Origin: Thermoplasmatota archaeon
Lineage (GTDB): Archaea > Thermoplasmatota > Penumbrarchaeia > Penumbrarchaeales > Penumbrarchaeaceae
Assembly (NCBI GenBank): GCA_029762535.1
Contig: JARVGK010000014.1
Coordinates: forward strand, 8,750 to 72,749
DNA length: 64,000 bases
Direction: 5' to 3'
Below, in pieces: positions 1 to 64,000 of this stretch. Below the pieces are notes generated by a model. It was not told where the DNA came from, ran no database searches, and saw only the letters and a program-made list of their open reading frames with translations. The position numbers were made by a program, and so were the translations under genes. Position 1 is the stretch's first letter; the number at the start of each line of letters is the position of its first letter.

Positions 1-2669
1 TCCTCTCCCTTCTCATCGGTGAGGGAGAATAATGAACCGATGTCCTCGTAGTATATCCAGGTCAGGGTGTTCTCGTCCACCAGGATCGGGACGCTGCTGC
101 CTTGGTATTCATCGAGACCGGACCATATATCCTCCTCGTCGCTGCCCTCCCATCGTATCAGATCGAAGCGCAGGTCATGAGGGATCCCCAGCAGCCGCGG
201 AGGGTAGGGGGCATTGATGTTGGAGCAGGTGCCCCCCTCATCGCCCACGGCATAGATCTCCGATGCGTAATATCCCCTTGAACTCAGCTCCGAAATGGAA
301 TCGGAGATCGCTTCGCGGTTGGTGACGGAGAGCTCCGCGATGTGGTCATACCCGCCGCCGTAGTCCATGGCTTCGGAATCGATACGCGCCTCCAGGCCCG
401 CTCCCACCGAGGAGAGCGAGATGGACACCGCGACGGTCAGGGCAAGGATCGCCGTGACGAGGGGGGCGAGGCCCGGTCTCCTGCGAAGGTTTGCGGATGC
501 CAGCAGGTATACCGGACCGGGATCCCGGATGACGATGAGCAAAGAGATCATCAGGAGGGCTATCCCCGAGGCGGATGCGGCGGAGCCAAATACATAGAGC
601 ATGGAAACGGCGAGGTTCGACCCGGCGCTGCCAGTGAGGACCAGCATCGCGATGCCCGAAAGGGCGAGTATCCCCCCGGCGGTTGGGATCACGAACCTTA
701 CCGGACGGTCATCTCCGATAGAAAGGTCCTCTCCCCTTGCGTTATGATCCGGAGGCCTTGCGGCCTCCCTCAAGGATATGCCAAGGACGATCGCGCCGGA
801 GAGCAGAGTGCCTGACAGGGCGGAGAAAAGGGCCGTATCGATATCGAGGACGGTGGGTATGTCGTATCCCTCCACCGACCCGGACCAGGCGCCGCCTAGC
901 ATGAGTCCAAGGAGCAGCGCCAGGAGGTAACCCATGGGGATCCCAAGGCCCGCTCCCAGGGCTAGGGCGGGGACGGAGTCAAGGACCGCCACGAGGCCAA
1001 GCCCCCTTCTTTTCAGCCCGATCGCCCTGGCGTTGGCCCACTCCCCGGCCCTTTTCAGGTACCTTCCACGCAATATGCCGAGAAGGGTGAGGCATGCCCC
1101 GATGATGATGGTCGATCCGAACGTGAGGAACATCAACGGGAATATGGACAGCGCCCGGTCCGAGCCAAGAGCCATCTCCCTGGCCTTGACGATCCTGCCT
1201 CCACCTCCGGTGAGGCCGCTGTGAAGGTCCTCAACTTTCAGGCTCCGATCCAGAAGGTCCGGCGCATCCTCCTCCGAGGCGTTCACAAGGACCCCCGTGA
1301 CGGACCCGTAGGGTGTTTGAAAGATATCCCGCGCCTCTATGAAGTTCATGATCACGCGGGGGGTAGTCCTGTATCTCTCCCAGTAATCTATGTCCTCATC
1401 CGTTATCCTGTTTAGGTCAACATCGAATGACGGGGACCAGTCGGAACAGGAATCCCGGTCCGTGATCCCCGCTATCGGAGGCACCAAGACCCGCAGGGGG
1501 TAGAGGGTTCCGACATCCAGGATCCCAGTGACCGTCAGGTCTATCTCGGTGGGGACCAGGTTACCGTAAGGGTCAAGGGTCCTGGCCTTTATAGTGAACT
1601 TGTCGCCGGGGCCTATCCCGAGGCGAAAAGCGGTCTCGTTCGATATTATGGCGCCGCCGACGGGCGGGACATGGACCCCCATCATCGGCACATCCGATCC
1701 GATCATGGTGGAGTAAGGTATGGAACCCCCATCGGAATCGATCCCGTCAACGAAGTAGGCCAGAACGGGATCGCCGAAGGGTGGGCGGGGGAACATGAAG
1801 TCCTCGTTCATGATGAGGGATGCGCCTCCGAGGTCCGTAACGGTGTAACCAAGGTCCCCGGGGCCGATCGCGTCGTTGAAGGCCACGACGATATCGGGTT
1901 CGGTTAGGTCCGATCGACAGAGGAATGTATTGACGATCCCCGGATCGCCCATGACATTGGAGAGATGGTCCAGGTCCAATATTATGATGGGAGGGGCCTC
2001 TTCCCGTGAATCGGTCCTGAACCTGCCCAGACCGCGGTCCGGGACGACCCTGGCTATCGGCAGGTCCAGCGTCAGGGACGGCGAGGAGATCCCCGCAATG
2101 GTCCTGGGATGCGGCAGCGGCAGCTTCAGTTCGAGGGAGTCCCCGGATGAGAGGGCGAGCCTATCGGAGGCTTTGAGGTTGATGTAGGCGGATGCGCCAG
2201 TGGGGAATTCTCCGTCGGCGCCATCAAGCGGGAGCAGGTCCCGGACCGTGCCCTTTGCACCTATGACCCTGATCCGGGCCGAGGCGGAGGCGGATCGGGC
2301 GGACCCTTCGAGGATGAGGGCGGCGTGGATCCCCCCCTCCGTGAGGCGTTCGAGCGCCTCATCGCCGGGGTGGATCGGGTCCGGGTATTCGACGATCATC
2401 CCGACATCGGACATGTTCCTCGATACGTTGTCGGAGACCTTTGCCTTCAGGCCGTCGCCTATGGACAGGGATGCCAGGATGACCGCGATGACTAGGGCGG
2501 ATGTGAGGGAGATATAAAGGACCCCCTCCCTCCTCCTGAGGGAGGATATCAGTCCGAGCCGAATATATGCGACCCTCTTATGCGTGATGGCAAGGGCCGA
2601 TGTGAGAGCGGCCAGTGCCAGGGCCATGATCGCCGCGGATGCCATAAGGGGGATCCCCTCAGCGGCCAT
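1..2669 (-). CDS. ABC transporter permease, FtsX/MacB-like (3' end runs off the window)
   Basis: Not in the ORF track because it has no stop in the window. Hand translation from ATG 2669 gives MAAEGIPLMASAAIMALALAALTS...VIAVILASLSIGDGLKAKV (N-terminal TM segments), a large extracellular loop, then the FtsX-type motif ..KRAGEWANARAIGLKRR... The same frame reads open at position 1; not every intervening codon was checked. Confidence 0.8.
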   Translation of the reverse strand, partial: MAAEGIPLMASAAIMALALAALTSALAITHKRVAYIRLGLISSLRRREGVLYISLTSALVIAVILASLSIGDGLKAKVSDNVSRNMSDVGMIVEYPDPIHPGDEALERLTEGGIHAALILEGSARSASASARIRVIGAKGTVRDLLPLDGADGEFPTGASAYINLKASDRLALSSGDSLELKLPLPHPRTIAGISSPSLTLDLPIARVVPDRGLGRFRTDSREEAPPIIILDLDHLSNVMGDPGIVNTFLCRSDLTEPDIVVAFNDAIGPGDLGYTVTDLGGASLIMNEDFMFPRPPFGDPVLAYFVDGIDSDGGSIPYSTMIGSDVPMMGVHVPPVGGAIISNETAFRLGIGPGDKFTIKARTLDPYGNLVPTEIDLTVTGILDVGTLYPLRVLVPPIAGITDRDSCSDWSPSFDVDLNRITDEDIDYWERYRTTPRVIMNFIEARDIFQTPYGSVTGVLVNASEEDAPDLLDRSLKVEDLHSGLTGGGGRIVKAREMALGSDRALSIFPLMFLTFGSTIIIGACLTLLGILRGRYLKRAGEWANARAIGLKRRGLGLVAVLDSVPALALGAGLGIPMGYLLALLLGLMLGGAWSGSVEGYDIPTVLDIDTALFSALSGTLLSGAIVLGISLREAARPPDHNARGEDLSIGDDRPVRFVIPTAGGILALSGIAMLVLTGSAGSNLAVSMLYVFGSAASASGIALLMISLLIVIRDPGPVYLLASANLRRRPGLAPLVTAILALTVAVSISLSSVGAGLEARIDSEAMDYGGGYDHIAELSVTNREAISDSISELSSRGYYASEIYAVGDEGGTCSNINAPYPPRLLGIPHDLRFDLIRWEGSDEEDIWSGLDEYQGSSVPILVDENTLTWIYYEDIGSLFSLTDEKGE

Positions 2670-3307
2670 GGACCGAGAAGATACTGTAATGTATTATAGA
2701 TTGCTGGTACGGTCGAAAGCTCCTGCACGATTTGGTACGAAAATCACAGCAAGGTTTGGTATACTGATTTGCATACCTCTGCCCAACGATGACGTGAAAT
2801 TGACGCTCCGTTGGGCTCGGAACATGCCAATGTAATTGGCAGGTTAGGTGAAATAACATCAGTTATTTTACGACTATTTCGAAGTCCCGTATCAAAAAGA
2901 TCTTGACGCAAGGGACTTACGAAAAAACCCGACTATAATTTTCATACTATGATGTGATATTCTAGCTTATGAGGGTTTTTTATGGTCTTTTCGACCCATT
3001 TTACCGATCTTGTCACATCTCTCAATTTTGACCATACCGTTACAACGACTTTCCATCAGGAAGGACCCATTGAAATATATAGAGACGAGGTAGGACAGGG
3101 AGGTCATCCGCGGGGCGTGTCATAATCTTGATAACATCCGGAACAAGGGATGAAGCCTATCACTGGGCTGAAGGATCCCGGGAAAGGAAGATGGGCGTGA
3201 TCATGGCTAAGTTAAGTGCTGATAACGAGTAATTCGATCCCGATCGAGGGCAACAAGATAAAAGTTTATAAGGAGGAATTTTAAGAAAAAAACGCTAAAT
3301 AGTAATG

Positions 3308-3410
3308 TATATATAGTGGTTATAAATATATTTTCGATTAGTTTCTTATAGTCCTATTTCATTTAAATAATCCTCTTTTAAAAACGCATGTTTTTAAAAA
3401 GGTATAAATA
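3308..3410 (+). promoter_or_regulatory. Conserved ~100-bp promoter/operator element, copy A
   Basis: Aligns without gaps to 13593-13695 (hand count about 84/99 identical, with 31 nt perfect at 3376-3406). Inverted repeat TTTTAAAAAC-GCAT-GTTTTTAAAA abuts AAAGG-TATAAATA (BRE/TATA-like). Confidence 0.8.
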
Positions 3411-3434
3411 TGGTGGATTAAAATATCATTTCTC

Positions 3435-3512
3435 ATGAACGACAAGCGTGAGAAAAGAAGTAAAAACCACATCAGAGGGGATATTTTCCCGGCTCTGATA
3501 TGGCAACTATAG
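3435..3512 (+). CDS. Putative 25-aa peptide MNDKREKRSKNHIRGDIFPALIWQL
   Basis: ATG about 25 nt after the TATA box of element A, at almost the same spacing as the real start at 13719 after element C. Basic N-terminus and hydrophobic C-terminus. Confidence 0.35.
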   Translation: MNDKREKRSKNHIRGDIFPALIWQL

Positions 3513-3561
3513 TATTGATCTAATTGTCTGACATAAATAAAGAAAACAGAGGTGTGAAAAC

Positions 3562-4881
3562 ATGAAAAACATAGGTAAAACCTTCGGGACAATGTTCGGT
3601 TTGATCGTCATTGTATTGATGATCCTCCCCACATTGGTGAGTGCTGCCATAGTGAATGAACAAAGGATCGGAGGCTATAATCCTGATCCTGGAGGTCCTA
3701 TATATGCTGATACAGCAGCCATAGATTCGGTTGGAAATGATGTTGTTGCAGTATTTTCACAGCAAACCCAACAAGGTGGCTTCTATAATGTGTATATAAC
3801 AAAATCGGTTAACGGAGGAGGAGCTTGGAGTAACCCCGTTAGAGTGTTCAATCAAAACGTGGATCAGCTCAACCCTGATGTGGTTCTGGTAGACATTAAC
3901 GAAAACTTGGTTGCGTTCATTGTTTGGAAGCAAGGAGGATATCTAAAATCGAAAGCATTGTATTTATCAAATCTATCATGTTGGGAAATCTATAGTCAAG
4001 GTCAACAACCAAAAACATTGACAGATGAAGGCGTCTACAATTATCCAAGGATCGCGGGTAAGAATTATTATTCGGACGGACATTATGCATATGTCTTCAT
4101 TGTATGGGAGGCATACGTTTCCAATCAAAGGTATGAGATACAGATGAAAACATGCCTTTGGGAGGAGAATGCAAATCCCAGCATCAGTTGGAGTGATGTG
4201 ATCATTGTCGCTCGTGATTTCTCAAGTTACAGCTTGAGACATCCGACTATTGATTTCGATATCGATGTTGTTATCACATACGATTGTATCAATAGGGGCA
4301 CCAATATCAATGATGTGAAATTCAAACGATATTTCTTTACTTTTTCATCACTATATCCGGAATACAACGATCCTTTCGATCTTGGTGTTTCCATTTTTCC
4401 CACCCAATATGATTATTATTATCCCGAGATAACCATCAAATTTGCAGATTACCGTGTCGTCGTTGTTGGACAAAAGATCGATGATGTGAATTATATCATC
4501 GGCCGTTCTTGCGACTTCAGTCTGGCTTGGGATACCGCCATAAATGTCGGGAACAGCTCGGTAGCTCCTTCTTTAAGAGGGGTCGCTGTCGATTCAACCG
4601 TTCCGGATGAGCGGGATGAACCAAAATTCGATGGAGGTATCAAAGCCATGTGGGCCAACAATTCAAAGATTACAAGTAGAAAGTTGAAGGTTGTATCCGG
4701 GTCCTTGACAGCCTTAGGAACGGAAGATACAGATACTTACGGTTACTACGATGGTGAATTAACGCATGTGGCAATATCTTTAACATACGTATATGAAGAA
4801 ACCATCAGAGAGGTCTTTGGACATCATGTATACATGAACTATCCCGGGAGTGTTATCTATTACACTGAGAATGGAGATTAG
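3562..4881 (+). CDS. Secreted protein with Asp-box/BNR-like motif (probable beta-propeller)
   Basis: Signal peptide ending ..PTLVSA, motif SVNGGGAWS, beta-rich and Tyr-rich sequence, GAGGTG SD-like site upstream, low GC. Confidence 0.7.
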   Translation: MKNIGKTFGTMFGLIVIVLMILPTLVSAAIVNEQRIGGYNPDPGGPIYADTAAIDSVGNDVVAVFSQQTQQGGFYNVYITKSVNGGGAWSNPVRVFNQNVDQLNPDVVLVDINENLVAFIVWKQGGYLKSKALYLSNLSCWEIYSQGQQPKTLTDEGVYNYPRIAGKNYYSDGHYAYVFIVWEAYVSNQRYEIQMKTCLWEENANPSISWSDVIIVARDFSSYSLRHPTIDFDIDVVITYDCINRGTNINDVKFKRYFFTFSSLYPEYNDPFDLGVSIFPTQYDYYYPEITIKFADYRVVVVGQKIDDVNYIIGRSCDFSLAWDTAINVGNSSVAPSLRGVAVDSTVPDERDEPKFDGGIKAMWANNSKITSRKLKVVSGSLTALGTEDTDTYGYYDGELTHVAISLTYVYEETIREVFGHHVYMNYPGSVIYYTENGD

Positions 4882-5012
4882 TAAAGATCGTATATGAACA
4901 TTTGAGGTGTCTTGTAGAAGATATGAAGGTCCCTCGAAACTCGGGGGACTTCATAACATAGGAAGAAGGAATATGCCAGCCATATACCCTTTCAACGAAG
5001 GAAAGATAAATA

Positions 5013-8000
5013 ATGGAACATATGATGAGTAACATGAGATCGATGATGGCGGTCAAAATCAGTGTGGTCGCCATCATCCTTTTTTTCTCTTTTTTTAGCA
5101 TTTACCCTAGTGGGGCCCAAGATAATCCCTACACAAAGGGCAGTGGAACACATATCGATCCCTACGTCATAGAGGATGTGTGGGATCTCCAGAATATGAC
5201 CGATGACTTGAGCACCCACTACGTTCTCGGCAACGATATCAACGCTTCCGATACGATCAACTGGAACTCTGGCGCTGGTTTCTATTCGATAGGAAACGCA
5301 AACTCACCTTTTACCGGAAGCCTTGACGGGAGGAACCATACCATAACAGGATTGTTCATTCACCGCCCCGGAACAGACCATGTTGGTCTATTCGGGTATA
5401 CTGGATCTGGGGCTACAGTCGAACGGGTGATCCTTGTGGATCACTTTGTTAAAGGAAGCAGATATGTAGGCGCGATTGTTGGATGGAACGAAGGAGGTGT
5501 TGTCTCGGACTGTGTGGCTTCGGGAACAACAATGGTAGATATTCATTATCTAGGAGGTGTTGTTGGAATTAATCGAGGGGGCATAATATCAAACTGTTCC
5601 TATAAGGGGATAGTAGACGGAAAGGCGAATGGCTTACAATCTATTGTCGGGGGTATAGTAGGATTAAATGAAAATGGCATAATATCGAACTGCGATATGC
5701 AGGGTAATATAACCAGTAGAAATTATGCGGGTGGGATCGTCGGGGATAATGTCAATGGCATGATCTCCAACTGTTATGTGATGGGGAGTGTGAGGGGGAG
5801 TCAGGTTGTGGGTGGAATAATTGGAGCCGATGGGGGTACTGTTGAGCATTGCCAATCCTCAGCTGATGTTAGAGGATCAAGGAACGTCGGTGGTCTTATC
5901 GGATGGAAAAGCGGCATTGTGTCCAATTGTTATTCGACTGGAAATGTTAATGCAAGCGACCATGGTGCGGGTGGTCTGATAGGAACTTTGGCTCAAGGTA
6001 TTGTTTCTGACTGTTGGTCAACGGGACATGTATTATCTGGTCGCTATTATGTAGGAGGTTTGATCGGAAGCAATTATGGTAGAATATCAAATTGTCATTC
6101 CTCAGGTAATGTTGTAGGAACCAAGGAGGTCGGAGGATTGGTGGGTAGGAACGAAGGTCGGATATCCAACTGTTATTCGACTGGAAATGTCACTGGTAGA
6201 ATTTCCATTGTAGGTGTTGCAGTTAGTTCTTTAGGTGGTTTGATCGGTTACAACGGTGGCAAGGTGTCCAACTCGCATTACAGCATTGAGAGGGTATCGA
6301 TAAACGGCGGTGAACATCTCACGATTGGGGGGTTATTCGAAGATCAATACCTGAACTGGTTATCCAACGACCTTACTTTGGATATAACCGATTACGGATC
6401 CTCACTGGCGTTAAATGAGGGATATTATCATATCGATAACATTCAAGGAATCAGGGATATGCTGGGATTCGTTGATGATGAAGAATACAATTTCCGCTTT
6501 TCTTCTGATATTGATCTATCAAGCGCACCGGGTTTATACCTTCCATATTTTGGAGCATCGGAATTGGATGGCAACAATCATACTATAACCAACTTAAACC
6601 TTGATCTTTCATTTGTTTCGAATGTTGGTATGATCGGTTATAATTATGCTGGAAAAATAAAAAATATCCAGATGGTCAATATCAATGTGTCAGGTTATGA
6701 GAATGTCGGTGGATTGTTGGGTTGTAATCACAACGGTGTTGTATCAAATTGCTTTGCGTCAGGAACCGTTAACGGTGTAAATGATTATACCGGCGGTCTC
6801 GTTGGATTAAGTAGCGGTACGATATCCGGTTCTTCTGCTTTTGGAATTGTTAAAGGAACCGGATCATCTAAAGGTGGTCTTGTAGGTTCGAATAATGGGA
6901 GGATATCAGACTCTAATTTCATTGGAAATGTGACCGGTAATGGCGCTTCGGGTGGATTGGTTGGTTCTAATAGCGCTATTATCTCCAACTGCTATTCCAA
7001 AGGGGATGTGAAAGGTGGAAACAATATGGGCGGATTGGTTGGGTCAAATGGCGGTAGTGTTTCCAATAGCCATTCTGAAAGTAACGTGATGGGAAGATCA
7101 CCTGTTGGTGGATTAATGGGTTATAACTCAGGTAATGTTATCTTTTGCTATGCATCTGGAGAAGTAACAGGTAAAGATTGTGTTGGTGGGCTTATTGGAT
7201 CTAACATAGGAAGCGTTACAAAATGTTATGCTACCGGTAATGTAAGGGGATCTTGGGTAGTGGGCGGGCTCATAGGTTCTAATGGATTATGTATTGTATC
7301 CAACTGCTACTCGACTGGGAAAGTTATCAGGATTTCTGGAAATACTACGAACTTCGGCGGATTTGTTGGATTAAATGAGGGACAGATAATCAATTCGTAT
7401 TCAACGGGTAGGGTTATCTACAATGGTAGTAACGATCCCACGGATAAGGGCTTTGCAGGAAATATATATGAATATGAAGAATACGAGATGAGAGGGAATT
7501 TCTGGGATAACGAGACCAGTCTGCAAACGACCACATCCGGTGAAGCTATCGGAATGAATACGACCATGATGAAGACGAGGAAGACGTTCACTGATGCTGG
7601 TTGGGATCTCAGATTTGTCTGGTGCATGATAGAGAAGGTAACATATCCCTTTCTCAGGTGGCAGGATACGAAGCGTCCCATTGCAGATGCCGGTCCTGAT
7701 CTGATCGTTGATGAAGGCACTTTTGTAGAATTTGATGGTAGCGGAAGTTATGACGATAGGGGTATAGCGGATTATTTATGGAGTTTTATCGATAACAAAT
7801 CTGTTACGTTGTATGGAGTCAAACCTGCGTATCAGTTTAACAATCCCGGAATTTTCATAATCACATTAAATGTCCAGGATGCAGTAGATACTTGGGGATC
7901 TGACACCATGACAGTTACTGTTTTGGACATATCCCCGCCATCAGCGAATGCTGGTCTTGACCTGATCGTAGATGAAGGAACCATTGTGACATTCAACGGG

Positions 8001-9131
8001 AATGGATCATATGACAACGTGGGGATCGTCAACTACACATGGACATTTATCGACAGGGATCCCATCGTCCGCTACGGGATCGATCCCGGCTATCGATTCG
8101 ATACCCCGGGAGTTTTCATTGTTACATTGAACGTTAGCGATGCCGCTGGTCATTGGGCCACCGATACGATGACTGTAACAGTTAGGGACATCACCGCTCC
8201 AATAGCAGTTGCCGGTCCAGATCTGACTGTCGATGAGGGAACTGTTGTATATTTTGACGGGAGCGGGAGTTTCGACAACGTGGGGATCGTGAACTGGACC
8301 TGGACGTTCGTTGACGGGGAAATAATAATGCTCACCGGGATGGATCCCAGCTATCGGTTCGATACACCGGGAGTTTATACCGTTGTTCTAAACGTCACCG
8401 ACGCCTCTGGACATTGGGGCGTCGATTCCATGATCGTCACTGTTTTGGATATTACGGCACCTAAGGCCGTTGCCGGTTTGAACAGGACCGTGGATGAGGG
8501 TACCGTTGTTACCTTCGACGGGAGTGGCAGTTATGATAATGTCGGGATCGCGAACTACACATGGACGTTCATCGACGGGGATCCCATCGTTCTCTACGGG
8601 ATCGATCCCAGCTATCGGTTCGATACTCCGGGGGTTTACATTGTTACATTGAACGTCAGCGATGCTGCTGGACTTTGGGCCATAGATTCATTGACGGTAA
8701 CGATCAGGGACATCACACCACCTGTAGCTGATGCAGGGGAGGATCAGGCCATAGAAGAGGAAGATACGGTCCAATTCGATGGAAGCGGAAGCAACGACAA
8801 CGTCGGGATCGTCAATTATACCTGGAGCTTCTACGATGGTTCGAGCAGTGTCATGCTCTATGGGATCTCCCCCTCCCATACCTTCTCGATCTCAGGGATC
8901 TATGTCGTCACATTGACGGTGAAGGATGAGGCGGGGAACGAGGGATCCGATACGATGAAGGTAGAGGCCAAGGAGAAAGAAGGAAATGGTATCGTGGACG
9001 ATCCTATCGATCCTTTGTTGATCATAGGCTCCATCATCTTGCTGGCGGGGATCATTATTCTGGTTTTTTTCCTGTTTTTACGTGGGAGGAACAGATCACC
9101 GGATGAAGGATCTCGATGGTTGGAAGAATGA
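5013..9131 (+). CDS. Cell-surface protein with GLUG repeats, 5 PKD domains and a C-terminal TM anchor
   Basis: Signal peptide, many VGGLVGxNxGxISNCYSTGxV repeats, five ~87-aa P.A.AG.D..V.EG..V.FDGSGS.DNVGI..YTW repeats, hydrophobic C-terminal anchor. The start may be one of the next few Mets. Confidence 0.9.
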   Translation: MEHMMSNMRSMMAVKISVVAIILFFSFFSIYPSGAQDNPYTKGSGTHIDPYVIEDVWDLQNMTDDLSTHYVLGNDINASDTINWNSGAGFYSIGNANSPFTGSLDGRNHTITGLFIHRPGTDHVGLFGYTGSGATVERVILVDHFVKGSRYVGAIVGWNEGGVVSDCVASGTTMVDIHYLGGVVGINRGGIISNCSYKGIVDGKANGLQSIVGGIVGLNENGIISNCDMQGNITSRNYAGGIVGDNVNGMISNCYVMGSVRGSQVVGGIIGADGGTVEHCQSSADVRGSRNVGGLIGWKSGIVSNCYSTGNVNASDHGAGGLIGTLAQGIVSDCWSTGHVLSGRYYVGGLIGSNYGRISNCHSSGNVVGTKEVGGLVGRNEGRISNCYSTGNVTGRISIVGVAVSSLGGLIGYNGGKVSNSHYSIERVSINGGEHLTIGGLFEDQYLNWLSNDLTLDITDYGSSLALNEGYYHIDNIQGIRDMLGFVDDEEYNFRFSSDIDLSSAPGLYLPYFGASELDGNNHTITNLNLDLSFVSNVGMIGYNYAGKIKNIQMVNINVSGYENVGGLLGCNHNGVVSNCFASGTVNGVNDYTGGLVGLSSGTISGSSAFGIVKGTGSSKGGLVGSNNGRISDSNFIGNVTGNGASGGLVGSNSAIISNCYSKGDVKGGNNMGGLVGSNGGSVSNSHSESNVMGRSPVGGLMGYNSGNVIFCYASGEVTGKDCVGGLIGSNIGSVTKCYATGNVRGSWVVGGLIGSNGLCIVSNCYSTGKVIRISGNTTNFGGFVGLNEGQIINSYSTGRVIYNGSNDPTDKGFAGNIYEYEEYEMRGNFWDNETSLQTTTSGEAIGMNTTMMKTRKTFTDAGWDLRFVWCMIEKVTYPFLRWQDTKRPIADAGPDLIVDEGTFVEFDGSGSYDDRGIADYLWSFIDNKSVTLYGVKPAYQFNNPGIFIITLNVQDAVDTWGSDTMTVTVLDISPPSANAGLDLIVDEGTIVTFNGNGSYDNVGIVNYTWTFIDRDPIVRYGIDPGYRFDTPGVFIVTLNVSDAAGHWATDTMTVTVRDITAPIAVAGPDLTVDEGTVVYFDGSGSFDNVGIVNWTWTFVDGEIIMLTGMDPSYRFDTPGVYTVVLNVTDASGHWGVDSMIVTVLDITAPKAVAGLNRTVDEGTVVTFDGSGSYDNVGIANYTWTFIDGDPIVLYGIDPSYRFDTPGVYIVTLNVSDAAGLWAIDSLTVTIRDITPPVADAGEDQAIEEEDTVQFDGSGSNDNVGIVNYTWSFYDGSSSVMLYGISPSHTFSISGIYVVTLTVKDEAGNEGSDTMKVEAKEKEGNGIVDDPIDPLLIIGSIILLAGIIILVFFLFLRGRNRSPDEGSRWLEE
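7675..8965 (+). repeat. Five tandem PKD-coding repeats of about 261 nt
   Basis: Recurring gacaacgtggggatcgt / ctatcggttcgatac blocks at 261-nt period. Confidence 0.85.
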
Positions 9132-9311
9132 GATCGAAAACCCTCTTGTATTATTCAGCACTGTGTTTTTTGTGGTTCACAAAGACCTCGAACATCTGGG
9201 GGGTGGGGAATATGAGCCGGGGGACCAATACCAACCGGATAGTGCTGCTTAGAAAGCCTGAAGGAGCTTGATAAGGGAAAACCGTAAATAATCACTCTAT
9301 TCTCATCTCTC

Positions 9312-10127
9312 GTGAACGATGCCTACGAGCGATTGAAAGGGATCCTCTCGCAGATGGGATCCGCCGTCCTTGCATTCTCCGGAGGGGCGGACAGCACCCT
9401 GCTGCTCAGGGCGGCCCTGGACACTTCCGGCTTTGTCGTGGTCCCGGTGACCGCCGTGTCCTTGACCTATACGAAGGAGGAGATCGAGGAGGCGCGGCGC
9501 CTCGCTTCATCGATGGGATCCGAACTTATCGAGATCGACACCTCGGAGATGGAGGATCCCTCTTTCTTGAAAAACGGACCGGACCGATGCTATCACTGCA
9601 AGAGGGAGCTGTTCTCGCATCTGTTCTCGATAGCCCGCGAGAGGGGGATCGGACACGTCATTGACGGCTCCAACCTCGATGATATGGACGATCACAGGCC
9701 CGGGTTTCGTGCGGCAAAGGAAATGGGCGTGGGGCATCCCCTGCAGGAAGCGAGGATCACCAAAGCGATGTTAAGGGACATCTCCCGAGATCTGGGCCTC
9801 TCCACATGGGACAAGCCGTCGGCGGCTTGCCTCGCGTCGAGGATCCCATACGGAAGCGGGATCACCGCCGAGAAGCTCGAGGCGGTGGGGAGAGCGGAGA
9901 GCATACTCAAAAGGATGGGTTATAAGCAGGTCCGGGTCCGGCATCACGGCAATATCGCCCGCATAGAGGTGGGAAGAGAGGAGATGATGCAGCTAATGGA
10001 AATGAGGGAGGAAGTGGTATCCTTCATCAAGGAGCTGGGATTCTCCTATGTCACGCTCGATATCGAAGGGTTCAGGAGCGGGAGCATGAACGAGGTCCTC
10101 GATATCAGGCCCAGCCCCTCTCCTTGA
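9312..10127 (+). CDS. larE: ATP-dependent sulfur transferase, LarE family
   Basis: PP-loop AFSGGADS, RCYHCK, DGSNLDD..DHRPG, ACLASRIPYG, VRVRHHG, GFRSGSMN. Confidence 0.9.
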   Translation: MNDAYERLKGILSQMGSAVLAFSGGADSTLLLRAALDTSGFVVVPVTAVSLTYTKEEIEEARRLASSMGSELIEIDTSEMEDPSFLKNGPDRCYHCKRELFSHLFSIARERGIGHVIDGSNLDDMDDHRPGFRAAKEMGVGHPLQEARITKAMLRDISRDLGLSTWDKPSAACLASRIPYGSGITAEKLEAVGRAESILKRMGYKQVRVRHHGNIARIEVGREEMMQLMEMREEVVSFIKELGFSYVTLDIEGFRSGSMNEVLDIRPSPSP

Positions 10128-10515
10128 GGGCGATCCCCAGAGCGAGCATGATCATGCTCTCCGGGATCTCCTCGTAGGTTTCTCCGCATGCATCTATCGT
10201 CCTGCAATTGGATGATCCGCACACGCCGGAGCAGGGGCTGGATCCGGTAGTGGCTCCTATCCAGTCCTCTATCCTCTTCCCGTCTATCAGTATCTCGTTC
10301 GAGAGGAGAGGGTCCTTCTCGAAGCGCTCTTTGGGGATCTCCTCCTGATGGAGATCGACCTTGATCCTCTTTGGCTCGAGGAGGGCGTTGACCTTGGCGA
10401 CGGCGCTTTCAATGTTCTCTCCTGTCGAGGAGCAGCGCCCGCAGGTGGACCCGTTCTCGACGAGCCTCCTCCACTCGACGATTATCGTGCGATGCATGCG
10501 CGGGTCATCGAACAT
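10105..10515 (-). CDS. DUF2703-like Cys-rich protein
   Basis: TCGRCSSTG, SNEILIDG..IEDWIG, SPC..VCG..CRT, ETYEEIP pattern. Confidence 0.75.
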   Translation of the reverse strand: MFDDPRMHRTIIVEWRRLVENGSTCGRCSSTGENIESAVAKVNALLEPKRIKVDLHQEEIPKERFEKDPLLSNEILIDGKRIEDWIGATTGSSPCSGVCGSSNCRTIDACGETYEEIPESMIMLALGIALKERGWA

Positions 10516-10626
10516 CTATTATTTATCGTTCATGGAGGTGATCGGCAGGATCCATCCAGTGATCTTGAATGTCAAAGAACGATAATAATATATCTTGATG
10601 TGAGGATTTATGGTCTGGGGCATCGA

Positions 10627-11967
10627 ATGAATGTAAGGACCGACGATATCATACTATTCTCTATAGGTTATCTTAGAGGCAGGCAGAAAGAGGTTCCATC
10701 GTTGGACAAGAGGAAACTCTCCACAGCCCTGGACATCAAGACGGATACCCTTAACAAGAGACTCTCGGAGATGAGGAGGGCGAAGATCCTCGAAAAGCAG
10801 AGGATCGATGGCGTCTGCGGTCATGTCCTGACCGGGATCGGCCGTGAGCGTTACAGGGAGATCCACAAGAGGATCATGGACCTCGAGCTGAGACCTGACC
10901 TTCATTCCGTCTCTGAACTCTGCCGTCTGGGCGATGTGATAGAATATCTGAGTGATCCGTACAACGTCGTCCGCGTTGCATACTGCGTATCGAGATCGAA
11001 ACCCCTGGATGCGGTGCACCTGATCCAGGACGACAGGGCGATGCGTCCAGGTTCGAAGGAGAACGCGATGATCAACGAGCTGGTGCTAACCGATGGGAAG
11101 GCGGACCGTTCGATCAACGACCTCATCGAGGAGCTGACACTCGTTGGAAAGAGAGGGCCCGCTCTTGAAGACCCTCGATCGTTCGATTCGGTGCCCTATG
11201 CGATAATCTCTGCCGAGATGAAGATGCGCAGGGGATCCGATCTCGAGGCGATGGCGATCTATGGGTCGCTACTCAGGGACAGGGCCGGTCTTGATCCCGC
11301 GTATTGGATATTCTGCATAATCGGGATCATCAAATGCACGAAGGTCCTTGAGGGGCAGGAAAAGGCGCTGGAGCTCGTTGAGCGGTCCCTTTATGCGGTC
11401 AAGGACCCCGCCTTCAGGGCCATGCTGAACAAGAACAAGGGAGATATACTGCAGGACATGAAGAGATATTCCGAGTCGGAGGAGACCTACAGATCGGTCC
11501 TTATGGCATTGAAAAGGCTGCAAATGCCAAATCTGAAAGTTATGGTATTGAACAATCTCGGAGTACTTTATTTCAGACAAGGCCTGGAAGATAAGGCCAA
11601 AGATCGCTGGAAGAAGGCCCGGACGATATCGGTACGGGAGGATCTGCCCTGGGTCGAAGCGATATGCAACGTCAATCTATCTGATGTCTATGCCCGTGCG
11701 GGTCAATTCAAGAACGCAAAGGAGCTGTTGAGTAAGTCGAAGCAGTACTTTCTCAGCATCAACGATCTCGAGGGACTATCTGGATATGATTTCAACATGG
11801 CCCTGGTTTGTGTCGAGGAGGGCAATCGGGACCTTGCCCTTCATTATTTCAGCCGATGTGAGGATTTTCCCCTACAGTATTTGAAGAAGAGGGCCGAGAG
11901 GAGGGCCGTGCTGATCGAAAGGTTCGAGAGAAGGGGATGGGAAAAACCCTTTGATGCAAATATTTAA
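10627..11967 (+). CDS. Winged-HTH plus TPR-repeat regulator, paralogue 1
   Basis: Start reassigned to ATG 10627 by alignment with paralogue 2. N-terminal wHTH ends ..HVLTGIGRE. C-terminal TPR helices include LNNLGVLYFRQG, NVNLSDVY and DFNMALV. Confidence 0.8.
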   Translation: MNVRTDDIILFSIGYLRGRQKEVPSLDKRKLSTALDIKTDTLNKRLSEMRRAKILEKQRIDGVCGHVLTGIGRERYREIHKRIMDLELRPDLHSVSELCRLGDVIEYLSDPYNVVRVAYCVSRSKPLDAVHLIQDDRAMRPGSKENAMINELVLTDGKADRSINDLIEELTLVGKRGPALEDPRSFDSVPYAIISAEMKMRRGSDLEAMAIYGSLLRDRAGLDPAYWIFCIIGIIKCTKVLEGQEKALELVERSLYAVKDPAFRAMLNKNKGDILQDMKRYSESEETYRSVLMALKRLQMPNLKVMVLNNLGVLYFRQGLEDKAKDRWKKARTISVREDLPWVEAICNVNLSDVYARAGQFKNAKELLSKSKQYFLSINDLEGLSGYDFNMALVCVEEGNRDLALHYFSRCEDFPLQYLKKRAERRAVLIERFERRGWEKPFDANI

Positions 11968-12065
11968 ATAGTGGGTATATAAAATTAATTCAAAGGATAT
12001 AAATAGTCCGAAAGAATATATAAATGAAAATGGTTCTTTGCGCATCTTTCGAAAGATATATCATC
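11963..12065 (+). promoter_or_regulatory. Diverged copy B of the downstream element
   Basis: Shares TAAATAGTGG.TATAT, ATAGTCC, ATATATAAATGA and CGCAT blocks with copy C in the same register. Carries a different perfect palindrome, ATCTTTCGAAAGAT (12044-12057). Confidence 0.6.
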
Positions 12066-12084
12066 GAATAGAAAATCTCGCTTG

Positions 12085-12159
12085 ATGTACGAACAAGGGG
12101 TAATGGAGCTGGAATGGATGCACTTCATCCCAACCATACGTGATCCACAGTTGAGATAA
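12085..12159 (+). CDS. Putative 24-aa peptide MYEQGVMELEWMHFIPTIRDPQLR
   Basis: Small ORF between the two TPR genes, starting about 25 nt after the TATA-like ATATAT of element B. Confidence 0.3.
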   Translation: MYEQGVMELEWMHFIPTIRDPQLR

Positions 12160-12253
12160 GGGTCCATTCATCATGTGGATAGATGAATTTGAATACTTGG
12201 GATAATAACGATAGAAATATATCATCGATGTTGTATTCATAGCAATAGGGTTA

Positions 12254-13597
12254 ATGGTGAATGTAGGAACGAACGACCTCATGATCTTCTCGATAGGATA
12301 CCTGCGAGGCAGGCAGAAGGAGGTCATGCCGATCAATAAGAAGCAGTTCGCAGAGGTCCTTGATGTAAGCGGCGAGACCATCAACAGGAACCTCGCCACC
12401 ATGAGAAAGGTTGGAATGATAGTCAAGGTGAAGAAGGACGGCGTCCTGGGCCATGCGCTTGCGGAGAAGGGCCGGGAACGCTACAGGGAGATCCACTCCC
12501 GGATGATGGATATGGACCTCAAGCCCGATCTGCATTCCGTCTCTAACCTCTGCCGACTGGAGGATGTCATAGAGTATCTGAGGGATCCCTACCACATCGT
12601 TCTTTTGGCATATTCGGTATCCAGGGGGAAGAAGCTTGATGTCGTGGACCTGATCAGGCTGGATCGGGCCAGGAGGCCGGGGTCCAAGGAGAACGAGATA
12701 ATAAACGAGCTTCTGCGGACCAAGGGAAGCGTCGGACAGTCCATGAACGAGCTCATAGAGGACCTCACCCTCGTCGGAAAGAAGGACCCGGGGATCGGCG
12801 ACGATCTGGATTACGACTCCGTGCCCAACGCCTTGATCACCGCCGAGATGAGGATACGCCGTGGCAGGGACCTGGATGCCAGGAGAATATACCAGACCCT
12901 CCTCAGGAACAGGGCGAAGCTGGACCCCGCTTATTGGATCTTCTGCATCATCGGGCTTATAAGATGCACCAAGGTGCTCGAGGGCCAGGAGAGCGCCCTA
13001 GAGCTCGCGGACCGTTTCCTGGAAACGGTCGAGGATCCCGCCTATAAGGCGATGTTGAAGAAGATCAAAGCGGACATACTTCAGGACATGAAGAGGTTTA
13101 AGGAGTCTGAGGAGACGTATAATTCGATAATCAAGACGCTAAAGAGGATAAATATGCCTCATTTGAATATGATGGTCCTGAACAACGTAGGGGTACTCCA
13201 CTTCAGGCAGGGTAGGGAAGATAAGGCCGTCGATTGTTGGAAAAAGGCCAGGACAATTGCTGTCAAGAATGACCTCAAATGGGCGGAAGCGATATCCAAT
13301 GTTAATTTATCAGATACTTATGCAAAGGAAGGAAATCTAAAGACTGCAAAAGAGATATTAAGAAAGTCTAAGAAAATATTTGAGAAGATCGACGATCAGG
13401 AAGGGATGTCAGAGTACAATTTCAACATGGCTCTTGTAACTGTAGAATATGGGAACCGAGAGCTTGCGCTGGATTATTTCAAACGCTGCGAGGATTTCCC
13501 GCTTCAGTACAGGGAGAAGAGGGTTGAGAGAAGAGAAGTCATCAACGAGAGGTTCGAAAAGAAGGGGTGGGAAAAACCCTTTAATGGAAAACTATAA
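12254..13597 (+). CDS. Winged-HTH plus TPR-repeat regulator, paralogue 2
   Basis: Colinear with 10627-11967 (FSIGYLRGRQKEV, PDLHSVS, LDPAYWIFCIIG, RCEDFPLQY, GWEKPF). Confidence 0.85.
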   Translation: MVNVGTNDLMIFSIGYLRGRQKEVMPINKKQFAEVLDVSGETINRNLATMRKVGMIVKVKKDGVLGHALAEKGRERYREIHSRMMDMDLKPDLHSVSNLCRLEDVIEYLRDPYHIVLLAYSVSRGKKLDVVDLIRLDRARRPGSKENEIINELLRTKGSVGQSMNELIEDLTLVGKKDPGIGDDLDYDSVPNALITAEMRIRRGRDLDARRIYQTLLRNRAKLDPAYWIFCIIGLIRCTKVLEGQESALELADRFLETVEDPAYKAMLKKIKADILQDMKRFKESEETYNSIIKTLKRINMPHLNMMVLNNVGVLHFRQGREDKAVDCWKKARTIAVKNDLKWAEAISNVNLSDTYAKEGNLKTAKEILRKSKKIFEKIDDQEGMSEYNFNMALVTVEYGNRELALDYFKRCEDFPLQYREKRVERREVINERFEKKGWEKPFNGKL

Positions 13598-13695
13598 ATA
13601 GTGGTTATATATATTTTTCCGATTAATTTCTTATAGTCCTATTTTATATATAAATGATATTTTTAAAAACGCATGTTTTTAAAAAGGTATATATC
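13593..13695 (+). promoter_or_regulatory. Conserved element, copy C, with 11-bp-arm inverted repeat
   Basis: TTTTTAAAAAC-GCAT-GTTTTTAAAAA (13660-13685), then GG-TATATAT, then ATG 13719 about 25 nt later (leaderless-type spacing). Confidence 0.8.
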
Positions 13696-13718
13696 AAAAA
13701 CCCCGGATAAATTATTCC

Positions 13719-14405
13719 ATGACCCGAAACCACCTTCTCCTGATGATCAGTACGCTGACAATCCTCGCCTTTGCGATCCCCCTTCTCGAAGGAGCGGATG
13801 CTGAGGCGACCGAGGACATGAAGAGCCTTGTGATAGTGTCCGGATTCGGAGGATACTCCGTTCATGAGCTGGACAAGGCCGCCTCCTTCCGGTCCCATCT
13901 TCTCGATTCATGCTCGCAGGACGACATGGTCTATCTGACCAAGGCCGGAATATTCGGCTCCGACGGCACCGCAACGGTAGCTAACCTCGAGGACGCCTTC
14001 GAGTGGCTGATCACCGTCAGCGGACCGGAAACCAGGGTCGCCGTATACATAATGGACCATGCGCAGATGATCAACAATCAACCCCATTTCAGGTTCGAGG
14101 ACGGATCGATATCCGCTTCCACGATAGATGGGTGGCTGGACCAGATATCATCCTCCGATATTACCATCATATTGAACGGAGAGAGGTCCGGCCTTGGGGG
14201 GCCCTCCCTCGCTGGGTCCTCCAGGGACGTGATCTGCTCCATGATGTCGAGCCAGACGTACTGTCCCGACAACTTCGACATCGCAAGAAGCCTGGGAGAT
14301 CCCGCTGCGGACTCCGATGACGACGGGACCGTGTCCTACATCGAGGCCTTCAATTACGAAAAGGCCCGGATCCAGAGCACGGGACAGGTCCCGATCCTCT
14401 GCTGA
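13719..14405 (+). CDS. Secreted caspase/C13 (clan CD)-like protein, catalytic Cys apparently absent
   Basis: Signal peptide, TATVANLEDAFEWL, YIMDHA (His site), ILNGERSG at the expected xxCxSG site, ADSDDDGTVSYIEAFNY. Confidence 0.6.
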   Translation: MTRNHLLLMISTLTILAFAIPLLEGADAEATEDMKSLVIVSGFGGYSVHELDKAASFRSHLLDSCSQDDMVYLTKAGIFGSDGTATVANLEDAFEWLITVSGPETRVAVYIMDHAQMINNQPHFRFEDGSISASTIDGWLDQISSSDITIILNGERSGLGGPSLAGSSRDVICSMMSSQTYCPDNFDIARSLGDPAADSDDDGTVSYIEAFNYEKARIQSTGQVPILC

Positions 14406-14407
14406 AG

Positions 14408-15652
14408 ATGCACAACATCGACGTGAACGAGGATCCCAAGGGACGGGAGCTCTTCAAGGCTTCCGCTCCCGTTAAGGCCAGCGAACGCTTTATCGAACAT
14501 CACCAGAACGGATCCGCATCGGTCCTGACGCAGCGAAGCATATGCACCCAGGACCTCGGTCTGATACTCCTCGATCCCGAAGACAGGGTGCCGACCGACG
14601 AGGTCATCAAATATCACGAGACCCGCTATCGAGCCATCGTCGAGAACAGCATGGACAACATATACATATGCGATGCCGACAGCGGAAGGGTGATCGAGTC
14701 CAACGGTTCCATGCAGCGCCTCCTTGGATATTCCAGGGGGGAGATGGAGCGCATGACGGTGTTCGATTTCCTGGACCATCCCAAGGACGATGTCAAGGCC
14801 TTCATCCAGCGCATTTTCGAGAAAGGGACCCTGAAGATCAAGGACAGGCGCTACAGGAGAAAGGACGGCTCCCTTGTGGACATCGAGGCGACCTGCTGCG
14901 CGATCGATGAGGGGGGAAGGCGTCTCCTCTGCGTCGTCTCAAGGGACATGCGTGAGATCAAGGAGTACGAGAAAAAGCTCGTCGAGGAGAGGAACAGGGC
15001 CGAGCTCTACCTCGACATACTCGGCCACGACATAGGTAACCTACATCACGGCATAATGGGGTTCGTGGGCCTGTGCAAGCAGTTCGAGGGCGATCCCGAA
15101 AAGCTTGGATGCTACATCAACAGCATAGACTCCCTGACGATGAGGTCGGTCCACCTTGTGCAGAACCTGAATTATCTTTCGAGCATCGCATCCCAGCCCG
15201 AGGAGCTGGTGGAGATCGACCCCGGCGCCGTGATAAGCTCCTGCATCGAAACGGTCAGAGGATCGATCCCGTGGAAGGCCCCCGTCTTCGAGGTGGATAT
15301 GCCCTCGGACATCACCGTCATGGCGGATCCCAACATAGAGCATGCCTTCTACAACATCCTCCACAACGCTGTGAAGTACCAGGATCCACAGATGCCCCTG
15401 ATAAAGATCACGTCCAGAGAGACCGGGGACGGCTATCTGCTCATAAGGGTCAGGGATTTCGGTCGGGGGATCCCGCCCTCGATGCAGAGGGAGGTCCTGA
15501 ACAGGACCGACCTGAAAAAGAAGCATGGGGGGCTGGGGCTCTCGGTGGTCAGAGCATTAGTGGACCGGTCCGCAGGGAACGTCTGGATCGAGGATCCCAA
15601 TGACGGCAAGGGGGGTGTCATCGTCGTCATAGAGCTTCCCGTTTACATATGA
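14408..15652 (+). CDS. Cytoplasmic PAS-domain sensor histidine kinase
   Basis: PAS domain (YRAIVENSMD..RRKDGSLVDIE), H-box ILGHDIGN, N-box NILHNAVKY, DFGRGI, GGLGL. Confidence 0.9.
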   Translation: MHNIDVNEDPKGRELFKASAPVKASERFIEHHQNGSASVLTQRSICTQDLGLILLDPEDRVPTDEVIKYHETRYRAIVENSMDNIYICDADSGRVIESNGSMQRLLGYSRGEMERMTVFDFLDHPKDDVKAFIQRIFEKGTLKIKDRRYRRKDGSLVDIEATCCAIDEGGRRLLCVVSRDMREIKEYEKKLVEERNRAELYLDILGHDIGNLHHGIMGFVGLCKQFEGDPEKLGCYINSIDSLTMRSVHLVQNLNYLSSIASQPEELVEIDPGAVISSCIETVRGSIPWKAPVFEVDMPSDITVMADPNIEHAFYNILHNAVKYQDPQMPLIKITSRETGDGYLLIRVRDFGRGIPPSMQREVLNRTDLKKKHGGLGLSVVRALVDRSAGNVWIEDPNDGKGGVIVVIELPVYI

Positions 15653-15697
15653 GATCCCACCTGCAAAGCTCTTAAGGGTGTTCTACGCTTCCCCGGC

Positions 15698-16480
15698 ATG
15701 GGCAGATTGACGATGATAGGCCTCGGGATCTCCGACGAGAGGGGGATCTCCATCGAGGGCCTGGAGCGGCTCAAGGGCGCTGACGCGGCCTTCGCGGAGT
15801 TCTTCACGTCCATACTCACAGAAGGGTCCATGGAGCGCCTGGAGGCCCTGTGCGGAAGAAGGATAGAGATGCTGGACAGGAAGTGCGTCGAGGACGAGGA
15901 CCGGATACTCTCATCGCTCAGGGAACATGAGGATGTCTGCTTTCTCACGGCCGGGGATCCCCTTGCCGCCACAACGCATCAGGAGATCCGGCTCCGATCC
16001 CTCAAGGCCGGCCACAGGGTGGATGTCATCCACTCAGCATCCATATACACGGCCGCGGCCGGGGCCGCGGGGCTGCAGCATTACAAGTTCGGGAGGACGA
16101 CCACGATCCCCTTCCCAGAAGGGGATTACCTGCCCACGTCCCCTCTCGAGATCATCTTGGAGAACAGGGAAAGGGGATTGCATACGTTATGCCTTCTCGA
16201 CATTCAGGCGGATCGGGGCAGGTACATGACCGTTCATGATGCATGCTCGGTCCTTATCCAAATGGCCGGGAAGCTGGGAACCGAAAAGATCGATCCCACG
16301 ACGATGGTCGTGGGGATCGCCAGGGCGGGGCGAAATGACGCGAAGGTCGCCTTCGCCTCCCTCTCCGCTCTTCTATCAGAGGACATGGGCGATCCACCGC
16401 ACTGCCTCATTGTTCCGGGAAGGCTCCATTTCATGGAGGAAGAGATGCTAGATCTCTTCAGGATCGGGCGATCCGGATAG
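15698..16480 (+). CDS. dph5: Diphthine synthase
   Basis: IGLGI, AEFFTS, GDPLAATTH, GLQHYKFGRTTT, GLHTLCLLDI, PPHCLIVPGRLHFMEEE. Confidence 0.95.
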   Translation: MGRLTMIGLGISDERGISIEGLERLKGADAAFAEFFTSILTEGSMERLEALCGRRIEMLDRKCVEDEDRILSSLREHEDVCFLTAGDPLAATTHQEIRLRSLKAGHRVDVIHSASIYTAAAGAAGLQHYKFGRTTTIPFPEGDYLPTSPLEIILENRERGLHTLCLLDIQADRGRYMTVHDACSVLIQMAGKLGTEKIDPTTMVVGIARAGRNDAKVAFASLSALLSEDMGDPPHCLIVPGRLHFMEEEMLDLFRIGRSG

Positions 16481-16488
16481 GATCCCCC

Positions 16489-18150
16489 TCAGGGGACGAT
16501 GAAATTCTTGGTCGTGGCCATGACGAGAAGAAGGACCGTTCCGAGTAGGATGCCGATCCTTGATAGGTTGTAGGCTTTTTCCGTCATGCGGCCTGTGCGC
16601 TCGTTCCGTCTCTGGCTCCATGCCAGGCCGAAGGCTATCAGCGATAGCGGCATGAATATCAGACCTGCGAGGGAAAGCTTGTAGGCTAGCTTTGAATCCC
16701 TTTCTATGTTGATCTTCGAATTCGCGGGACCTTCCCTGAGGTCCACCCATTCGACCTCTCCCTCCTCGAGAACCTTCAATCTCTCGATGATGTACCACTT
16801 CTCCCGCTTGGCACCCGGTCGGTAACCACCCATAAGGGCCTTCTGGAGAACGGAAAAAAGCCATTCCACGCTGCCGATGAACCCGATCCTCGACCAGAGC
16901 CTAAGGATGAGGTCCCAGTATATCACTATAAGGGCCGTGACCACGAGGGTCGTCGTGAAACCGTCCTTTGACCCGAAGACCGTCACCCCTGGTATCAAGG
17001 AGAGCACGAACCGCAGCGGTGAGTCGAAGTATTGGAACGTGTATACGGTGAGCGAGGCGATCGCGAACCGTCTGACCGGGGTCAGGGTCCTCGCGAATAC
17101 CTTAGAGGCGCCTCTATATTCTATCAACCTCAACATTAGGAATATCAGAGCGATCTGGCCTCCCACCGTGAATATCATCAACGGAAGCCAGGCGTTCATC
17201 TCCATGATGAGATAGGTGTTGTCCTTCAAATTGGTCCATGAATCCAGCCCCATATACCAGAACCCGACAAGGCCGAGGAGGCCGGTCACGGTCAGGGCGA
17301 GACCTGCGAAGATGCCCTTCTTGGCCATCGTTACGGGAGGCCGGTCCATCGAGAGCATGGTGCCGATGGCGCATCCTATGAAAGCGAAGAAGAGGAACGG
17401 AAAGAGGGGCTCGGTCTGTCCTGCAAGGGGCCCAAGAAAGAACAGGACGACCATCTGAAGAGGCCCCGTCACCCCTTCTAGCGGATACTGGACCATACGA
17501 TCGCTCCCGGGATAGGTGGCGAGCGGGTATCCCGGCACCACCAGGTCGGCCAACTCCCAGGCGAGCGGGGTCAGAGCGAGCACCAGAAGGGCCAAAAGCA
17601 CGAAGACCTTGACGTTCCGGCGGTCCATCCTGAAACCTCCTTTTCGGTATAGCGACCACTGGACAAGTGAGCATATGATGATGCTCCATGCGATCGTATG
17701 AAGTGTCATGAAGTGGAATCCTCTGAAGAATATCCTGGGCGCATACCTCTGAACGACATCGAGGAAGGAAGCATCGCCGCTTGGATCGAAGTAGGCGACC
17801 CTACCTATGAACCCGTGATGCCCGAGGGTGGACTCGATCGCGAAGGCGAACACCAATAGTAATATGCCGCCCACTATCTGTCTGATGATGACCTTGTTCA
17901 GGTCCCGTCCCTTCTTCAGCTGCCCTCTCGATGAGAGTATGTGTGAGATGATCGATATCATCAGGAACAGTCCGGTGAATCCGCTCAGGTAGGCAAGGCC
18001 CAATAGGAACATGACGTCGATCATCATGAGGTCTCCGGACCGTTCAGATGAGATGAAGGACCGGTCGAAGACAGCCGAGAACGTATGGGCGCACACCATG
18101 AGCATGATGCACAACCCACGCACAAGGTCGATGGTTAGGATCCGCTTCAT
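16489..18150 (-). CDS. Multi-pass membrane protein, transmembrane acyltransferase-like (DUF1624/HGSNAT/AT3 superfamily), paralogue A
   Basis: N-terminal RILTIDLVRGLCIMLMVCAH, PLFPFL, many TM segments. Confidence 0.7.
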   Translation of the reverse strand: MKRILTIDLVRGLCIMLMVCAHTFSAVFDRSFISSERSGDLMMIDVMFLLGLAYLSGFTGLFLMISIISHILSSRGQLKKGRDLNKVIIRQIVGGILLLVFAFAIESTLGHHGFIGRVAYFDPSGDASFLDVVQRYAPRIFFRGFHFMTLHTIAWSIIICSLVQWSLYRKGGFRMDRRNVKVFVLLALLVLALTPLAWELADLVVPGYPLATYPGSDRMVQYPLEGVTGPLQMVVLFFLGPLAGQTEPLFPFLFFAFIGCAIGTMLSMDRPPVTMAKKGIFAGLALTVTGLLGLVGFWYMGLDSWTNLKDNTYLIMEMNAWLPLMIFTVGGQIALIFLMLRLIEYRGASKVFARTLTPVRRFAIASLTVYTFQYFDSPLRFVLSLIPGVTVFGSKDGFTTTLVVTALIVIYWDLILRLWSRIGFIGSVEWLFSVLQKALMGGYRPGAKREKWYIIERLKVLEEGEVEWVDLREGPANSKINIERDSKLAYKLSLAGLIFMPLSLIAFGLAWSQRRNERTGRMTEKAYNLSRIGILLGTVLLLVMATTKNFIVP

Positions 18151-18161
18151 GTAGGCTCACT

Positions 18162-19526
18162 TCATCCGGAAGCATGGCCACTGGCCATCACATCGAATCC
18201 TTTGGCCTTGATCCTCTGCCTGTACGATAGACTGATACCCAAAAGAAGGCGCGAGCTTTGCCAAATATTAGTATATTTCCTCATCTTCCATCCCCTTTTC
18301 AGTATGTTCTTCCACGAGTAGAACTCGGTGAGGACATGGCCGTGGCCGGCCTCGAGATCCTTTTTAGTCATCAATTTCGGTTCGAAAACGACATGGGAGT
18401 AATCGTACTTGGTCCAGTCCCGGTCCACGATCCTCCCGGTCCTGTTCCATTTATCGAACAGGTCGCTTCCGGGAAGCGGGGTAAGTACGGTCGCCTGTAG
18501 TGTATCGACGTTATTCTCCAGTAGGAACCTTAATGTCCGGTCGAAGACCTCTTTGGTGTCATTGTCATGTCCGAAGACAACGCTCGCCATGATCATGATC
18601 CCATTTTCATGCAGTTTTTTTATTAGACCTGGATATTCCTCTGGTTCGAGGAAACCCTTCTGGTCCTCTTTCAATGCTTCCTTTGAAAGGGATTCCAGAC
18701 CCATGAAGAGTGCCTTGAAACCGCAATCAACGGCTGCCTTCAACAGTTCATCATCATAGGCGATCGTGATGGATGTCTGGCCGAAAAAGGTCTTTTTCAG
18801 CGGGGTCAGGGCTTTGAACAGAGCGATCGCATATTCTCGATCGTAGGTCAGGTTATCATCAACGAACATAATGTATCTGCCAAGACCCTTAACCTCCCTT
18901 ACCACCTCACTCACGGGGCGTGTCCTGTGCTGATGTTTATACATAGAACAGATAGTACAGAAGCTGCATCTGTTGGCACATCCCCTGGTGGCCTGGACCG
19001 CATCAGCCAGCACATAGGAGCCTCTGTGAATGAGGCCCCTTGGGGGTAGAGGGAGGTTCCTGAGGTCCGCTCTGCCCAGGTCATATACCTTCTTCAGCTG
19101 CCCCCTCCTCCAGTCCTCCATCATCGTCGGAACGTTGGATTCGGCCTCTCCCACGCATATGGAGTCGCAATGCTGCAAGGCCTCCTCGATCATGGATGAT
19201 GGATGATAACCTCCAAGGATCACCGTCTTTCCACTCTTCCTGAACCGGTCAGCTATCTCATATCCCCTGGGAGCTACCGCTGACATCAGGGTCAAGCCGA
19301 TGATATCCGCATCGATGTCGAAATCGATCGGTTCTATGTCCTCGTCGACGATCCTCGACTCGACCCAATCAGGCATGGAGGCTACGACATACAGGCTCGG
19401 AAGCATGGAGAATCTGAAGTATTTGTTCTTGAACCTGGGCTTTCTATTTCGTTTAGCTCTTAGGAAATCCGCTGTCGGATTTATCAAAACGAACTTTACC
19501 CTTCTTATCTTCTCCTGGTCGTTCAT
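18162..19526 (-). CDS. B12-binding domain radical SAM protein
   Basis: LINP, VILGGYHPS, GEAE, ATRGCANRCSFC, FVDDN, GLES, TPLPGS. Start taken at ATG 19526; alternative 19556. Confidence 0.9.
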   Translation of the reverse strand: MNDQEKIRRVKFVLINPTADFLRAKRNRKPRFKNKYFRFSMLPSLYVVASMPDWVESRIVDEDIEPIDFDIDADIIGLTLMSAVAPRGYEIADRFRKSGKTVILGGYHPSSMIEEALQHCDSICVGEAESNVPTMMEDWRRGQLKKVYDLGRADLRNLPLPPRGLIHRGSYVLADAVQATRGCANRCSFCTICSMYKHQHRTRPVSEVVREVKGLGRYIMFVDDNLTYDREYAIALFKALTPLKKTFFGQTSITIAYDDELLKAAVDCGFKALFMGLESLSKEALKEDQKGFLEPEEYPGLIKKLHENGIMIMASVVFGHDNDTKEVFDRTLRFLLENNVDTLQATVLTPLPGSDLFDKWNRTGRIVDRDWTKYDYSHVVFEPKLMTKKDLEAGHGHVLTEFYSWKNILKRGWKMRKYTNIWQSSRLLLGISLSYRQRIKAKGFDVMASGHASG

Positions 19527-19826
19527 AGGAGGTTTCGACCGTGCTCCGTATTCCATGATCATCCCTCTTGATCCAATAGAAATACAGGTTGATGCCGTCG
19601 GCGATCCTTTTAGAAGGCCAAAGGATCTTTTTTTGGTCCTCTTAGCCAAAACTTGATTCTATTATGACACTCTTCGTTGATGGTACTTATGAAGATCTTT
19701 CTATAAAAACGTATCATTATACCACCTGTCACGAATAAGGTTTCTCTATGAACCTAAAAAACATGAGGAATTTCAATAATTCCAAAGTGATAAATAGTCT
19801 TTTTTAGTATATACAACGGGGGAAAG

Positions 19827-21479
19827 ATGAAACGATTCGTCTCGCTCGATCTCATGAGGGGATTGGCCATATTCATGATGGTCATCTTCCATATACCCAT
19901 GAGATGGTATGACAGGAGTTGGATGGACTCGGGAGGCACCGTGGAGATACATCCCATACCCTTAGCATTGGCCCTGTCCATACTTTTTTTCGGAGCATGG
20001 GCGGGTTTCTTCCTGATGGTGAGCGCAGCGGCGAACACAATATCCATGCAGCGAAACCTCGAGAAGGGGAAGGGTCCGCTTAAGGTGATGCTCTTTCAAG
20101 TGATCGGAGGCCTTCTTCTCCTTGTCATGGCGTTTCTGGTCGAGTCCACCATAGGATATCATGGATATCTAGGGGAGCTCGTAAAAGGGAACGATCGTTG
20201 GGACATGGTCCTTTGGAGGGGTTTCCACATGGAGACGATACATACGATAGCCCTATGTATCATCTTGAATGGCATTGTCCATGGAATACTATCAATGAGA
20301 GGAGGCCATAAAAAGATGGGGCGAAATATCGCCATCTACGCCATATTGGCCATTATTGTTGTAGGACTTACTCCGGCCGTTTATGAGCTTTCGAGAGAGG
20401 CCTACACCGGATATCCCTTCAGGGAGTATGGTTCAGAACTCCTGGATCGAGATATCTACGTTCAGTATCCGGTCATAGGGGAGACCCCGGCTCCGGAGAT
20501 AGGCGTCAAATTCATTCTCATGGCTTTGGCGGGACAACCTGAGCCGCTGTTCCCCTACCTTGCGTTGTCATTCCTCGGAAGCATCGTCGGGATCGTTCTA
20601 ACATCTGGCGATAAAAGACGGAGATTACCCAGGTACGGGATTTTATCGGGTTTGTCCATGTTCATCGTTGGCGCGGCGGGATCGGGCTACGATCTGATGA
20701 CGAACGACAACGCATTTCCGATGCTGGCGGACCATTTCTACGAGATGCCCGGGCTATATCCGGACCTCTGGTTCTGGTGGTTCATGCTCATATCCGGGAG
20801 CTTCATAATGGCGATCATCCTGGTCCTTCGGCTTGTGGAATACAGGGGCAGGTCCAGGGAGTTCGCGGAAAGGACCCTGTTCCTCAGAAGGTACGGGTTC
20901 GTGGCGTTCACGGTATATACATATCAGTTCATCGACGTGCTGCCCAGACTGGGGCTTGAGGTTATCCCGGTGATCCATGCGCAATACCCATATCCTTCAC
21001 GTATGACATTCCTTCCGGTCCTTATTTTGGTACCGTTGACCGTAATACTATGGGAGTTCGTTCTGAGGACATGGGAAAAGGCGGATTACGTTCTTGGCAT
21101 GGAATGGATACTATCGAAGGTTTCGGAATACCTCATCCCATCACGCCGGGATCGGACCAACGATCGTTCAAAGTGGTGGATGACACCCAGGTTGAATGCC
21201 AGGGAATACCTCTATGAACCTCAGTGGATGGATATGATCGATAGAGAGGAGGTGGACCCTGCCCTGTTAAGGGACTCGAAGCTCGCCTTGATATTATCTA
21301 TGGCAGGTTTTACATTTCCCCTCCTATCTCCGATCGCCCTTCATCTCTCGAAAGCCTCATCGACATATGAGGGTTGGAACAAGTTCAATAGGGTAGCTGT
21401 CGCCATGAGTATATCATCCATACTTATTTGGATGGCCGTTTTGATCATTCTTCTATACGCACCCCCGGTCGTTATTTGA
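19827..21479 (+). CDS. Multi-pass membrane protein, transmembrane acyltransferase-like, paralogue B
   Basis: RFVSLDLMRGLAIFMMVIFH. Shares ESTxGxHG, RGFH..T.HTIA, LAGQxEPLFP, LRLxEYRG and RDSKLA with paralogue A. Confidence 0.7.
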   Translation: MKRFVSLDLMRGLAIFMMVIFHIPMRWYDRSWMDSGGTVEIHPIPLALALSILFFGAWAGFFLMVSAAANTISMQRNLEKGKGPLKVMLFQVIGGLLLLVMAFLVESTIGYHGYLGELVKGNDRWDMVLWRGFHMETIHTIALCIILNGIVHGILSMRGGHKKMGRNIAIYAILAIIVVGLTPAVYELSREAYTGYPFREYGSELLDRDIYVQYPVIGETPAPEIGVKFILMALAGQPEPLFPYLALSFLGSIVGIVLTSGDKRRRLPRYGILSGLSMFIVGAAGSGYDLMTNDNAFPMLADHFYEMPGLYPDLWFWWFMLISGSFIMAIILVLRLVEYRGRSREFAERTLFLRRYGFVAFTVYTYQFIDVLPRLGLEVIPVIHAQYPYPSRMTFLPVLILVPLTVILWEFVLRTWEKADYVLGMEWILSKVSEYLIPSRRDRTNDRSKWWMTPRLNAREYLYEPQWMDMIDREEVDPALLRDSKLALILSMAGFTFPLLSPIALHLSKASSTYEGWNKFNRVAVAMSISSILIWMAVLIILLYAPPVVI

Positions 21480-21506
21480 ACAATAAAAATGGTATCTTCG
21501 GATCCT

Positions 21507-21917
21507 CTATCCGTCCACCAGCCTCACATGCTGGATGACGTCGATCCCCCAGAGGTCCTCATCATCGGATACGATCCTCGGATAACCGTTGTTGACGGCT
21601 GCTGAGATATGGATCGCATCCCTCGGGGCTATCTTGGGGTGTCCTCTCATAATATCGATAGCATAAGAGACATCCTTCCTCTTGACATCATGGATCCTGA
21701 GATTGGGAAACTCCATTATATTTGCGGCCAATTCCAAGGCCTCCTCTCTAGATGCCCTCCTCGATACCACCCATATCACTTCGTCCATGGTGAGGGCACA
21801 GGTACCGGCCTGAATGTCGCCGGAGATCGCGTTCTCTATGTATTTTATCGCTGCCTCGGCCTTTTCGCCAGTGTAAAGGGCGGGCAATATGAAGACGTTG
21901 CTGTCAAGATAGTACAT
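21507..21917 (-). CDS. vapC: PIN-domain toxin
   Basis: YYLDSNVF, E in MDEV, PRDAIHISAA, IVSDDED. Confidence 0.9.
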   Translation of the reverse strand: MYYLDSNVFILPALYTGEKAEAAIKYIENAISGDIQAGTCALTMDEVIWVVSRRASREEALELAANIMEFPNLRIHDVKRKDVSYAIDIMRGHPKIAPRDAIHISAAVNNGYPRIVSDDEDLWGIDVIQHVRLVDG

Positions 21918-21920
21918 GGC

Positions 21921-22166
21921 TCATCCCCCAAACTGTGAGGCGTATTCCCGGTCCCAATCTATCCTACCATCGAGTCTCTTCTTCTCCTTTACGACCGAGA
22001 GGTATTCCTCGACGATCTCCTCGGGGGTTCTCTGCTCTATTACGATCCTGTTCTCCTCGACGAGGAAGAACAGCTCGTCGTTGGGCTGTATCTTAAGCAT
22101 GTCACGAATCGGTTTGGGGATAACAACCTGTCCGCGTTCTCCTACCTTTGAATGCAGCGTTATCAT
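21921..22166 (-). CDS. vapB: AbrB/MazE-type antitoxin
   Basis: SKVGERGQVVIPKPIRDMLKI; lies directly upstream of vapC. Confidence 0.85.
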   Translation of the reverse strand: MITLHSKVGERGQVVIPKPIRDMLKIQPNDELFFLVEENRIVIEQRTPEEIVEEYLSVVKEKKRLDGRIDWDREYASQFGG

Positions 22167-22243
22167 TCATATCACTATGTATGATATGATCATACTATGT
22201 AATATGTTTTTCGTCAGTTAGAACCTTGGAAGAAAGGTCCCCC

Positions 22244-23113
22244 TCAGATCTTGCCCTGGGATCGCAGGGAGTCGAACAGCTGGGTGACCCTTGGTCTCAG
22301 AACCGGATCCGAGAGCGCCATCAAAAGGTTGGCCTTCAGCCAGTCCTCTATCGATCCGATATCCACCCTCGTCCCCTTGATGATGAGGCCGTACAGTCCC
22401 TTCGTCCCTATGTAATTGGCAAGGGAATCGGTGAGCTGCAGCTCACCTCCCGATCCCCGGGGCGAACTCCTGAGCCATGGGAATATGTCGCTGTCGATGA
22501 TGTACCTCCCCATTATAGCAAGATGGGAGGGGGCTTCCTCCCTCCTCGGCTTCTCGACGACCCCCTTCAATTTGAACAATCCGCCCCCGAGATCCTCCCC
22601 CGGGTCAACGATCCCGTACCTCTCCACGTGGTCGGGAGAGACCTCCTCCAGGGCTATCACGGGCGCGTTCACCCTCAGGTGCGCCTCCCACAGCTGCTTG
22701 ATCGCGGGGACATCCGAGGATATGATGTCATCCCCCAAAAGCACGGCGAAGGGCTGGGAATCCACGTAGTTCGCCGCGCACAGCACGGCATCCCCCAATC
22801 CCCGCTGCTCCCTCTGCCTGAGATAGAAGATCTCGGCAAGGTCCTCAATCTTGCGGATCTCCTTCAAAGCATCCGTCTTTCCCTTGGCCTCGAGCATACG
22901 CTCGAGCTCCAGGTTCCGGTCGAAATGGTCCTCCATGGTCTTCTTGCTCCTGGAGGTGATTATCAGGATCTGCTCGAACCCGGATACGGAGGCCTCCTCG
23001 ACGACGTACTGGATCGCCGGCTTGTTCAGGACCGGGAGCATCTCCTTCGGCTGGGATTTGGTGATCGGAAGAAGCCTGGTCCCCAATCCCGCCGCTGGTA
23101 TTATCGCTTTCAT
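22244..23113 (-). CDS. galU: UTP-glucose-1-phosphate uridylyltransferase
   Basis: MKAIIPAAGLGTRLLPITKSQPKEMLP, GLGDAV, LLGDD, VEKP, ELQLTD. Confidence 0.93.
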   Translation of the reverse strand: MKAIIPAAGLGTRLLPITKSQPKEMLPVLNKPAIQYVVEEASVSGFEQILIITSRSKKTMEDHFDRNLELERMLEAKGKTDALKEIRKIEDLAEIFYLRQREQRGLGDAVLCAANYVDSQPFAVLLGDDIISSDVPAIKQLWEAHLRVNAPVIALEEVSPDHVERYGIVDPGEDLGGGLFKLKGVVEKPRREEAPSHLAIMGRYIIDSDIFPWLRSSPRGSGGELQLTDSLANYIGTKGLYGLIIKGTRVDIGSIEDWLKANLLMALSDPVLRPRVTQLFDSLRSQGKI

Positions 23114-23212
23114 ATGATGCCTCGAAACCCCAAGGCGAAGAAGATATTTAAGGTTCATCGGGCCGAGAAGTTTTTTAAACTAGAATGCCCCTCTCCGGAT
23201 TCGGGTGTCAGC

Positions 23213-23611
23213 ATGCCGGAGGAAAAGAAAAAGGTGGACCACTTCCCGGACTTCAACTACAGGTTCTTTCAAATAACCCACAGCGAGAGCTCGATGGAAG
23301 GCATACAAGGCCCGGTGTACACACCGTCGAAAGAGGTTCTGGACCTGGGAGACACCCCCGTCATAGAGATCGTCGAATCCGCCCCCGTCTTCCACGACGG
23401 CGAGGCGAAGGTGTACGATCTCGAGACCAAGGAGTTCGACATGGGTATATCCTCCGATGAAATGGAGGTGTGGGACCCCGAAAAGAAGGAGGAGAAGGTC
23501 CTCGGATACATTCCATGCCCGAAATGCGGCGACAACATACCCGTAACATCCGACAAGAGGCCCTATTCCTTCAAATGCCCTGGCTGCGGGAAGAAGGGCA
23601 AGCTTCAGTGA
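23213..23611 (+). CDS. Small acidic protein with C-terminal Zn ribbon
   Basis: ATG 23213 follows the TATA-like TTTTAAA. C-terminus CPKCGDNIPVTSDKRPYSFKCPGCG. Confidence 0.75.
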   Translation: MPEEKKKVDHFPDFNYRFFQITHSESSMEGIQGPVYTPSKEVLDLGDTPVIEIVESAPVFHDGEAKVYDLETKEFDMGISSDEMEVWDPEKKEEKVLGYIPCPKCGDNIPVTSDKRPYSFKCPGCGKKGKLQ

Positions 23612-23629
23612 CGCCTTGGAGGCCCTGAA

Positions 23630-24640
23630 TTGAGAGAGCTTCATGACGCCCTACTCTGGGAAAGGATATCCGGCAGCGCGGCAAGATGCCTGCTGTGCCC
23701 GCACGGATGCAGGATAGACGAGGGCAGCTCGGGCATCTGCGGCGTCAGAAGGAACGTCGATGGAAGCCTCAACGCGACCGGATACGGGATATATCCAGCG
23801 GTCCACATCGATCCGATAGAGAAGAAGCCGCTGAACCACTTCCTGCCGGGGTCGAGCGTCCTATCCCTTGGATCGGTGGGATGCAACCTAACCTGCAAGA
23901 TGTGCCAGAACTGGACCCTGGCCCGGGCATCGCCGGGCGGATCCGAACCCATCTCTCCTCACGACGTACTTGACATGGCCCTCTCCTACGACTCCGCTTC
24001 CGTGGCCTTCACCTACAACGAGCCGACGGTCAATTACGAGTTCCTGATGGATTGCGCGCCGCTCCTTAGAAGGAACGGGATCAAGGTCGTCCTCGTCACC
24101 AACGGCCATCTGAACACGGGTCCCTGGGCCGAGCTGATGCGGCATACGGATGCGGCCAACATCGATGTGAAGGCATTCACACAAAGATTCTACTCCGAGA
24201 TCGCCGGAGGACATCTCGGCCCCGTCCTGGAGAACGCATCCGCTTCATATCGAAGCGGTGTACACGTTGAATTGACCTATCTGGTCATCCCCGATCATAA
24301 CGATGATGAAAAGGAGCTCGCCCGCTTCTCGGAATGGGTCGCAAATGAGCTCTCGGCGGAGGTCCCCGTCCATTTCAACAGGTTCCACCCGGACCATCAG
24401 ATGATAGAGGTCCCGCCCACCCCGGTCAAGACCCTGGAGATGGCCAGGGAGATCGCCCGGAACGCGGGACTGAAGAACATATACGTTGGCAACGCTCGAG
24501 GCAAGGGTTATAACGACACCTTCTGCCCGTCATGCTCAGCGCTGCTGGTAAGAAGGCAGGGCTATTCCGTCGATGTCAAGGGGATCGACAATGGATCGTG
24601 CTCCGGATGCAAAAGGGAGATATACGGGGTCTGGTTCTAA
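23630..24640 (+). CDS. amrS: AmmeMemoRadiSam system radical SAM enzyme
   Basis: CLLCPHGC, CGVRRN, DPIEKKPLNHFLPG, GCNLTCKMCQNW, FTYNEP, NIYVGN, TFCPSC. Confidence 0.92.
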   Translation: MRELHDALLWERISGSAARCLLCPHGCRIDEGSSGICGVRRNVDGSLNATGYGIYPAVHIDPIEKKPLNHFLPGSSVLSLGSVGCNLTCKMCQNWTLARASPGGSEPISPHDVLDMALSYDSASVAFTYNEPTVNYEFLMDCAPLLRRNGIKVVLVTNGHLNTGPWAELMRHTDAANIDVKAFTQRFYSEIAGGHLGPVLENASASYRSGVHVELTYLVIPDHNDDEKELARFSEWVANELSAEVPVHFNRFHPDHQMIEVPPTPVKTLEMAREIARNAGLKNIYVGNARGKGYNDTFCPSCSALLVRRQGYSVDVKGIDNGSCSGCKREIYGVWF

Positions 24641-24648
24641 CGGAGCGG

Positions 24649-25587
24649 ATGTCCCTGATATTGATAAGGTATGCCGAGATCGGATTGAAGTCAGAACCGG
24701 TTCGCAGGCGATTCCTGGCCAGGCTCGTCCGTGATATTTCGGAAAGACTGGAAGCGGCCGGGATCGACCATCTCATCGAATCCGAGAGAGGGAGGATATT
24801 CCTCGAATGCTCGGACACCGGGGCGGCATCGGCGGTGCTGAGGACGATCAACGGCTTGGCCTCCTTCAGCCCGGTCATCTCATGCTCTTCCAAGTATAAT
24901 GATATCATGGAATGCCTCAATGAGTTCGGGAAGCAGAGGCTCCGGGCCGGGATGTCCTACGGGCTGAAGGTGAGGCGGGTCGGGACCCATCCTTATACCA
25001 GCAGGGATATCGCGATAAACGGGGGAGGTGCCGTGATCTCGCATCTGGCAGAGGGGGAGAACAGGGTCGATCTAAAGGACCCCGACCTCTGGGTATTCGT
25101 CGAGATCAGGGAGAACATGGCCTACGTCTTCAGCGAGGTCCTTAGAGGGTTGGGTGGCATGCCTTCCGGGACGCAGGGGCGTGTCCTCCTCTATCTGCCT
25201 CCCGATCCCTCAAAACCGATGCGAAAGAGGGCCATCCTCTCGAGAACGCTTCTCGAGAGAAGGGGCTGCACCGTGGTCCCGGTCGCCCGCGGGGAGGATA
25301 TCGAAGAATGGAAGGGCGAACCGGGGCCGGGACAGGACGTCAGGGCACTGTACCCGATAGGGATCGGGGACGCCCTTGCCGCCGCCCTTAAGGAACACAG
25401 GGCTCTCGGCGTGGCATATCCATACGATTTGCCGGACGTGAAAGGGGCGCACGGGTCCCACCCCCGCTCTATTCCAGCCGTCGAATTGTATCCCACATCC
25501 GGCCTGGAGGATGATGATGTCGATGCCTGCATCGACAGGTTCTCCGGAGGAGAGGGAAGCGAAAAGGTTAATAAACTACTTATATAG
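24649..25587 (+). CDS. ThiI-like THUMP-domain protein lacking the PP-loop
   Basis: ILIRYAEIGLKS, THUMP (KVRRVGTHPYTSRDI, VDLKDPD), GLGGMPSGTQGR. No SGGxDS follows. Confidence 0.75.
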   Translation: MSLILIRYAEIGLKSEPVRRRFLARLVRDISERLEAAGIDHLIESERGRIFLECSDTGAASAVLRTINGLASFSPVISCSSKYNDIMECLNEFGKQRLRAGMSYGLKVRRVGTHPYTSRDIAINGGGAVISHLAEGENRVDLKDPDLWVFVEIRENMAYVFSEVLRGLGGMPSGTQGRVLLYLPPDPSKPMRKRAILSRTLLERRGCTVVPVARGEDIEEWKGEPGPGQDVRALYPIGIGDALAAALKEHRALGVAYPYDLPDVKGAHGSHPRSIPAVELYPTSGLEDDDVDACIDRFSGGEGSEKVNKLLI

Positions 25588-25661
25588 TCATGGGCTTTGA
25601 GGCTTCTCCAACAAGCCTAAGATCGGTATGATATTTGGGTCCGAAAATAGGAGGAAATACT

Positions 25662-26204
25662 ATGGAGATAAAGGTAGAGAACGTAGTCGCATCGGCATCC
25701 GCCGGAGTCCCGCTTGACCTGCAGAAGATATCCATGACGCTAGAGGACGCCGAGTACGTCCCGGAGAAGTTCCCCGGACTGATTTACAGGCTGAAGGAGC
25801 CAAAGACCGCGCTCCTTCTATTCTCGAGCGGAAAGCTGGTCTGCACGGGGGCCAAGAGCGTGGAGATGGCCCACAACGTGGTCAAGATAGTCCTTGCGAA
25901 GATCAAGGACATAGGGATAAACGTCATGGACGATCCCGAGATAAAGATCCAGAACATAGTCGCCACAACGGACCTGAAGAAAGAGCTCAATCTCAACTCC
26001 ATAGCGATATCGCTGGGCCTCGAGAAGGTGGAATACGAGCCGGAACAGTTCCCCGGGCTCGTCTACCGCGTGGAGTATCCCAGGGTCGTGGCTTTGTTAT
26101 TCGGCTCAGGAAAGATCGTCTGCACCGGGGCCAGGGAGATCAAGGACATAGATATCGCCCTGCAGGAGATCGTCAACGAGCTCTCCGATGCGGACCTCAT
26201 CTGA
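25662..26204 (+). CDS. tbp: TATA-box binding protein
   Basis: Two repeats of ENVVAS..EY.PE.FPGL.YR..LLF.SGK.VCTGA. GGAGG SD upstream. Confidence 0.98.
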   Translation: MEIKVENVVASASAGVPLDLQKISMTLEDAEYVPEKFPGLIYRLKEPKTALLLFSSGKLVCTGAKSVEMAHNVVKIVLAKIKDIGINVMDDPEIKIQNIVATTDLKKELNLNSIAISLGLEKVEYEPEQFPGLVYRVEYPRVVALLFGSGKIVCTGAREIKDIDIALQEIVNELSDADLI

Positions 26205-26231
26205 GGTAGGACCGATCGAAAGGTGAGGCGT

Positions 26232-27050
26232 ATGGGGATCTTCGACAGATTGCTCGGAAGAGGGACCGACACGGGCCGCAGGTCCGCGAGGGAAGAGTAT
26301 TATCCTCCGGAGGACGAACCCCTCGAGGTCATCGTGGACCATGAGTTCTTCTACCCGGCGGATCCCGATGATCCCAGGACCGTTACGGGAATGGGATACA
26401 GGGTGAGGATCGAGAACGGCAGCGATTATCCAATGGGAGCCCCCAGGATAGAGTTCGAAAAGAGGACGAAGCTGGGTCGATTCGGGGAGCCGGACGATCC
26501 TAAAGGGATGGTGGATCCCGGAAAGAGCATGGAGATAACCACCCCGTTCAGGCCTTCGTACGCCGGCGGAAAGGAGGCGTTCGCCTTCAGGATATCCTTC
26601 TTCGATTTTCGGCACAGGTCCGAAGAGCAGATCGATATGAAGTCCGAGCCCCTCAAGGTCCTGGTTCCCAGGTTCAAACCGCTGAAAAAGGACGAGGACG
26701 GCTACAGGCTCCTCACCTCCAACCTCTACAGATGGGTCCTCGAGACGGATGTCATGGAGCTGCCTCCGAAAAAGCTGTTCGGATCGCTCACGGAGCAGAT
26801 AGAGACGCTGGGGTTCGAGAAGGCGAACGAGCTGCTCAACGAGAACCTGTTCAGGGGGATACGCCAGTTCTGCGCCTCGGACGAGAAGGGCCGCAAATGG
26901 GCCGCACAGGTCCAGATCATAGGCAAGGGAAAACAGTCCAAGCTCCTGCTCTACACCTTCGGGGAAAGGCCGCAGCAGGCCTACAACCTTGCGACGAGGA
27001 TATTGCTGAAGCTTCCCGAGAGGGAGCAGGTAATCAAGGCACAGCTGTGA
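26232..27050 (+). CDS. Hypothetical protein (predicted beta-sandwich plus alpha/beta domain)
   Basis: Open frame with genome-typical codons and a GGTGAGG SD. Confidence 0.7.
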   Translation: MGIFDRLLGRGTDTGRRSAREEYYPPEDEPLEVIVDHEFFYPADPDDPRTVTGMGYRVRIENGSDYPMGAPRIEFEKRTKLGRFGEPDDPKGMVDPGKSMEITTPFRPSYAGGKEAFAFRISFFDFRHRSEEQIDMKSEPLKVLVPRFKPLKKDEDGYRLLTSNLYRWVLETDVMELPPKKLFGSLTEQIETLGFEKANELLNENLFRGIRQFCASDEKGRKWAAQVQIIGKGKQSKLLLYTFGERPQQAYNLATRILLKLPEREQVIKAQL

Positions 27051-27153
27051 ATCGTGCATGTTAGAAGAGGGTTTGGATGGACAAGATAATATACAAAAAA
27101 AGGGTTTCAAGCAATACTCGGAAGACTAAGTTTAGCATAGTGGAGGTCGGATA

Positions 27154-28104
27154 ATGTCACCATCATTCTTCAAGAAGTCCGGAGCAGCGGCAATTTACCT
27201 GAAGTCCGCCAGCAAGAACGCCATCAACGTCTACATCAAACAGCTCGCATCATCCGGTTATACCAATTGGGGGACGCCAATCGAGTTCAGGGCCGCCCTC
27301 CCCGTGGAGACGTTGAGGGAGTCCGCCAGGCAGTATGCGGCCCAGAACGGCTGCTCTCTCATCGTCGAGGTCCAGGACCCGAACCCGATGAGCAACCCCT
27401 ACAATCCTTACAAGTACTACCTCTTTCAGTATACCGGTGGTGCCTACAACCCTCCGGAGCCTCCGAACCCGACGGCCGTGCAGCAGGTGCAGCAGCAGGC
27501 ACCGCAGAGGCAGTTCGCGGAGTTCATATGCCCGTACTGCAAATCCAAGTTCCAGACGTACGTCAACCCCGGAAGGAACCTCCTGACCTGCCCCAGATGC
27601 AAGGGCCAGAGCCAGGTGGACATCCCCGCTCCCGAGTCGGTATCCAACCTGGACCAGGGCTCATCGTACAGGGCCGATATATCCCATATAAAGCTGGTCG
27701 GTAAGTATCAGACCCCGGAGGAGATGATAATCGACTGCCTGGAGGTCCTTGGGAAGATCCTGATGGTGGAGGGGAACCCGCTGGAATTCTCCGATACGGG
27801 CGAGTTCCTGTACCCTTTCATAAAGATGAAGACGCATGCTTACGAGCACGTCGGCTTCAGGAAGATGGACATGATACTGATGAAGGAGGCCGTTCACGAT
27901 TATCGTATGATAGGATCGGAGCAGCACTCCCAATCCCAGGCCAACGTCAATCCCCACAAGGACGAGCTGTTCTCCCTCAAGTTGCTCGGAGGGGTCAACT
28001 TCCTGGTCCTTGAGGAGTTCAAGGCCCTTGAGGACTCCCAGAAGACGGCCATAAGGAACGCCCTGTATCTCTTCCTCAAGAACTACGTCGGATCGACGAA
28101 CTGA
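27154..28104 (+). CDS. Hypothetical protein with central Zn ribbon and P/Q-rich linker
   Basis: CPYC...CPRC; GGAGGT SD. Confidence 0.75.
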   Translation: MSPSFFKKSGAAAIYLKSASKNAINVYIKQLASSGYTNWGTPIEFRAALPVETLRESARQYAAQNGCSLIVEVQDPNPMSNPYNPYKYYLFQYTGGAYNPPEPPNPTAVQQVQQQAPQRQFAEFICPYCKSKFQTYVNPGRNLLTCPRCKGQSQVDIPAPESVSNLDQGSSYRADISHIKLVGKYQTPEEMIIDCLEVLGKILMVEGNPLEFSDTGEFLYPFIKMKTHAYEHVGFRKMDMILMKEAVHDYRMIGSEQHSQSQANVNPHKDELFSLKLLGGVNFLVLEEFKALEDSQKTAIRNALYLFLKNYVGSTN

Positions 28105-28141
28105 ACGTGGTTTTAATAAGGCCCGTGAACTTTACCCCCGC

Positions 28142-29026
28142 ATGCGTATTTTGAGCGGGAAGGAGGTCGCCGAGAGGATAGAGGCGGAGATCTCCAGAAT
28201 GGGCCCCCCACCTCCTGTTCTGGCGATATACTCCATAGGCGACGATCCCGCATCCGCCATTTACGTGCGCTCCAAGGTCCGCAAGGGCGGATCGCTGGGT
28301 GCCGAGGTCCTTCTCAGGTCCTTCCCTGCGGATGCCGGAGCAGGATCCGTTCTATCATCGATATCGAAAGACTCCGAGGACCCCGCCATAGACGGGATCG
28401 TGATAGAGAGGCCCCTGCCCCCCCACATGGATGTTGATGAGATGTACGATATTATCGATCCGCTAAAGGACCTGGAGGCCCAGCATCCAGAGAACATCGG
28501 CCTTCTGGCAAGGGGGAGGCCCAGGTTCGTTCCGCCCACCCCTTTGGGGGCGATACTCCTTATGCTCCATTACGGCATAGATCCCCGGGGCGGGAACGTA
28601 GCGGTCCTGGGGCGCAGCCTTACGGTCGGCACCCCGTTAGCCATCATGTTGTCCAGAAAGGCGAATTGGGGGGACGCTACGGTCTCTTTGATACATTCGC
28701 GCTCGAGAGATATGGGCTGCATGCTCAAAGACGCTGATATCGTCATATCGGCGGTTGGAAGGCCGCGTTCGATCAAAGGCGAGATGCTGAAACCCGGCGC
28801 CCATGTCGTAGATGTCGGGATCAGCATCGACGCTTCCGGGGAACTGTCGGGGGATGCCGACCTCGCCAGCATGGAGGGGGTCGCCGCCTCCGCCACTCCC
28901 ACTCCAGGCGGGACGGGGACAGTGACGGTCTCTTGCATGTTCCTGAACCTCTTCAGGGCCCGAGGTCTTAGGAAGGGAACATTATCCGAGCATGAGGATG
29001 ACATCATAAGGATGATATATGGATAG
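28142..29026 (+). CDS. folD: Bifunctional methylene-THF dehydrogenase/cyclohydrolase
   Basis: GDDPASAIYVRSK, PLKDLE, PPTPLG, LGRSLTVG, VVDVGI, TPTPGGTG. Confidence 0.92.
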   Translation: MRILSGKEVAERIEAEISRMGPPPPVLAIYSIGDDPASAIYVRSKVRKGGSLGAEVLLRSFPADAGAGSVLSSISKDSEDPAIDGIVIERPLPPHMDVDEMYDIIDPLKDLEAQHPENIGLLARGRPRFVPPTPLGAILLMLHYGIDPRGGNVAVLGRSLTVGTPLAIMLSRKANWGDATVSLIHSRSRDMGCMLKDADIVISAVGRPRSIKGEMLKPGAHVVDVGISIDASGELSGDADLASMEGVAASATPTPGGTGTVTVSCMFLNLFRARGLRKGTLSEHEDDIIRMIYG

Positions 29027-29049
29027 ATCGAATTGAGAAGGGGTTGAAA

Positions 29050-29508
29050 ATGGTCAAGGTCTATGTTTGCCCCAGATGCGGCGGCAGGGTCTCCGGGCAG
29101 ATGGGCCCCCCTCCGCCCTGCAGGGAATGCGGGGCCGCTCCCCGGGTCGTCGAGGTGGACGTCGGGGGAAAGGAAGGGGTCCCCAGGTATCTGAACTGGG
29201 CGGGGGCAGCCCTTCTCATCATCTCGGTTATCATATTCGTCCTCTCCGCTCTCTCCATTCTCGTCCTGCCTATATTGGCCCTGCTGGCCCCGGTGGTCTT
29301 GAGCATACTGCTCCTCATTATCTCTCTCTTATTGCAGCGGAGGATCGTCTCCGAGGCCATAAGCCTGTCACAGAGCGAGCTCCCGGGAAAGAAGAGGGTG
29401 GTCAGGTCCTCCTCCCCCGGCAGGGATCGAGGGTATTCAGCCGTCAAGAGTGGCTCTTTGAACGCCGCTCCAAAGGCGAGGGCTGTGAAGATCCCCATCG
29501 ACCGCTGA
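29050..29508 (+). CDS. Zn-ribbon membrane protein with two TM helices
   Basis: CPRCG..CRECG followed by a hydrophobic hairpin. Confidence 0.7.
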   Translation: MVKVYVCPRCGGRVSGQMGPPPPCRECGAAPRVVEVDVGGKEGVPRYLNWAGAALLIISVIIFVLSALSILVLPILALLAPVVLSILLLIISLLLQRRIVSEAISLSQSELPGKKRVVRSSSPGRDRGYSAVKSGSLNAAPKARAVKIPIDR

Positions 29509-29604
29509 TACGATCTCCTAAGATAGTTTTTAATAATCAGTACTGATAACCCACGGGATCCATTATAGGCATTCCATTTGGCCAAGAACGATGGAGGAAA
29601 CACG

Positions 29605-32184
29605 ATGAGGACACACTATGGGTTCATTGGGCTGGCGGCCGCGATCGCATTGTTGATGCTGTTGCCGTCGATCAGCGCTTTCGATACGGGAGGCTCGTCG
29701 AACGACAGGTCCATGATCACGGTCGAGGGAGCATCCGACGAGTTCTTCCTCGACAAGGGCGATATGCCTTTCGTTTGGGATATGATATTCAAAGAGCCAC
29801 GGGTCATGGAGGTCACCCTCAACGTGATCAATCCGAACACCGGTATGGACCATGACATCGACGTCTGGATCTCGAGCCCCGGATCCGACGGCTTCTCGTT
29901 CAAGATAGTGAGGTTCATCGATCCTTCCGGGCAGGAGATCGAAAGGAACGATATCGAGAACGTTGGAGGACATCTGCGGATGAAGGACGTACCCGCCGGG
30001 GGCAGGTTCTCCGTGGTCATGGAGGCCGAATACACCGGCAAGGACGCTGACAGCGAGTTCCCGCTGACCGTGCACGCCTCTCTGGTCGGGAACGATTTCA
30101 CCACATCGAGAACGCTCATTTTCAGGACGTACGAGGGCAGCCATGTCTGGCTCTGGATAGCCCTTGCATCGGCCGTCATCGGACTGGGGGCCGCCTTCAT
30201 CATCGCCAACGGGATCACGAAGAAGGAGGTCGCAGATGAGAAGCTCAAGGAGATATCCGGCTTCATAAAGGAAGGCGCGATGGCCTTCCTCAACGCCGAG
30301 TACAAGGTTATAGCGATCTACATAGTGTCAGTGATAGTCCTTCTGATAGTCCTCTTCGCCGTTCTGGGCATGAGCTGGCTTCTCATACCGGCCTTCATAA
30401 TCGGCGCCTTCTTCTCGGCCATGGCTGGAAACATCGGTATGCGCATAGCGACCATGGCCAACGCCAAGACGGCATGGGAATGCAAGAAGAGCATGAACGC
30501 CGGGTTGAGGGTCGCCTTCAGCTCCGGGGCCGTCATGGGACTGTGCGTGGTCGGCCTTGGTCTATTAGGGGTGACGCTCCTGTATTCGATATGGGGCAAC
30601 GTGGACATGCTCTTCGGCTTCGGTTTCGGGGCTTCCTCCATCGCGCTGTTCGCAAGGGTCGGCGGCGGTATATATACCAAGGCCGCCGATGTGGGCGCCG
30701 ACCTCGTGGGCAAGGTAGAGGCAGGTATTCCCGAGGACGATCCCAGGAATCCAGCGACCATCGCCGACAACGTGGGGGACAACGTCGGGGACGTCGCCGG
30801 CATGGGCGCGGACCTCTTCGAGTCCTACGTCGATTCCATAATAGCCGCCATGGCCCTCGGTATCGCCGGCATCACTCTGCTCGGGGATACGCCGGCCTTC
30901 GGAGGCGCCTCGGGACTGGCCGTGATCCTCCCCATACTGCTCGCGGGCATAGGCATAATCAGCGCCATCATCGGCACCTTCTTCGTCAACGCCAAGGAGG
31001 GTCAGAACCCGCATTCCGCCCTTAACAAGGGCATATACGGAGCGTCCGTCATCATGGGCGTCCTCTCGCTCGTCGTCATGTTCGTCCTCTTCAAGGGAGA
31101 TATGATGGTCATTGGTCCTCTCTTCGGCTCTATGCTAGTGGGATTGGGTGCCGGCATTTTAATCGGAAAGGCGACCGAGTACTACACCTCAGCGGACAAC
31201 AAGCCAACAAGGACGGTGTCCGAGGCCTCCACGAAGGGCGCGGCGACGAACATCATCGCCGGATTGGGGCTTGGCATGCTCTCTACGGTCATACCGGTCC
31301 TCGCCGTCTGCGTGACGATCGTGGTGGCCTTCCTGCTCTCAGGATTGTATGGCATCGCCCTCGCGGCCGTGGGAATGCTCTCGACGCTCGGGATCACTCT
31401 CGCGACGGACACATACGGTCCCGTCGCGGACAACGCCGCCGGGCTCGCCGAGATGGCGGACCTGGGCAAGACGGTCAGGAAGAGGGCCGAGGACTTAGAC
31501 GCTGTGGGGAACACGACCGCTGCGATAGGAAAGGGTTTCGCGATAGGGTCCGCGGGCCTCACCGCGCTTGCGTTGTTCTCAACATACACCCTTCAGGCCA
31601 ACATGGACCTGAGCAAGTTCACTCTCATCAACCCTTACGTGGTGGTCGGCGTGTTCATCGGAGGCCTTCTCCCATTCGTCTTCAGCGCACTTTCGATGAT
31701 GGCTGTCGGGTCGGCGGCCCAGGATATGGTCGAGGAGGTAAGGAGGCAGTTCAAGGAGATCAAGGGCATCATGACCGGTAAGGCTAAGCCCGACTACCAG
31801 AAATGCGTGGAGATCTCCACCAAGGGCGCCATAAGGAAGATGATCCTGCCCTCTCTCATAGCCGTCCTGACCCCCCTTATCGTCGGTATGGTCTCCATAG
31901 AGGCCCTCGGAGGCCTCCTTGCGGGATCGATCGTCACCGGGTTCGTCCTGGCCGTCATGATGGCCAACTCCGGCGGGGCCTGGGACAACGCCAAGAAACA
32001 CATAGAGGCGGGCAACTTCGGCGGCAAGGGATCGGATCCGCACAAGGCGGCGGTCGTGGGCGATACCGTGGGGGATCCGTTCAAGGACACATCCGGCCCC
32101 TCGCTCAACATACTCATCAAGCTCATGTCGATCGTGGCGCTCGTCTTCATACCTCTGTTCCTGTTCATACAGGCACTCTGGTGA
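29605..32184 (+). CDS. hppA: Membrane-integral K+-dependent pyrophosphatase (probably Na+-translocating) with an extra N-terminal extracellular domain
   Basis: GGGIYTKAADVGADLVGKVE, EDDPRNP, DNVGDNVGD, GNTTAA (K+-dependent Ala), DLFESY, GDTVGDPFKDTSGP. Confidence 0.95.
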   Translation: MRTHYGFIGLAAAIALLMLLPSISAFDTGGSSNDRSMITVEGASDEFFLDKGDMPFVWDMIFKEPRVMEVTLNVINPNTGMDHDIDVWISSPGSDGFSFKIVRFIDPSGQEIERNDIENVGGHLRMKDVPAGGRFSVVMEAEYTGKDADSEFPLTVHASLVGNDFTTSRTLIFRTYEGSHVWLWIALASAVIGLGAAFIIANGITKKEVADEKLKEISGFIKEGAMAFLNAEYKVIAIYIVSVIVLLIVLFAVLGMSWLLIPAFIIGAFFSAMAGNIGMRIATMANAKTAWECKKSMNAGLRVAFSSGAVMGLCVVGLGLLGVTLLYSIWGNVDMLFGFGFGASSIALFARVGGGIYTKAADVGADLVGKVEAGIPEDDPRNPATIADNVGDNVGDVAGMGADLFESYVDSIIAAMALGIAGITLLGDTPAFGGASGLAVILPILLAGIGIISAIIGTFFVNAKEGQNPHSALNKGIYGASVIMGVLSLVVMFVLFKGDMMVIGPLFGSMLVGLGAGILIGKATEYYTSADNKPTRTVSEASTKGAATNIIAGLGLGMLSTVIPVLAVCVTIVVAFLLSGLYGIALAAVGMLSTLGITLATDTYGPVADNAAGLAEMADLGKTVRKRAEDLDAVGNTTAAIGKGFAIGSAGLTALALFSTYTLQANMDLSKFTLINPYVVVGVFIGGLLPFVFSALSMMAVGSAAQDMVEEVRRQFKEIKGIMTGKAKPDYQKCVEISTKGAIRKMILPSLIAVLTPLIVGMVSIEALGGLLAGSIVTGFVLAVMMANSGGAWDNAKKHIEAGNFGGKGSDPHKAAVVGDTVGDPFKDTSGPSLNILIKLMSIVALVFIPLFLFIQALW

Positions 32185-32290
32185 TGGACCAGCATAACAC
32201 AACAGCAGCGACACATCCAGTCGGTATGCTGAAAAGATCGGTGGAGGTCCTTGAAGATACAGGCCTGCCTGTCGCTGGCATGTAAGGACC

Positions 32291-32330
32291 AAAAAAAAAA
32301 TATGGGGAGGACCCAGCCTCCCCTTTTATT
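32291..32330. terminator. Probable bidirectional terminator between hppA and rpl12
   Basis: A10 run, then hairpin GGGGAGG-acccag-CCTCCCC, then TTTTATT. Confidence 0.7.
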
Positions 32331-32344
32331 TCTGTTCCGCTATT

Positions 32345-32656
32345 TCAGCCGAACAGGGCACCGAGGCCGGCCATCGCTTCTTCCTCGGATGGTGCCTCTT
32401 CCTCGGGCTCTTCCTTCTTCTCTTCCTTCTTGGGGGCATCCGCAGCGCCCGAAGCGGCCGGGGCCGAAGCGGGAGCGGACGTTATCGCGGTCTTCATGGC
32501 CTCTTCGATGTTCACACCGTCCAACGATGTGACGACGGCCTTGACCCTTGTCGGCTCGACGCTTATCCCGGCGGCCTCGAGGACCTTTGTCAGAGAGGCC
32601 TCATCTATTCCCTTTCCAGCAGAGTGAAGGAGCAGGGCACCGTATATGTATTCCAT
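32345..32656 (-). CDS. rpl12: 50S ribosomal protein P1 (L12)
   Basis: [15 protein letters not shown]; acidic tail ending GLGALFG. Confidence 0.97.
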
Positions 32657-32696
32657 GTCTTTTTTCCTCCTTTGTTCTTTGATCTTCTAATAATTC

Positions 32697-33713
32697 TTAC
32701 CCGAACAGGGCTCCGAGCCCGGCCATTGCCTCTTCCTCGGATGGCGCCTCTTCCTCGGGCTCCTCCTTGGCCGACTCGTCCTCCTTTGCGGAGTCTTCCG
32801 CGGCCGGGGCGGGGGCGGCCTGGGCCGCACCCTCCAGGAGAGCCCGCAGCTCATCGTCGAGCGCCTCGGCGCTCATCGCCCGAGCCAGGGCAAGAATGCT
32901 TCCGTAGGCCCTGGAGAGTATGAGGTCCAGGGAATCCTTGTTCAGTATGCCCGCGCCAACGGCCAGGCCGAGCGCCTGTCCCCTTGCGCGAGCAAGTATC
33001 GGTACGATCGTCTGGGGCGTCGGGTATGCTGTGAAAACGGCCAGATTGAAGGCCAGCTGGGCCGCGCTCACCAGGTCCTGCCTGTATGCGTCCATGTCGA
33101 TGTCGAGGTCCTTCGCCTCGAATATCTCGCCATCCTCATATGCTCCGAGAAGCACGATCCCGGCGGTGAAGGGGAATATCTCCAGCTTCGTGAGTATGAG
33201 CGCAAGGTCCCTTTTGATCGTGTCCCCCTTCTTCACCGGGGTAACGGTCTTCTTTATCACCACCTTGCCCTTGTCGATGGCGGCGGGGATCCCCACCTTG
33301 CCCATCTCGCCCACTATCGGTCCGGCCGGGAAGGGCGTCTCCCCGTCCTTGATGATGATGTCCTCGGGGGCGGTCTCGCCGCCCTTGGCCGGCATTGGCT
33401 GCATGTTCTTTTTCAGCAGACCGAACAGCTTGAAGGGGTTCAGGTTCGTGCCCAATACAGCGACCTGGCCGTCGATATGCTCGGAGAGCTTCTCGATGCC
33501 GGCCTTGTTGGCGCTCTCCTCCTTTAGCGCCCTGTCGATGAGCGTCCTCTTGGCGACCTTGATCCTGAGATCGCCACGGACCTGGGCCCTGATCTGCTGC
33601 ATCTGAAAGCCGGGTATCCTGTCCACCTTTACCACGGCCACTGTCCTGTATCCGCTGATGATGCTCCTGAGGTCGGATACTGCGTCGATCTTCCAATCAG
33701 CGATAGATTCCAT
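32697..33713 (-). CDS. rpl10: 50S ribosomal protein L10 (P0)
   Basis: IADWK, NPFKL, AKGGETAPEDI, GETPFPAGP, tail GLGALFG. GAGGTGA SD favours ATG 33713. Confidence 0.96.
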   Translation of the reverse strand: MESIADWKIDAVSDLRSIISGYRTVAVVKVDRIPGFQMQQIRAQVRGDLRIKVAKRTLIDRALKEESANKAGIEKLSEHIDGQVAVLGTNLNPFKLFGLLKKNMQPMPAKGGETAPEDIIIKDGETPFPAGPIVGEMGKVGIPAAIDKGKVVIKKTVTPVKKGDTIKRDLALILTKLEIFPFTAGIVLLGAYEDGEIFEAKDLDIDMDAYRQDLVSAAQLAFNLAVFTAYPTPQTIVPILARARGQALGLAVGAGILNKDSLDLILSRAYGSILALARAMSAEALDDELRALLEGAAQAAPAPAAEDSAKEDESAKEEPEEEAPSEEEAMAGLGALFG

Positions 33714-33718
33714 CCCCA

Positions 33719-34363
33719 TCACCTCATCTTTATCCTCACGGCAGGGCCCATCGTCGTCTTGACGTAGGCCGAGTGTACGTTCATATTGCCCCTCTCGAGC
33801 CTGGATAACACTCGCTTGAGTATGGCCTCCACGTTGTCGGCGATGTCCTCCGGGGGCATCGTCCTTGTGCCCACGGCGACGTGGAAGGTCCTCCTGTCCT
33901 TGCTCCTTATCTTGACGGTCCTTCTAAGGTTCGCAGCCACGGGACCGGGGTCCGAACCCGGAGGGATGGGCCTGGGCATCTTTCCCCTGGGGCCGAGTAT
34001 GACACCGAGGCTCTTACCGATCGGTGCCATGAGCGGGGCCTCGGCGATGAAGAACTCTATGTCGTTGACCATATCCTTGGTGTCCCGCTTCTCCTCCGTG
34101 AGCTTGGATATCTCCTCAGATGGTATGATCATATCGACCGCGTCCTTGGCCTTGGTCGCCATCTCAGGGGTGGCGAATATGCCGATCCTGACATCCTTCC
34201 CCCTGCCTTTCGGAAGTATGATCTCCTCTGCGATCCTGTTCTTGGGATTCGAGAGGTCCACGTCCTTGAGGTTAATGGATAGCTCTACAGATTCGCTGAA
34301 CTTGCGCTCGGGGGCCTTTGACAGGGCCTCCCTTACGGCCTCGATAATCTCTTTTTCCGCCAT
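33719..34363 (-). CDS. rpl1: 50S ribosomal protein L1
   Basis: RKFSESVELSINLKDVD, LGPRGKMPRP, VKTTMGP. Confidence 0.98.
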   Translation of the reverse strand: MAEKEIIEAVREALSKAPERKFSESVELSINLKDVDLSNPKNRIAEEIILPKGRGKDVRIGIFATPEMATKAKDAVDMIIPSEEISKLTEEKRDTKDMVNDIEFFIAEAPLMAPIGKSLGVILGPRGKMPRPIPPGSDPGPVAANLRRTVKIRSKDRRTFHVAVGTRTMPPEDIADNVEAILKRVLSRLERGNMNVHSAYVKTTMGPAVRIKMR

Positions 34364-34376
34364 ATCTTACACCCCG

Positions 34377-34423
34377 TGTAGTTCGGCGGGGGTCCGCACG
34401 GGAGTGCGGAAGCCCCTCCTACA
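34377..34423 (-). promoter_or_regulatory. Putative L1-binding mRNA leader
   Basis: Minus strand UGUAG-GAG-GGG-cu-UCCGCAC-uccc-GUGCGGA-cCCC-CGCCGAA-CUACA: two helices around an asymmetric GAG/GCCGAA loop, 13 nt before the rpl1 start. Confidence 0.65.
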
Positions 34424-34453
34424 TCGGATGATCCGTCAATGAGGGCCCTGCCC

Positions 34454-34930
34454 TCACTGGAGGAGGGCGTTATAATGGCCCTCATTTATAAGCTTTTGTA
34501 CCTCCTTGGGGGATTTGCCGTCCACCTTGATGTGCAGGGAGACAGCGGTACCCAGCACCTCTTTCAGCGCATCCTTGAGCTCCACCCCTAAAAGCGTGTC
34601 CCGCTTCATCTTCGCCACCCTGATCGCCTGTTCCATGCTCAGGTCGGTGCTCGCGCCGGATGCGTTGTCGCCCGGCCCCTTCTCGAGCTTTAGCTCCTTC
34701 ATTATCAATGAGGATGTCGGAGGGGTGCCAACGGTTATCTTGAAATCCTTGGTCTTCGTATCCACTATGACCGTGACCGGCACCTTCATTCCCTGGAAAG
34801 CCTCTGTCTTCTGGTTGATCTCGGCTATGACCTTTCCGATGTTAAGCCCGAGTGGTCCCAATGCGGGTCCGAGCGGCGGCCCTGCCGATGCCTTTCCGCC
34901 GTCGACCAGGACCTCTACCTTCTCTGCCAT
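34454..34930 (-). CDS. rpl11: 50S ribosomal protein L11
   Basis: VDGGKASAGPPLGPALGPLG, GMKVPV, VGTPPTS. Confidence 0.98.
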   Translation of the reverse strand: MAEKVEVLVDGGKASAGPPLGPALGPLGLNIGKVIAEINQKTEAFQGMKVPVTVIVDTKTKDFKITVGTPPTSSLIMKELKLEKGPGDNASGASTDLSMEQAIRVAKMKRDTLLGVELKDALKEVLGTAVSLHIKVDGKSPKEVQKLINEGHYNALLQ

Positions 34931-35074
34931 TTTCATTTCTCCTGACCAGTTCCAAACCGGAGTAAAAGAGGCGTAGGTTGAACTTGTATAAAAAATATGC
35001 CCGCATCGGACGCTCCATCGGGCATCGGGGGCGGTTCAAAAACATATTTAAGCCCGGTGTCCATGGGAAAGGAT

Positions 35075-38000
35075 ATGGAAAGACCCGCCGTGATCATGGC
35101 GTTCGTTGCGATCTTCCTGTTGTTCATCGCATCGGCGGGATATTCAGGACGCTCGGGATCGGCTCCGGACCTGGAGATAACGGCCTTCGACGTAACGGGG
35201 TCCGTGGACGGTTATGCCCTCGCCCTCACCGTCAGGAACAATGGCGTATTCCCCTCGGAGCAGGTGTGGGCATCCGTTTTCGACGAGTCCGACCCGGTAT
35301 CGGGGTCAGGCTCGCAGATAGCAAGGATCAGCATCCCCTCTCTTGATACAGGAAAGGAATTCTCGAGGACGGTCGACTGGTTCCCCTCCTCCGGGGGATC
35401 CCATCGCCTGTGGGCCATCGTTGATGTGGAGAACAGGGGGATGGAGGTCGACAGGATGGACAACGTCGCTTCGATCGACCTTTACCTTCCGGGGATAACC
35501 CATATATCATCCCCGGTGGACGGTGTGATCGACCCCACCTCAATAGGATGGGCGTTCTCGGGCGTGAGCGCAGAGTTCCCCATCGAGATACACTATGGGG
35601 GCGATCCCGATCCGAACAGGGTCAAGGCATACATACAGATCGGGGAGGAGAACGTGGAATACGCTCCCACGGGCCCAGACGGAACATCGAAGGCGCTGAT
35701 CGATCCAGGTACGCTGGACCCGGGCATGCACGAATTGAAGGCCGATGTCACCATATCCGGCCTGAGAATGACGGACAACGGCACCACCTTATCCATCAGA
35801 GAGGTTCCGGAATGGATCTCGTCGATGGGATCCTACAGGGCATATTTCGACCGAGATAAGAAGGAATACGTTTTCACCGGAGTTCACGACGTTCCGACGA
35901 GGTCCGCATCCGTCCCGATCGAGGGCCTGGGGCGATCCGTTCCCTTAACATTGTGTGCCGGAGCATCGGAAGTGTATCTGGAGGTCCGTGTTCTGACCGA
36001 CGGGACCACGACGGTATCCTCCAGGGGTGGCATATCCATCGAGATCGGCGGTGTGGTCAGTACGATAACGATGGAGGGAAGGCACTTCGCAACTGATCCG
36101 GAGGATGACATGATCCTTTCCATGCAGGGAGGCTCCGATATCGCCGCCCATTTGGGCTGGGCTGGAAACGCGGACGGGTCCATCGAGGCATTTCCCGGAG
36201 CGCCTTTCCCCCTCATCGATATGCCGGACGCGAATGGAAAGGCTGGATGTACGATGGACCTGAAGATGGGTTCTGGCGGATTTTCGCTCAGCGCATCGTT
36301 ATCCCTTTCCCTTGAGGGCACTGGCTCACAGGCCCTCTCCGATGCGTCCTGGGGCCTGGATTCGCCCTTTTCTTTGATCGGAACGAGCGTGGAATGGGAA
36401 ACTACCCATATTCTCGATGAAAGAGGCGAATGGTCCTTTCAGGGCGGGGCCGAAGGGAACTCATCCATCTACGCATGGGACATCGGCCTCTCATACGGCG
36501 ATCTCCCGCAGGGGCTCGCTCCGATCTCATCCAGAGGCCTTTCGTTCCTCGATATGGTGGGTGAGAATGCCAGTGCGGTCGTGGTCCCGCAGGAGAAAGG
36601 ATCGATCACCCATGTGACGTATATCGAGGGGGAGAAGGAAATAAGGCTGCACGGCTCGAACCTCTACAAATCCAGCCCCCGCTCGCTCAGGCTTCCCAAT
36701 GGGAACGTCTTCATTTCCTGGACCGAGGCCTCCTCATACTCCTCGGACCCGGTGGAGAGGTATTCATCCCTAAGGGTCATGTACGCCATCCTTGACGTCA
36801 TCAGCGGAGATGTGGAGGGGCCTTTCACGTTCCTGGATTCGACGTGCTTCTCGGCCCGACCCGTCCTGATCGGAAACCCCGGCAGGCCCGCCCTGTTCTA
36901 CCTTGCAGATGGGGATTCCGATCCCGGGACCAGGGATGATATGACGCTCGCGGTCGCGACGTTCAACGGCTCCGGGATCGACGGCATGGATAATTTGACG
37001 GAGGGCGGCATCCTTCGGAGCCTGTCCCCGCTCCGAACGATCGACGGGGATGCGATGATCGCTTGGACCAACGGCACCTACATCGGCATGGCCATGGTGC
37101 GGGAGGATGGGTCCTCCTCGCTCATGAACCCCGTGACGCCTGGAGGAAAGGTGATATCGATAGCGGCGGGTCCGCTCGCGGACGGATCTATAGCCCTGGC
37201 CTATTCTACACTTGGAAAGGGCGATGAACCATGTTCGGTGGAGGTCCTGCGGACGGGGGTCGACGGGACACCGATCTCCGGGCCCATTGTCGTCATGTCC
37301 GGGGAGGGGATCATGGATTCTTTGTCCCTGAGGGGGGATCCCTTCGAAACCCTCTCCCTGTCCTTTCGAGGTTCCCGTCAGGGCGTTGACTCGGTATACA
37401 TCAGCACGGCCAATGCCGAGAACGGTGCCGTGGAATGGCTGCCACCCCTGAAGGCCGCCGCGGAACCCGGGGTCAAGTTATCGGTGGACGCCCTGCCCCT
37501 CGGGGGCGGCGAGTACCTCATCGGATGGATGGTACCCCTCCAAACCCAAGGACGGTCCAACGCATCGATGGAGGGGGATCCGCTCATAATGAGATACGAC
37601 CTGTCCCATGCGGCGGACGTGGAGGGCGCCTCCCATTCCGCCAAGGGCGGCTACGTACCTGGCGACATGATGGTCGTCAGCGCGGAAGTGAGGAACAGGG
37701 GATTCAGGCCCGATACGGAGGTCAGCGTGGAGTTCATCAAGGCTTTGAGGGACCCGCTCACCGGCGAGGTCTCCGGCCAGAGCGCTGGATCAAGAAAGGC
37801 GTTCTTCGATTCTTTGGGGGGTCTCACCTCGGTGGACATCCCTATGCTCGTATCCGAGAACCAGCTGGGGGTACATGTCGTGGTCGTATCCCCGAGATGG
37901 TCCGGTCCCGACCACGAGTCCCATGTGTTCCTTTCCATCCCGGCCGTTGCGGACCCTGTCCTTAAGGATGTGGCCTTTGAGACGATGGATAACGGAACTC

Positions 38001-39166
38001 TGCGCATCGAGGTAAGGATCGATAACAGGGGCTCGCTATCGACCGGCAGCAGACTTCTGAGCGTCATGGGAACGGAGAGGACGCGGCCCGCGGTCCTACC
38101 TGGAAAGTTGTTCGAGCCATCACATCTGAGGCAGTATTCCACATACTCCGCCATAACGTCAACAACGATACACGTCGATCCCCTCGAGAGCAGGGTCCAC
38201 GTGTTCAACGTCAGGCCCGAAGCCGGGGTGAGATATGTCACGGTGGCCCTCGAAGGCCGTCCATGGGAGAACGATATCCTGTCCAATGCAGTTCACAGGC
38301 AGGCGGTGATGCCCTGGATCACGGCAGGGTCCAATATCTCTGGGGTCCGCTATCTCCCATCCGATGACGGGATACGTATAGGGATCGCCAATGAAGGGGG
38401 ATGTTCCCTGCGCGATATCTTGGAGCTCCCCTCCTTCGATGGTCCCGCAGAGATCGGTTCCATGGTCCCTGCCGATTCTTTCCATATCCGGGCAGGGGAT
38501 GCTGTCCTGGCATCCGTGAACGTCACGGACCTCGATCCTGGATCGGTCATACTGACGGTCATCGATGAGGACCTCGGAGGTCTTGCCGGGGATGTGGGCC
38601 GGCTGGAGCTGAGGGGCGAATGGGACGATAGCGCCGTGATGTCCATAGGCCGGACCCCTTCATCCTTTCGTCTGTCTGCGGTCATGCTCCCACCGACACA
38701 GCTGTCGTTCCAGGGCGATGTTCAAGTGGATACCGTGATCAGGACCCACAGGTTCGTTCTGGGCATCAACAACACATCACAGCACTCGGTGAGATGCCTG
38801 GTGCTCAACCTGCACGACGGGATCGCGGGCGAGGGCGAACTCGTGGCCAGCTTGATCATATCCAACCTGGTCCCCGGCGAGGTTCGCAACACCTCCATCC
38901 CGCTGGACCTGGAAGAGGGTGTGTTCTTTCTTCATCTAGAGGTCCTGGAGCTTAACAGGACCGGCAACGGGATTTACGATGTGGTCCTGGCAAGATCTGG
39001 GGAGTTCGTCGTCAAGGACATGGTCCCACCTGACGAAAACGGGGAAAAGGCCAGCAGGGAGGAGGTGGAGAGGTCCCTGATAATCTCAGGGGCCTTGGCG
39101 ACAGCCATCATAGTCCTGGCTTTTATCAACAGGGCCTACGAGGAGACAAAGAAGGGGAAGGAATGA
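35075..39166 (+). CDS. Large cell-surface protein with CARDB-like Ig domains and a C-terminal TM anchor
   Basis: Signal peptide, PDLEIT..VRNNG..WAIVDVEN...E..RMDN, further V.NRG / I.NEG repeats, C-terminal TM. Start may be 35063. Confidence 0.75.
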   Translation: MERPAVIMAFVAIFLLFIASAGYSGRSGSAPDLEITAFDVTGSVDGYALALTVRNNGVFPSEQVWASVFDESDPVSGSGSQIARISIPSLDTGKEFSRTVDWFPSSGGSHRLWAIVDVENRGMEVDRMDNVASIDLYLPGITHISSPVDGVIDPTSIGWAFSGVSAEFPIEIHYGGDPDPNRVKAYIQIGEENVEYAPTGPDGTSKALIDPGTLDPGMHELKADVTISGLRMTDNGTTLSIREVPEWISSMGSYRAYFDRDKKEYVFTGVHDVPTRSASVPIEGLGRSVPLTLCAGASEVYLEVRVLTDGTTTVSSRGGISIEIGGVVSTITMEGRHFATDPEDDMILSMQGGSDIAAHLGWAGNADGSIEAFPGAPFPLIDMPDANGKAGCTMDLKMGSGGFSLSASLSLSLEGTGSQALSDASWGLDSPFSLIGTSVEWETTHILDERGEWSFQGGAEGNSSIYAWDIGLSYGDLPQGLAPISSRGLSFLDMVGENASAVVVPQEKGSITHVTYIEGEKEIRLHGSNLYKSSPRSLRLPNGNVFISWTEASSYSSDPVERYSSLRVMYAILDVISGDVEGPFTFLDSTCFSARPVLIGNPGRPALFYLADGDSDPGTRDDMTLAVATFNGSGIDGMDNLTEGGILRSLSPLRTIDGDAMIAWTNGTYIGMAMVREDGSSSLMNPVTPGGKVISIAAGPLADGSIALAYSTLGKGDEPCSVEVLRTGVDGTPISGPIVVMSGEGIMDSLSLRGDPFETLSLSFRGSRQGVDSVYISTANAENGAVEWLPPLKAAAEPGVKLSVDALPLGGGEYLIGWMVPLQTQGRSNASMEGDPLIMRYDLSHAADVEGASHSAKGGYVPGDMMVVSAEVRNRGFRPDTEVSVEFIKALRDPLTGEVSGQSAGSRKAFFDSLGGLTSVDIPMLVSENQLGVHVVVVSPRWSGPDHESHVFLSIPAVADPVLKDVAFETMDNGTLRIEVRIDNRGSLSTGSRLLSVMGTERTRPAVLPGKLFEPSHLRQYSTYSAITSTTIHVDPLESRVHVFNVRPEAGVRYVTVALEGRPWENDILSNAVHRQAVMPWITAGSNISGVRYLPSDDGIRIGIANEGGCSLRDILELPSFDGPAEIGSMVPADSFHIRAGDAVLASVNVTDLDPGSVILTVIDEDLGGLAGDVGRLELRGEWDDSAVMSIGRTPSSFRLSAVMLPPTQLSFQGDVQVDTVIRTHRFVLGINNTSQHSVRCLVLNLHDGIAGEGELVASLIISNLVPGEVRNTSIPLDLEEGVFFLHLEVLELNRTGNGIYDVVLARSGEFVVKDMVPPDENGEKASREEVERSLIISGALATAIIVLAFINRAYEETKKGKE

Positions 39167-39757
39167 TCAGCGCGCATCGTCCTTCTTCTTCCTTTTGGAG
39201 GACGCCCCCATCTGTGACACCATGCCTGACACCGTCACGGCGATCAAGATAACGACCCCTGCGAGGAAGGCGATCCCGTCGGCCATATGGCCGTGCATGA
39301 GCGTATAGGCACCCCATGCCGTCAGGTAGCCCCCGATAACCGAGGTGGCGACCTTGATCATGGCCTTGTTGAAGATAATGAAAAGAGCAACTGCCGCCAT
39401 GGCGAAGACGAGCGCGGTGACGAAGAGAGCGAGCCCCCCATCGAACAATTCCGAGCCGACCGCCATCCCCGCGGTCCAGGATATCACCGCGAAGGCGATC
39501 CCGAGCATGGTCACTGCGATCCTCACCGCCAGTATGGCACCGATGATGCACCCTATGATGGCCAGCGCTATCGGGACCAACAGGGCGAATATGCCTCCCA
39601 CCATCCCGCCGATCCAGATCCCGGCGATGAGGAAGCATGTCCCAAGGATGAGGGCACCGAAAACGGAGACCACTCCCTTGAACAGAACATATCCTCTGTA
39701 TGCCAGCACAAGGCCCAGGACTATCAGGACGAGGGATACGACCGTTTCCGTCCACAT
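39167..39757 (-). CDS. DUF4203-like membrane protein
   Basis: Gly-rich TM helices; GLVLAYRGYVLFK, ATSVIGGYL. Confidence 0.7.
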   Translation of the reverse strand: MWTETVVSLVLIVLGLVLAYRGYVLFKGVVSVFGALILGTCFLIAGIWIGGMVGGIFALLVPIALAIIGCIIGAILAVRIAVTMLGIAFAVISWTAGMAVGSELFDGGLALFVTALVFAMAAVALFIIFNKAMIKVATSVIGGYLTAWGAYTLMHGHMADGIAFLAGVVILIAVTVSGMVSQMGASSKRKKKDDAR

Positions 39758-39784
39758 GGGTGCAGTAAGGCGCTACGGTTTATT

Positions 39785-42700
39785 TTATATTAACTCCAGG
39801 CCCCAAAGCCCCATGGCAGCGACGCCGAGCGCTGGTGTGTACTCGCCCCCGTTGACGTACCCGGAGACGCTCCATGAGCCGATGCGCTCCAGCCCGCCGT
39901 CGGTTATGGAGAACCCGATCAGGGTTCCATCTCCCTGGAGGAAGAGGCCGCCCTCCATCGGAGCGCTGTAATAGTAACCTTCAAGGGACAGCTTCCTGTA
40001 GCTTTCGGGGATCCCCTCCGAGAGCCGGATGATGGTCAGGGTCGTGGTCGGAACATAGGGTTCGTAGGCCTTCTCCTCCTCCGATGAGGCGCCGGATCCC
40101 TCCGAGGGTTCTGCCCGGTCCTCGTCATCGTCCTCCGGTGGCATCTCGCCGTCAACGGCTACGTCGTCCTCGTAGTAGTAGCCTCCTCTGTACCACCACC
40201 AGCCCCAGCCTTCCGTCATCACGATGACGTCGTCATCGGCGTATATCGGGTAGAGATAACCCGAAAGGGCCGATGAGTCGAGCAGCTTCGGACCGTCGTC
40301 CGTGAGCAGGATGGTGTTCAGGGAGAACCCGTTCTCTTTCTTTGCCTCGTCGTACCAGTATGAGGATGTATAGACGATGCTGAGGTTCGAGGAGGCCCCG
40401 ACGAAGGATCCCCTGACCATGTGATCGGTCACATCTCCGCCTCTTATGAGCTTGAGGGCGGTGGCCTGGTGGTCCATGTACCCGTAGCGGTAGGGGACGT
40501 AGTTCCAGATGCTCGTTGTCAGCAGCATGGCATCCGCGGACCCCATGGCCTTCTCTATGTAGTGCCAGGAGGGGAACGTCTCCTCAGAGACGCTGGGTCC
40601 GGAGGGCGTCCATCTGACGATCCAGGCCTTGAGCCCCTCGTTCTCGTATGTCCAGTAATTGTAGGCATAGGCTATCACCGTGCCGTCGTTAAGGACGAGC
40701 CAGCTAACTGGATCGTAGTAGATGTCGATCGTGGTTGAATCGTCTGAGGGCGACGGTTCGGATCCGTTGGTGTCCGGCGGTGTCTCTCTGTCGTCGTACT
40801 TCTCCTCGGGCAGGTATCCGGGCATATGGATCGCATCGTTTATCCTTATCGAGGCGACGCCTGCCTTTTCTATGTCGTTTGGATCGCTCACGTCGAAGGC
40901 GTGGACCTCCCAGAATATGTCGTCGCCGGATGTCCTTATTCCTTTTATCAGGGCGAGGTCCCCTGCCATGCGGACCTCCTGGAACATGATCCCGTCCACG
41001 TATGTCTCCGACACCACAGCGTAGATGTCCTCCGGATCGACGACCCTGATAAGGGCCCTGTCGGCGCCCCATGTGGGGGAGACAGCGGCGACGATCTTTC
41101 CCTCCCGGACAATCGCATCGGTGTAGTATGATGCGAGGTCTATCACTGCGTCGATGGTGGGGGATTCCGTATCGGAGGTCCCGATCGATATCAGCTGGAG
41201 TTCGGACGTCGCCAGTATCGAATCTCCGCTCATCCTGGTCCTGGTGACCGGGGTGTCGGTCGGGACCGACGTGAGCCTCTTGAGGTTCCCGTTCTCGAGG
41301 TCCACCTGTACCATCTCTATCCTGTTATTGACGCTGTAGCCGTAACCGCCGGTGTAGGAGGTGTACGGGATGAGGACGAGGTCCTCTATCACGGAGAGGG
41401 CCTTGGGATCCCAGTTCGCAGGGGAGTAGGACCAGCCCTCGCCCATGATCACCCTGTCCTCCATCACCGCGTTGTAGGGATCGGTGACGTCGAAGAGGGA
41501 GAGGGCGACCTGCCAGTAGCCGGAGGAGTCATCGACCCCTATGGCTATTATCTTGTATCCTACGACCTCCATGTGCTCGACCCAGCCGGGCATCTCGAGA
41601 ACGTCGCAGAGCTTGGGCGATGTCGGGTCGGAGAGGTCTATGGTGTAGAGAGGGTCCACTGCCCTTGGGAGGTGGATCGCATAGCCCCTGTCCCCCGAGA
41701 ACCTCGTGGACATGAGGGTGCCCGCCTCGTCGATGTCGAGCGATCCGACGACCTTCAGGTCGTCCGGGTCCTTCACCGATATGACGTAGAGGACGGATCC
41801 CCACAGTTCCTTTCCCCAGACCTGGGTGACCACCCTGAGATGCTCTCCGTAGTGGTCCATCTGGTACCTGTCGTTGAGCCATCCGGTGAGTACGATGGAT
41901 CCCCTGATGGAGATCTTCCCGTCGGGGTCCGATATGTCAACGTGGGTGATGCGCGTCCTGGCCTCGTCCATCCCCCACTCGTACCTCGAGAAGAAGATGG
42001 CCGTCTGGCTGACGTGAATGTTCGAGGAGGTGCCGGAGAAGGTCGATCGGTCCACCTCTCCTATCTTTTCCGGGTCCGAGAAGGATATGGAGACCACCTC
42101 GGTCTCGTCCGTGTTCTGTCCGGATCCGGGATCGTCCCCGCTGGAGGAGACAACCGCCGAGGAGACCACCGTATCGTCCTCCCTCTCGGCGACGGCGATC
42201 GTATCGTATCCATAATAGTATGATGGATACATGTTCGATACGAGGTATATGACCTCGCCGACCCTTCTTGAGTCCAGGGGATAGCCGGACAGGGGCACCG
42301 TCTTGACGATGCCGGGTGCGGAGGGATCGAGTATGCTGATTATGTGCAGTGCCCCGCCCGAGTTCATCTGGTCGTATGTCATCATGGGGGTGCCCACGAT
42401 GACGAAGGCGAGGAAATCGACGATGTACATGCTCACGGGGGATCCCCGCATCTGCAATCTGCCCTCTATCTCGGGGTCTGCAGGATCGGAGATGTCCACG
42501 ATGATGAGCCCCATGTACGGGTTCAGTATGTATAGCCTGTCGTCGAGTATCTTGATTATATCGGATTCCTCGAGCTCTCTCTCCTCGTTCCCGGACCTGT
42601 CCTCGCTCATGTCGTCTCCCTGGTCCTTCTCCGCTCCGGTCTGTTCGCCCGCCCCCAGGGCGGGAGTGCCGTCGCCGGAATCGGAGTAGGTGACGTTGTC

Positions 42701-43024
42701 CCCGTCGATGATCGGGTCTGTGTCTATTTGGACCTTGTCCATGGGTCGGGAGGGATCCCAGGTGATCTTGACGTCCTTGGAGTTGTCGGTCTTTTGGGGT
42801 GAGTTGGCTTTGAGGTACTGGACCCATCTATCCTTGGACTCCTGTGTGAGGGATCCGTCCCCGGTCATTGCCGAGATGTCGTCCTCGGGCTCGCCGGGCG
42901 AGTCCAACGCCGCGTATATGATGAGCGCAGCAACGGGGGCGATAATCAGCATCACCCCGACAATGATCTTGAGGGCCGCGGATACGGTCCTCTTTCCGTT
43001 ATCTTCATTGTTCGTGTATGCCAT
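39785..43024 (-). CDS. Membrane-anchored secreted beta-propeller protein (COG4880/Beta_propel type)
   Basis: N-terminal TM; EESDIIK, GWLNDRYQMD, TRFSGDRGY, VDPLYTIDLSDP, LEMPG, LSLFDVTDP. Start taken at ATG 43024 after AGGTG. Confidence 0.85.
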   Translation of the reverse strand: MAYTNNEDNGKRTVSAALKIIVGVMLIIAPVAALIIYAALDSPGEPEDDISAMTGDGSLTQESKDRWVQYLKANSPQKTDNSKDVKITWDPSRPMDKVQIDTDPIIDGDNVTYSDSGDGTPALGAGEQTGAEKDQGDDMSEDRSGNEERELEESDIIKILDDRLYILNPYMGLIIVDISDPADPEIEGRLQMRGSPVSMYIVDFLAFVIVGTPMMTYDQMNSGGALHIISILDPSAPGIVKTVPLSGYPLDSRRVGEVIYLVSNMYPSYYYGYDTIAVAEREDDTVVSSAVVSSSGDDPGSGQNTDETEVVSISFSDPEKIGEVDRSTFSGTSSNIHVSQTAIFFSRYEWGMDEARTRITHVDISDPDGKISIRGSIVLTGWLNDRYQMDHYGEHLRVVTQVWGKELWGSVLYVISVKDPDDLKVVGSLDIDEAGTLMSTRFSGDRGYAIHLPRAVDPLYTIDLSDPTSPKLCDVLEMPGWVEHMEVVGYKIIAIGVDDSSGYWQVALSLFDVTDPYNAVMEDRVIMGEGWSYSPANWDPKALSVIEDLVLIPYTSYTGGYGYSVNNRIEMVQVDLENGNLKRLTSVPTDTPVTRTRMSGDSILATSELQLISIGTSDTESPTIDAVIDLASYYTDAIVREGKIVAAVSPTWGADRALIRVVDPEDIYAVVSETYVDGIMFQEVRMAGDLALIKGIRTSGDDIFWEVHAFDVSDPNDIEKAGVASIRINDAIHMPGYLPEEKYDDRETPPDTNGSEPSPSDDSTTIDIYYDPVSWLVLNDGTVIAYAYNYWTYENEGLKAWIVRWTPSGPSVSEETFPSWHYIEKAMGSADAMLLTTSIWNYVPYRYGYMDHQATALKLIRGGDVTDHMVRGSFVGASSNLSIVYTSSYWYDEAKKENGFSLNTILLTDDGPKLLDSSALSGYLYPIYADDDVIVMTEGWGWWWYRGGYYYEDDVAVDGEMPPEDDDEDRAEPSEGSGASSEEEKAYEPYVPTTTLTIIRLSEGIPESYRKLSLEGYYYSAPMEGGLFLQGDGTLIGFSITDGGLERIGSWSVSGYVNGGEYTPALGVAAMGLWGLELI

Positions 43025-43192
43025 TTTCTGCCCACCTTTGGTATATTGTATGGTTTCCCCTTCCGAGACTATATACTTTACGGTAGGACCGTAGAAAACC
43101 CCAGTGTGGGGATCCGCCATTTAGCATCCATGCCGGGAAACACCCCTTGAGAAAGAGATAAGGTATATATCCATCAAGTCGATAGACGCTCC

Positions 43193-44785
43193 ATGGAGCG
43201 GTCGGGACATAAAGATGGATCCCCATTACAAGAGGGTATCCTCTCCCGCCTTCGGGACAGGGAGTTCCTGGTCCGCATAATACTCCCCGCGCTTCTGATC
43301 CTCGCCATAGCGGCGATCCCCCGCCTCTTCCTGCCGGGGAACACCTTCCTTCCGAACGGCATAGACGAGGGCATTGACATGATGTCAGGCAGGATGGTCT
43401 CGGCCGGATACGAGATATACTCCGAGGTGAACACCGTCCAGGCCCCCGTCATGATAACCCTCTACGGCCTCCTTCATCTGCCCCCTGTTCTCTACAGGGT
43501 CCTATCTGCCCTCGCCTCCCTTGCCGTGATCGCTTTCGTCATGTTCGCGTCCTACCGCGTCGGCGGCCGCAACGGCATGATAGCCGGAGGTGCCTTCGCC
43601 TCGCTGGACGCCCTTTTCATGCAGCAGTCCAGGCTGGCCTCGCTCGACATATTCACGCTGTTCTTCCTCTGTGCCGGTCTGACCCTTTTCCTCATCTACA
43701 GGGACAAGGGTAAGCGCACGCTGCTCGCCGCATCCGGCGTCCTCTTCGCCCTCTCGATCATGACCAAGCTATTCGGCGTGATAGCCGCAGCGGCCATCAT
43801 CGGCGTCATGTGCGCCGAACTCATCTCGACCCGGGGTCCTCTTCGATCCGCGCGCCTTGAGAGATTGCTTCCGGGCGGGAGCAGGTCCAGTAACATGTTC
43901 GCCGACATAGCGGTCTTCTCCGCCGCGATCGCAGGCACCACGCTTCTCATCATGACCCTATTCGGGTTCACAAACGTGGTCCAGGGGATATTCCTCAACC
44001 AGCTGCACCGCCCCAGCGACCCATTCCTGACAAAACTGGCATATCTGGGCGTCTTCGCCCTCTGCAACATCGTCGCCGTCCCCTTCTTCCTCTTCGGGAT
44101 CCCATCGCTCTACCGAAGGAAGGAGGGCATCCTGGTCCTCGTCGGCGCGTCGTATCTCCTATTCCTCATGGTCCAGGGAAAGACCTGGATACACCATTTC
44201 GTGTTCGTATCACCATTCCTTTCGATCAGCGCGGGCATAGGCCTCTCCGTCGTCATGAAGGGACTGCGCTCCATCAGGATCAGTTCCCCCACCGTATCGA
44301 TCAGGTCCGCCCTCGCCCTCATGCTCATACTCTCGGCCTTCCTCGGCGGGTCCATGGCCGTGGTGGTCAGGTATGAAGGCCACCCCATGGACATGAACGA
44401 CTCCGAGATCGTCTCAAGGCTGTCCGGGGAGAACGATTTTGTCATAAGCGGGGATCCGATGACGGCGCTCCTGGCCGAACGACCGACCCCTCCCAATATA
44501 GTGAACCTCGCCTACGTCCAGTACCCGCTGATAACGGACGATCTCCTCAACGAGACCGCGATAGATTACGGCGTCACCGTCGTGGTCATCACCTACAGGC
44601 TTCTGCAGATGGAGGGTTTCATGGATTTCGTGGAAGGGAACTACACCCTTCGTGCGACCTTGACGCTCGATAGCCTCACCCTATCAGACGAATACGAGAT
44701 CAGATACATATACGCCCTTCCCGAGGACGCCCCTCTGAGATATCATCCCCGGTGGGGATCGGCCCTCTCCGAGGCCTTCGCCTGA
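43193..44785 (+). CDS. GT-C fold glycosyltransferase (ArnT/PMT_2 family)
   Basis: First loop DEG, SRLASLD, LSIMTK, many TM segments, C-terminal extracellular domain. Confidence 0.8.
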   Translation: MERSGHKDGSPLQEGILSRLRDREFLVRIILPALLILAIAAIPRLFLPGNTFLPNGIDEGIDMMSGRMVSAGYEIYSEVNTVQAPVMITLYGLLHLPPVLYRVLSALASLAVIAFVMFASYRVGGRNGMIAGGAFASLDALFMQQSRLASLDIFTLFFLCAGLTLFLIYRDKGKRTLLAASGVLFALSIMTKLFGVIAAAAIIGVMCAELISTRGPLRSARLERLLPGGSRSSNMFADIAVFSAAIAGTTLLIMTLFGFTNVVQGIFLNQLHRPSDPFLTKLAYLGVFALCNIVAVPFFLFGIPSLYRRKEGILVLVGASYLLFLMVQGKTWIHHFVFVSPFLSISAGIGLSVVMKGLRSIRISSPTVSIRSALALMLILSAFLGGSMAVVVRYEGHPMDMNDSEIVSRLSGENDFVISGDPMTALLAERPTPPNIVNLAYVQYPLITDDLLNETAIDYGVTVVVITYRLLQMEGFMDFVEGNYTLRATLTLDSLTLSDEYEIRYIYALPEDAPLRYHPRWGSALSEAFA

Positions 44786-45189
44786 TATCGGGCCATCACG
44801 AGCCTACCCTGCTTCACACCCTTAAGAGATAGTATCCTGTCCGAGAGCCCATTGACGTCCCTGACCGCCCCCCTGAGAATGATGACCTCAAGGCAGGTGT
44901 GGTGATCGACGTGGACATGGGTCGTGTAGACGATCATATCCGAGTGGTCGTGCTGCAGGTTCATGAGCTTCTGGGTCAGCTCCCCGATATGATGGTCGTA
45001 GACCATCGTCAGGGACCCTGTGACCTGGAGCCCCGGATCGCCCTGGATCTCATGCTCGAGTATCGCTCTCCTGGCGAGGTCCATCAGCGCCTCCGAGCGG
45101 GACCCGTAACCCTTCTCCTTGAGGACCCTGTCGAAGTCCCCTAGAAGCTCGCTGTCGAAGGATACTCCGAACCTGCTAATCCGCTCCAT
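44743..45189 (-). CDS. nikR: Nickel-responsive regulator
   Basis: RFGVS ribbon-helix-helix, GYGSRSEA, YDHH, QH, THVHVDHHTCLE. Confidence 0.95.
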   Translation of the reverse strand: MERISRFGVSFDSELLGDFDRVLKEKGYGSRSEALMDLARRAILEHEIQGDPGLQVTGSLTMVYDHHIGELTQKLMNLQHDHSDMIVYTTHVHVDHHTCLEVIILRGAVRDVNGLSDRILSLKGVKQGRLVMARYQAKASERADPHRG

Positions 45190-45265
45190 GATCGTCCCGA
45201 GCGGCTAGGGCTCGCCGGATATATATATATGAGTCATGCCTAAAGGTGGCCCGGAGAAATAACCG

Positions 45266-46375
45266 ATGGCAGGCAGGGCGGGGTTCGCTGAGCTCAAGGA
45301 GAAGGTTATCGACGAGCGCCTGTGCACCAGATGCGGCGGATGCGCCGCCTCATGCCCCGTGGGATGCCTCGATATGGGACCCGACGGTGTGGAACTCGTC
45401 GGAGAATGTATCGAGTGCGGTATTTGTTCCAGGATATGCCCCGGCTCCGATGTGGACATATCCGCCCACGAGAGAAGGCTGTTCGGGAGAAAGCATCGAC
45501 CATTGGAAGCCATACAGGGCATCCGCCTGGACAGGGAATGCCTGGTCGCCTCTGATAAGGTGATCTTCAAGCGGGGTTATTTCGGGGGCAGGGTGTCGGC
45601 CCTTCTCATCCATCTACTCGACTCGGGCGAGATGGACGCAGCGCTGCTCACCGATTTCAGCCGGAAGGACGGCGTCCTCTCTACGGGATCCGCCGCGATA
45701 GCGAGGAGCAGGGAGGATGTCCTCTCGTGCGCGGGATCCAAGAACCTGTTCAGCCCTGTGCTGATGCTCCTTCGCAGCGTAAGCGAGGACCCATCCATAA
45801 ACTCCGCCGCCCTGGTCTGCCTCCCATGCCAGGCCCATGCCTTCAGGAACATGGAGACGGACCTTTCGACCCGTCATCTAACGGCCAAGGTCCGGCTCGT
45901 TGTGGGCCTCAACTGCGGCGCCCCCAACGTCGATGAGAGAGGATGGCATCAGGTCATCGGATCCCTCATGGGAATGCCGACCGATGACATATCGAGCATT
46001 GACATCCGGCGGATCAAAGGGGGAAAGCTGAGGATGGAGGCGGTCTCCTTTTCGGGGGACAAAAAGAGAAGGGAGATGACCTTCGCCAGATACTCTCTAA
46101 AAACCCTCTCGCAGGGTGTATGGCCCAGATGTCTGGTGTGCGCCGATTACTCGTGCTATCTCTCCGATATCACCTTCGGCGCCCCGATCGTGAGGACTGA
46201 GGCGGGGCGTAAGGCCCTTCGTTCAGCAAAGAGAGCGGGTGTTCTGAAACGCTCATCCTTGAAGCGCAGGGCCGCCCAGAGGGCCATAGACCTGTACGCT
46301 GGCCACAGGAAGGTCATGGGTTCCAGGGTCCGGATGCTCTTCAGGAGAAAGGGGCAGCGCGTTCGATATCGATGA
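45266..46375 (+). CDS. FrhB/FdhB-family (F420 hydrogenase/dehydrogenase beta-like) Fe-S flavoprotein
   Basis: CTRCGGCAASCP, CIECGICSRICP, GGRVSALL, AGSK, LPCQ, GLNC, CLVCAD..DITFG. Confidence 0.85.
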   Translation: MAGRAGFAELKEKVIDERLCTRCGGCAASCPVGCLDMGPDGVELVGECIECGICSRICPGSDVDISAHERRLFGRKHRPLEAIQGIRLDRECLVASDKVIFKRGYFGGRVSALLIHLLDSGEMDAALLTDFSRKDGVLSTGSAAIARSREDVLSCAGSKNLFSPVLMLLRSVSEDPSINSAALVCLPCQAHAFRNMETDLSTRHLTAKVRLVVGLNCGAPNVDERGWHQVIGSLMGMPTDDISSIDIRRIKGGKLRMEAVSFSGDKKRREMTFARYSLKTLSQGVWPRCLVCADYSCYLSDITFGAPIVRTEAGRKALRSAKRAGVLKRSSLKRRAAQRAIDLYAGHRKVMGSRVRMLFRRKGQRVRYR

Positions 46376-46385
46376 AAAATATAAT

Positions 46386-47216
46386 TTGGCAAGGCGCCTT
46401 ACACCCTGCATGCCCTTCCTGGGAATACCCCCGTCCCGGCTCGACCTGCGTTATGCAAAGGGGAATGTGGAGGTGGGATGCGTCCGCTCCTCCGCGGGAG
46501 TGTCCACCTCCATCATCGTTCGGGAGGGCGGAAGCTCCGCCCTGCTCGACTGCGGGGACGGCCTTCTGATCGACCTCGTTGACATTGCCAGGGCCGCTGC
46601 CCCTGAGGGTCTCGGCGACGACGTGAGAACGGCGATGACCGGGTTCATGGAGGGAATCGACGTCATCCTCCTCAGCCATCATCATTTCGACCACATAGGT
46701 GGCCTGCTTTCACTGCTGTGCTTCCTAGATATGTTGCGGCGCAGGTCCACTCTGACCATTTTGTATCCGAAAGGGTCCGACCAGGTCCCGAGGCAGATCG
46801 AATCCTTCCGGTCCTCGCTCGGAAGGTCCCCGTCCTTCCGGATCCAGGAGCATGCCGTATCCAAGGATGGTTCGATGTCGGTGAACGGATGGGATATCGA
46901 ATGGACAGCGGCCCACCACTGCGAGGTGGACACTGAGGGCCGCGTGGGACGGGAGATCCCGGCCATGTCCTACCGAATTGAGCGCTCCGGGGCAAGTGTC
47001 TTCTATTCGGGGGATACGGGATACGAAGATAGGCTGCGCCTTTTCGCCGCCGGGAGCGATCTGGGCATAGCGGAGGGGACCTATCCCTCCGGGATGCCGG
47101 GGAACGAGGCCCATATGAGCGTGGACGAGGCGAAGAGGATGCTGTCATCCTGCGCCGATCTCTGGATCGTGCACAGGACCGGAGCGTCACATGCCTCGTT
47201 CTCCCGATCCGCATGA
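46386..47216 (+). CDS. MBL-fold metallohydrolase, RNase Z-like
   Basis: LLDCGDG, SHHHFDHIGG, YSGDT, EGT, HMS. Confidence 0.8.
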   Translation: MARRLTPCMPFLGIPPSRLDLRYAKGNVEVGCVRSSAGVSTSIIVREGGSSALLDCGDGLLIDLVDIARAAAPEGLGDDVRTAMTGFMEGIDVILLSHHHFDHIGGLLSLLCFLDMLRRRSTLTILYPKGSDQVPRQIESFRSSLGRSPSFRIQEHAVSKDGSMSVNGWDIEWTAAHHCEVDTEGRVGREIPAMSYRIERSGASVFYSGDTGYEDRLRLFAAGSDLGIAEGTYPSGMPGNEAHMSVDEAKRMLSSCADLWIVHRTGASHASFSRSA

Positions 47217-47276
47217 AGCGTCCAGCCAGCATACTCTCCGAAAGTGATATAAAATCAAGGCCCGATATGGTGCCCT

Positions 47277-48977
47277 ATGGGAGCTATCGATACCGGCAGC
47301 GGGGCCATCAGGTTCGGTATCGGAATGTTCCTCGTTCTGGTGATATCATTTCCCTTCCTGTCCGCCTCGGATACGGCCAAAGCTCCAGGGCCTTCGGAGT
47401 TCGCCTCCCCTTCATCCTTCGAATCCAATTACACCTCGTACATGGACTTCCCGGCCATGGAATCCTACCTCGTATCGCTGACGGAGAGATATCCCGATAT
47501 CAGCAGATTGATCTCGCTGGGTGAGACCCATGAGGGCAGGGACATATGGTGCGTCAAGGTCTCGGACAACGTCATGCAGGACGACGACGGAGGGGCCGAG
47601 TACGAGCCGGACATCCTCCTTGTGGGGGCCCATCACGGCAACGAGTGGATATCGTACGAGGTCCCGCTCTACGTCCTCGCCTACCTCCTCGAGAACTACT
47701 ACGGCGACGACTGCAACGCATCCAAGGCGAAGAACATCGTCGACCATCACGAGCTGTTCATCGTCCCGATGCTCAACCCGGACGGCACCCAGTACTCTCA
47801 TGATACGGGCGACATGTGGCGAAAGAACAGGGAGCCCAATTACATATCGGAGTTCATGCCCTTCGACGCCCCCACGCCCAAGCTCGTCGCGCAATCCTAC
47901 GGAGTGGACCTGAACAGGAACTACGGGTGGATGTGGCATCTGGCAGGGGGATCGAACGCCCTCAACCACCGCGGAGGTTCCTACAGAGGGCCTCCGGACA
48001 ACCGGGACGACGACGGCGATGCGAGGATCCCCGTGAACTGGAGGCCTGGCCACTACCCGCTCGGCCCGGAGGACGGTGTTGACGAGGATCCCTGGGACGG
48101 GATCGACAACGACGGGGACGGCCTCATCGACGAGGACCCTGCCGGAGGTTTTTCGTCGCTCGAGACCATCGCCATGAAGAACCTCGGGGACACCAGGGAA
48201 TTCCCCGTTCTCATAACTTATCATTCATACTCCGAGCTGGTGCTTTGGCCCTGGGGTTGGACCGATGAGCCCGCCCCCGACGCCCCATTGATGTCCCAAT
48301 TGGGCGGCAGGCTCGCCGATCTCAACGGCTATATGCCGATGCAGGGTTACGACCTGTACATGACGACCGGCGAGATGACGGATTGGTTCTACGCGATGTA
48401 CGGAACTCTGGGATACACATTCGAGGTGGGCCGGACGTTTCGGCCAGCCGAGGACCTGATTATAGAGGAATGCAGGAAGAACCTCGAGGCCACGTTATTC
48501 CTTTGCCGTGCCGGATCGAACCCATACATGAGCTACGTTCGATTCGACGACAACTCATCGTCGCTGAGCGTGAGCGGATCCCGTTTCAAGTTCGATCTTT
48601 CGTATATGGACGAGGGATATCCATATGGATGGGACGGAAACGGATGCGAGCTCAGGTACATGCTTCCCGACGGCAGGTGGGACAGCTCTCCCTTGATAGA
48701 GAACGATGACGGTACCTGGAGCGCCTCGGTGGACATTCGCAGGATCGGGGGGGACGCCCCCTTCTACTACAGGATGCTGGACGTCGAGGGCGGCGAGGTG
48801 ACCTATCCGGTATACGCCCCCGAGATGCATCTCAGCCTCGGTTCGACCGGGTCCGACGCGTGGGGGCTGCAGTTCGGCCTGGGTACGCTGATGGTGATGA
48901 TCTTCACCCTTGGGACGATATGGGGCGGTTTCGGGGGCGGTATATTCAAGTCGATGAGGGCAGAGAGGAAGGGGTGA
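47277..48977 (+). CDS. Secreted, membrane-anchored M14 zinc carboxypeptidase
   Basis: HGNE, NPDG, WRKNR, GVDLNRNY, YHSYSE, TFE; signal peptide and C-terminal TM. Confidence 0.92.
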   Translation: MGAIDTGSGAIRFGIGMFLVLVISFPFLSASDTAKAPGPSEFASPSSFESNYTSYMDFPAMESYLVSLTERYPDISRLISLGETHEGRDIWCVKVSDNVMQDDDGGAEYEPDILLVGAHHGNEWISYEVPLYVLAYLLENYYGDDCNASKAKNIVDHHELFIVPMLNPDGTQYSHDTGDMWRKNREPNYISEFMPFDAPTPKLVAQSYGVDLNRNYGWMWHLAGGSNALNHRGGSYRGPPDNRDDDGDARIPVNWRPGHYPLGPEDGVDEDPWDGIDNDGDGLIDEDPAGGFSSLETIAMKNLGDTREFPVLITYHSYSELVLWPWGWTDEPAPDAPLMSQLGGRLADLNGYMPMQGYDLYMTTGEMTDWFYAMYGTLGYTFEVGRTFRPAEDLIIEECRKNLEATLFLCRAGSNPYMSYVRFDDNSSSLSVSGSRFKFDLSYMDEGYPYGWDGNGCELRYMLPDGRWDSSPLIENDDGTWSASVDIRRIGGDAPFYYRMLDVEGGEVTYPVYAPEMHLSLGSTGSDAWGLQFGLGTLMVMIFTLGTIWGGFGGGIFKSMRAERKG

Positions 48978-50551
48978 TCCTAACGGGCAAGGGGGACGCG
49001 TTCACGAGCAAATGGGGGCTGCTGCTCGCCGCCCTGGGAGCCGCCATAGGCACAGGCAATATCTGGCGCTTTCCCAAGGAGGTCGCCAACAACGGAGGCG
49101 GCTCCTTCATGATCCCCTACGTCATATTCCTCTTCTCGTGGTCGATCCCAATACTCCTCGTGGAGTTCACCATAGGCAAGAAATCCAGAAAGGGCACCAT
49201 GGGAAGCTTCGGCGCGTTCCTGGGTGAGAAGAAGGCGTGGATGGGGGCCTGGATGGCATGGGTGTCCACGGCGATCGGCTTCTATTACGCGGTGGTCATG
49301 GGGTGGACCATAAGGTACGCCGTCGGGGCCGCCTCGGGCACGATATCCTTCGTAAACCCTCAGGGAACATGGGAATCCTTCCTCCAATCGCCAATGCTCG
49401 TGATCGCCCTGCAGGTCACCGCGATCCTGATAACAGCGGTGATCGTATACAGGGGGATCGAGAAGGGTGTGGAGCGAATAAACAATATACTCATACCGGT
49501 ACTTTTCGTAATGCTGCTCTTCAACATGATATTCGCCCTCACGCTACCCGGGTCCTTGCGGGGCATATCCTATCTCTTCACTCCAGGCAAGGAGCTGTTC
49601 CAGGCCAGGACATGGGTGTCGGCCCTCGCACAGTCCGCCTGGTCATGCTCCGCAGGAATGGGCATGGCCATAACCTACGGTTCCTACACGAGGAGGAAGC
49701 ACGACACCAATCTCAACACGTTCCTGACCGGGTTCGGCGACACCTCGGTAAGCCTCATAGCGGGGATCATGATATTCTCAACGGTCTTCGCACTCTCGGG
49801 GTCCATGGCGAGCGCCACCGCGGCGGTGGAGGAGGGCGGCTCCGGCCTGACGTTCATACATCTTCCGAGCCTGTTCGGGAAAATGTGGGGCGGGGGCGTC
49901 ATCGCCGTGTTCTTCTTCCTGGCCATGTCCTTCGCCGCTCTCACCTCGATGATATCAACATATGAGGCGGCCATACGCAACTTCGTCGATGCGGGGTGGA
50001 AGAGGACGAAGGCTATAATCGTCCTATCCATCGGCATGATACTGTTCGGCCTTCCCTCCGCCCTGATAATCCTCCCCGTCGGGGGCAGGAGCCTCCCCGT
50101 GTTCCTCGATCATCAGGACCATATCTGGGGGATGGGCCTTCTCCTATCCGGCTTCTTCATCTATTACCTCGTTTATAAGTATGGTGTCACGCGCTTCAGG
50201 GAGAACCTGATAAACAGCAAATACTCGAACCTCAGGATCGGTAAGTGGTTCGATATCCTGTTCAAGTACGTGATCCCCGTGGAGCTGGCGCTCCTGGTCA
50301 TTTGGTACATCATCCAGTCCGCCATGGCGGACCCTTGGGACCAGTGGTGGATGAGCGGTCCGGTTGGGCTGGTGCTCATCGCGATCGAATGGGGGTTGGC
50401 GATCATGTTCCTTCGATGGATAGGTTCACGCGTTGGCCATAAGGTCTCCGCGACCAGGATCGATATGAGCCGTCCCCTGGAGTTCGACGCTGATACCCTC
50501 GATGACGATGACGAGGTGATCGTTCAAAGACCGGAGGCTGGTCCTACATGA
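48974..50551 (+). CDS. Sodium-dependent transporter, NSS/SNF family
   Basis: GAAIGTGNIWRFP, NGGGSFMIPY, AITYGSY, AALTSMIS. GTG start overlaps the upstream stop (GTGA). Confidence 0.93.
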   Translation: MILTGKGDAFTSKWGLLLAALGAAIGTGNIWRFPKEVANNGGGSFMIPYVIFLFSWSIPILLVEFTIGKKSRKGTMGSFGAFLGEKKAWMGAWMAWVSTAIGFYYAVVMGWTIRYAVGAASGTISFVNPQGTWESFLQSPMLVIALQVTAILITAVIVYRGIEKGVERINNILIPVLFVMLLFNMIFALTLPGSLRGISYLFTPGKELFQARTWVSALAQSAWSCSAGMGMAITYGSYTRRKHDTNLNTFLTGFGDTSVSLIAGIMIFSTVFALSGSMASATAAVEEGGSGLTFIHLPSLFGKMWGGGVIAVFFFLAMSFAALTSMISTYEAAIRNFVDAGWKRTKAIIVLSIGMILFGLPSALIILPVGGRSLPVFLDHQDHIWGMGLLLSGFFIYYLVYKYGVTRFRENLINSKYSNLRIGKWFDILFKYVIPVELALLVIWYIIQSAMADPWDQWWMSGPVGLVLIAIEWGLAIMFLRWIGSRVGHKVSATRIDMSRPLEFDADTLDDDDEVIVQRPEAGPT

Positions 50552-50760
50552 GCCATATGGAAGAGAGGATAGTGCGGGTGCTGAGGGAGAGGGGCGAGCT
50601 GACCACCTCCGAGATAGAGGAAATGCTCAGAGGCGACTCGATCGAGTGCCCTGACGGCGCCGTCAAGAGCCTGATGCGCCTCAAGGGCAAGGGAGAGGTG
50701 GAAGGAAGGATAGACAGGGAGAGGCGCGGATGGGTCTGGAAGGTCCGCGAACAGGCATGA
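50548..50760 (+). CDS. Small winged-helix protein
   Basis: ATGA overlap; IVRVLRERGELTTSEI..LMRLKGKGEV..GWVW. Confidence 0.7.
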   Translation: MSHMEERIVRVLRERGELTTSEIEEMLRGDSIECPDGAVKSLMRLKGKGEVEGRIDRERRGWVWKVREQA

Positions 50761-50826
50761 TCCATCATCATCTGCCGAGAAAATACATATAAGCATTGTG
50801 AAGCATAACGTTAAGTAAGCTCAGCA

Positions 50827-53800
50827 TTGGAAAGCTCCAAAGGAGGGATACAGACGCGATACGAACGGAAAAGGCAGCGAGCAGCGATCGTATCATCATC
50901 TTTGATGATGGTTCTTTTACTATCCGGCATTCTGGTATTGTCGAACGATCCGAACATCTCGGTCCTGGGACTCGAGGTTGACGGAGGGACGCTATCGGGC
51001 GACCATGTATGGGACGCCGCATCATCCCCCATCGAGGTGAAGGGGAACATTACGGTCCCGGAAGGGTCCACGCTCACGATAGATGATGGGGTGACGGTCA
51101 TCATAAAGAACGGCTCATGGATCGAGGTGAAGGGAAAGCTCACGGCAATGGGAAGGATGGGCTCCGAGATAGTCATACAGGGCGAGGAGACCGACAGCTT
51201 CAACAGGATCAACGTGACGTCCGGCGGATACGCCCTTTTCGAGCATGTCAACGTCTCCCTCACCGGTGGAGGCATCGCCGCCGAGGGCGAGGATACCCTT
51301 GTACATATCTTCAATTCGACCATCTCATCGAGCAGCAGGGGAGTGTCATCATCCTCTTCCGCCGTGCTTTGGCTGGTGAACTCGACCGTTACAGGGTCGC
51401 CAAGGCTCGTCGCGAGCGGAGGCGCCTTGCACGAGTCCTACTGGTTCAATTTCAGGGTAATGCTGGACAACAACGGGGGCCCCTTCGAGGGGGCCCGTCT
51501 GAAGCTAAATGTAGAGCACTTCAGCGGAAGCAGGGAGGCATACAACTCCGTTGACGGCGGACAGGATCCCACGGGAGCGGACGGGACAATTCCGCCCGTG
51601 ATGATGGAGATGTATTTCCACGACGGTTCGATCTCGACCTACGAGTGCCATCTCCGCCTCAAGATGAGCGCCTGGGACGCGAACAGGACCTGGACCAAGA
51701 ACGTGGACAATATCATAGTCGATGGGAACCTCGATTACACCTGGATGCTCGACAACACCCCTCCTCCTGTCCCTGCGAACCTGACTCTCGTGTCCGTGGG
51801 GGGCACGCACATCCACGTTAGATGGGACTGGGACCACGACCCCAACACACATCAGCTCGACCGTTTCGAGGTCAGATGGACCGTGAAACTGGAGCCAGAC
51901 CTATATGGGGACGAGTTCCTGCTCAGGGGCGACCGTTCCTGCAACATAACTAACCTACTATCCGAAACGGCCTTCACCATAAGGGTCATCGCTAGGGACA
52001 TATGGGGGAATCCCTCATCCTCTCCGCCGCTTCTGAACGTGGAGACCCTCGATATCACCCCGCCCGAGGCCCCGGATGGTGTCTCGGTCGAGCTGACAGG
52101 GCCGACGACCGCGTTCCTCACATGGAACTCGAGCCTCAGCTCGGACGTGGTGGGTTACAATATATACGTCAACGACACGGGCGATGGCAAGACCCTCCAC
52201 AGTTTCATTCCCGGACGATCGGCGAGGGAGGCGACGCTGCCGGACCTGCATTCCGAGACCGAGTTCACCTTCTGGATCTCCTGCATCGACGACGCGCAAC
52301 CCCCTAACGAATCCCCTTTGGTCCCGGTCGGATCGGTTAGGACACTGGATATAACTCCACCGCCGAAGCCCTCTCTGGAGCTCTATTTCGCAGCGCCGGA
52401 GCAGTACTTATCCGGATCGCCATACTACAACAGGACCTATTTCGGGGTCAGGGGCACGCTCGAGGGCGAGAACAGGACCTATATCGAGATCTTCATCAAC
52501 GGTGTACCGGAGACCTACGACCTGCCCGAGGAGAGGCCGACCACTTACAAGGGCGTTTTCACTCATTTCCTCATTCTGAAGGAGGGAGAGTACGAGATAA
52601 CGGCAAGGTCCATCGATGCCTCCATGAACATCGGCGAGATGTCGGATCCGGTGTACATAGTCATTGATGTGACGCCTCCGACCGTGGACCTCCCTCACGA
52701 GGGCATGCTGGAGGTGGACGAGGGAGAGACCTTCGAGCTCAACGCCACCGTAATGGATGAGAACGAGGTCCATGAGGTGTCCTGGAGGGTCGTGGGACCG
52801 GGAACGGACATCGAACTGATGGGGGATACCGTGGAGATCAGCCTCGACGCCGGCAGATATCAGGCGATCTGCACCGCGATGGACGCAGCGGGCAACGGCC
52901 ACACAAAGACCCTTGAGATCAAGGTCTGGTACGAGGACAGCATACCTCCATCCGTCGTCAGCACCGTACCTGCCAACGATTCTGTCGGCGTTGATGTGGA
53001 CACGAGGATAACCGTACACCTCTCGGAGGAGCTAAAATGGCCCTCTCTCAGGGCATGGCTGGCCCCATCCTCACAGGTTGGAGGGACAGGGGTGCCGCTG
53101 GTAGCAGAGCATGATCTCGCCAATCTCACACTCGTATACATACCGACCGAGACCTTAGGCGACATCACCGAATACACGTTCAAGCTGACGGGGATGCTCG
53201 ATCTCAGGGACAACGCTGGAGCGGACCTGCATCTGACCTTCACCACCATCGATCCCACGACCATTGATTCCGACGGGGACGGGATACCCGATTACTACGA
53301 GGTCCTCAAATGGTTCCTGGACCCCTCCGATCCGACCGACGGGGAAAAGGACCAGGACAACGACGGTCTGACCAACCTTGAGGAATACCAGCTCGGTACG
53401 GACCCTGAGGTCCCGGACACGGACGGTGACGGGATGCCAGACGGCTGGGAGGTGAAGTATGGTTTCGACCCCCTGGACAAGTCCGACGCCCTTGAGGATG
53501 CCGACGGGGACGGGTATACGAACCTCGAGGAGTACGAGGACGACACAGATCCCTTGGACAAGGACAGCCACAGGGATGTTGGAAAAAGCTCGGGAACCGG
53601 CATTCTGATCCTTGTCGTCATACTTCTGATCATCATCATCGTGGTGATAGTCGTCCTGGTGTTAGTTATGAGGAAGAAGGCGGGGCAGGAGGCCGATGGG
53701 GCGCCCGTTGAGGGAATGGAGGAGGAGGTTTCAGAAGGGGAATCTTCGGAAGATGGTAGCTCATGTCCCTCCTGCGGCGCGTCCATAGGTGATGACCTGG

Positions 53801-53961
53801 ACTACTGCCCGGAGTGTGGCATGGAGATCCCCTCGGAAAAAGTGGAAGAGGGCTTTGTCGATGATATGCTCGAGGATGAGAACGAGCCCATGGGACCCGA
53901 GCACGCATCCGATGATGACGCGATGTACGAAGAGGATGGGCCCGCAAAAACAGAGCTCTGA
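50827..53961 (+). CDS. Cell-surface protein with FN3, Ig-like and TSP3-like Ca-binding repeats, a TM helix and a cytoplasmic Zn ribbon
   Basis: D.TPP..P FN3 units, PPSVVSTVPAN Ig-like domain, DSDGDGIPD / DNDGLTNLEEY / DTDGDGMPDGWE repeats, TM helix, CPSCG..CPECG. Confidence 0.85.
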   Translation: MESSKGGIQTRYERKRQRAAIVSSSLMMVLLLSGILVLSNDPNISVLGLEVDGGTLSGDHVWDAASSPIEVKGNITVPEGSTLTIDDGVTVIIKNGSWIEVKGKLTAMGRMGSEIVIQGEETDSFNRINVTSGGYALFEHVNVSLTGGGIAAEGEDTLVHIFNSTISSSSRGVSSSSSAVLWLVNSTVTGSPRLVASGGALHESYWFNFRVMLDNNGGPFEGARLKLNVEHFSGSREAYNSVDGGQDPTGADGTIPPVMMEMYFHDGSISTYECHLRLKMSAWDANRTWTKNVDNIIVDGNLDYTWMLDNTPPPVPANLTLVSVGGTHIHVRWDWDHDPNTHQLDRFEVRWTVKLEPDLYGDEFLLRGDRSCNITNLLSETAFTIRVIARDIWGNPSSSPPLLNVETLDITPPEAPDGVSVELTGPTTAFLTWNSSLSSDVVGYNIYVNDTGDGKTLHSFIPGRSAREATLPDLHSETEFTFWISCIDDAQPPNESPLVPVGSVRTLDITPPPKPSLELYFAAPEQYLSGSPYYNRTYFGVRGTLEGENRTYIEIFINGVPETYDLPEERPTTYKGVFTHFLILKEGEYEITARSIDASMNIGEMSDPVYIVIDVTPPTVDLPHEGMLEVDEGETFELNATVMDENEVHEVSWRVVGPGTDIELMGDTVEISLDAGRYQAICTAMDAAGNGHTKTLEIKVWYEDSIPPSVVSTVPANDSVGVDVDTRITVHLSEELKWPSLRAWLAPSSQVGGTGVPLVAEHDLANLTLVYIPTETLGDITEYTFKLTGMLDLRDNAGADLHLTFTTIDPTTIDSDGDGIPDYYEVLKWFLDPSDPTDGEKDQDNDGLTNLEEYQLGTDPEVPDTDGDGMPDGWEVKYGFDPLDKSDALEDADGDGYTNLEEYEDDTDPLDKDSHRDVGKSSGTGILILVVILLIIIIVVIVVLVLVMRKKAGQEADGAPVEGMEEEVSEGESSEDGSSCPSCGASIGDDLDYCPECGMEIPSEKVEEGFVDDMLEDENEPMGPEHASDDDAMYEEDGPAKTEL

Positions 53962-54058
53962 CAGCCATATGCTGATTACCGCTACGTGCCTGTCGTTGGG
54001 AAACCTTTTTATTTCCAATGCGGCATTAACAACGGTGCACCGGTAAGAGGTGGAAGAG

Positions 54059-55033
54059 ATGAAGGTTCCCTGCAAGAAGTGCAAGAAAGAGATGTCCTAT
54101 CCTTTCAAGGTATGCAAGAACTGCGGATGGAAGCCCGAGGGCAAGCTCGCCCAGAAGGCCAAGGAGTTCGCGCGCAAGTACGAGATAGAGCACGGCCTGG
54201 ACAAGAAGAAGCCTGCCAGCTCCTCCAAGAAGCCTGCTGTTGCCAAGAAGCCCGCGGCAAAACCATCGAGCAAGGTAGGGACCAAGACCAGGCCCAAGTC
54301 CGCAAAGAAACCCCCGGTGAAGAAGAAGTTGGTGGTGGAGGAGGAGGAGATCGTTTCAAAACCCAAGAAGAAGCCCTCCAAGGAGACCGTGAAGAAGAAG
54401 AAACCAACAAGGGGTTTCGACATAAGGAGCGATGGTGACGAGGGAGCGGTGAAGACAGGCTATCATCCGATAAACCTCGAAGACGACGACGAGGAGATCT
54501 TCGTGGTCGGCGGCGGCTCCAGCAAGCCGAAACCCTCCTACGCCCTCGAAGAGGAAGAGGATTACGAGGACGAGGAAGAGGAAGAAGAGGACGATTACGA
54601 AGAGGATGATTTCGAAGAGGAAGAAGAGGAAGAGGATTACGAGGACGAGGAAGAGGAAGAAGAGGAAGAGGAAGAAGAGGAAGAGGAAGAAGAGGAAGAA
54701 GAGGAAGAGGAAGAAGAGGACGATTACGAAGAAGAGGAGGAGGAGCATGCTCCGGAGGTATTGAAGATCCGGTGCAAATGCGGAAATACGATCAAGATAC
54801 GCTCCTCGAAGAGGCCGTTGAAGTTCCAGTGCGACGAGTGCGGAAGAAGGGGGATCCTCCAGGAAGAGGAGGAAGATGAGGAAGAGGAAGAAGAGGAGGA
54901 AGATGAGGAAGATGAGGAAGAGGAGTATGTGCCCCCGAAGAAGAAGCACGTCCATCACGCAAAACCTCCCGTCAAGAAGAAGCCGTCCAGGGATCGCTAC
55001 GAGGAGCCCCCGAGGAAAAAAAAAAGGTACTAG
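54059..55033 (+). CDS. Lys-rich/poly-Glu low-complexity protein with Zn ribbons (5' part of a probable frameshifted gene)
   Basis: CKKC..CKNC, K/P-rich block, long E/D tract, CKC..CDEC, basic tail. Confidence 0.75.
   Translation: MKVPCKKCKKEMSYPFKVCKNCGWKPEGKLAQKAKEFARKYEIEHGLDKKKPASSSKKPAVAKKPAAKPSSKVGTKTRPKSAKKPPVKKKLVVEEEEIVSKPKKKPSKETVKKKKPTRGFDIRSDGDEGAVKTGYHPINLEDDDEEIFVVGGGSSKPKPSYALEEEEDYEDEEEEEEDDYEEDDFEEEEEEEDYEDEEEEEEEEEEEEEEEEEEEEEEEEDDYEEEEEEHAPEVLKIRCKCGNTIKIRSSKRPLKFQCDECGRRGILQEEEEDEEEEEEEEDEEDEEEEYVPPKKKHVHHAKPPVKKKPSRDRYEEPPRKKKRY
54548..54745 (+). repeat. GAA/GAG low-complexity tandem repeat encoding poly-Glu
   Basis: Repeated gaagaggaa units and duplicated gaggattacgaggacgaggaagag blocks. 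Confidence 0.9.
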
Positions 55034-55335
55034 ATGACAGGCCAAAGAGGCTCGTCAGGTGCTGGAACTGCCAGGAGCGGATCCCCGAGGGGTCCAAGAG
55101 ATGCCCCGAGTGCGGTTCCGGACAGAATCTGGCCGGGGAAGGTGATGATTTCTCGTTCACAAGGCCGGAATCCGTAGGTTTCGATGAGGAGCAGCCGACC
55201 GGTAACATGTTCTTCGACACAGGCCAGGAAAGCTCCGGAAAAAAGGGTAACCGCTGCCCTGTGTGCAATAACCCCATGCAGTTCAAGGAGAGGGTGAACA
55301 GCTACTTCTGCCCCAAGTGCAGGTCATTCTACTAG
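55027..55335 (+). CDS. Start-less double Zn-ribbon frame (-1 relative to the upstream gene)
   Basis: Hand translation gives VLDDRPKRLVRCWNCQERIPEGSKRCPECGS...NRCPVCNNPMQFKERVNSYFCPKCRSFY*. No ATG/GTG/TTG lies between the in-frame TGA at 54913 and the first Zn ribbon. Confidence 0.75.
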   Translation, partial: VLDDRPKRLVRCWNCQERIPEGSKRCPECGSGQNLAGEGDDFSFTRPESVGFDEEQPTGNMFFDTGQESSGKKGNRCPVCNNPMQFKERVNSYFCPKCRSFY

Positions 55336-55703
55336 CCGATCAGTATCGATACCATGATGAAAAGGAGCGAAGCTCCGCCCCCCGATCCCGCAAGCAGCCC
55401 GGTCGCGAGCCTCATAACGTTATTGGACGTCCTCCACCCGGCGAACTGCGTCATCCCGTCCACGGCCATGGGGGCGATCGATAGGATGAATACGATAAGG
55501 ACGTGAAGCGATCTCATGCCCATAAGGCCCATTATGACTCCGGGCAGCGCTCCAATTATCGATCCGGCGTAGAAGCCTGTGCATCTGGCGCACAACCACA
55601 TGGGCTTACCTTTCACCTTGAGGCATCTGTCCGGGGCCCCGTGGCAGGCCCATCTGAACGGGGCGGGCCTGACATCCACGGGGGATCCAGTTCTCATCGA
55701 CAC
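55332..55703 (-). CDS. DUF2085-like membrane protein
   Basis: CHGAPDRC, LCARCTGFY, PMAVDGMTQ, SNNVMRLATG. Confidence 0.85.
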   Translation of the reverse strand: MSMRTGSPVDVRPAPFRWACHGAPDRCLKVKGKPMWLCARCTGFYAGSIIGALPGVIMGLMGMRSLHVLIVFILSIAPMAVDGMTQFAGWRTSNNVMRLATGLLAGSGGGASLLFIMVSILIG

Positions 55704-55752
55704 GGGAGGTCATCTCTTTCATCCTAATTAATGGTCCTGAACGAGGGGAACG

Positions 55753-58700
55753 TCACATCTCGTCGAGGAATTCGTCATCGATCGACCTCGTCCTCAGGCC
55801 ATATCCAAACTCCTTTGCGGAGTGCTTTCTGCGTATCAGAAGCAAAAGGACAAGGATGCCCAAGAACAAGAGGATCGAGAAGAAGGCCAACATCAACGCT
55901 CCTATCAGGGTCGCATCATCTTCGGGACGGCCTTCACCATTGGGGACCGGATCATCTCCAGAAGGCCTCAAAATGGTCATATTGACCGATGTCGAGACGT
56001 TGTGTCCCGGGGTCCCATCGTCCGCGAACAGGGTGATCGTATGGGGTCCCAGGGGCAGGTACACGCTAAGCCGGAACCCGCTACCGAGATAACCGGACCT
56101 GTTGGAGTACCATGTGACCTTGACCGGATCGTACAGGCCCAATCCGTCGTCCCTCGTCCCCGTGGCGTCCAGTATCACCGGCCATCCCTCAATGGTCCTG
56201 AACCCGTGTTCAGGGCTCGATATGTGCGGTACGGGCGGCATGTTCACCGGGGGGATCCTAACCTCGAAGAGGATGGGTTGCGATAATCCCCTGTTCCCGA
56301 CCATGTCCGAGGCAGAGAACTGGACCTCGTGCCTCCCTTCCATAAGGTTTAAGGGGGCTTCCAAGTAGATATCAGGGGCGTTGCCTTCCCCGGAGATCGT
56401 CGTCCACGGCCCCCAATCTCCGTTCTCGAACCTGATCCTGAACATGGCGCTGGTCCCATCGACCCCCGACCCCCTCTGGTCGAGAACCCTGATCGTGGCC
56501 GTGAGATCTCCCCCCGTCAGTATGTTCCTAGGATCGGGGCTGATCAGCAATACCTCCGGCCCCTTCATATCCACGGAAAGCCTCAGTGCGGGAGTTCTCG
56601 CGGTGTTGCCGGAGCTGTCTCGCGAGATGAGCTCGAACGTCCCGGAGAAATCCCTGTCCAATCGAGGCCTGATCACGGCGTCCAGTGAACTCACCTTCCC
56701 TTCCAGGGTTACCATGTCGTCGAATATGATGTCGTCGGACACCCATGTCCCATACGTTTCCCCGCTCCTGAGTATTCGATATGAGAACCCCGCAAGGTCC
56801 AGACCGGAACCTGACCCGTCTGGAATGCCGAGGTCCTCTATCCCGAAGATGAGCGTGGGTCGGGTATCGTTGACCCATGTGGGGAACGAGCTCGTATCGA
56901 TGGCGGGTGGGTCCCCGTCCAGCGCTATATGGAGGGTGGTCGGTTCGGATAGGAGCCCCACCCAGTCCACGGATACGACCTCCAATTCACCGGATGAGAT
57001 GAACTCGGTGACGGTATGGTCCGAGGCGTGAAACAGGCTCTCCTGCCTCACCGGCTTGATCGATCCCTCCTCGTCGAACCATAGGAACTTGAAGGAGGGG
57101 GTGCGTTCGGGATCGGCGTGAATATAGTAAAGCTCTACCTCGATGAGTGAACCCTGCTCGAGCTCCAGCAATTCGGTCCTGGGCGATGTGCCCAGTTCGG
57201 TGTAGGGGATGATCAGCTCCCCCCCGAGTACCATTGCCCCTCTTCCCCTGCCCGAGAGCTGGAACTTGTAGGGGCCCTGATGTGAAAAATGGACCCACCC
57301 GTGCCATCTAGCTGAGAAGCCGTATGGTGGAATGATATGCTCCTCGGGATACGGCCCCCACACCCCCCATTCGAAGTCCAGGGGGCCGTCAACTACGTTC
57401 AGGCCCTGCTCGTAAAAATCCATATCGAGGTAGTATGACCCTCTCAATCCGCCCGGTGACCTCATGATCTCCTTGGTTTTTCCCTCGGCCTCGATAAGGA
57501 ACATCTTCACCCCCGAACCGCCCCTGTCCCATTCCGGTGTGAAGGAACCATCGACCCCCAAGGACCATTCTCCCGGGGCACCGATCCCATCCCCGCCGCC
57601 CTGAACGTTGAACAGGTCGGTTATGTTGGATGATGGAGGAGGGACGTCATCGACCCGCATCCTGAGCATCCGGCCCTTCTCCATAGCGGGATACAGTTCC
57701 TGATCGGGAGGGAACAATTCCGATGAGAGCCCGATGTCGAGGTCCCATACCTGAACGGGGGAGATATCTATGACATCATCGATCGACCAGTCCGGGGCGT
57801 AGGCGATGGTGCGCTCATCTTCCCCCTCTCTGCGAACGGTGAGCGTTATATCTCCCAAAGGTACGGTGTGGTCGGGATGCCCTGTGTATACGACCTCTAT
57901 ACCTCCGAAGGAGACCTCATCCCCCAATCCGACCCATGACCCTGGACCCGGGAGGGCCCTCCCGTTGGAGGACAGGTCCAAGCCCTCCCCGAAGGACAGG
58001 TCCTTTACGAATTTGAACGGGTTGCGGTATGTTCTCTGGACACGGCACCCTTCCGAATCCCACATGGTAACGACCAGATCGATCCCGCCCCTCAACGGAA
58101 AGAACCATCCGATGTCAAGGGAGACCCTCATGATCCCTGCCCTCCCCCCCTGGGGGAAGGTAAGGTCCATGGAATGGTCCAGAATGGAGCCGTACGGGTC
58201 CGTCAGGGCAGTATCCCCTCCGACAATGTGGTGCAATTCGATCGTATCCTCTGCCGATCCCAGCCGGACCTTTCCGCCGGTGACGGGATGCCCCTGCAGC
58301 TCGTTGAAGAGTATGATGTCCATGTTCAGCGATCCGGAACCTGCAAATACGTATCCGTTCTCGTAAGCCGTCCCGGAGACGCTCAGGTCCCAGAGCCTCA
58401 TGTGGGATGAATGTATGATGTGGACCTCCCCTGCCCTTGGCCTTTCGTTGAGAATGCCGTCCGCTGAAGGGGCGCCTACAACGATGTCCAGCACTCCGTT
58501 ACCATCCAGATCCCCGAGCGACAGGTGAAAGCCCAGGACGTCCTCGATGTCCAACGCCTCCAGGGTGAACAATTTCGATGGATAGGGCAATCCGATTATC
58601 CTGCTGGACTGGCCGAACGTCTGGGAGTGCTCGAAGACCATGACCACCCCTGCTTTGAGCCGAAGCAGATTGTATTCAACGGGGGGCAGGTCCCTGACCG

Positions 58701-60087
58701 GGATCCCGAGGACGATGTCTGGCCTGCCATCCCCGGTCACGTCCCCGACCCTGAACATCTGCCCTACCTTGAACCCGTCCCCTTTGGAGTTGACGGCGAA
58801 GGATGGACCGTGTATCATCATGTCGAGGTCCCTCTCCGCATCCATCACCCTGGGGAACCTCTCCTTGGGGCCGCCGTGAAAGATGAATATCTGACCGCAG
58901 TCGAAGTAGGAGTCTCCGGGCCCGTCCGCCGTCGGCGCGCTGCATATTATGTCCGCTTTGCCGTCCCCGTTGACGTCCTCGAGGACCACCGATGAACCGA
59001 ACCTGTCCCTGGCCCCCGATCCCCAGATGACGCTCGTCTGGTTCTCGTCGAACGGTTCCGAGGATATGTTCCTGAAGCGCGATATGTTGAAATAGAGGTG
59101 CAGCGAGCCGCACTCGTATATGGATGGATGCGATCTCAGGGGTGCGCCGACCGCCATGTCGAGCCATCCGTCCCCGTCTATGTCACCTATGTCGAGCGTG
59201 TTCCCGTAATTCGAGAGATCGTCCAGGTCCAGTAACTTGGTGAGCCTGATCTCGGGTCGGTGCGGCTCGTTCTCATCGATGTATCGGCTTCCTCCCCAGG
59301 CGATGACTGCGTTCCATTTGCGCGGGTTGAATCCTAAACGGTCCTCGATGACCCCCCCGTAGACGAGGTCATCGTATCCGTCCTTGTCTATGTCGGCCGT
59401 CCTCATGAAGAAGGGCATGGGGTTGTCCATTGCGGTGGGGGCCGGGCTGCAGTCGAAGAGCCTGTAAGTGGATAAGGGGCCGCTGTCGGAGACCGCAGTT
59501 GTCTGGGTGATCCAGATCGTCGAGGGCCACCCCTCCTCCCTCCCGAAGAGTATCATACCGTGGCTACCGAAGCTGACTATGGGTATGCTCATAGCGATGT
59601 CCGTGTACCCATCGCCGTTGTAGTCCCCGACCGTCACTCCCGAGGTTATGGCCAGGCCCGCCCTCGCGTCCGGATCGCTGTTCGCGATGATCGTCACGTC
59701 CGGTTCGATCTCGGTGATGTCCACGTTTCCGTTGAGATCCTCCCTTCCGCCGTAGTAGATATAGACCTTTCCGTCGTCGGAATGCCCTTTGGCGCCCGGG
59801 GACCTCGGCGCGGCGATGAGGATATCGTTGATCCCATCCGCGTTGATGTCCCCTATCCATGTGTAGGACCCGAACGCGCCTCCTTCTCTCTCGAACGGCT
59901 CCCCAATGATCGTGGTCGACGCGGCGTCGTATACTAGCTCTGTCCCGCCGAGGGAGATGTGGGTCACGTTTTCCCCCCTGGCCGGGACCTGGTCCGGTCC
60001 CGGCCATTCGGCGCGGGGAGGATCGTAATTCAACTGGACCCCGAGGCAAAAGACCAGAAAAAGGGCGGTAATAGTGGTGATCCTCAT
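55753..60087 (-). CDS. Surface protein with 7 FG-GAP repeats, a PA14 domain, Ig/PKD-like domains and a TM anchor
   Basis: Seven GDxxGDGxxD-type repeats; PA14 motifs GLRGSYY, DGPLDFEWG, FSARWHG; C-terminal TM. Confidence 0.88.
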   Translation of the reverse strand: MRITTITALFLVFCLGVQLNYDPPRAEWPGPDQVPARGENVTHISLGGTELVYDAASTTIIGEPFEREGGAFGSYTWIGDINADGINDILIAAPRSPGAKGHSDDGKVYIYYGGREDLNGNVDITEIEPDVTIIANSDPDARAGLAITSGVTVGDYNGDGYTDIAMSIPIVSFGSHGMILFGREEGWPSTIWITQTTAVSDSGPLSTYRLFDCSPAPTAMDNPMPFFMRTADIDKDGYDDLVYGGVIEDRLGFNPRKWNAVIAWGGSRYIDENEPHRPEIRLTKLLDLDDLSNYGNTLDIGDIDGDGWLDMAVGAPLRSHPSIYECGSLHLYFNISRFRNISSEPFDENQTSVIWGSGARDRFGSSVVLEDVNGDGKADIICSAPTADGPGDSYFDCGQIFIFHGGPKERFPRVMDAERDLDMMIHGPSFAVNSKGDGFKVGQMFRVGDVTGDGRPDIVLGIPVRDLPPVEYNLLRLKAGVVMVFEHSQTFGQSSRIIGLPYPSKLFTLEALDIEDVLGFHLSLGDLDGNGVLDIVVGAPSADGILNERPRAGEVHIIHSSHMRLWDLSVSGTAYENGYVFAGSGSLNMDIILFNELQGHPVTGGKVRLGSAEDTIELHHIVGGDTALTDPYGSILDHSMDLTFPQGGRAGIMRVSLDIGWFFPLRGGIDLVVTMWDSEGCRVQRTYRNPFKFVKDLSFGEGLDLSSNGRALPGPGSWVGLGDEVSFGGIEVVYTGHPDHTVPLGDITLTVRREGEDERTIAYAPDWSIDDVIDISPVQVWDLDIGLSSELFPPDQELYPAMEKGRMLRMRVDDVPPPSSNITDLFNVQGGGDGIGAPGEWSLGVDGSFTPEWDRGGSGVKMFLIEAEGKTKEIMRSPGGLRGSYYLDMDFYEQGLNVVDGPLDFEWGVWGPYPEEHIIPPYGFSARWHGWVHFSHQGPYKFQLSGRGRGAMVLGGELIIPYTELGTSPRTELLELEQGSLIEVELYYIHADPERTPSFKFLWFDEEGSIKPVRQESLFHASDHTVTEFISSGELEVVSVDWVGLLSEPTTLHIALDGDPPAIDTSSFPTWVNDTRPTLIFGIEDLGIPDGSGSGLDLAGFSYRILRSGETYGTWVSDDIIFDDMVTLEGKVSSLDAVIRPRLDRDFSGTFELISRDSSGNTARTPALRLSVDMKGPEVLLISPDPRNILTGGDLTATIRVLDQRGSGVDGTSAMFRIRFENGDWGPWTTISGEGNAPDIYLEAPLNLMEGRHEVQFSASDMVGNRGLSQPILFEVRIPPVNMPPVPHISSPEHGFRTIEGWPVILDATGTRDDGLGLYDPVKVTWYSNRSGYLGSGFRLSVYLPLGPHTITLFADDGTPGHNVSTSVNMTILRPSGDDPVPNGEGRPEDDATLIGALMLAFFSILLFLGILVLLLLIRRKHSAKEFGYGLRTRSIDDEFLDEM

Positions 60088-60296
60088 GAATGCCCTCCGT
60101 TTACTTCACTGCCGTCCAATTCGGGCTCCGACCTTATATTATTTACGGTTGGGGGCTCGTATCGAAGGCCCCAGTACATAAGTGACCCAAAATATATTTA
60201 TATCATATTACTGATGAAAAGCAGTTCAGTCAATATGCCCAGATGGTCCGTGTGGAACCATGCTGTTCTTCGTTGCACTCGTCGGGAGGAGACAAG

Positions 60297-63200
60297 ATGT
60301 CCGGGAAAAGACCTATACGAATTCTGTTGATGACCGCATTAATGATAACAGCGCTTTTTTTATATCAGCCTGGCGAGACATCGGAAAATGCCTACGCTTT
60401 GATACCTTCCGGGGGGGGCTCGGCACTTGACGTGATGGTTGATGCGGAGTGGAGGATCTGGGGCGACATCGAGACCGATCATTTCGGTGTATCGATTGCC
60501 GCCGGGGACCTTGACGGCGACGGACTGGGCGATCTTGCGGTCGGGATCCCACATTCGAGCTACGGAAAGGTCGCCGGGGTCGTTCTCCTGTTCTTCGCCC
60601 GGGACAAGGACGAGCTGATGACGATAAACGGTTTCTCCGATGCCGATGTGATAATACAGGGCGTCAATACGAACGACAGGTTCGGCGAGAAGCTGTCCAT
60701 GATCGACCTCGACGGCGACGGCAAAAGCGAGCTGATCGTAAGCGCGCCCTTCGCCGACGGGATCGGGAACGCCAGAAGGGACTGCGGCGAGATCTATATC
60801 ATCTCCGGTAAGGAAAGAGTGCACTACGGGTCCATGGACGGCATCGAGAACCTCACGGATTGGGGGCATATAATCGGCAGGGACGCGGGAGACCATCAGG
60901 GCATGAGGATGGCCTTCGGCGACCTCAACGCCGACGGTATAGTGGACCTCGTCCTGGGAAGCGACGGGACGGGCGGGACCGCCAACAGCGCTAACGAGTC
61001 TGTAGGAGGGTCTCCCTGGGGAGAGAACGGAGTGATCGGATCCTGGGAGATCGATGTCATACTGGGGACGGGCTCGAGGCTCGGGACCCACGACATCGGG
61101 GTCTCCGGATCCAGGGTCAGGTATTACGGAGGCCATCTGAGCGATGCTTTGGACATCCCCACCCACATCGGGAACGGGCTCGTGGTCACCGACATGGACG
61201 GCGACGGGCACGAGGACCTGACCTTCTCCTACCGATACGGTTCCGAGGGATGGGTGGTTATGAGCAAGGGCGGCCCCTCCTTCCCCTTCGTGGAGCCTAA
61301 TTCGTCATATGTCTTTCCGGACCCCGCTCCTTTAACCACCAACAACCCCCACCCGATCTTCAAACCCAATCTGACGATATCACTGGGCCCGGATGGGTTC
61401 GACGAGGCGCTCCTTTTTACGGGCAACGCTAATGGAGACGGTCACGCGGACCTATTGGTGGGTATGACCGGGGCCCCCGCATGGGAGAAGAGGAGGCACT
61501 CCGCGGGTCAGATCGATCTCTACCTCGGAGGAGCGATACCTCCCTCAGGAAGGATGTACAGGTCCAATGCGACCTGGACCCTTTTCGGCGAGGACGCATC
61601 CGACAGGCTCGGGACCGGTATTCTCATGGTGGACAGGGAGAAAGATGGTTTCGACGAGTTCTACATAGCGACGCCCAATTCCGACGGCTACCAGAACACC
61701 ATGGATGGGGCGGGGGAGCTGTATGGCTTCAACTTCTCCGGCTCCTTCCCGAGGCATTCGAACGTGAGCGATGCCTCTTTGATCATGAGCGGCAGGGCAG
61801 GCTACCGTTCGTTCAGCGAGATCGCTATAATGGACATGGACGGCAACGGTTTTCCAGAGATCGTCATTTCCTCCCCTGGCGCGAGAAACCCTGATGGAGC
61901 GGGGTCTGGCCTCATATCCCTTTTCGGGTTCGACACCTCTTTCGAGGCCATGTTCTACACAGAGGGCGTCGGGTGGAGCGCCGGGTCCAAGGTCTTGTTC
62001 CATGACCTTGATGCCGACGGCTATCCCGATCTGATCATAAGCTCCCCGAGCGGGAACGACGCCTCCCGCGGGATAGTCCACGTCTATTTCGGCAGCGACG
62101 AGCCATGGAGCGGAAGGTATCTCGACAGGACGGACGCTGACCTGTACTACGAGCACAGGGACCCGCCCTCTTTCAACGAGAACTACTTCGGCTACCACAT
62201 AGCCGCAGGGGATCTCGACAACGACGGCTACGGGGACCTCGTCGTGTATATGACCAGCAACGTCGTCGGAACCGGTGATTACAACGGTGCGATATTCATC
62301 TTCTGGGGCGGCTCCAGGGCGCAGATGGCCTCCAAATCCTTCAGCGCGATCAACGGATATTCCAACGCGCGTTTCGGGGAATCGTTCGCGATCGGGGATA
62401 TCAACGGGGACGGCATCGACGATCTCGCGGTGGGCGCCCCGGACGCGAACACCGCCACCACCCCTTCAAGGGTCAAGGGCGGGCGCGTGCACGTATGGTT
62501 CGGGCCGCTCTCCAGGGTGACCAGGACCGCCACTTCCTCTCCGCTGACCATACATGGCGCGATGGATAGGGACAGCCTCGGAAAGGTCATGCACGTTGCG
62601 GACCTGGACGGCGACGGCAGGTCGGAGATAATAATGGGAACGCCCAACGCCAAGCCCGGCTCCATAACCATGCAGGGCGCGGTCCACATCGTTCAGGGAG
62701 CCGACACGTTCCCGTCGCAGATGGACCTTGCCGATGACGATTGCCTGAGGATAGATGGGGAATGGCCTTACGACGCCCTCGGCTCATTCCTGGAGACCGG
62801 CGACATCGACGGCGACGGCAGGGCCGATCTGCTGATATCGGCACCGGGAGCGGACGGTTACCTGAGAAGGACGAGCAACGGAGGGATCGTTTATGTTATC
62901 GAGGGTTCGCACCTCGCAACGAAGCTGCCCAAGGGCGTTCACAGGCTCCGGAGGGAGGTCTCGAACATCACGATATACGGTTCACAGTCCGGAGAGAGCA
63001 TAGGTGCCTCCGTTCACTGCGCGGACATCGACGGCGACGGGCTCCCGGAGATCGCCCTCGGCTCCCCGACATGGTTCGACCGCGACAGCGGGAAGAACCC
63101 CGGCGCGGTGAGCATCATAATGGAGCCCCAGCTCCTCTTGGGCGGGAGCATGAACTCCTCCGAGATCCCGAAGATACTCGGCGCCGGCGACGGGTCCAGG

Positions 63201-64000
63201 TTCGGGACCTCGATCGCCTCCGCTCTCGTTGACGGCGATGCGAAGTATGATCTTGTCATAGGGGCGCCGAAATACGATCTCGACGGGGACGGCTCCGCGC
63301 AGGGAGCATCCTTCCTGTGGCTATCGAAGACCGTGCTGCCCAGGGATGTCAAGGCCAGGACGCTCGAGATCATCAATGCGGAGATGGTTCTGGGCGCACA
63401 GGAGGGGCCGATGACCTACCTTTCATCCGAGAACGGGCCCTACATGATGAGGGTTGAGGCATGGTCCTCCTTCGGTATCGCCTCGATAAGGGAGATCTCC
63501 CTCAAGCTGATGCTTCAGGGAGGATACGGGCACGTTCTCATGACCTACTATACGGACAACGGCACTTTCGCCGTCACGGACAGCGCCGTTTTCAGGAACA
63601 GATACAGGCTTGACGTGCCCTCCTGCATCGCAGAGACCGACGGGAGCATGCTGTACCGTGTGGATTTCGCTTTCGTCCCCGGCTGGAACATGCCCTTGCC
63701 TGAGATGATAGTCACCGGAATAGGCACGGACTTCGGATCCCATTATAACTTCCGCTCCGGTCTCTTCGAGATCGACCGGAGCATCAGGGTGGATCCCGCT
63801 TCGGTGGTGGTCGCCGATCTCGAGGGCGCTGAGCTTCCTCAGTGGTTCAATTCCAGTACTCCCTTCGTTGTGACGAACGTGAGCCTGGTCCATTCTATCA
63901 CGGGCAGACGCCTCTCCGATACCGCTCTGGGATCCCTTTCCTTCGGTCTTTTTCGTTCGGACGGGTTCAGGATCGGTACCTCCCAGCTTGTCGAGGGCCG
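60297..64000 (+). CDS. Large secreted protein with 14 FG-GAP repeats (runs off the window end)
   Basis: Not in the ORF track. GGAGG SD, ATG 60297, signal peptide MSGKRPIRILLMTALMITALFLY, and 14 hand-counted (G/A)DxDGDGxx(D/E)-type motifs between about 60500 and 63250. The frame is still open at 64000. Confidence 0.88.
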   Translation, partial: MSGKRPIRILLMTALMITALFLYQPGETSENAYALIPSGGGSALDVMVDAEWRIWGDIETDHFGVSIAAGDLDGDGLGDLAVGIPHSSYGKVAGVVLLFFARDKDELMTINGFSDADVIIQGVNTNDRFGEKLSMIDLDGDGKSELIVSAPFADGIGNARRDCGEIYIISGKERVHYGSMDGIENLTDWGHIIGRDAGDHQGMRMAFGDLNADGIVDLVLGSDGTGGTANSANESVGGSPWGENGVIGSWEIDVILGTGSRLGTHDIGVSGSRVRYYGGHLSDALDIPTHIGNGLVVTDMDGDGHEDLTFSYRYGSEGWVVMSKGGPSFPFVEPNSSYVFPDPAPLTTNNPHPIFKPNLTISLGPDGFDEALLFTGNANGDGHADLLVGMTGAPAWEKRRHSAGQIDLYLGGAIPPSGRMYRSNATWTLFGEDASDRLGTGILMVDREKDGFDEFYIATPNSDGYQNTMDGAGELYGFNFSGSFPRHSNVSDASLIMSGRAGYRSFSEIAIMDMDGNGFPEIVISSPGARNPDGAGSGLISLFGFDTSFEAMFYTEGVGWSAGSKVLFHDLDADGYPDLIISSPSGNDASRGIVHVYFGSDEPWSGRYLDRTDADLYYEHRDPPSFNENYFGYHIAAGDLDNDGYGDLVVYMTSNVVGTGDYNGAIFIFWGGSRAQMASKSFSAINGYSNARFGESFAIGDINGDGIDDLAVGAPDANTATTPSRVKGGRVHVWFGPLSRVTRTATSSPLTIHGAMDRDSLGKVMHVADLDGDGRSEIIMGTPNAKPGSITMQGAVHIVQGADTFPSQMDLADDDCLRIDGEWPYDALGSFLETGDIDGDGRADLLISAPGADGYLRRTSNGGIVYVIEGSHLATKLPKGVHRLRREVSNITIYGSQSGESIGASVHCADIDGDGLPEIALGSPTWFDRDSGKNPGAVSIIMEPQLLLGGSMNSSEIPKILGAGDGSRFGTSIASALVDGDAKYDLVIGAPKYDLDGDGSAQGASFLWLSKTVLPRDVKARTLEIINAEMVLGAQEGPMTYLSSENGPYMMRVEAWSSFGIASIREISLKLMLQGGYGHVLMTYYTDNGTFAVTDSAVFRNRYRLDVPSCIAETDGSMLYRVDFAFVPGWNMPLPEMIVTGIGTDFGSHYNFRSGLFEIDRSIRVDPASVVVADLEGAELPQWFNSSTPFVVTNVSLVHSITGRRLSDTALGSLSFGLFRSDGFRIGTSQLVEG

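Follow-up and report, generated by a model that had tools for sequence, protein, structure and literature searches.

The window, a 64,000-nt stretch of a Thermoplasmatota genome, carries two paralogous regulators that combine a winged helix-turn-helix (wHTH) with a tetratricopeptide repeat (TPR) array, the second followed by a secreted protein that has the fold of legumain and lacks the catalytic cysteine. On balance, we consider it probable that these regulators are lineage-specific one-component factors that drive the promoter of the adjacent pseudo-legumain gene, and that this promoter module has been copied to other secreted-protein operons. All window features discussed below lie on the forward strand.

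The two regulators, P1 (446 aa, 10627-11967) and P2 (447 aa, 12254-13597), are colinear and 63% identical in a pairwise comparison. The C-terminal half of each matches TPR_12, TPR_2, TPR_8 and TPR_1 above the Pfam cut-off, with TPR_12 scoring 49.6 and 59.0 bits against a gathering cut-off of 30.1. N-terminal profile matches are all to winged types (HTH_Crp_2, MarR_2, Lrs14, Sta1) and all fall below the curated Pfam and NCBIfam cut-offs; the sub-threshold Pfam matches, which include HVO_A0261_N besides HTH_Crp_2 and MarR_2, cover residues ~20-60. In an AlphaFold model of P2 (pLDDT 83), residues 1-85 form a wHTH with an H-H-H-beta-beta order (pLDDT 70-89 in this region), residues 90-175 a helical linker and residues 190-436 the TPR superhelix, a sensor of six to seven repeats. 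A Walker A motif is absent from all 12 family members searched, and the regulators have no Pfam match to NB-ARC or AAA. The Pfam matches, the model and the missing P-loop bear out the initial annotation of two colinear ~446-aa wHTH-TPR paralogues devoid of an ATPase, and by sequence and model P1 and P2 look like HTH-TPR one-component regulators. The asparagines of the TPR helices (LNN, NVN, FNM), which had been taken as a pointer to the peptide receptors of the RRNPP group, are indeed conserved. They occupy position 6 of the TPR helix-A consensus, the usual place of this residue, and are thus not specific to RRNPP receptors.

The conserved partner of the regulator is a secreted pseudo-legumain of 228 aa (13719-14405). 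No Pfam family matches it, and a profile match to metacaspase-1 is weak (E 0.06). Its predicted structure (pLDDT 88) has the caspase-hemoglobinase fold, with metacaspase, caspase-7 and caspase-6, GPI8, legumain and MALT1 as the best Foldseek matches (E 3e-6 to 6e-5, TM up to 0.65). The protein is colinear with legumain through the strand that bears the catalytic histidine (VYISDH), and His114 is kept, while the canonical cysteine is replaced by Glu. Across a 14-member alignment, the histidine is present in 11 members and replaced by Asn in three; the cysteine position is taken by E, I, Q, N, D or S and never by Cys, and in divergent members V, K, M or R also occur, again never Cys. Judged from these alignments, the partner family lacks the catalytic His-Cys dyad of clan CD peptidases. 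Most partners have a cleavable-looking signal peptide and some have none, so that the family is a poor fit to an obligatory extracellular signal. Two nucleotides after the partner gene lies a gene for a cytoplasmic PAS histidine kinase (14408-15652), which in another genus (G036) likewise follows the orthologous cassette and is absent after the other cassettes. The secreted protease-like gene and PAS kinase initially described downstream of P2 are therefore both in place, the former as a clan-CD fold.

The regulator family was found in 22 of 23 genomes of one Thermoplasmatota family, at 1-10 copies per genome; 14 further genomes from the class yielded no member. The partner family matches this distribution, occurring in 21 of the 23 genomes. 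Of 83 regulator places, 47 are immediately followed by a partner gene on the same strand; counted from the other side, 47 of 73 partner places lie behind a regulator. When 27 full-length loci were inspected, 19 proved to have the partner, separated from the regulator by -28 to 339 nt. Several of the remaining eight carry divergent partner-like genes. The spacer between the two genes is usually 17-122 nt, and the genes sometimes overlap (to -28). With the partner so close downstream, behind its own TATA box, a peptide gene could not be accommodated at most loci. The orthologous proteins P0004 and P0006-P0008 are 62-68% identical. Closer orthologous loci were found neither in two metagenome scans nor in a first scan of genome contigs. 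A phage or virus origin, hinted at by an ESM-Atlas viral cluster (0.95), was rejected after neither regulator nor partner matched IMG/VR or INPHARED. Assignment to a defence system was likewise dropped: PADLOC returned no match for the partner or a second regulator, and a weak generic TPR match for the regulator P0002 (E 0.0075).

Each regulator stop codon runs directly into a homologous AT-rich element, and alignment within the window upheld this early observation together with that of a third copy at 3308-3410. A whole-genome search finds exactly four copies. Three lie in the window, after P1 (copy 1, 11966-12084), after P2 (copy 2, 13596-13718) and at 3308-3434 (copy 3); the fourth, 95% identical, is on another contig (C36:135127-135231). 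The window copies can all be aligned, with 86-87% identity over ~100 nt between 3308-3410 and 13596-13700. Copy 1 is more diverged and retains both of the ATAGTSS boxes, A and B, that stand ~35 nt apart in the element (at ~13598 and ~13634 in copy 2; ATAGTGG and ATAGTCC, followed by a TATA-like box, in copy 3). A palindrome then abuts the BRE/TATA region. In copy 2 it is perfect, with 11-nt arms and a 4-nt spacer (13660-13685), and adjoins a TATA box at 13687-13694, ~28 nt upstream of the partner ATG; this spacing predicts a leaderless or near-leaderless partner mRNA. Over the four copies, TATA boxes are located near 3400, 12060, 13690 and C36:135225. The palindrome of copy 3 has 10-nt arms (3376-3399). 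Copy 1 carries a distinct one, TCTTTCGAAAGA, at 12045-12056, and has its core-promoter sequence, the 12-mer ATATATCATCGA, at 12056-12067. The same 12-mer recurs at 12217-12228, ~30 nt before the start of P2, and is likely P2's own core promoter. A palindromic promoter had been proposed after each regulator; the palindromes at 12045-12056 and 13660-13685 agree with this, and the element behaves like a promoter/operator.

A TATA-like heptamer occurs 23-35 nt upstream of the partner start in 10 of 11 cassette spacers, a frequency equalled in only 2 of 200 shuffles, and among the spacer motifs TATA alone stands out over shuffled sequence. A putative operator motif common to the cassettes, AAAAAYGC, was spotted by eye and discarded as not enriched (8 of 11 spacers against a shuffle maximum of 7-10). 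In the orthologous spacer of the other genus, box A, an A5..T5 palindrome and the position of the ATG are all kept. A structured RNA or riboswitch in the element was ruled out by fold z-scores of -1.4, +0.7 and -0.1, which give no structure signal, and by the lack of any Rfam match at E 0.1 across positions 1-20000.

The genes behind the element copies encode secreted proteins or, after P1, the next regulator. Copy 3 heads a gene for a 439-aa secreted protein of no known family (3562-4881), a candidate regulon member, followed by a co-oriented gene for a 1372-aa GLUG/PKD surface protein (5013-9131) that possibly belongs to the same transcription unit. By homology comparison, the cargo proteins behind copy 3 and the C36 copy are unrelated to each other. 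Ahead of the dispersed copies, the 3′ end of a regulator gene is retained, as the last 19 codons on C36 and as ~25-43 nt at copy 3; a long regulator pseudogene upstream of either copy was excluded, as just these stretches remain. No dispersed copies were found for the spacers belonging to this genome's six further cassettes, apart from a near-identical short contig (C50/C89).

Small open reading frames had been read as possible signal genes of the locus. The 24-codon ORF reported after P1 is present (12085-12159) and starts at the position of the partner start codon. A 25-codon ORF behind copy 3 (3435-3512), probably incidental, begins with an ATG homologous to the same codon. Such ORFs (24, 25 and 24 codons) are restricted to three of the element copies in this genome, and their peptides share no common motif. 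Most simply, they are by-products of copying the partner start codon. The similar lengths of the three ORFs would then be a mild coincidence. The ORFs were also considered as decayed remnants of the partner gene, and this was rejected after an all-frame profile search of the three leader regions gave a best E of 1.5.

Together, these features suggest a history of the locus and a regulatory scheme. The ancestral, conserved unit would be a two-gene cassette, in which the regulator precedes a protein of caspase/legumain fold whose catalytic cysteine has been lost, and the AT-rich element would serve as its internal promoter/operator. From the position of the element, we infer that it is bound by the wHTH of the regulator. 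The TPR groove may in turn bind an extended peptide or a protein segment and thereby switch the partner gene at the level of transcription; among the orthologues of P2, the switch would extend to the PAS kinase gene directly behind the partner. In this genome, a module that runs from the last ~25-60 nt of a regulator gene through the element to the start ATG appears to have been copied and placed before two unrelated secreted-protein genes, with one copy heading the genes of the 439-aa protein and the 1372-aa GLUG/PKD protein. Such copying would create a small candidate regulon, in which the copy after P1, with its different palindrome, lies upstream of P2.

The copies may alternatively be neutral scars of duplication or recombination, or a small mobile sequence, leaving a promoter role for the native spacer only. 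They begin within the 3′ coding end of a regulator, as segmental copying predicts, and their dispersal is limited to four copies of one cassette in one genome. Against this, all copies have the same orientation and lie directly upstream of genes, the distance from box A to the ATG is held at 117-122 nt at 84-95% identity amid decayed flanks, and two unrelated secreted-protein genes share the module down to the Shine-Dalgarno region and first codons. Neither terminal inverted repeats nor target duplications were seen, and a neutral origin appears quite improbable. A direct interaction of the two cassette products, by analogy with TPR-CHAT/Csx29 and other caspase-like proteins associated with TPRs, is unlikely, yet has points in its favour. 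Here, the TPR array would bind the caspase-fold partner or a substrate that it presents, and the wHTH would provide autoregulation, or the pair would act in stress or defence instead of routinely controlling secreted proteins. The linkage of the genes is tight and close to 1:1, both families have a common phyletic range, the family is multi-copy and diversifying, and cytoplasmic partner variants occur; the association of TPR arrays with caspase-like domains is also a known theme (CHAT domains, Craspase). However, the signal peptide that most partners possess looks cleavable, so that these proteins would exit the cytoplasm, and the catalytic cysteine is missing in every member. The PADLOC result, the lack of phage or viral-contig matches and the lack of other conflict-system genes nearby speak against a conflict module as well.

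RRNPP-like signalling was the reading of the initial annotation, in which the 24-25-aa ORFs or a partner-derived peptide would be exported, re-imported and bound by the TPR array, gating the regulator as in Rgg/SHP and PlcR/PapR. The evidence makes this reading very doubtful. Neither the ancestral loci nor most others in the family have the small ORFs (spacers of 17-122 nt or overlapping genes), so that their expected conservation in related genomes was not found. Their peptides lack signal peptides as well as a common motif. Within the module, conservation is lowest over the ORF: in the closest pair of copies, identity drops from 84% in the non-coding element to 54% in the ORF region, whose alignment has 37 gap columns. 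The HTH belongs to the winged class and is not of the XRE type. A fold search against RRNPP receptors matched Rap, PlcR and NprR no better than APC5, LGN or MalT, and a profile search of solved structures ranked Rap and NprR below kinesin light chain. SBP_bac_5/OppA was not found in the 93%-complete genome, although controls matched in 11 of 14 cases, and some partners are cytoplasmic. The layout of an RRNPP receptor with a cognate peptide gene is accordingly not supported, the conserved neighbour being the ~230-aa pseudo-legumain, whereas the broader proposal of a ligand-gated module controlling secreted proteins survives in its one-component regulator, promoter-like element and secreted products. 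A related proposal treats the cassettes as archaeal receptor-signal pairs, in which the wHTH-TPR protein senses a peptide from or generated by its own pseudo-legumain or the leader ORFs. Uptake would proceed through OPT-family transporters, of which the genome has three. We give this version little credence.

The regulators and their partner differ from each known system that they resemble. RRNPP regulators (Rap, Rgg, NprR, PlcR, PrgX and AimR, from Bacillota and phages) have an XRE-type HTH, or the three-helix bundle of Rap, before a peptide-binding TPR superhelix of 5-9 repeats, and neighbour a propeptide gene of 20-60 aa. The archaeal proteins are winged, carry an extra ~90-residue helical linker and neighbour the pseudo-legumain gene; no OppA-type binding protein was found, and by sequence profile they resemble RRNPP members no more closely than TPR proteins in general. 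SARP regulators such as AfsR likewise place a winged HTH (OmpR-type) before a TPR-like helical domain (BTAD). Small SARPs have no ATPase; they bind repeats beside the core promoter and act as activators of neighbouring genes in the cluster. The AfsR TPR region of NCBIfam gives a weak regulator match (E 2.8e-5) that is far below its cut-off. OmpR-type or BTAD homology was not detectable, the wHTH is nearest to archaeal Lrs14/Sta1 and Crp/MarR types, and the promoter context is archaeal TATA/BRE. Compared with STAND proteins that have TPR sensors (MalT; Pyrococcus PH0952, PDB 6mfv), the regulators lack a NOD/P-loop and are ~200 residues shorter. The partner shares the caspase-hemoglobinase fold of clan CD (legumain C13, GPI8, metacaspase/caspase C14) and of pseudo-orthocaspases, and differs from the peptidases in that all members examined have another residue in place of the catalytic Cys. 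Prokaryotes are known to have caspase homologues that are catalytically dead (PMC6426788). TPR-CHAT (Csx29) and CHAT proteins also couple a TPR array functionally to a caspase-like domain. Here, the two are separate polypeptides outside any CRISPR context, the TPR protein has a DNA-binding domain and its caspase-like counterpart is protease-dead and in most cases secreted.

The whole family belongs to a single uncultured lineage from sediment, with up to ten copies per genome. We know of no characterised archaeal TPR-sensor transcription factor, nor did the literature searched describe one. The pairing with a protease-dead legumain-like protein appears to be new; to our knowledge and in the literature searched, linkage of a caspase-fold protein to a wHTH-TPR regulator has not been described before. 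With four promoters and two regulators, the dispersed promoter module offers a candidate regulon for archaeal one-component regulation at TATA/BRE promoters, and could show how genes are recruited to a regulon through promoter-cassette copying. Should the TPR ligand be a peptide, the peptide sensing of Gram-positive bacteria would have its first analogue in archaea. Were the cassettes true receptor-signal pairs, they would amount to multi-channel peptide communication or sensing in one uncultured lineage of Thermoplasmatota, analogous to RRNPP but independent of it.

The two tandem regulators P1 (10627-11967) and P2 (12254-13597) are paralogues with 63% sequence identity. Their C-terminal halves match the Pfam families TPR_12, TPR_2, TPR_8 and TPR_1 above cut-off, while residues from about 20 to 60 give winged-HTH (wHTH) matches that are all sub-threshold; NCBIfam adds weak matches to Lrs14 and Sta1. 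An AlphaFold model computed with 12 family members as input (pLDDT 83) resolves a wHTH domain (residues 1-85), a helical linker (90-175) interrupted by a disordered loop (141-160), and a TPR superhelix (190-436). A Walker A motif is absent from every family member checked. Profile searches recover full-length members that form about 80 clusters at a 50% identity level. Across 37 species of the class, the family is present in 22 of the 23 genomes of one taxonomic family, at 1-10 copies per genome (eight in the genome under study), and in none of the 14 elsewhere. P1 branches outside a group formed by P2 and its orthologues from other species (support 93/92), indicating that the tandem pair is not a recent duplicate. 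The best-supported view is that these wHTH-TPR regulators constitute a new, lineage-specific family. The initial description of tandem wHTH-TPR regulators followed by an AT-rich element is confirmed and extended.

A partner gene, encoding a pseudo-legumain of ~230 amino acids (13719-14405 behind P2), lies directly downstream and on the same strand in 19 of 27 inspected full-length regulator loci, with spacers of -28 to 339 nt; several of the remaining eight carry more divergent relatives. In the full set of 23 genomes, a partner follows directly downstream at 47 of 83 regulator places, and 47 of 73 partner places sit behind a regulator; many exceptions are located at contig ends. The two families have the same phyletic range, and an obligate regulator-pseudo-legumain pairing is the best-supported interpretation. 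The structures matched by the partner model (pLDDT 88) are metacaspases, caspases, GPI8, legumain and MALT1. Its canonical Cys position holds a variable residue, which is Cys in no member examined, and the His is usually kept, with Asn in 3 members of a 14-member alignment. Of 11 cassette spacers, 10 carry a TATA-like heptamer 23-35 nt upstream of the partner start, a count reached by only 2 of 200 shuffles; the partner therefore normally has its own promoter right after the regulator stop codon.

Most partners bear a signal peptide and some are cytoplasmic. Partner-like genes without a signal peptide occur in cassettes L025 (G015:C209, two in tandem), L024, L021 and L006, and the family therefore has cytoplasmic and secreted branches. 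One partner (L004:2784-3302, on G000:C7 after the regulator at C7:68217-69542) has an internal deletion that removes what lies between the His strand and the C-terminal helix, leaving 172 amino acids; its listed ORF overlaps the regulator end by 28 nt. In the ESM Atlas, window 13719-14402 shares a feature score of 0.95 with a cluster of 303-aa Uroviricota-annotated proteins. Neither phage records nor viral-contig patterns, when searched, supported a viral link of the pseudo-legumain. Behind the window partner lies a PAS histidine kinase (14408-15652), with no adjoining receiver-domain gene. This kinase is also conserved in another genus (at L118:2241-3170), behind the orthologous cassette, which suggests a three-gene unit of regulator, partner and PAS kinase confined to the P2 orthologue group.

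The window contig, C8, belongs to an assembly of 2.96 Mb (93% complete). The nearest named relatives of its thermosome are Thermoplasmatota MAGs at 79-83% identity, one labelled EX4484-6, a class recently named Ca. Penumbrarchaeia (PMC12220078). Together with an archaeal diphthine synthase encoded at 15698-16480, this marks the host as an uncultured archaeon; its assignment to that class is only probable. GC content is low in window 2000-14000 (0.42-0.53, versus about 0.58-0.60 elsewhere). This stretch carries the element copies and encodes both regulators, a secreted protein of 439 amino acids and a GLUG/PKD surface protein of 1372; it is possibly an island of surface-protein genes that was acquired or evolves fast. 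Further downstream are two paralogous polytopic membrane proteins of ~550 amino acids (16489-18150, minus strand; 19827-21479, plus strand), which flank a B12-binding radical SAM gene (18162-19649, minus strand).

The initial annotation also read the locus as RRNPP-like, that is, as an HTH-TPR receptor with a small peptide gene. The locus does not qualify as a member of that group, two defining features of which are missing. RRNPP receptors carry an XRE-type HTH and a conserved adjacent propeptide gene, whereas P1 and P2 have a winged HTH and the conserved neighbour of their family is the pseudo-legumain. The conserved TPR asparagines occupy position 6 of the helix-A consensus, a position generic to TPR repeats, and do not identify the family. 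By analogy with KLC, LGN, Hop or RRNPP, they suggest that the array binds a peptide or protein segment in extended form. A genome-wide search for an OppA-type binding protein (SBP_bac_5) gave no match; three OPT-family oligopeptide transporters are encoded at C36:73914, C47:95096 and C20:38077. Literature searches found no paper on RRNPP-type systems in archaea or on the regulator-pseudo-legumain gene pair. A functional analogy to RRNPP, in which an HTH-TPR factor gated by a ligand would control secreted proteins, is plausible but unproven.

The sequences immediately 3' of the P1 and P2 stop codons are homologous to each other. Whole-genome searches find exactly four copies of this element: after P2 (13596-13718), after P1 in diverged form (11966-12084), at 3308-3410 (copy 3) and at C36:135127-135231, the last sharing 95% identity with the copy after P2. 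Two ATAGTSS boxes, spaced by about 35 nt, are kept in each of the four. The palindrome TTTTTAAAAAC-GCAT-GTTTTTAAAAA, which adjoins a TATA box, is kept in three; at this place the P1 copy instead carries another palindrome, TCTTTCGAAAGA. Every copy has an ATG 117-122 nt after box A, the first box, and about 28 nt downstream of the TATA box, a spacing in line with a leaderless archaeal mRNA. Neither a signal of RNA structure nor an Rfam match was obtained for the element. A second copy of its core 12-mer, ATATATCATCGA, lies in the P1-P2 spacer about 30 nt upstream of the P2 start, and P2 therefore probably has its own promoter.

The orthologous cassette of G036 (P0005), a genome of another genus, keeps box A, an A5..T5 palindrome and the ATG position in its spacer, where the ATG is the partner's start codon; neither a tandem regulator nor extra element copies were found in that genome. 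The 24-25-codon ORFs of the window genome begin at the homologous ATG and contain neither a signal peptide nor a common motif. Nor is any partner-gene remnant present in them. The small ORFs of copy 3 and the C36 copy share 54% identity with 37 gap columns, versus 84% for the element upstream. Both of these copies start within a regulator 3'-end remnant (19 codons at C36, about 25-43 nt at copy 3) and, after the element and ATG, run through a leader of ~125 nt and an SD-like GAGGTG into the opening codons of secreted-protein genes. The two secreted proteins are unrelated; the one behind copy 3 is the 439-aa protein, and the one behind the C36 copy (C36:135363-136589, 408 amino acids) looks by eye like a right-handed beta-helix with NosD/pectate-lyase-like repeats. 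The spacers of the other six cassettes in the genome have no dispersed copies. One cassette's spacer and regulator end match a short contig at 95% identity across 176 nt (C50:486-666 and C89:80-255), probably a strain variant or assembly duplicate. For the element itself, the best-supported reading of the sequence is that a promoter/operator module was copied within this genome and would thereby have recruited two more secreted-protein operons.
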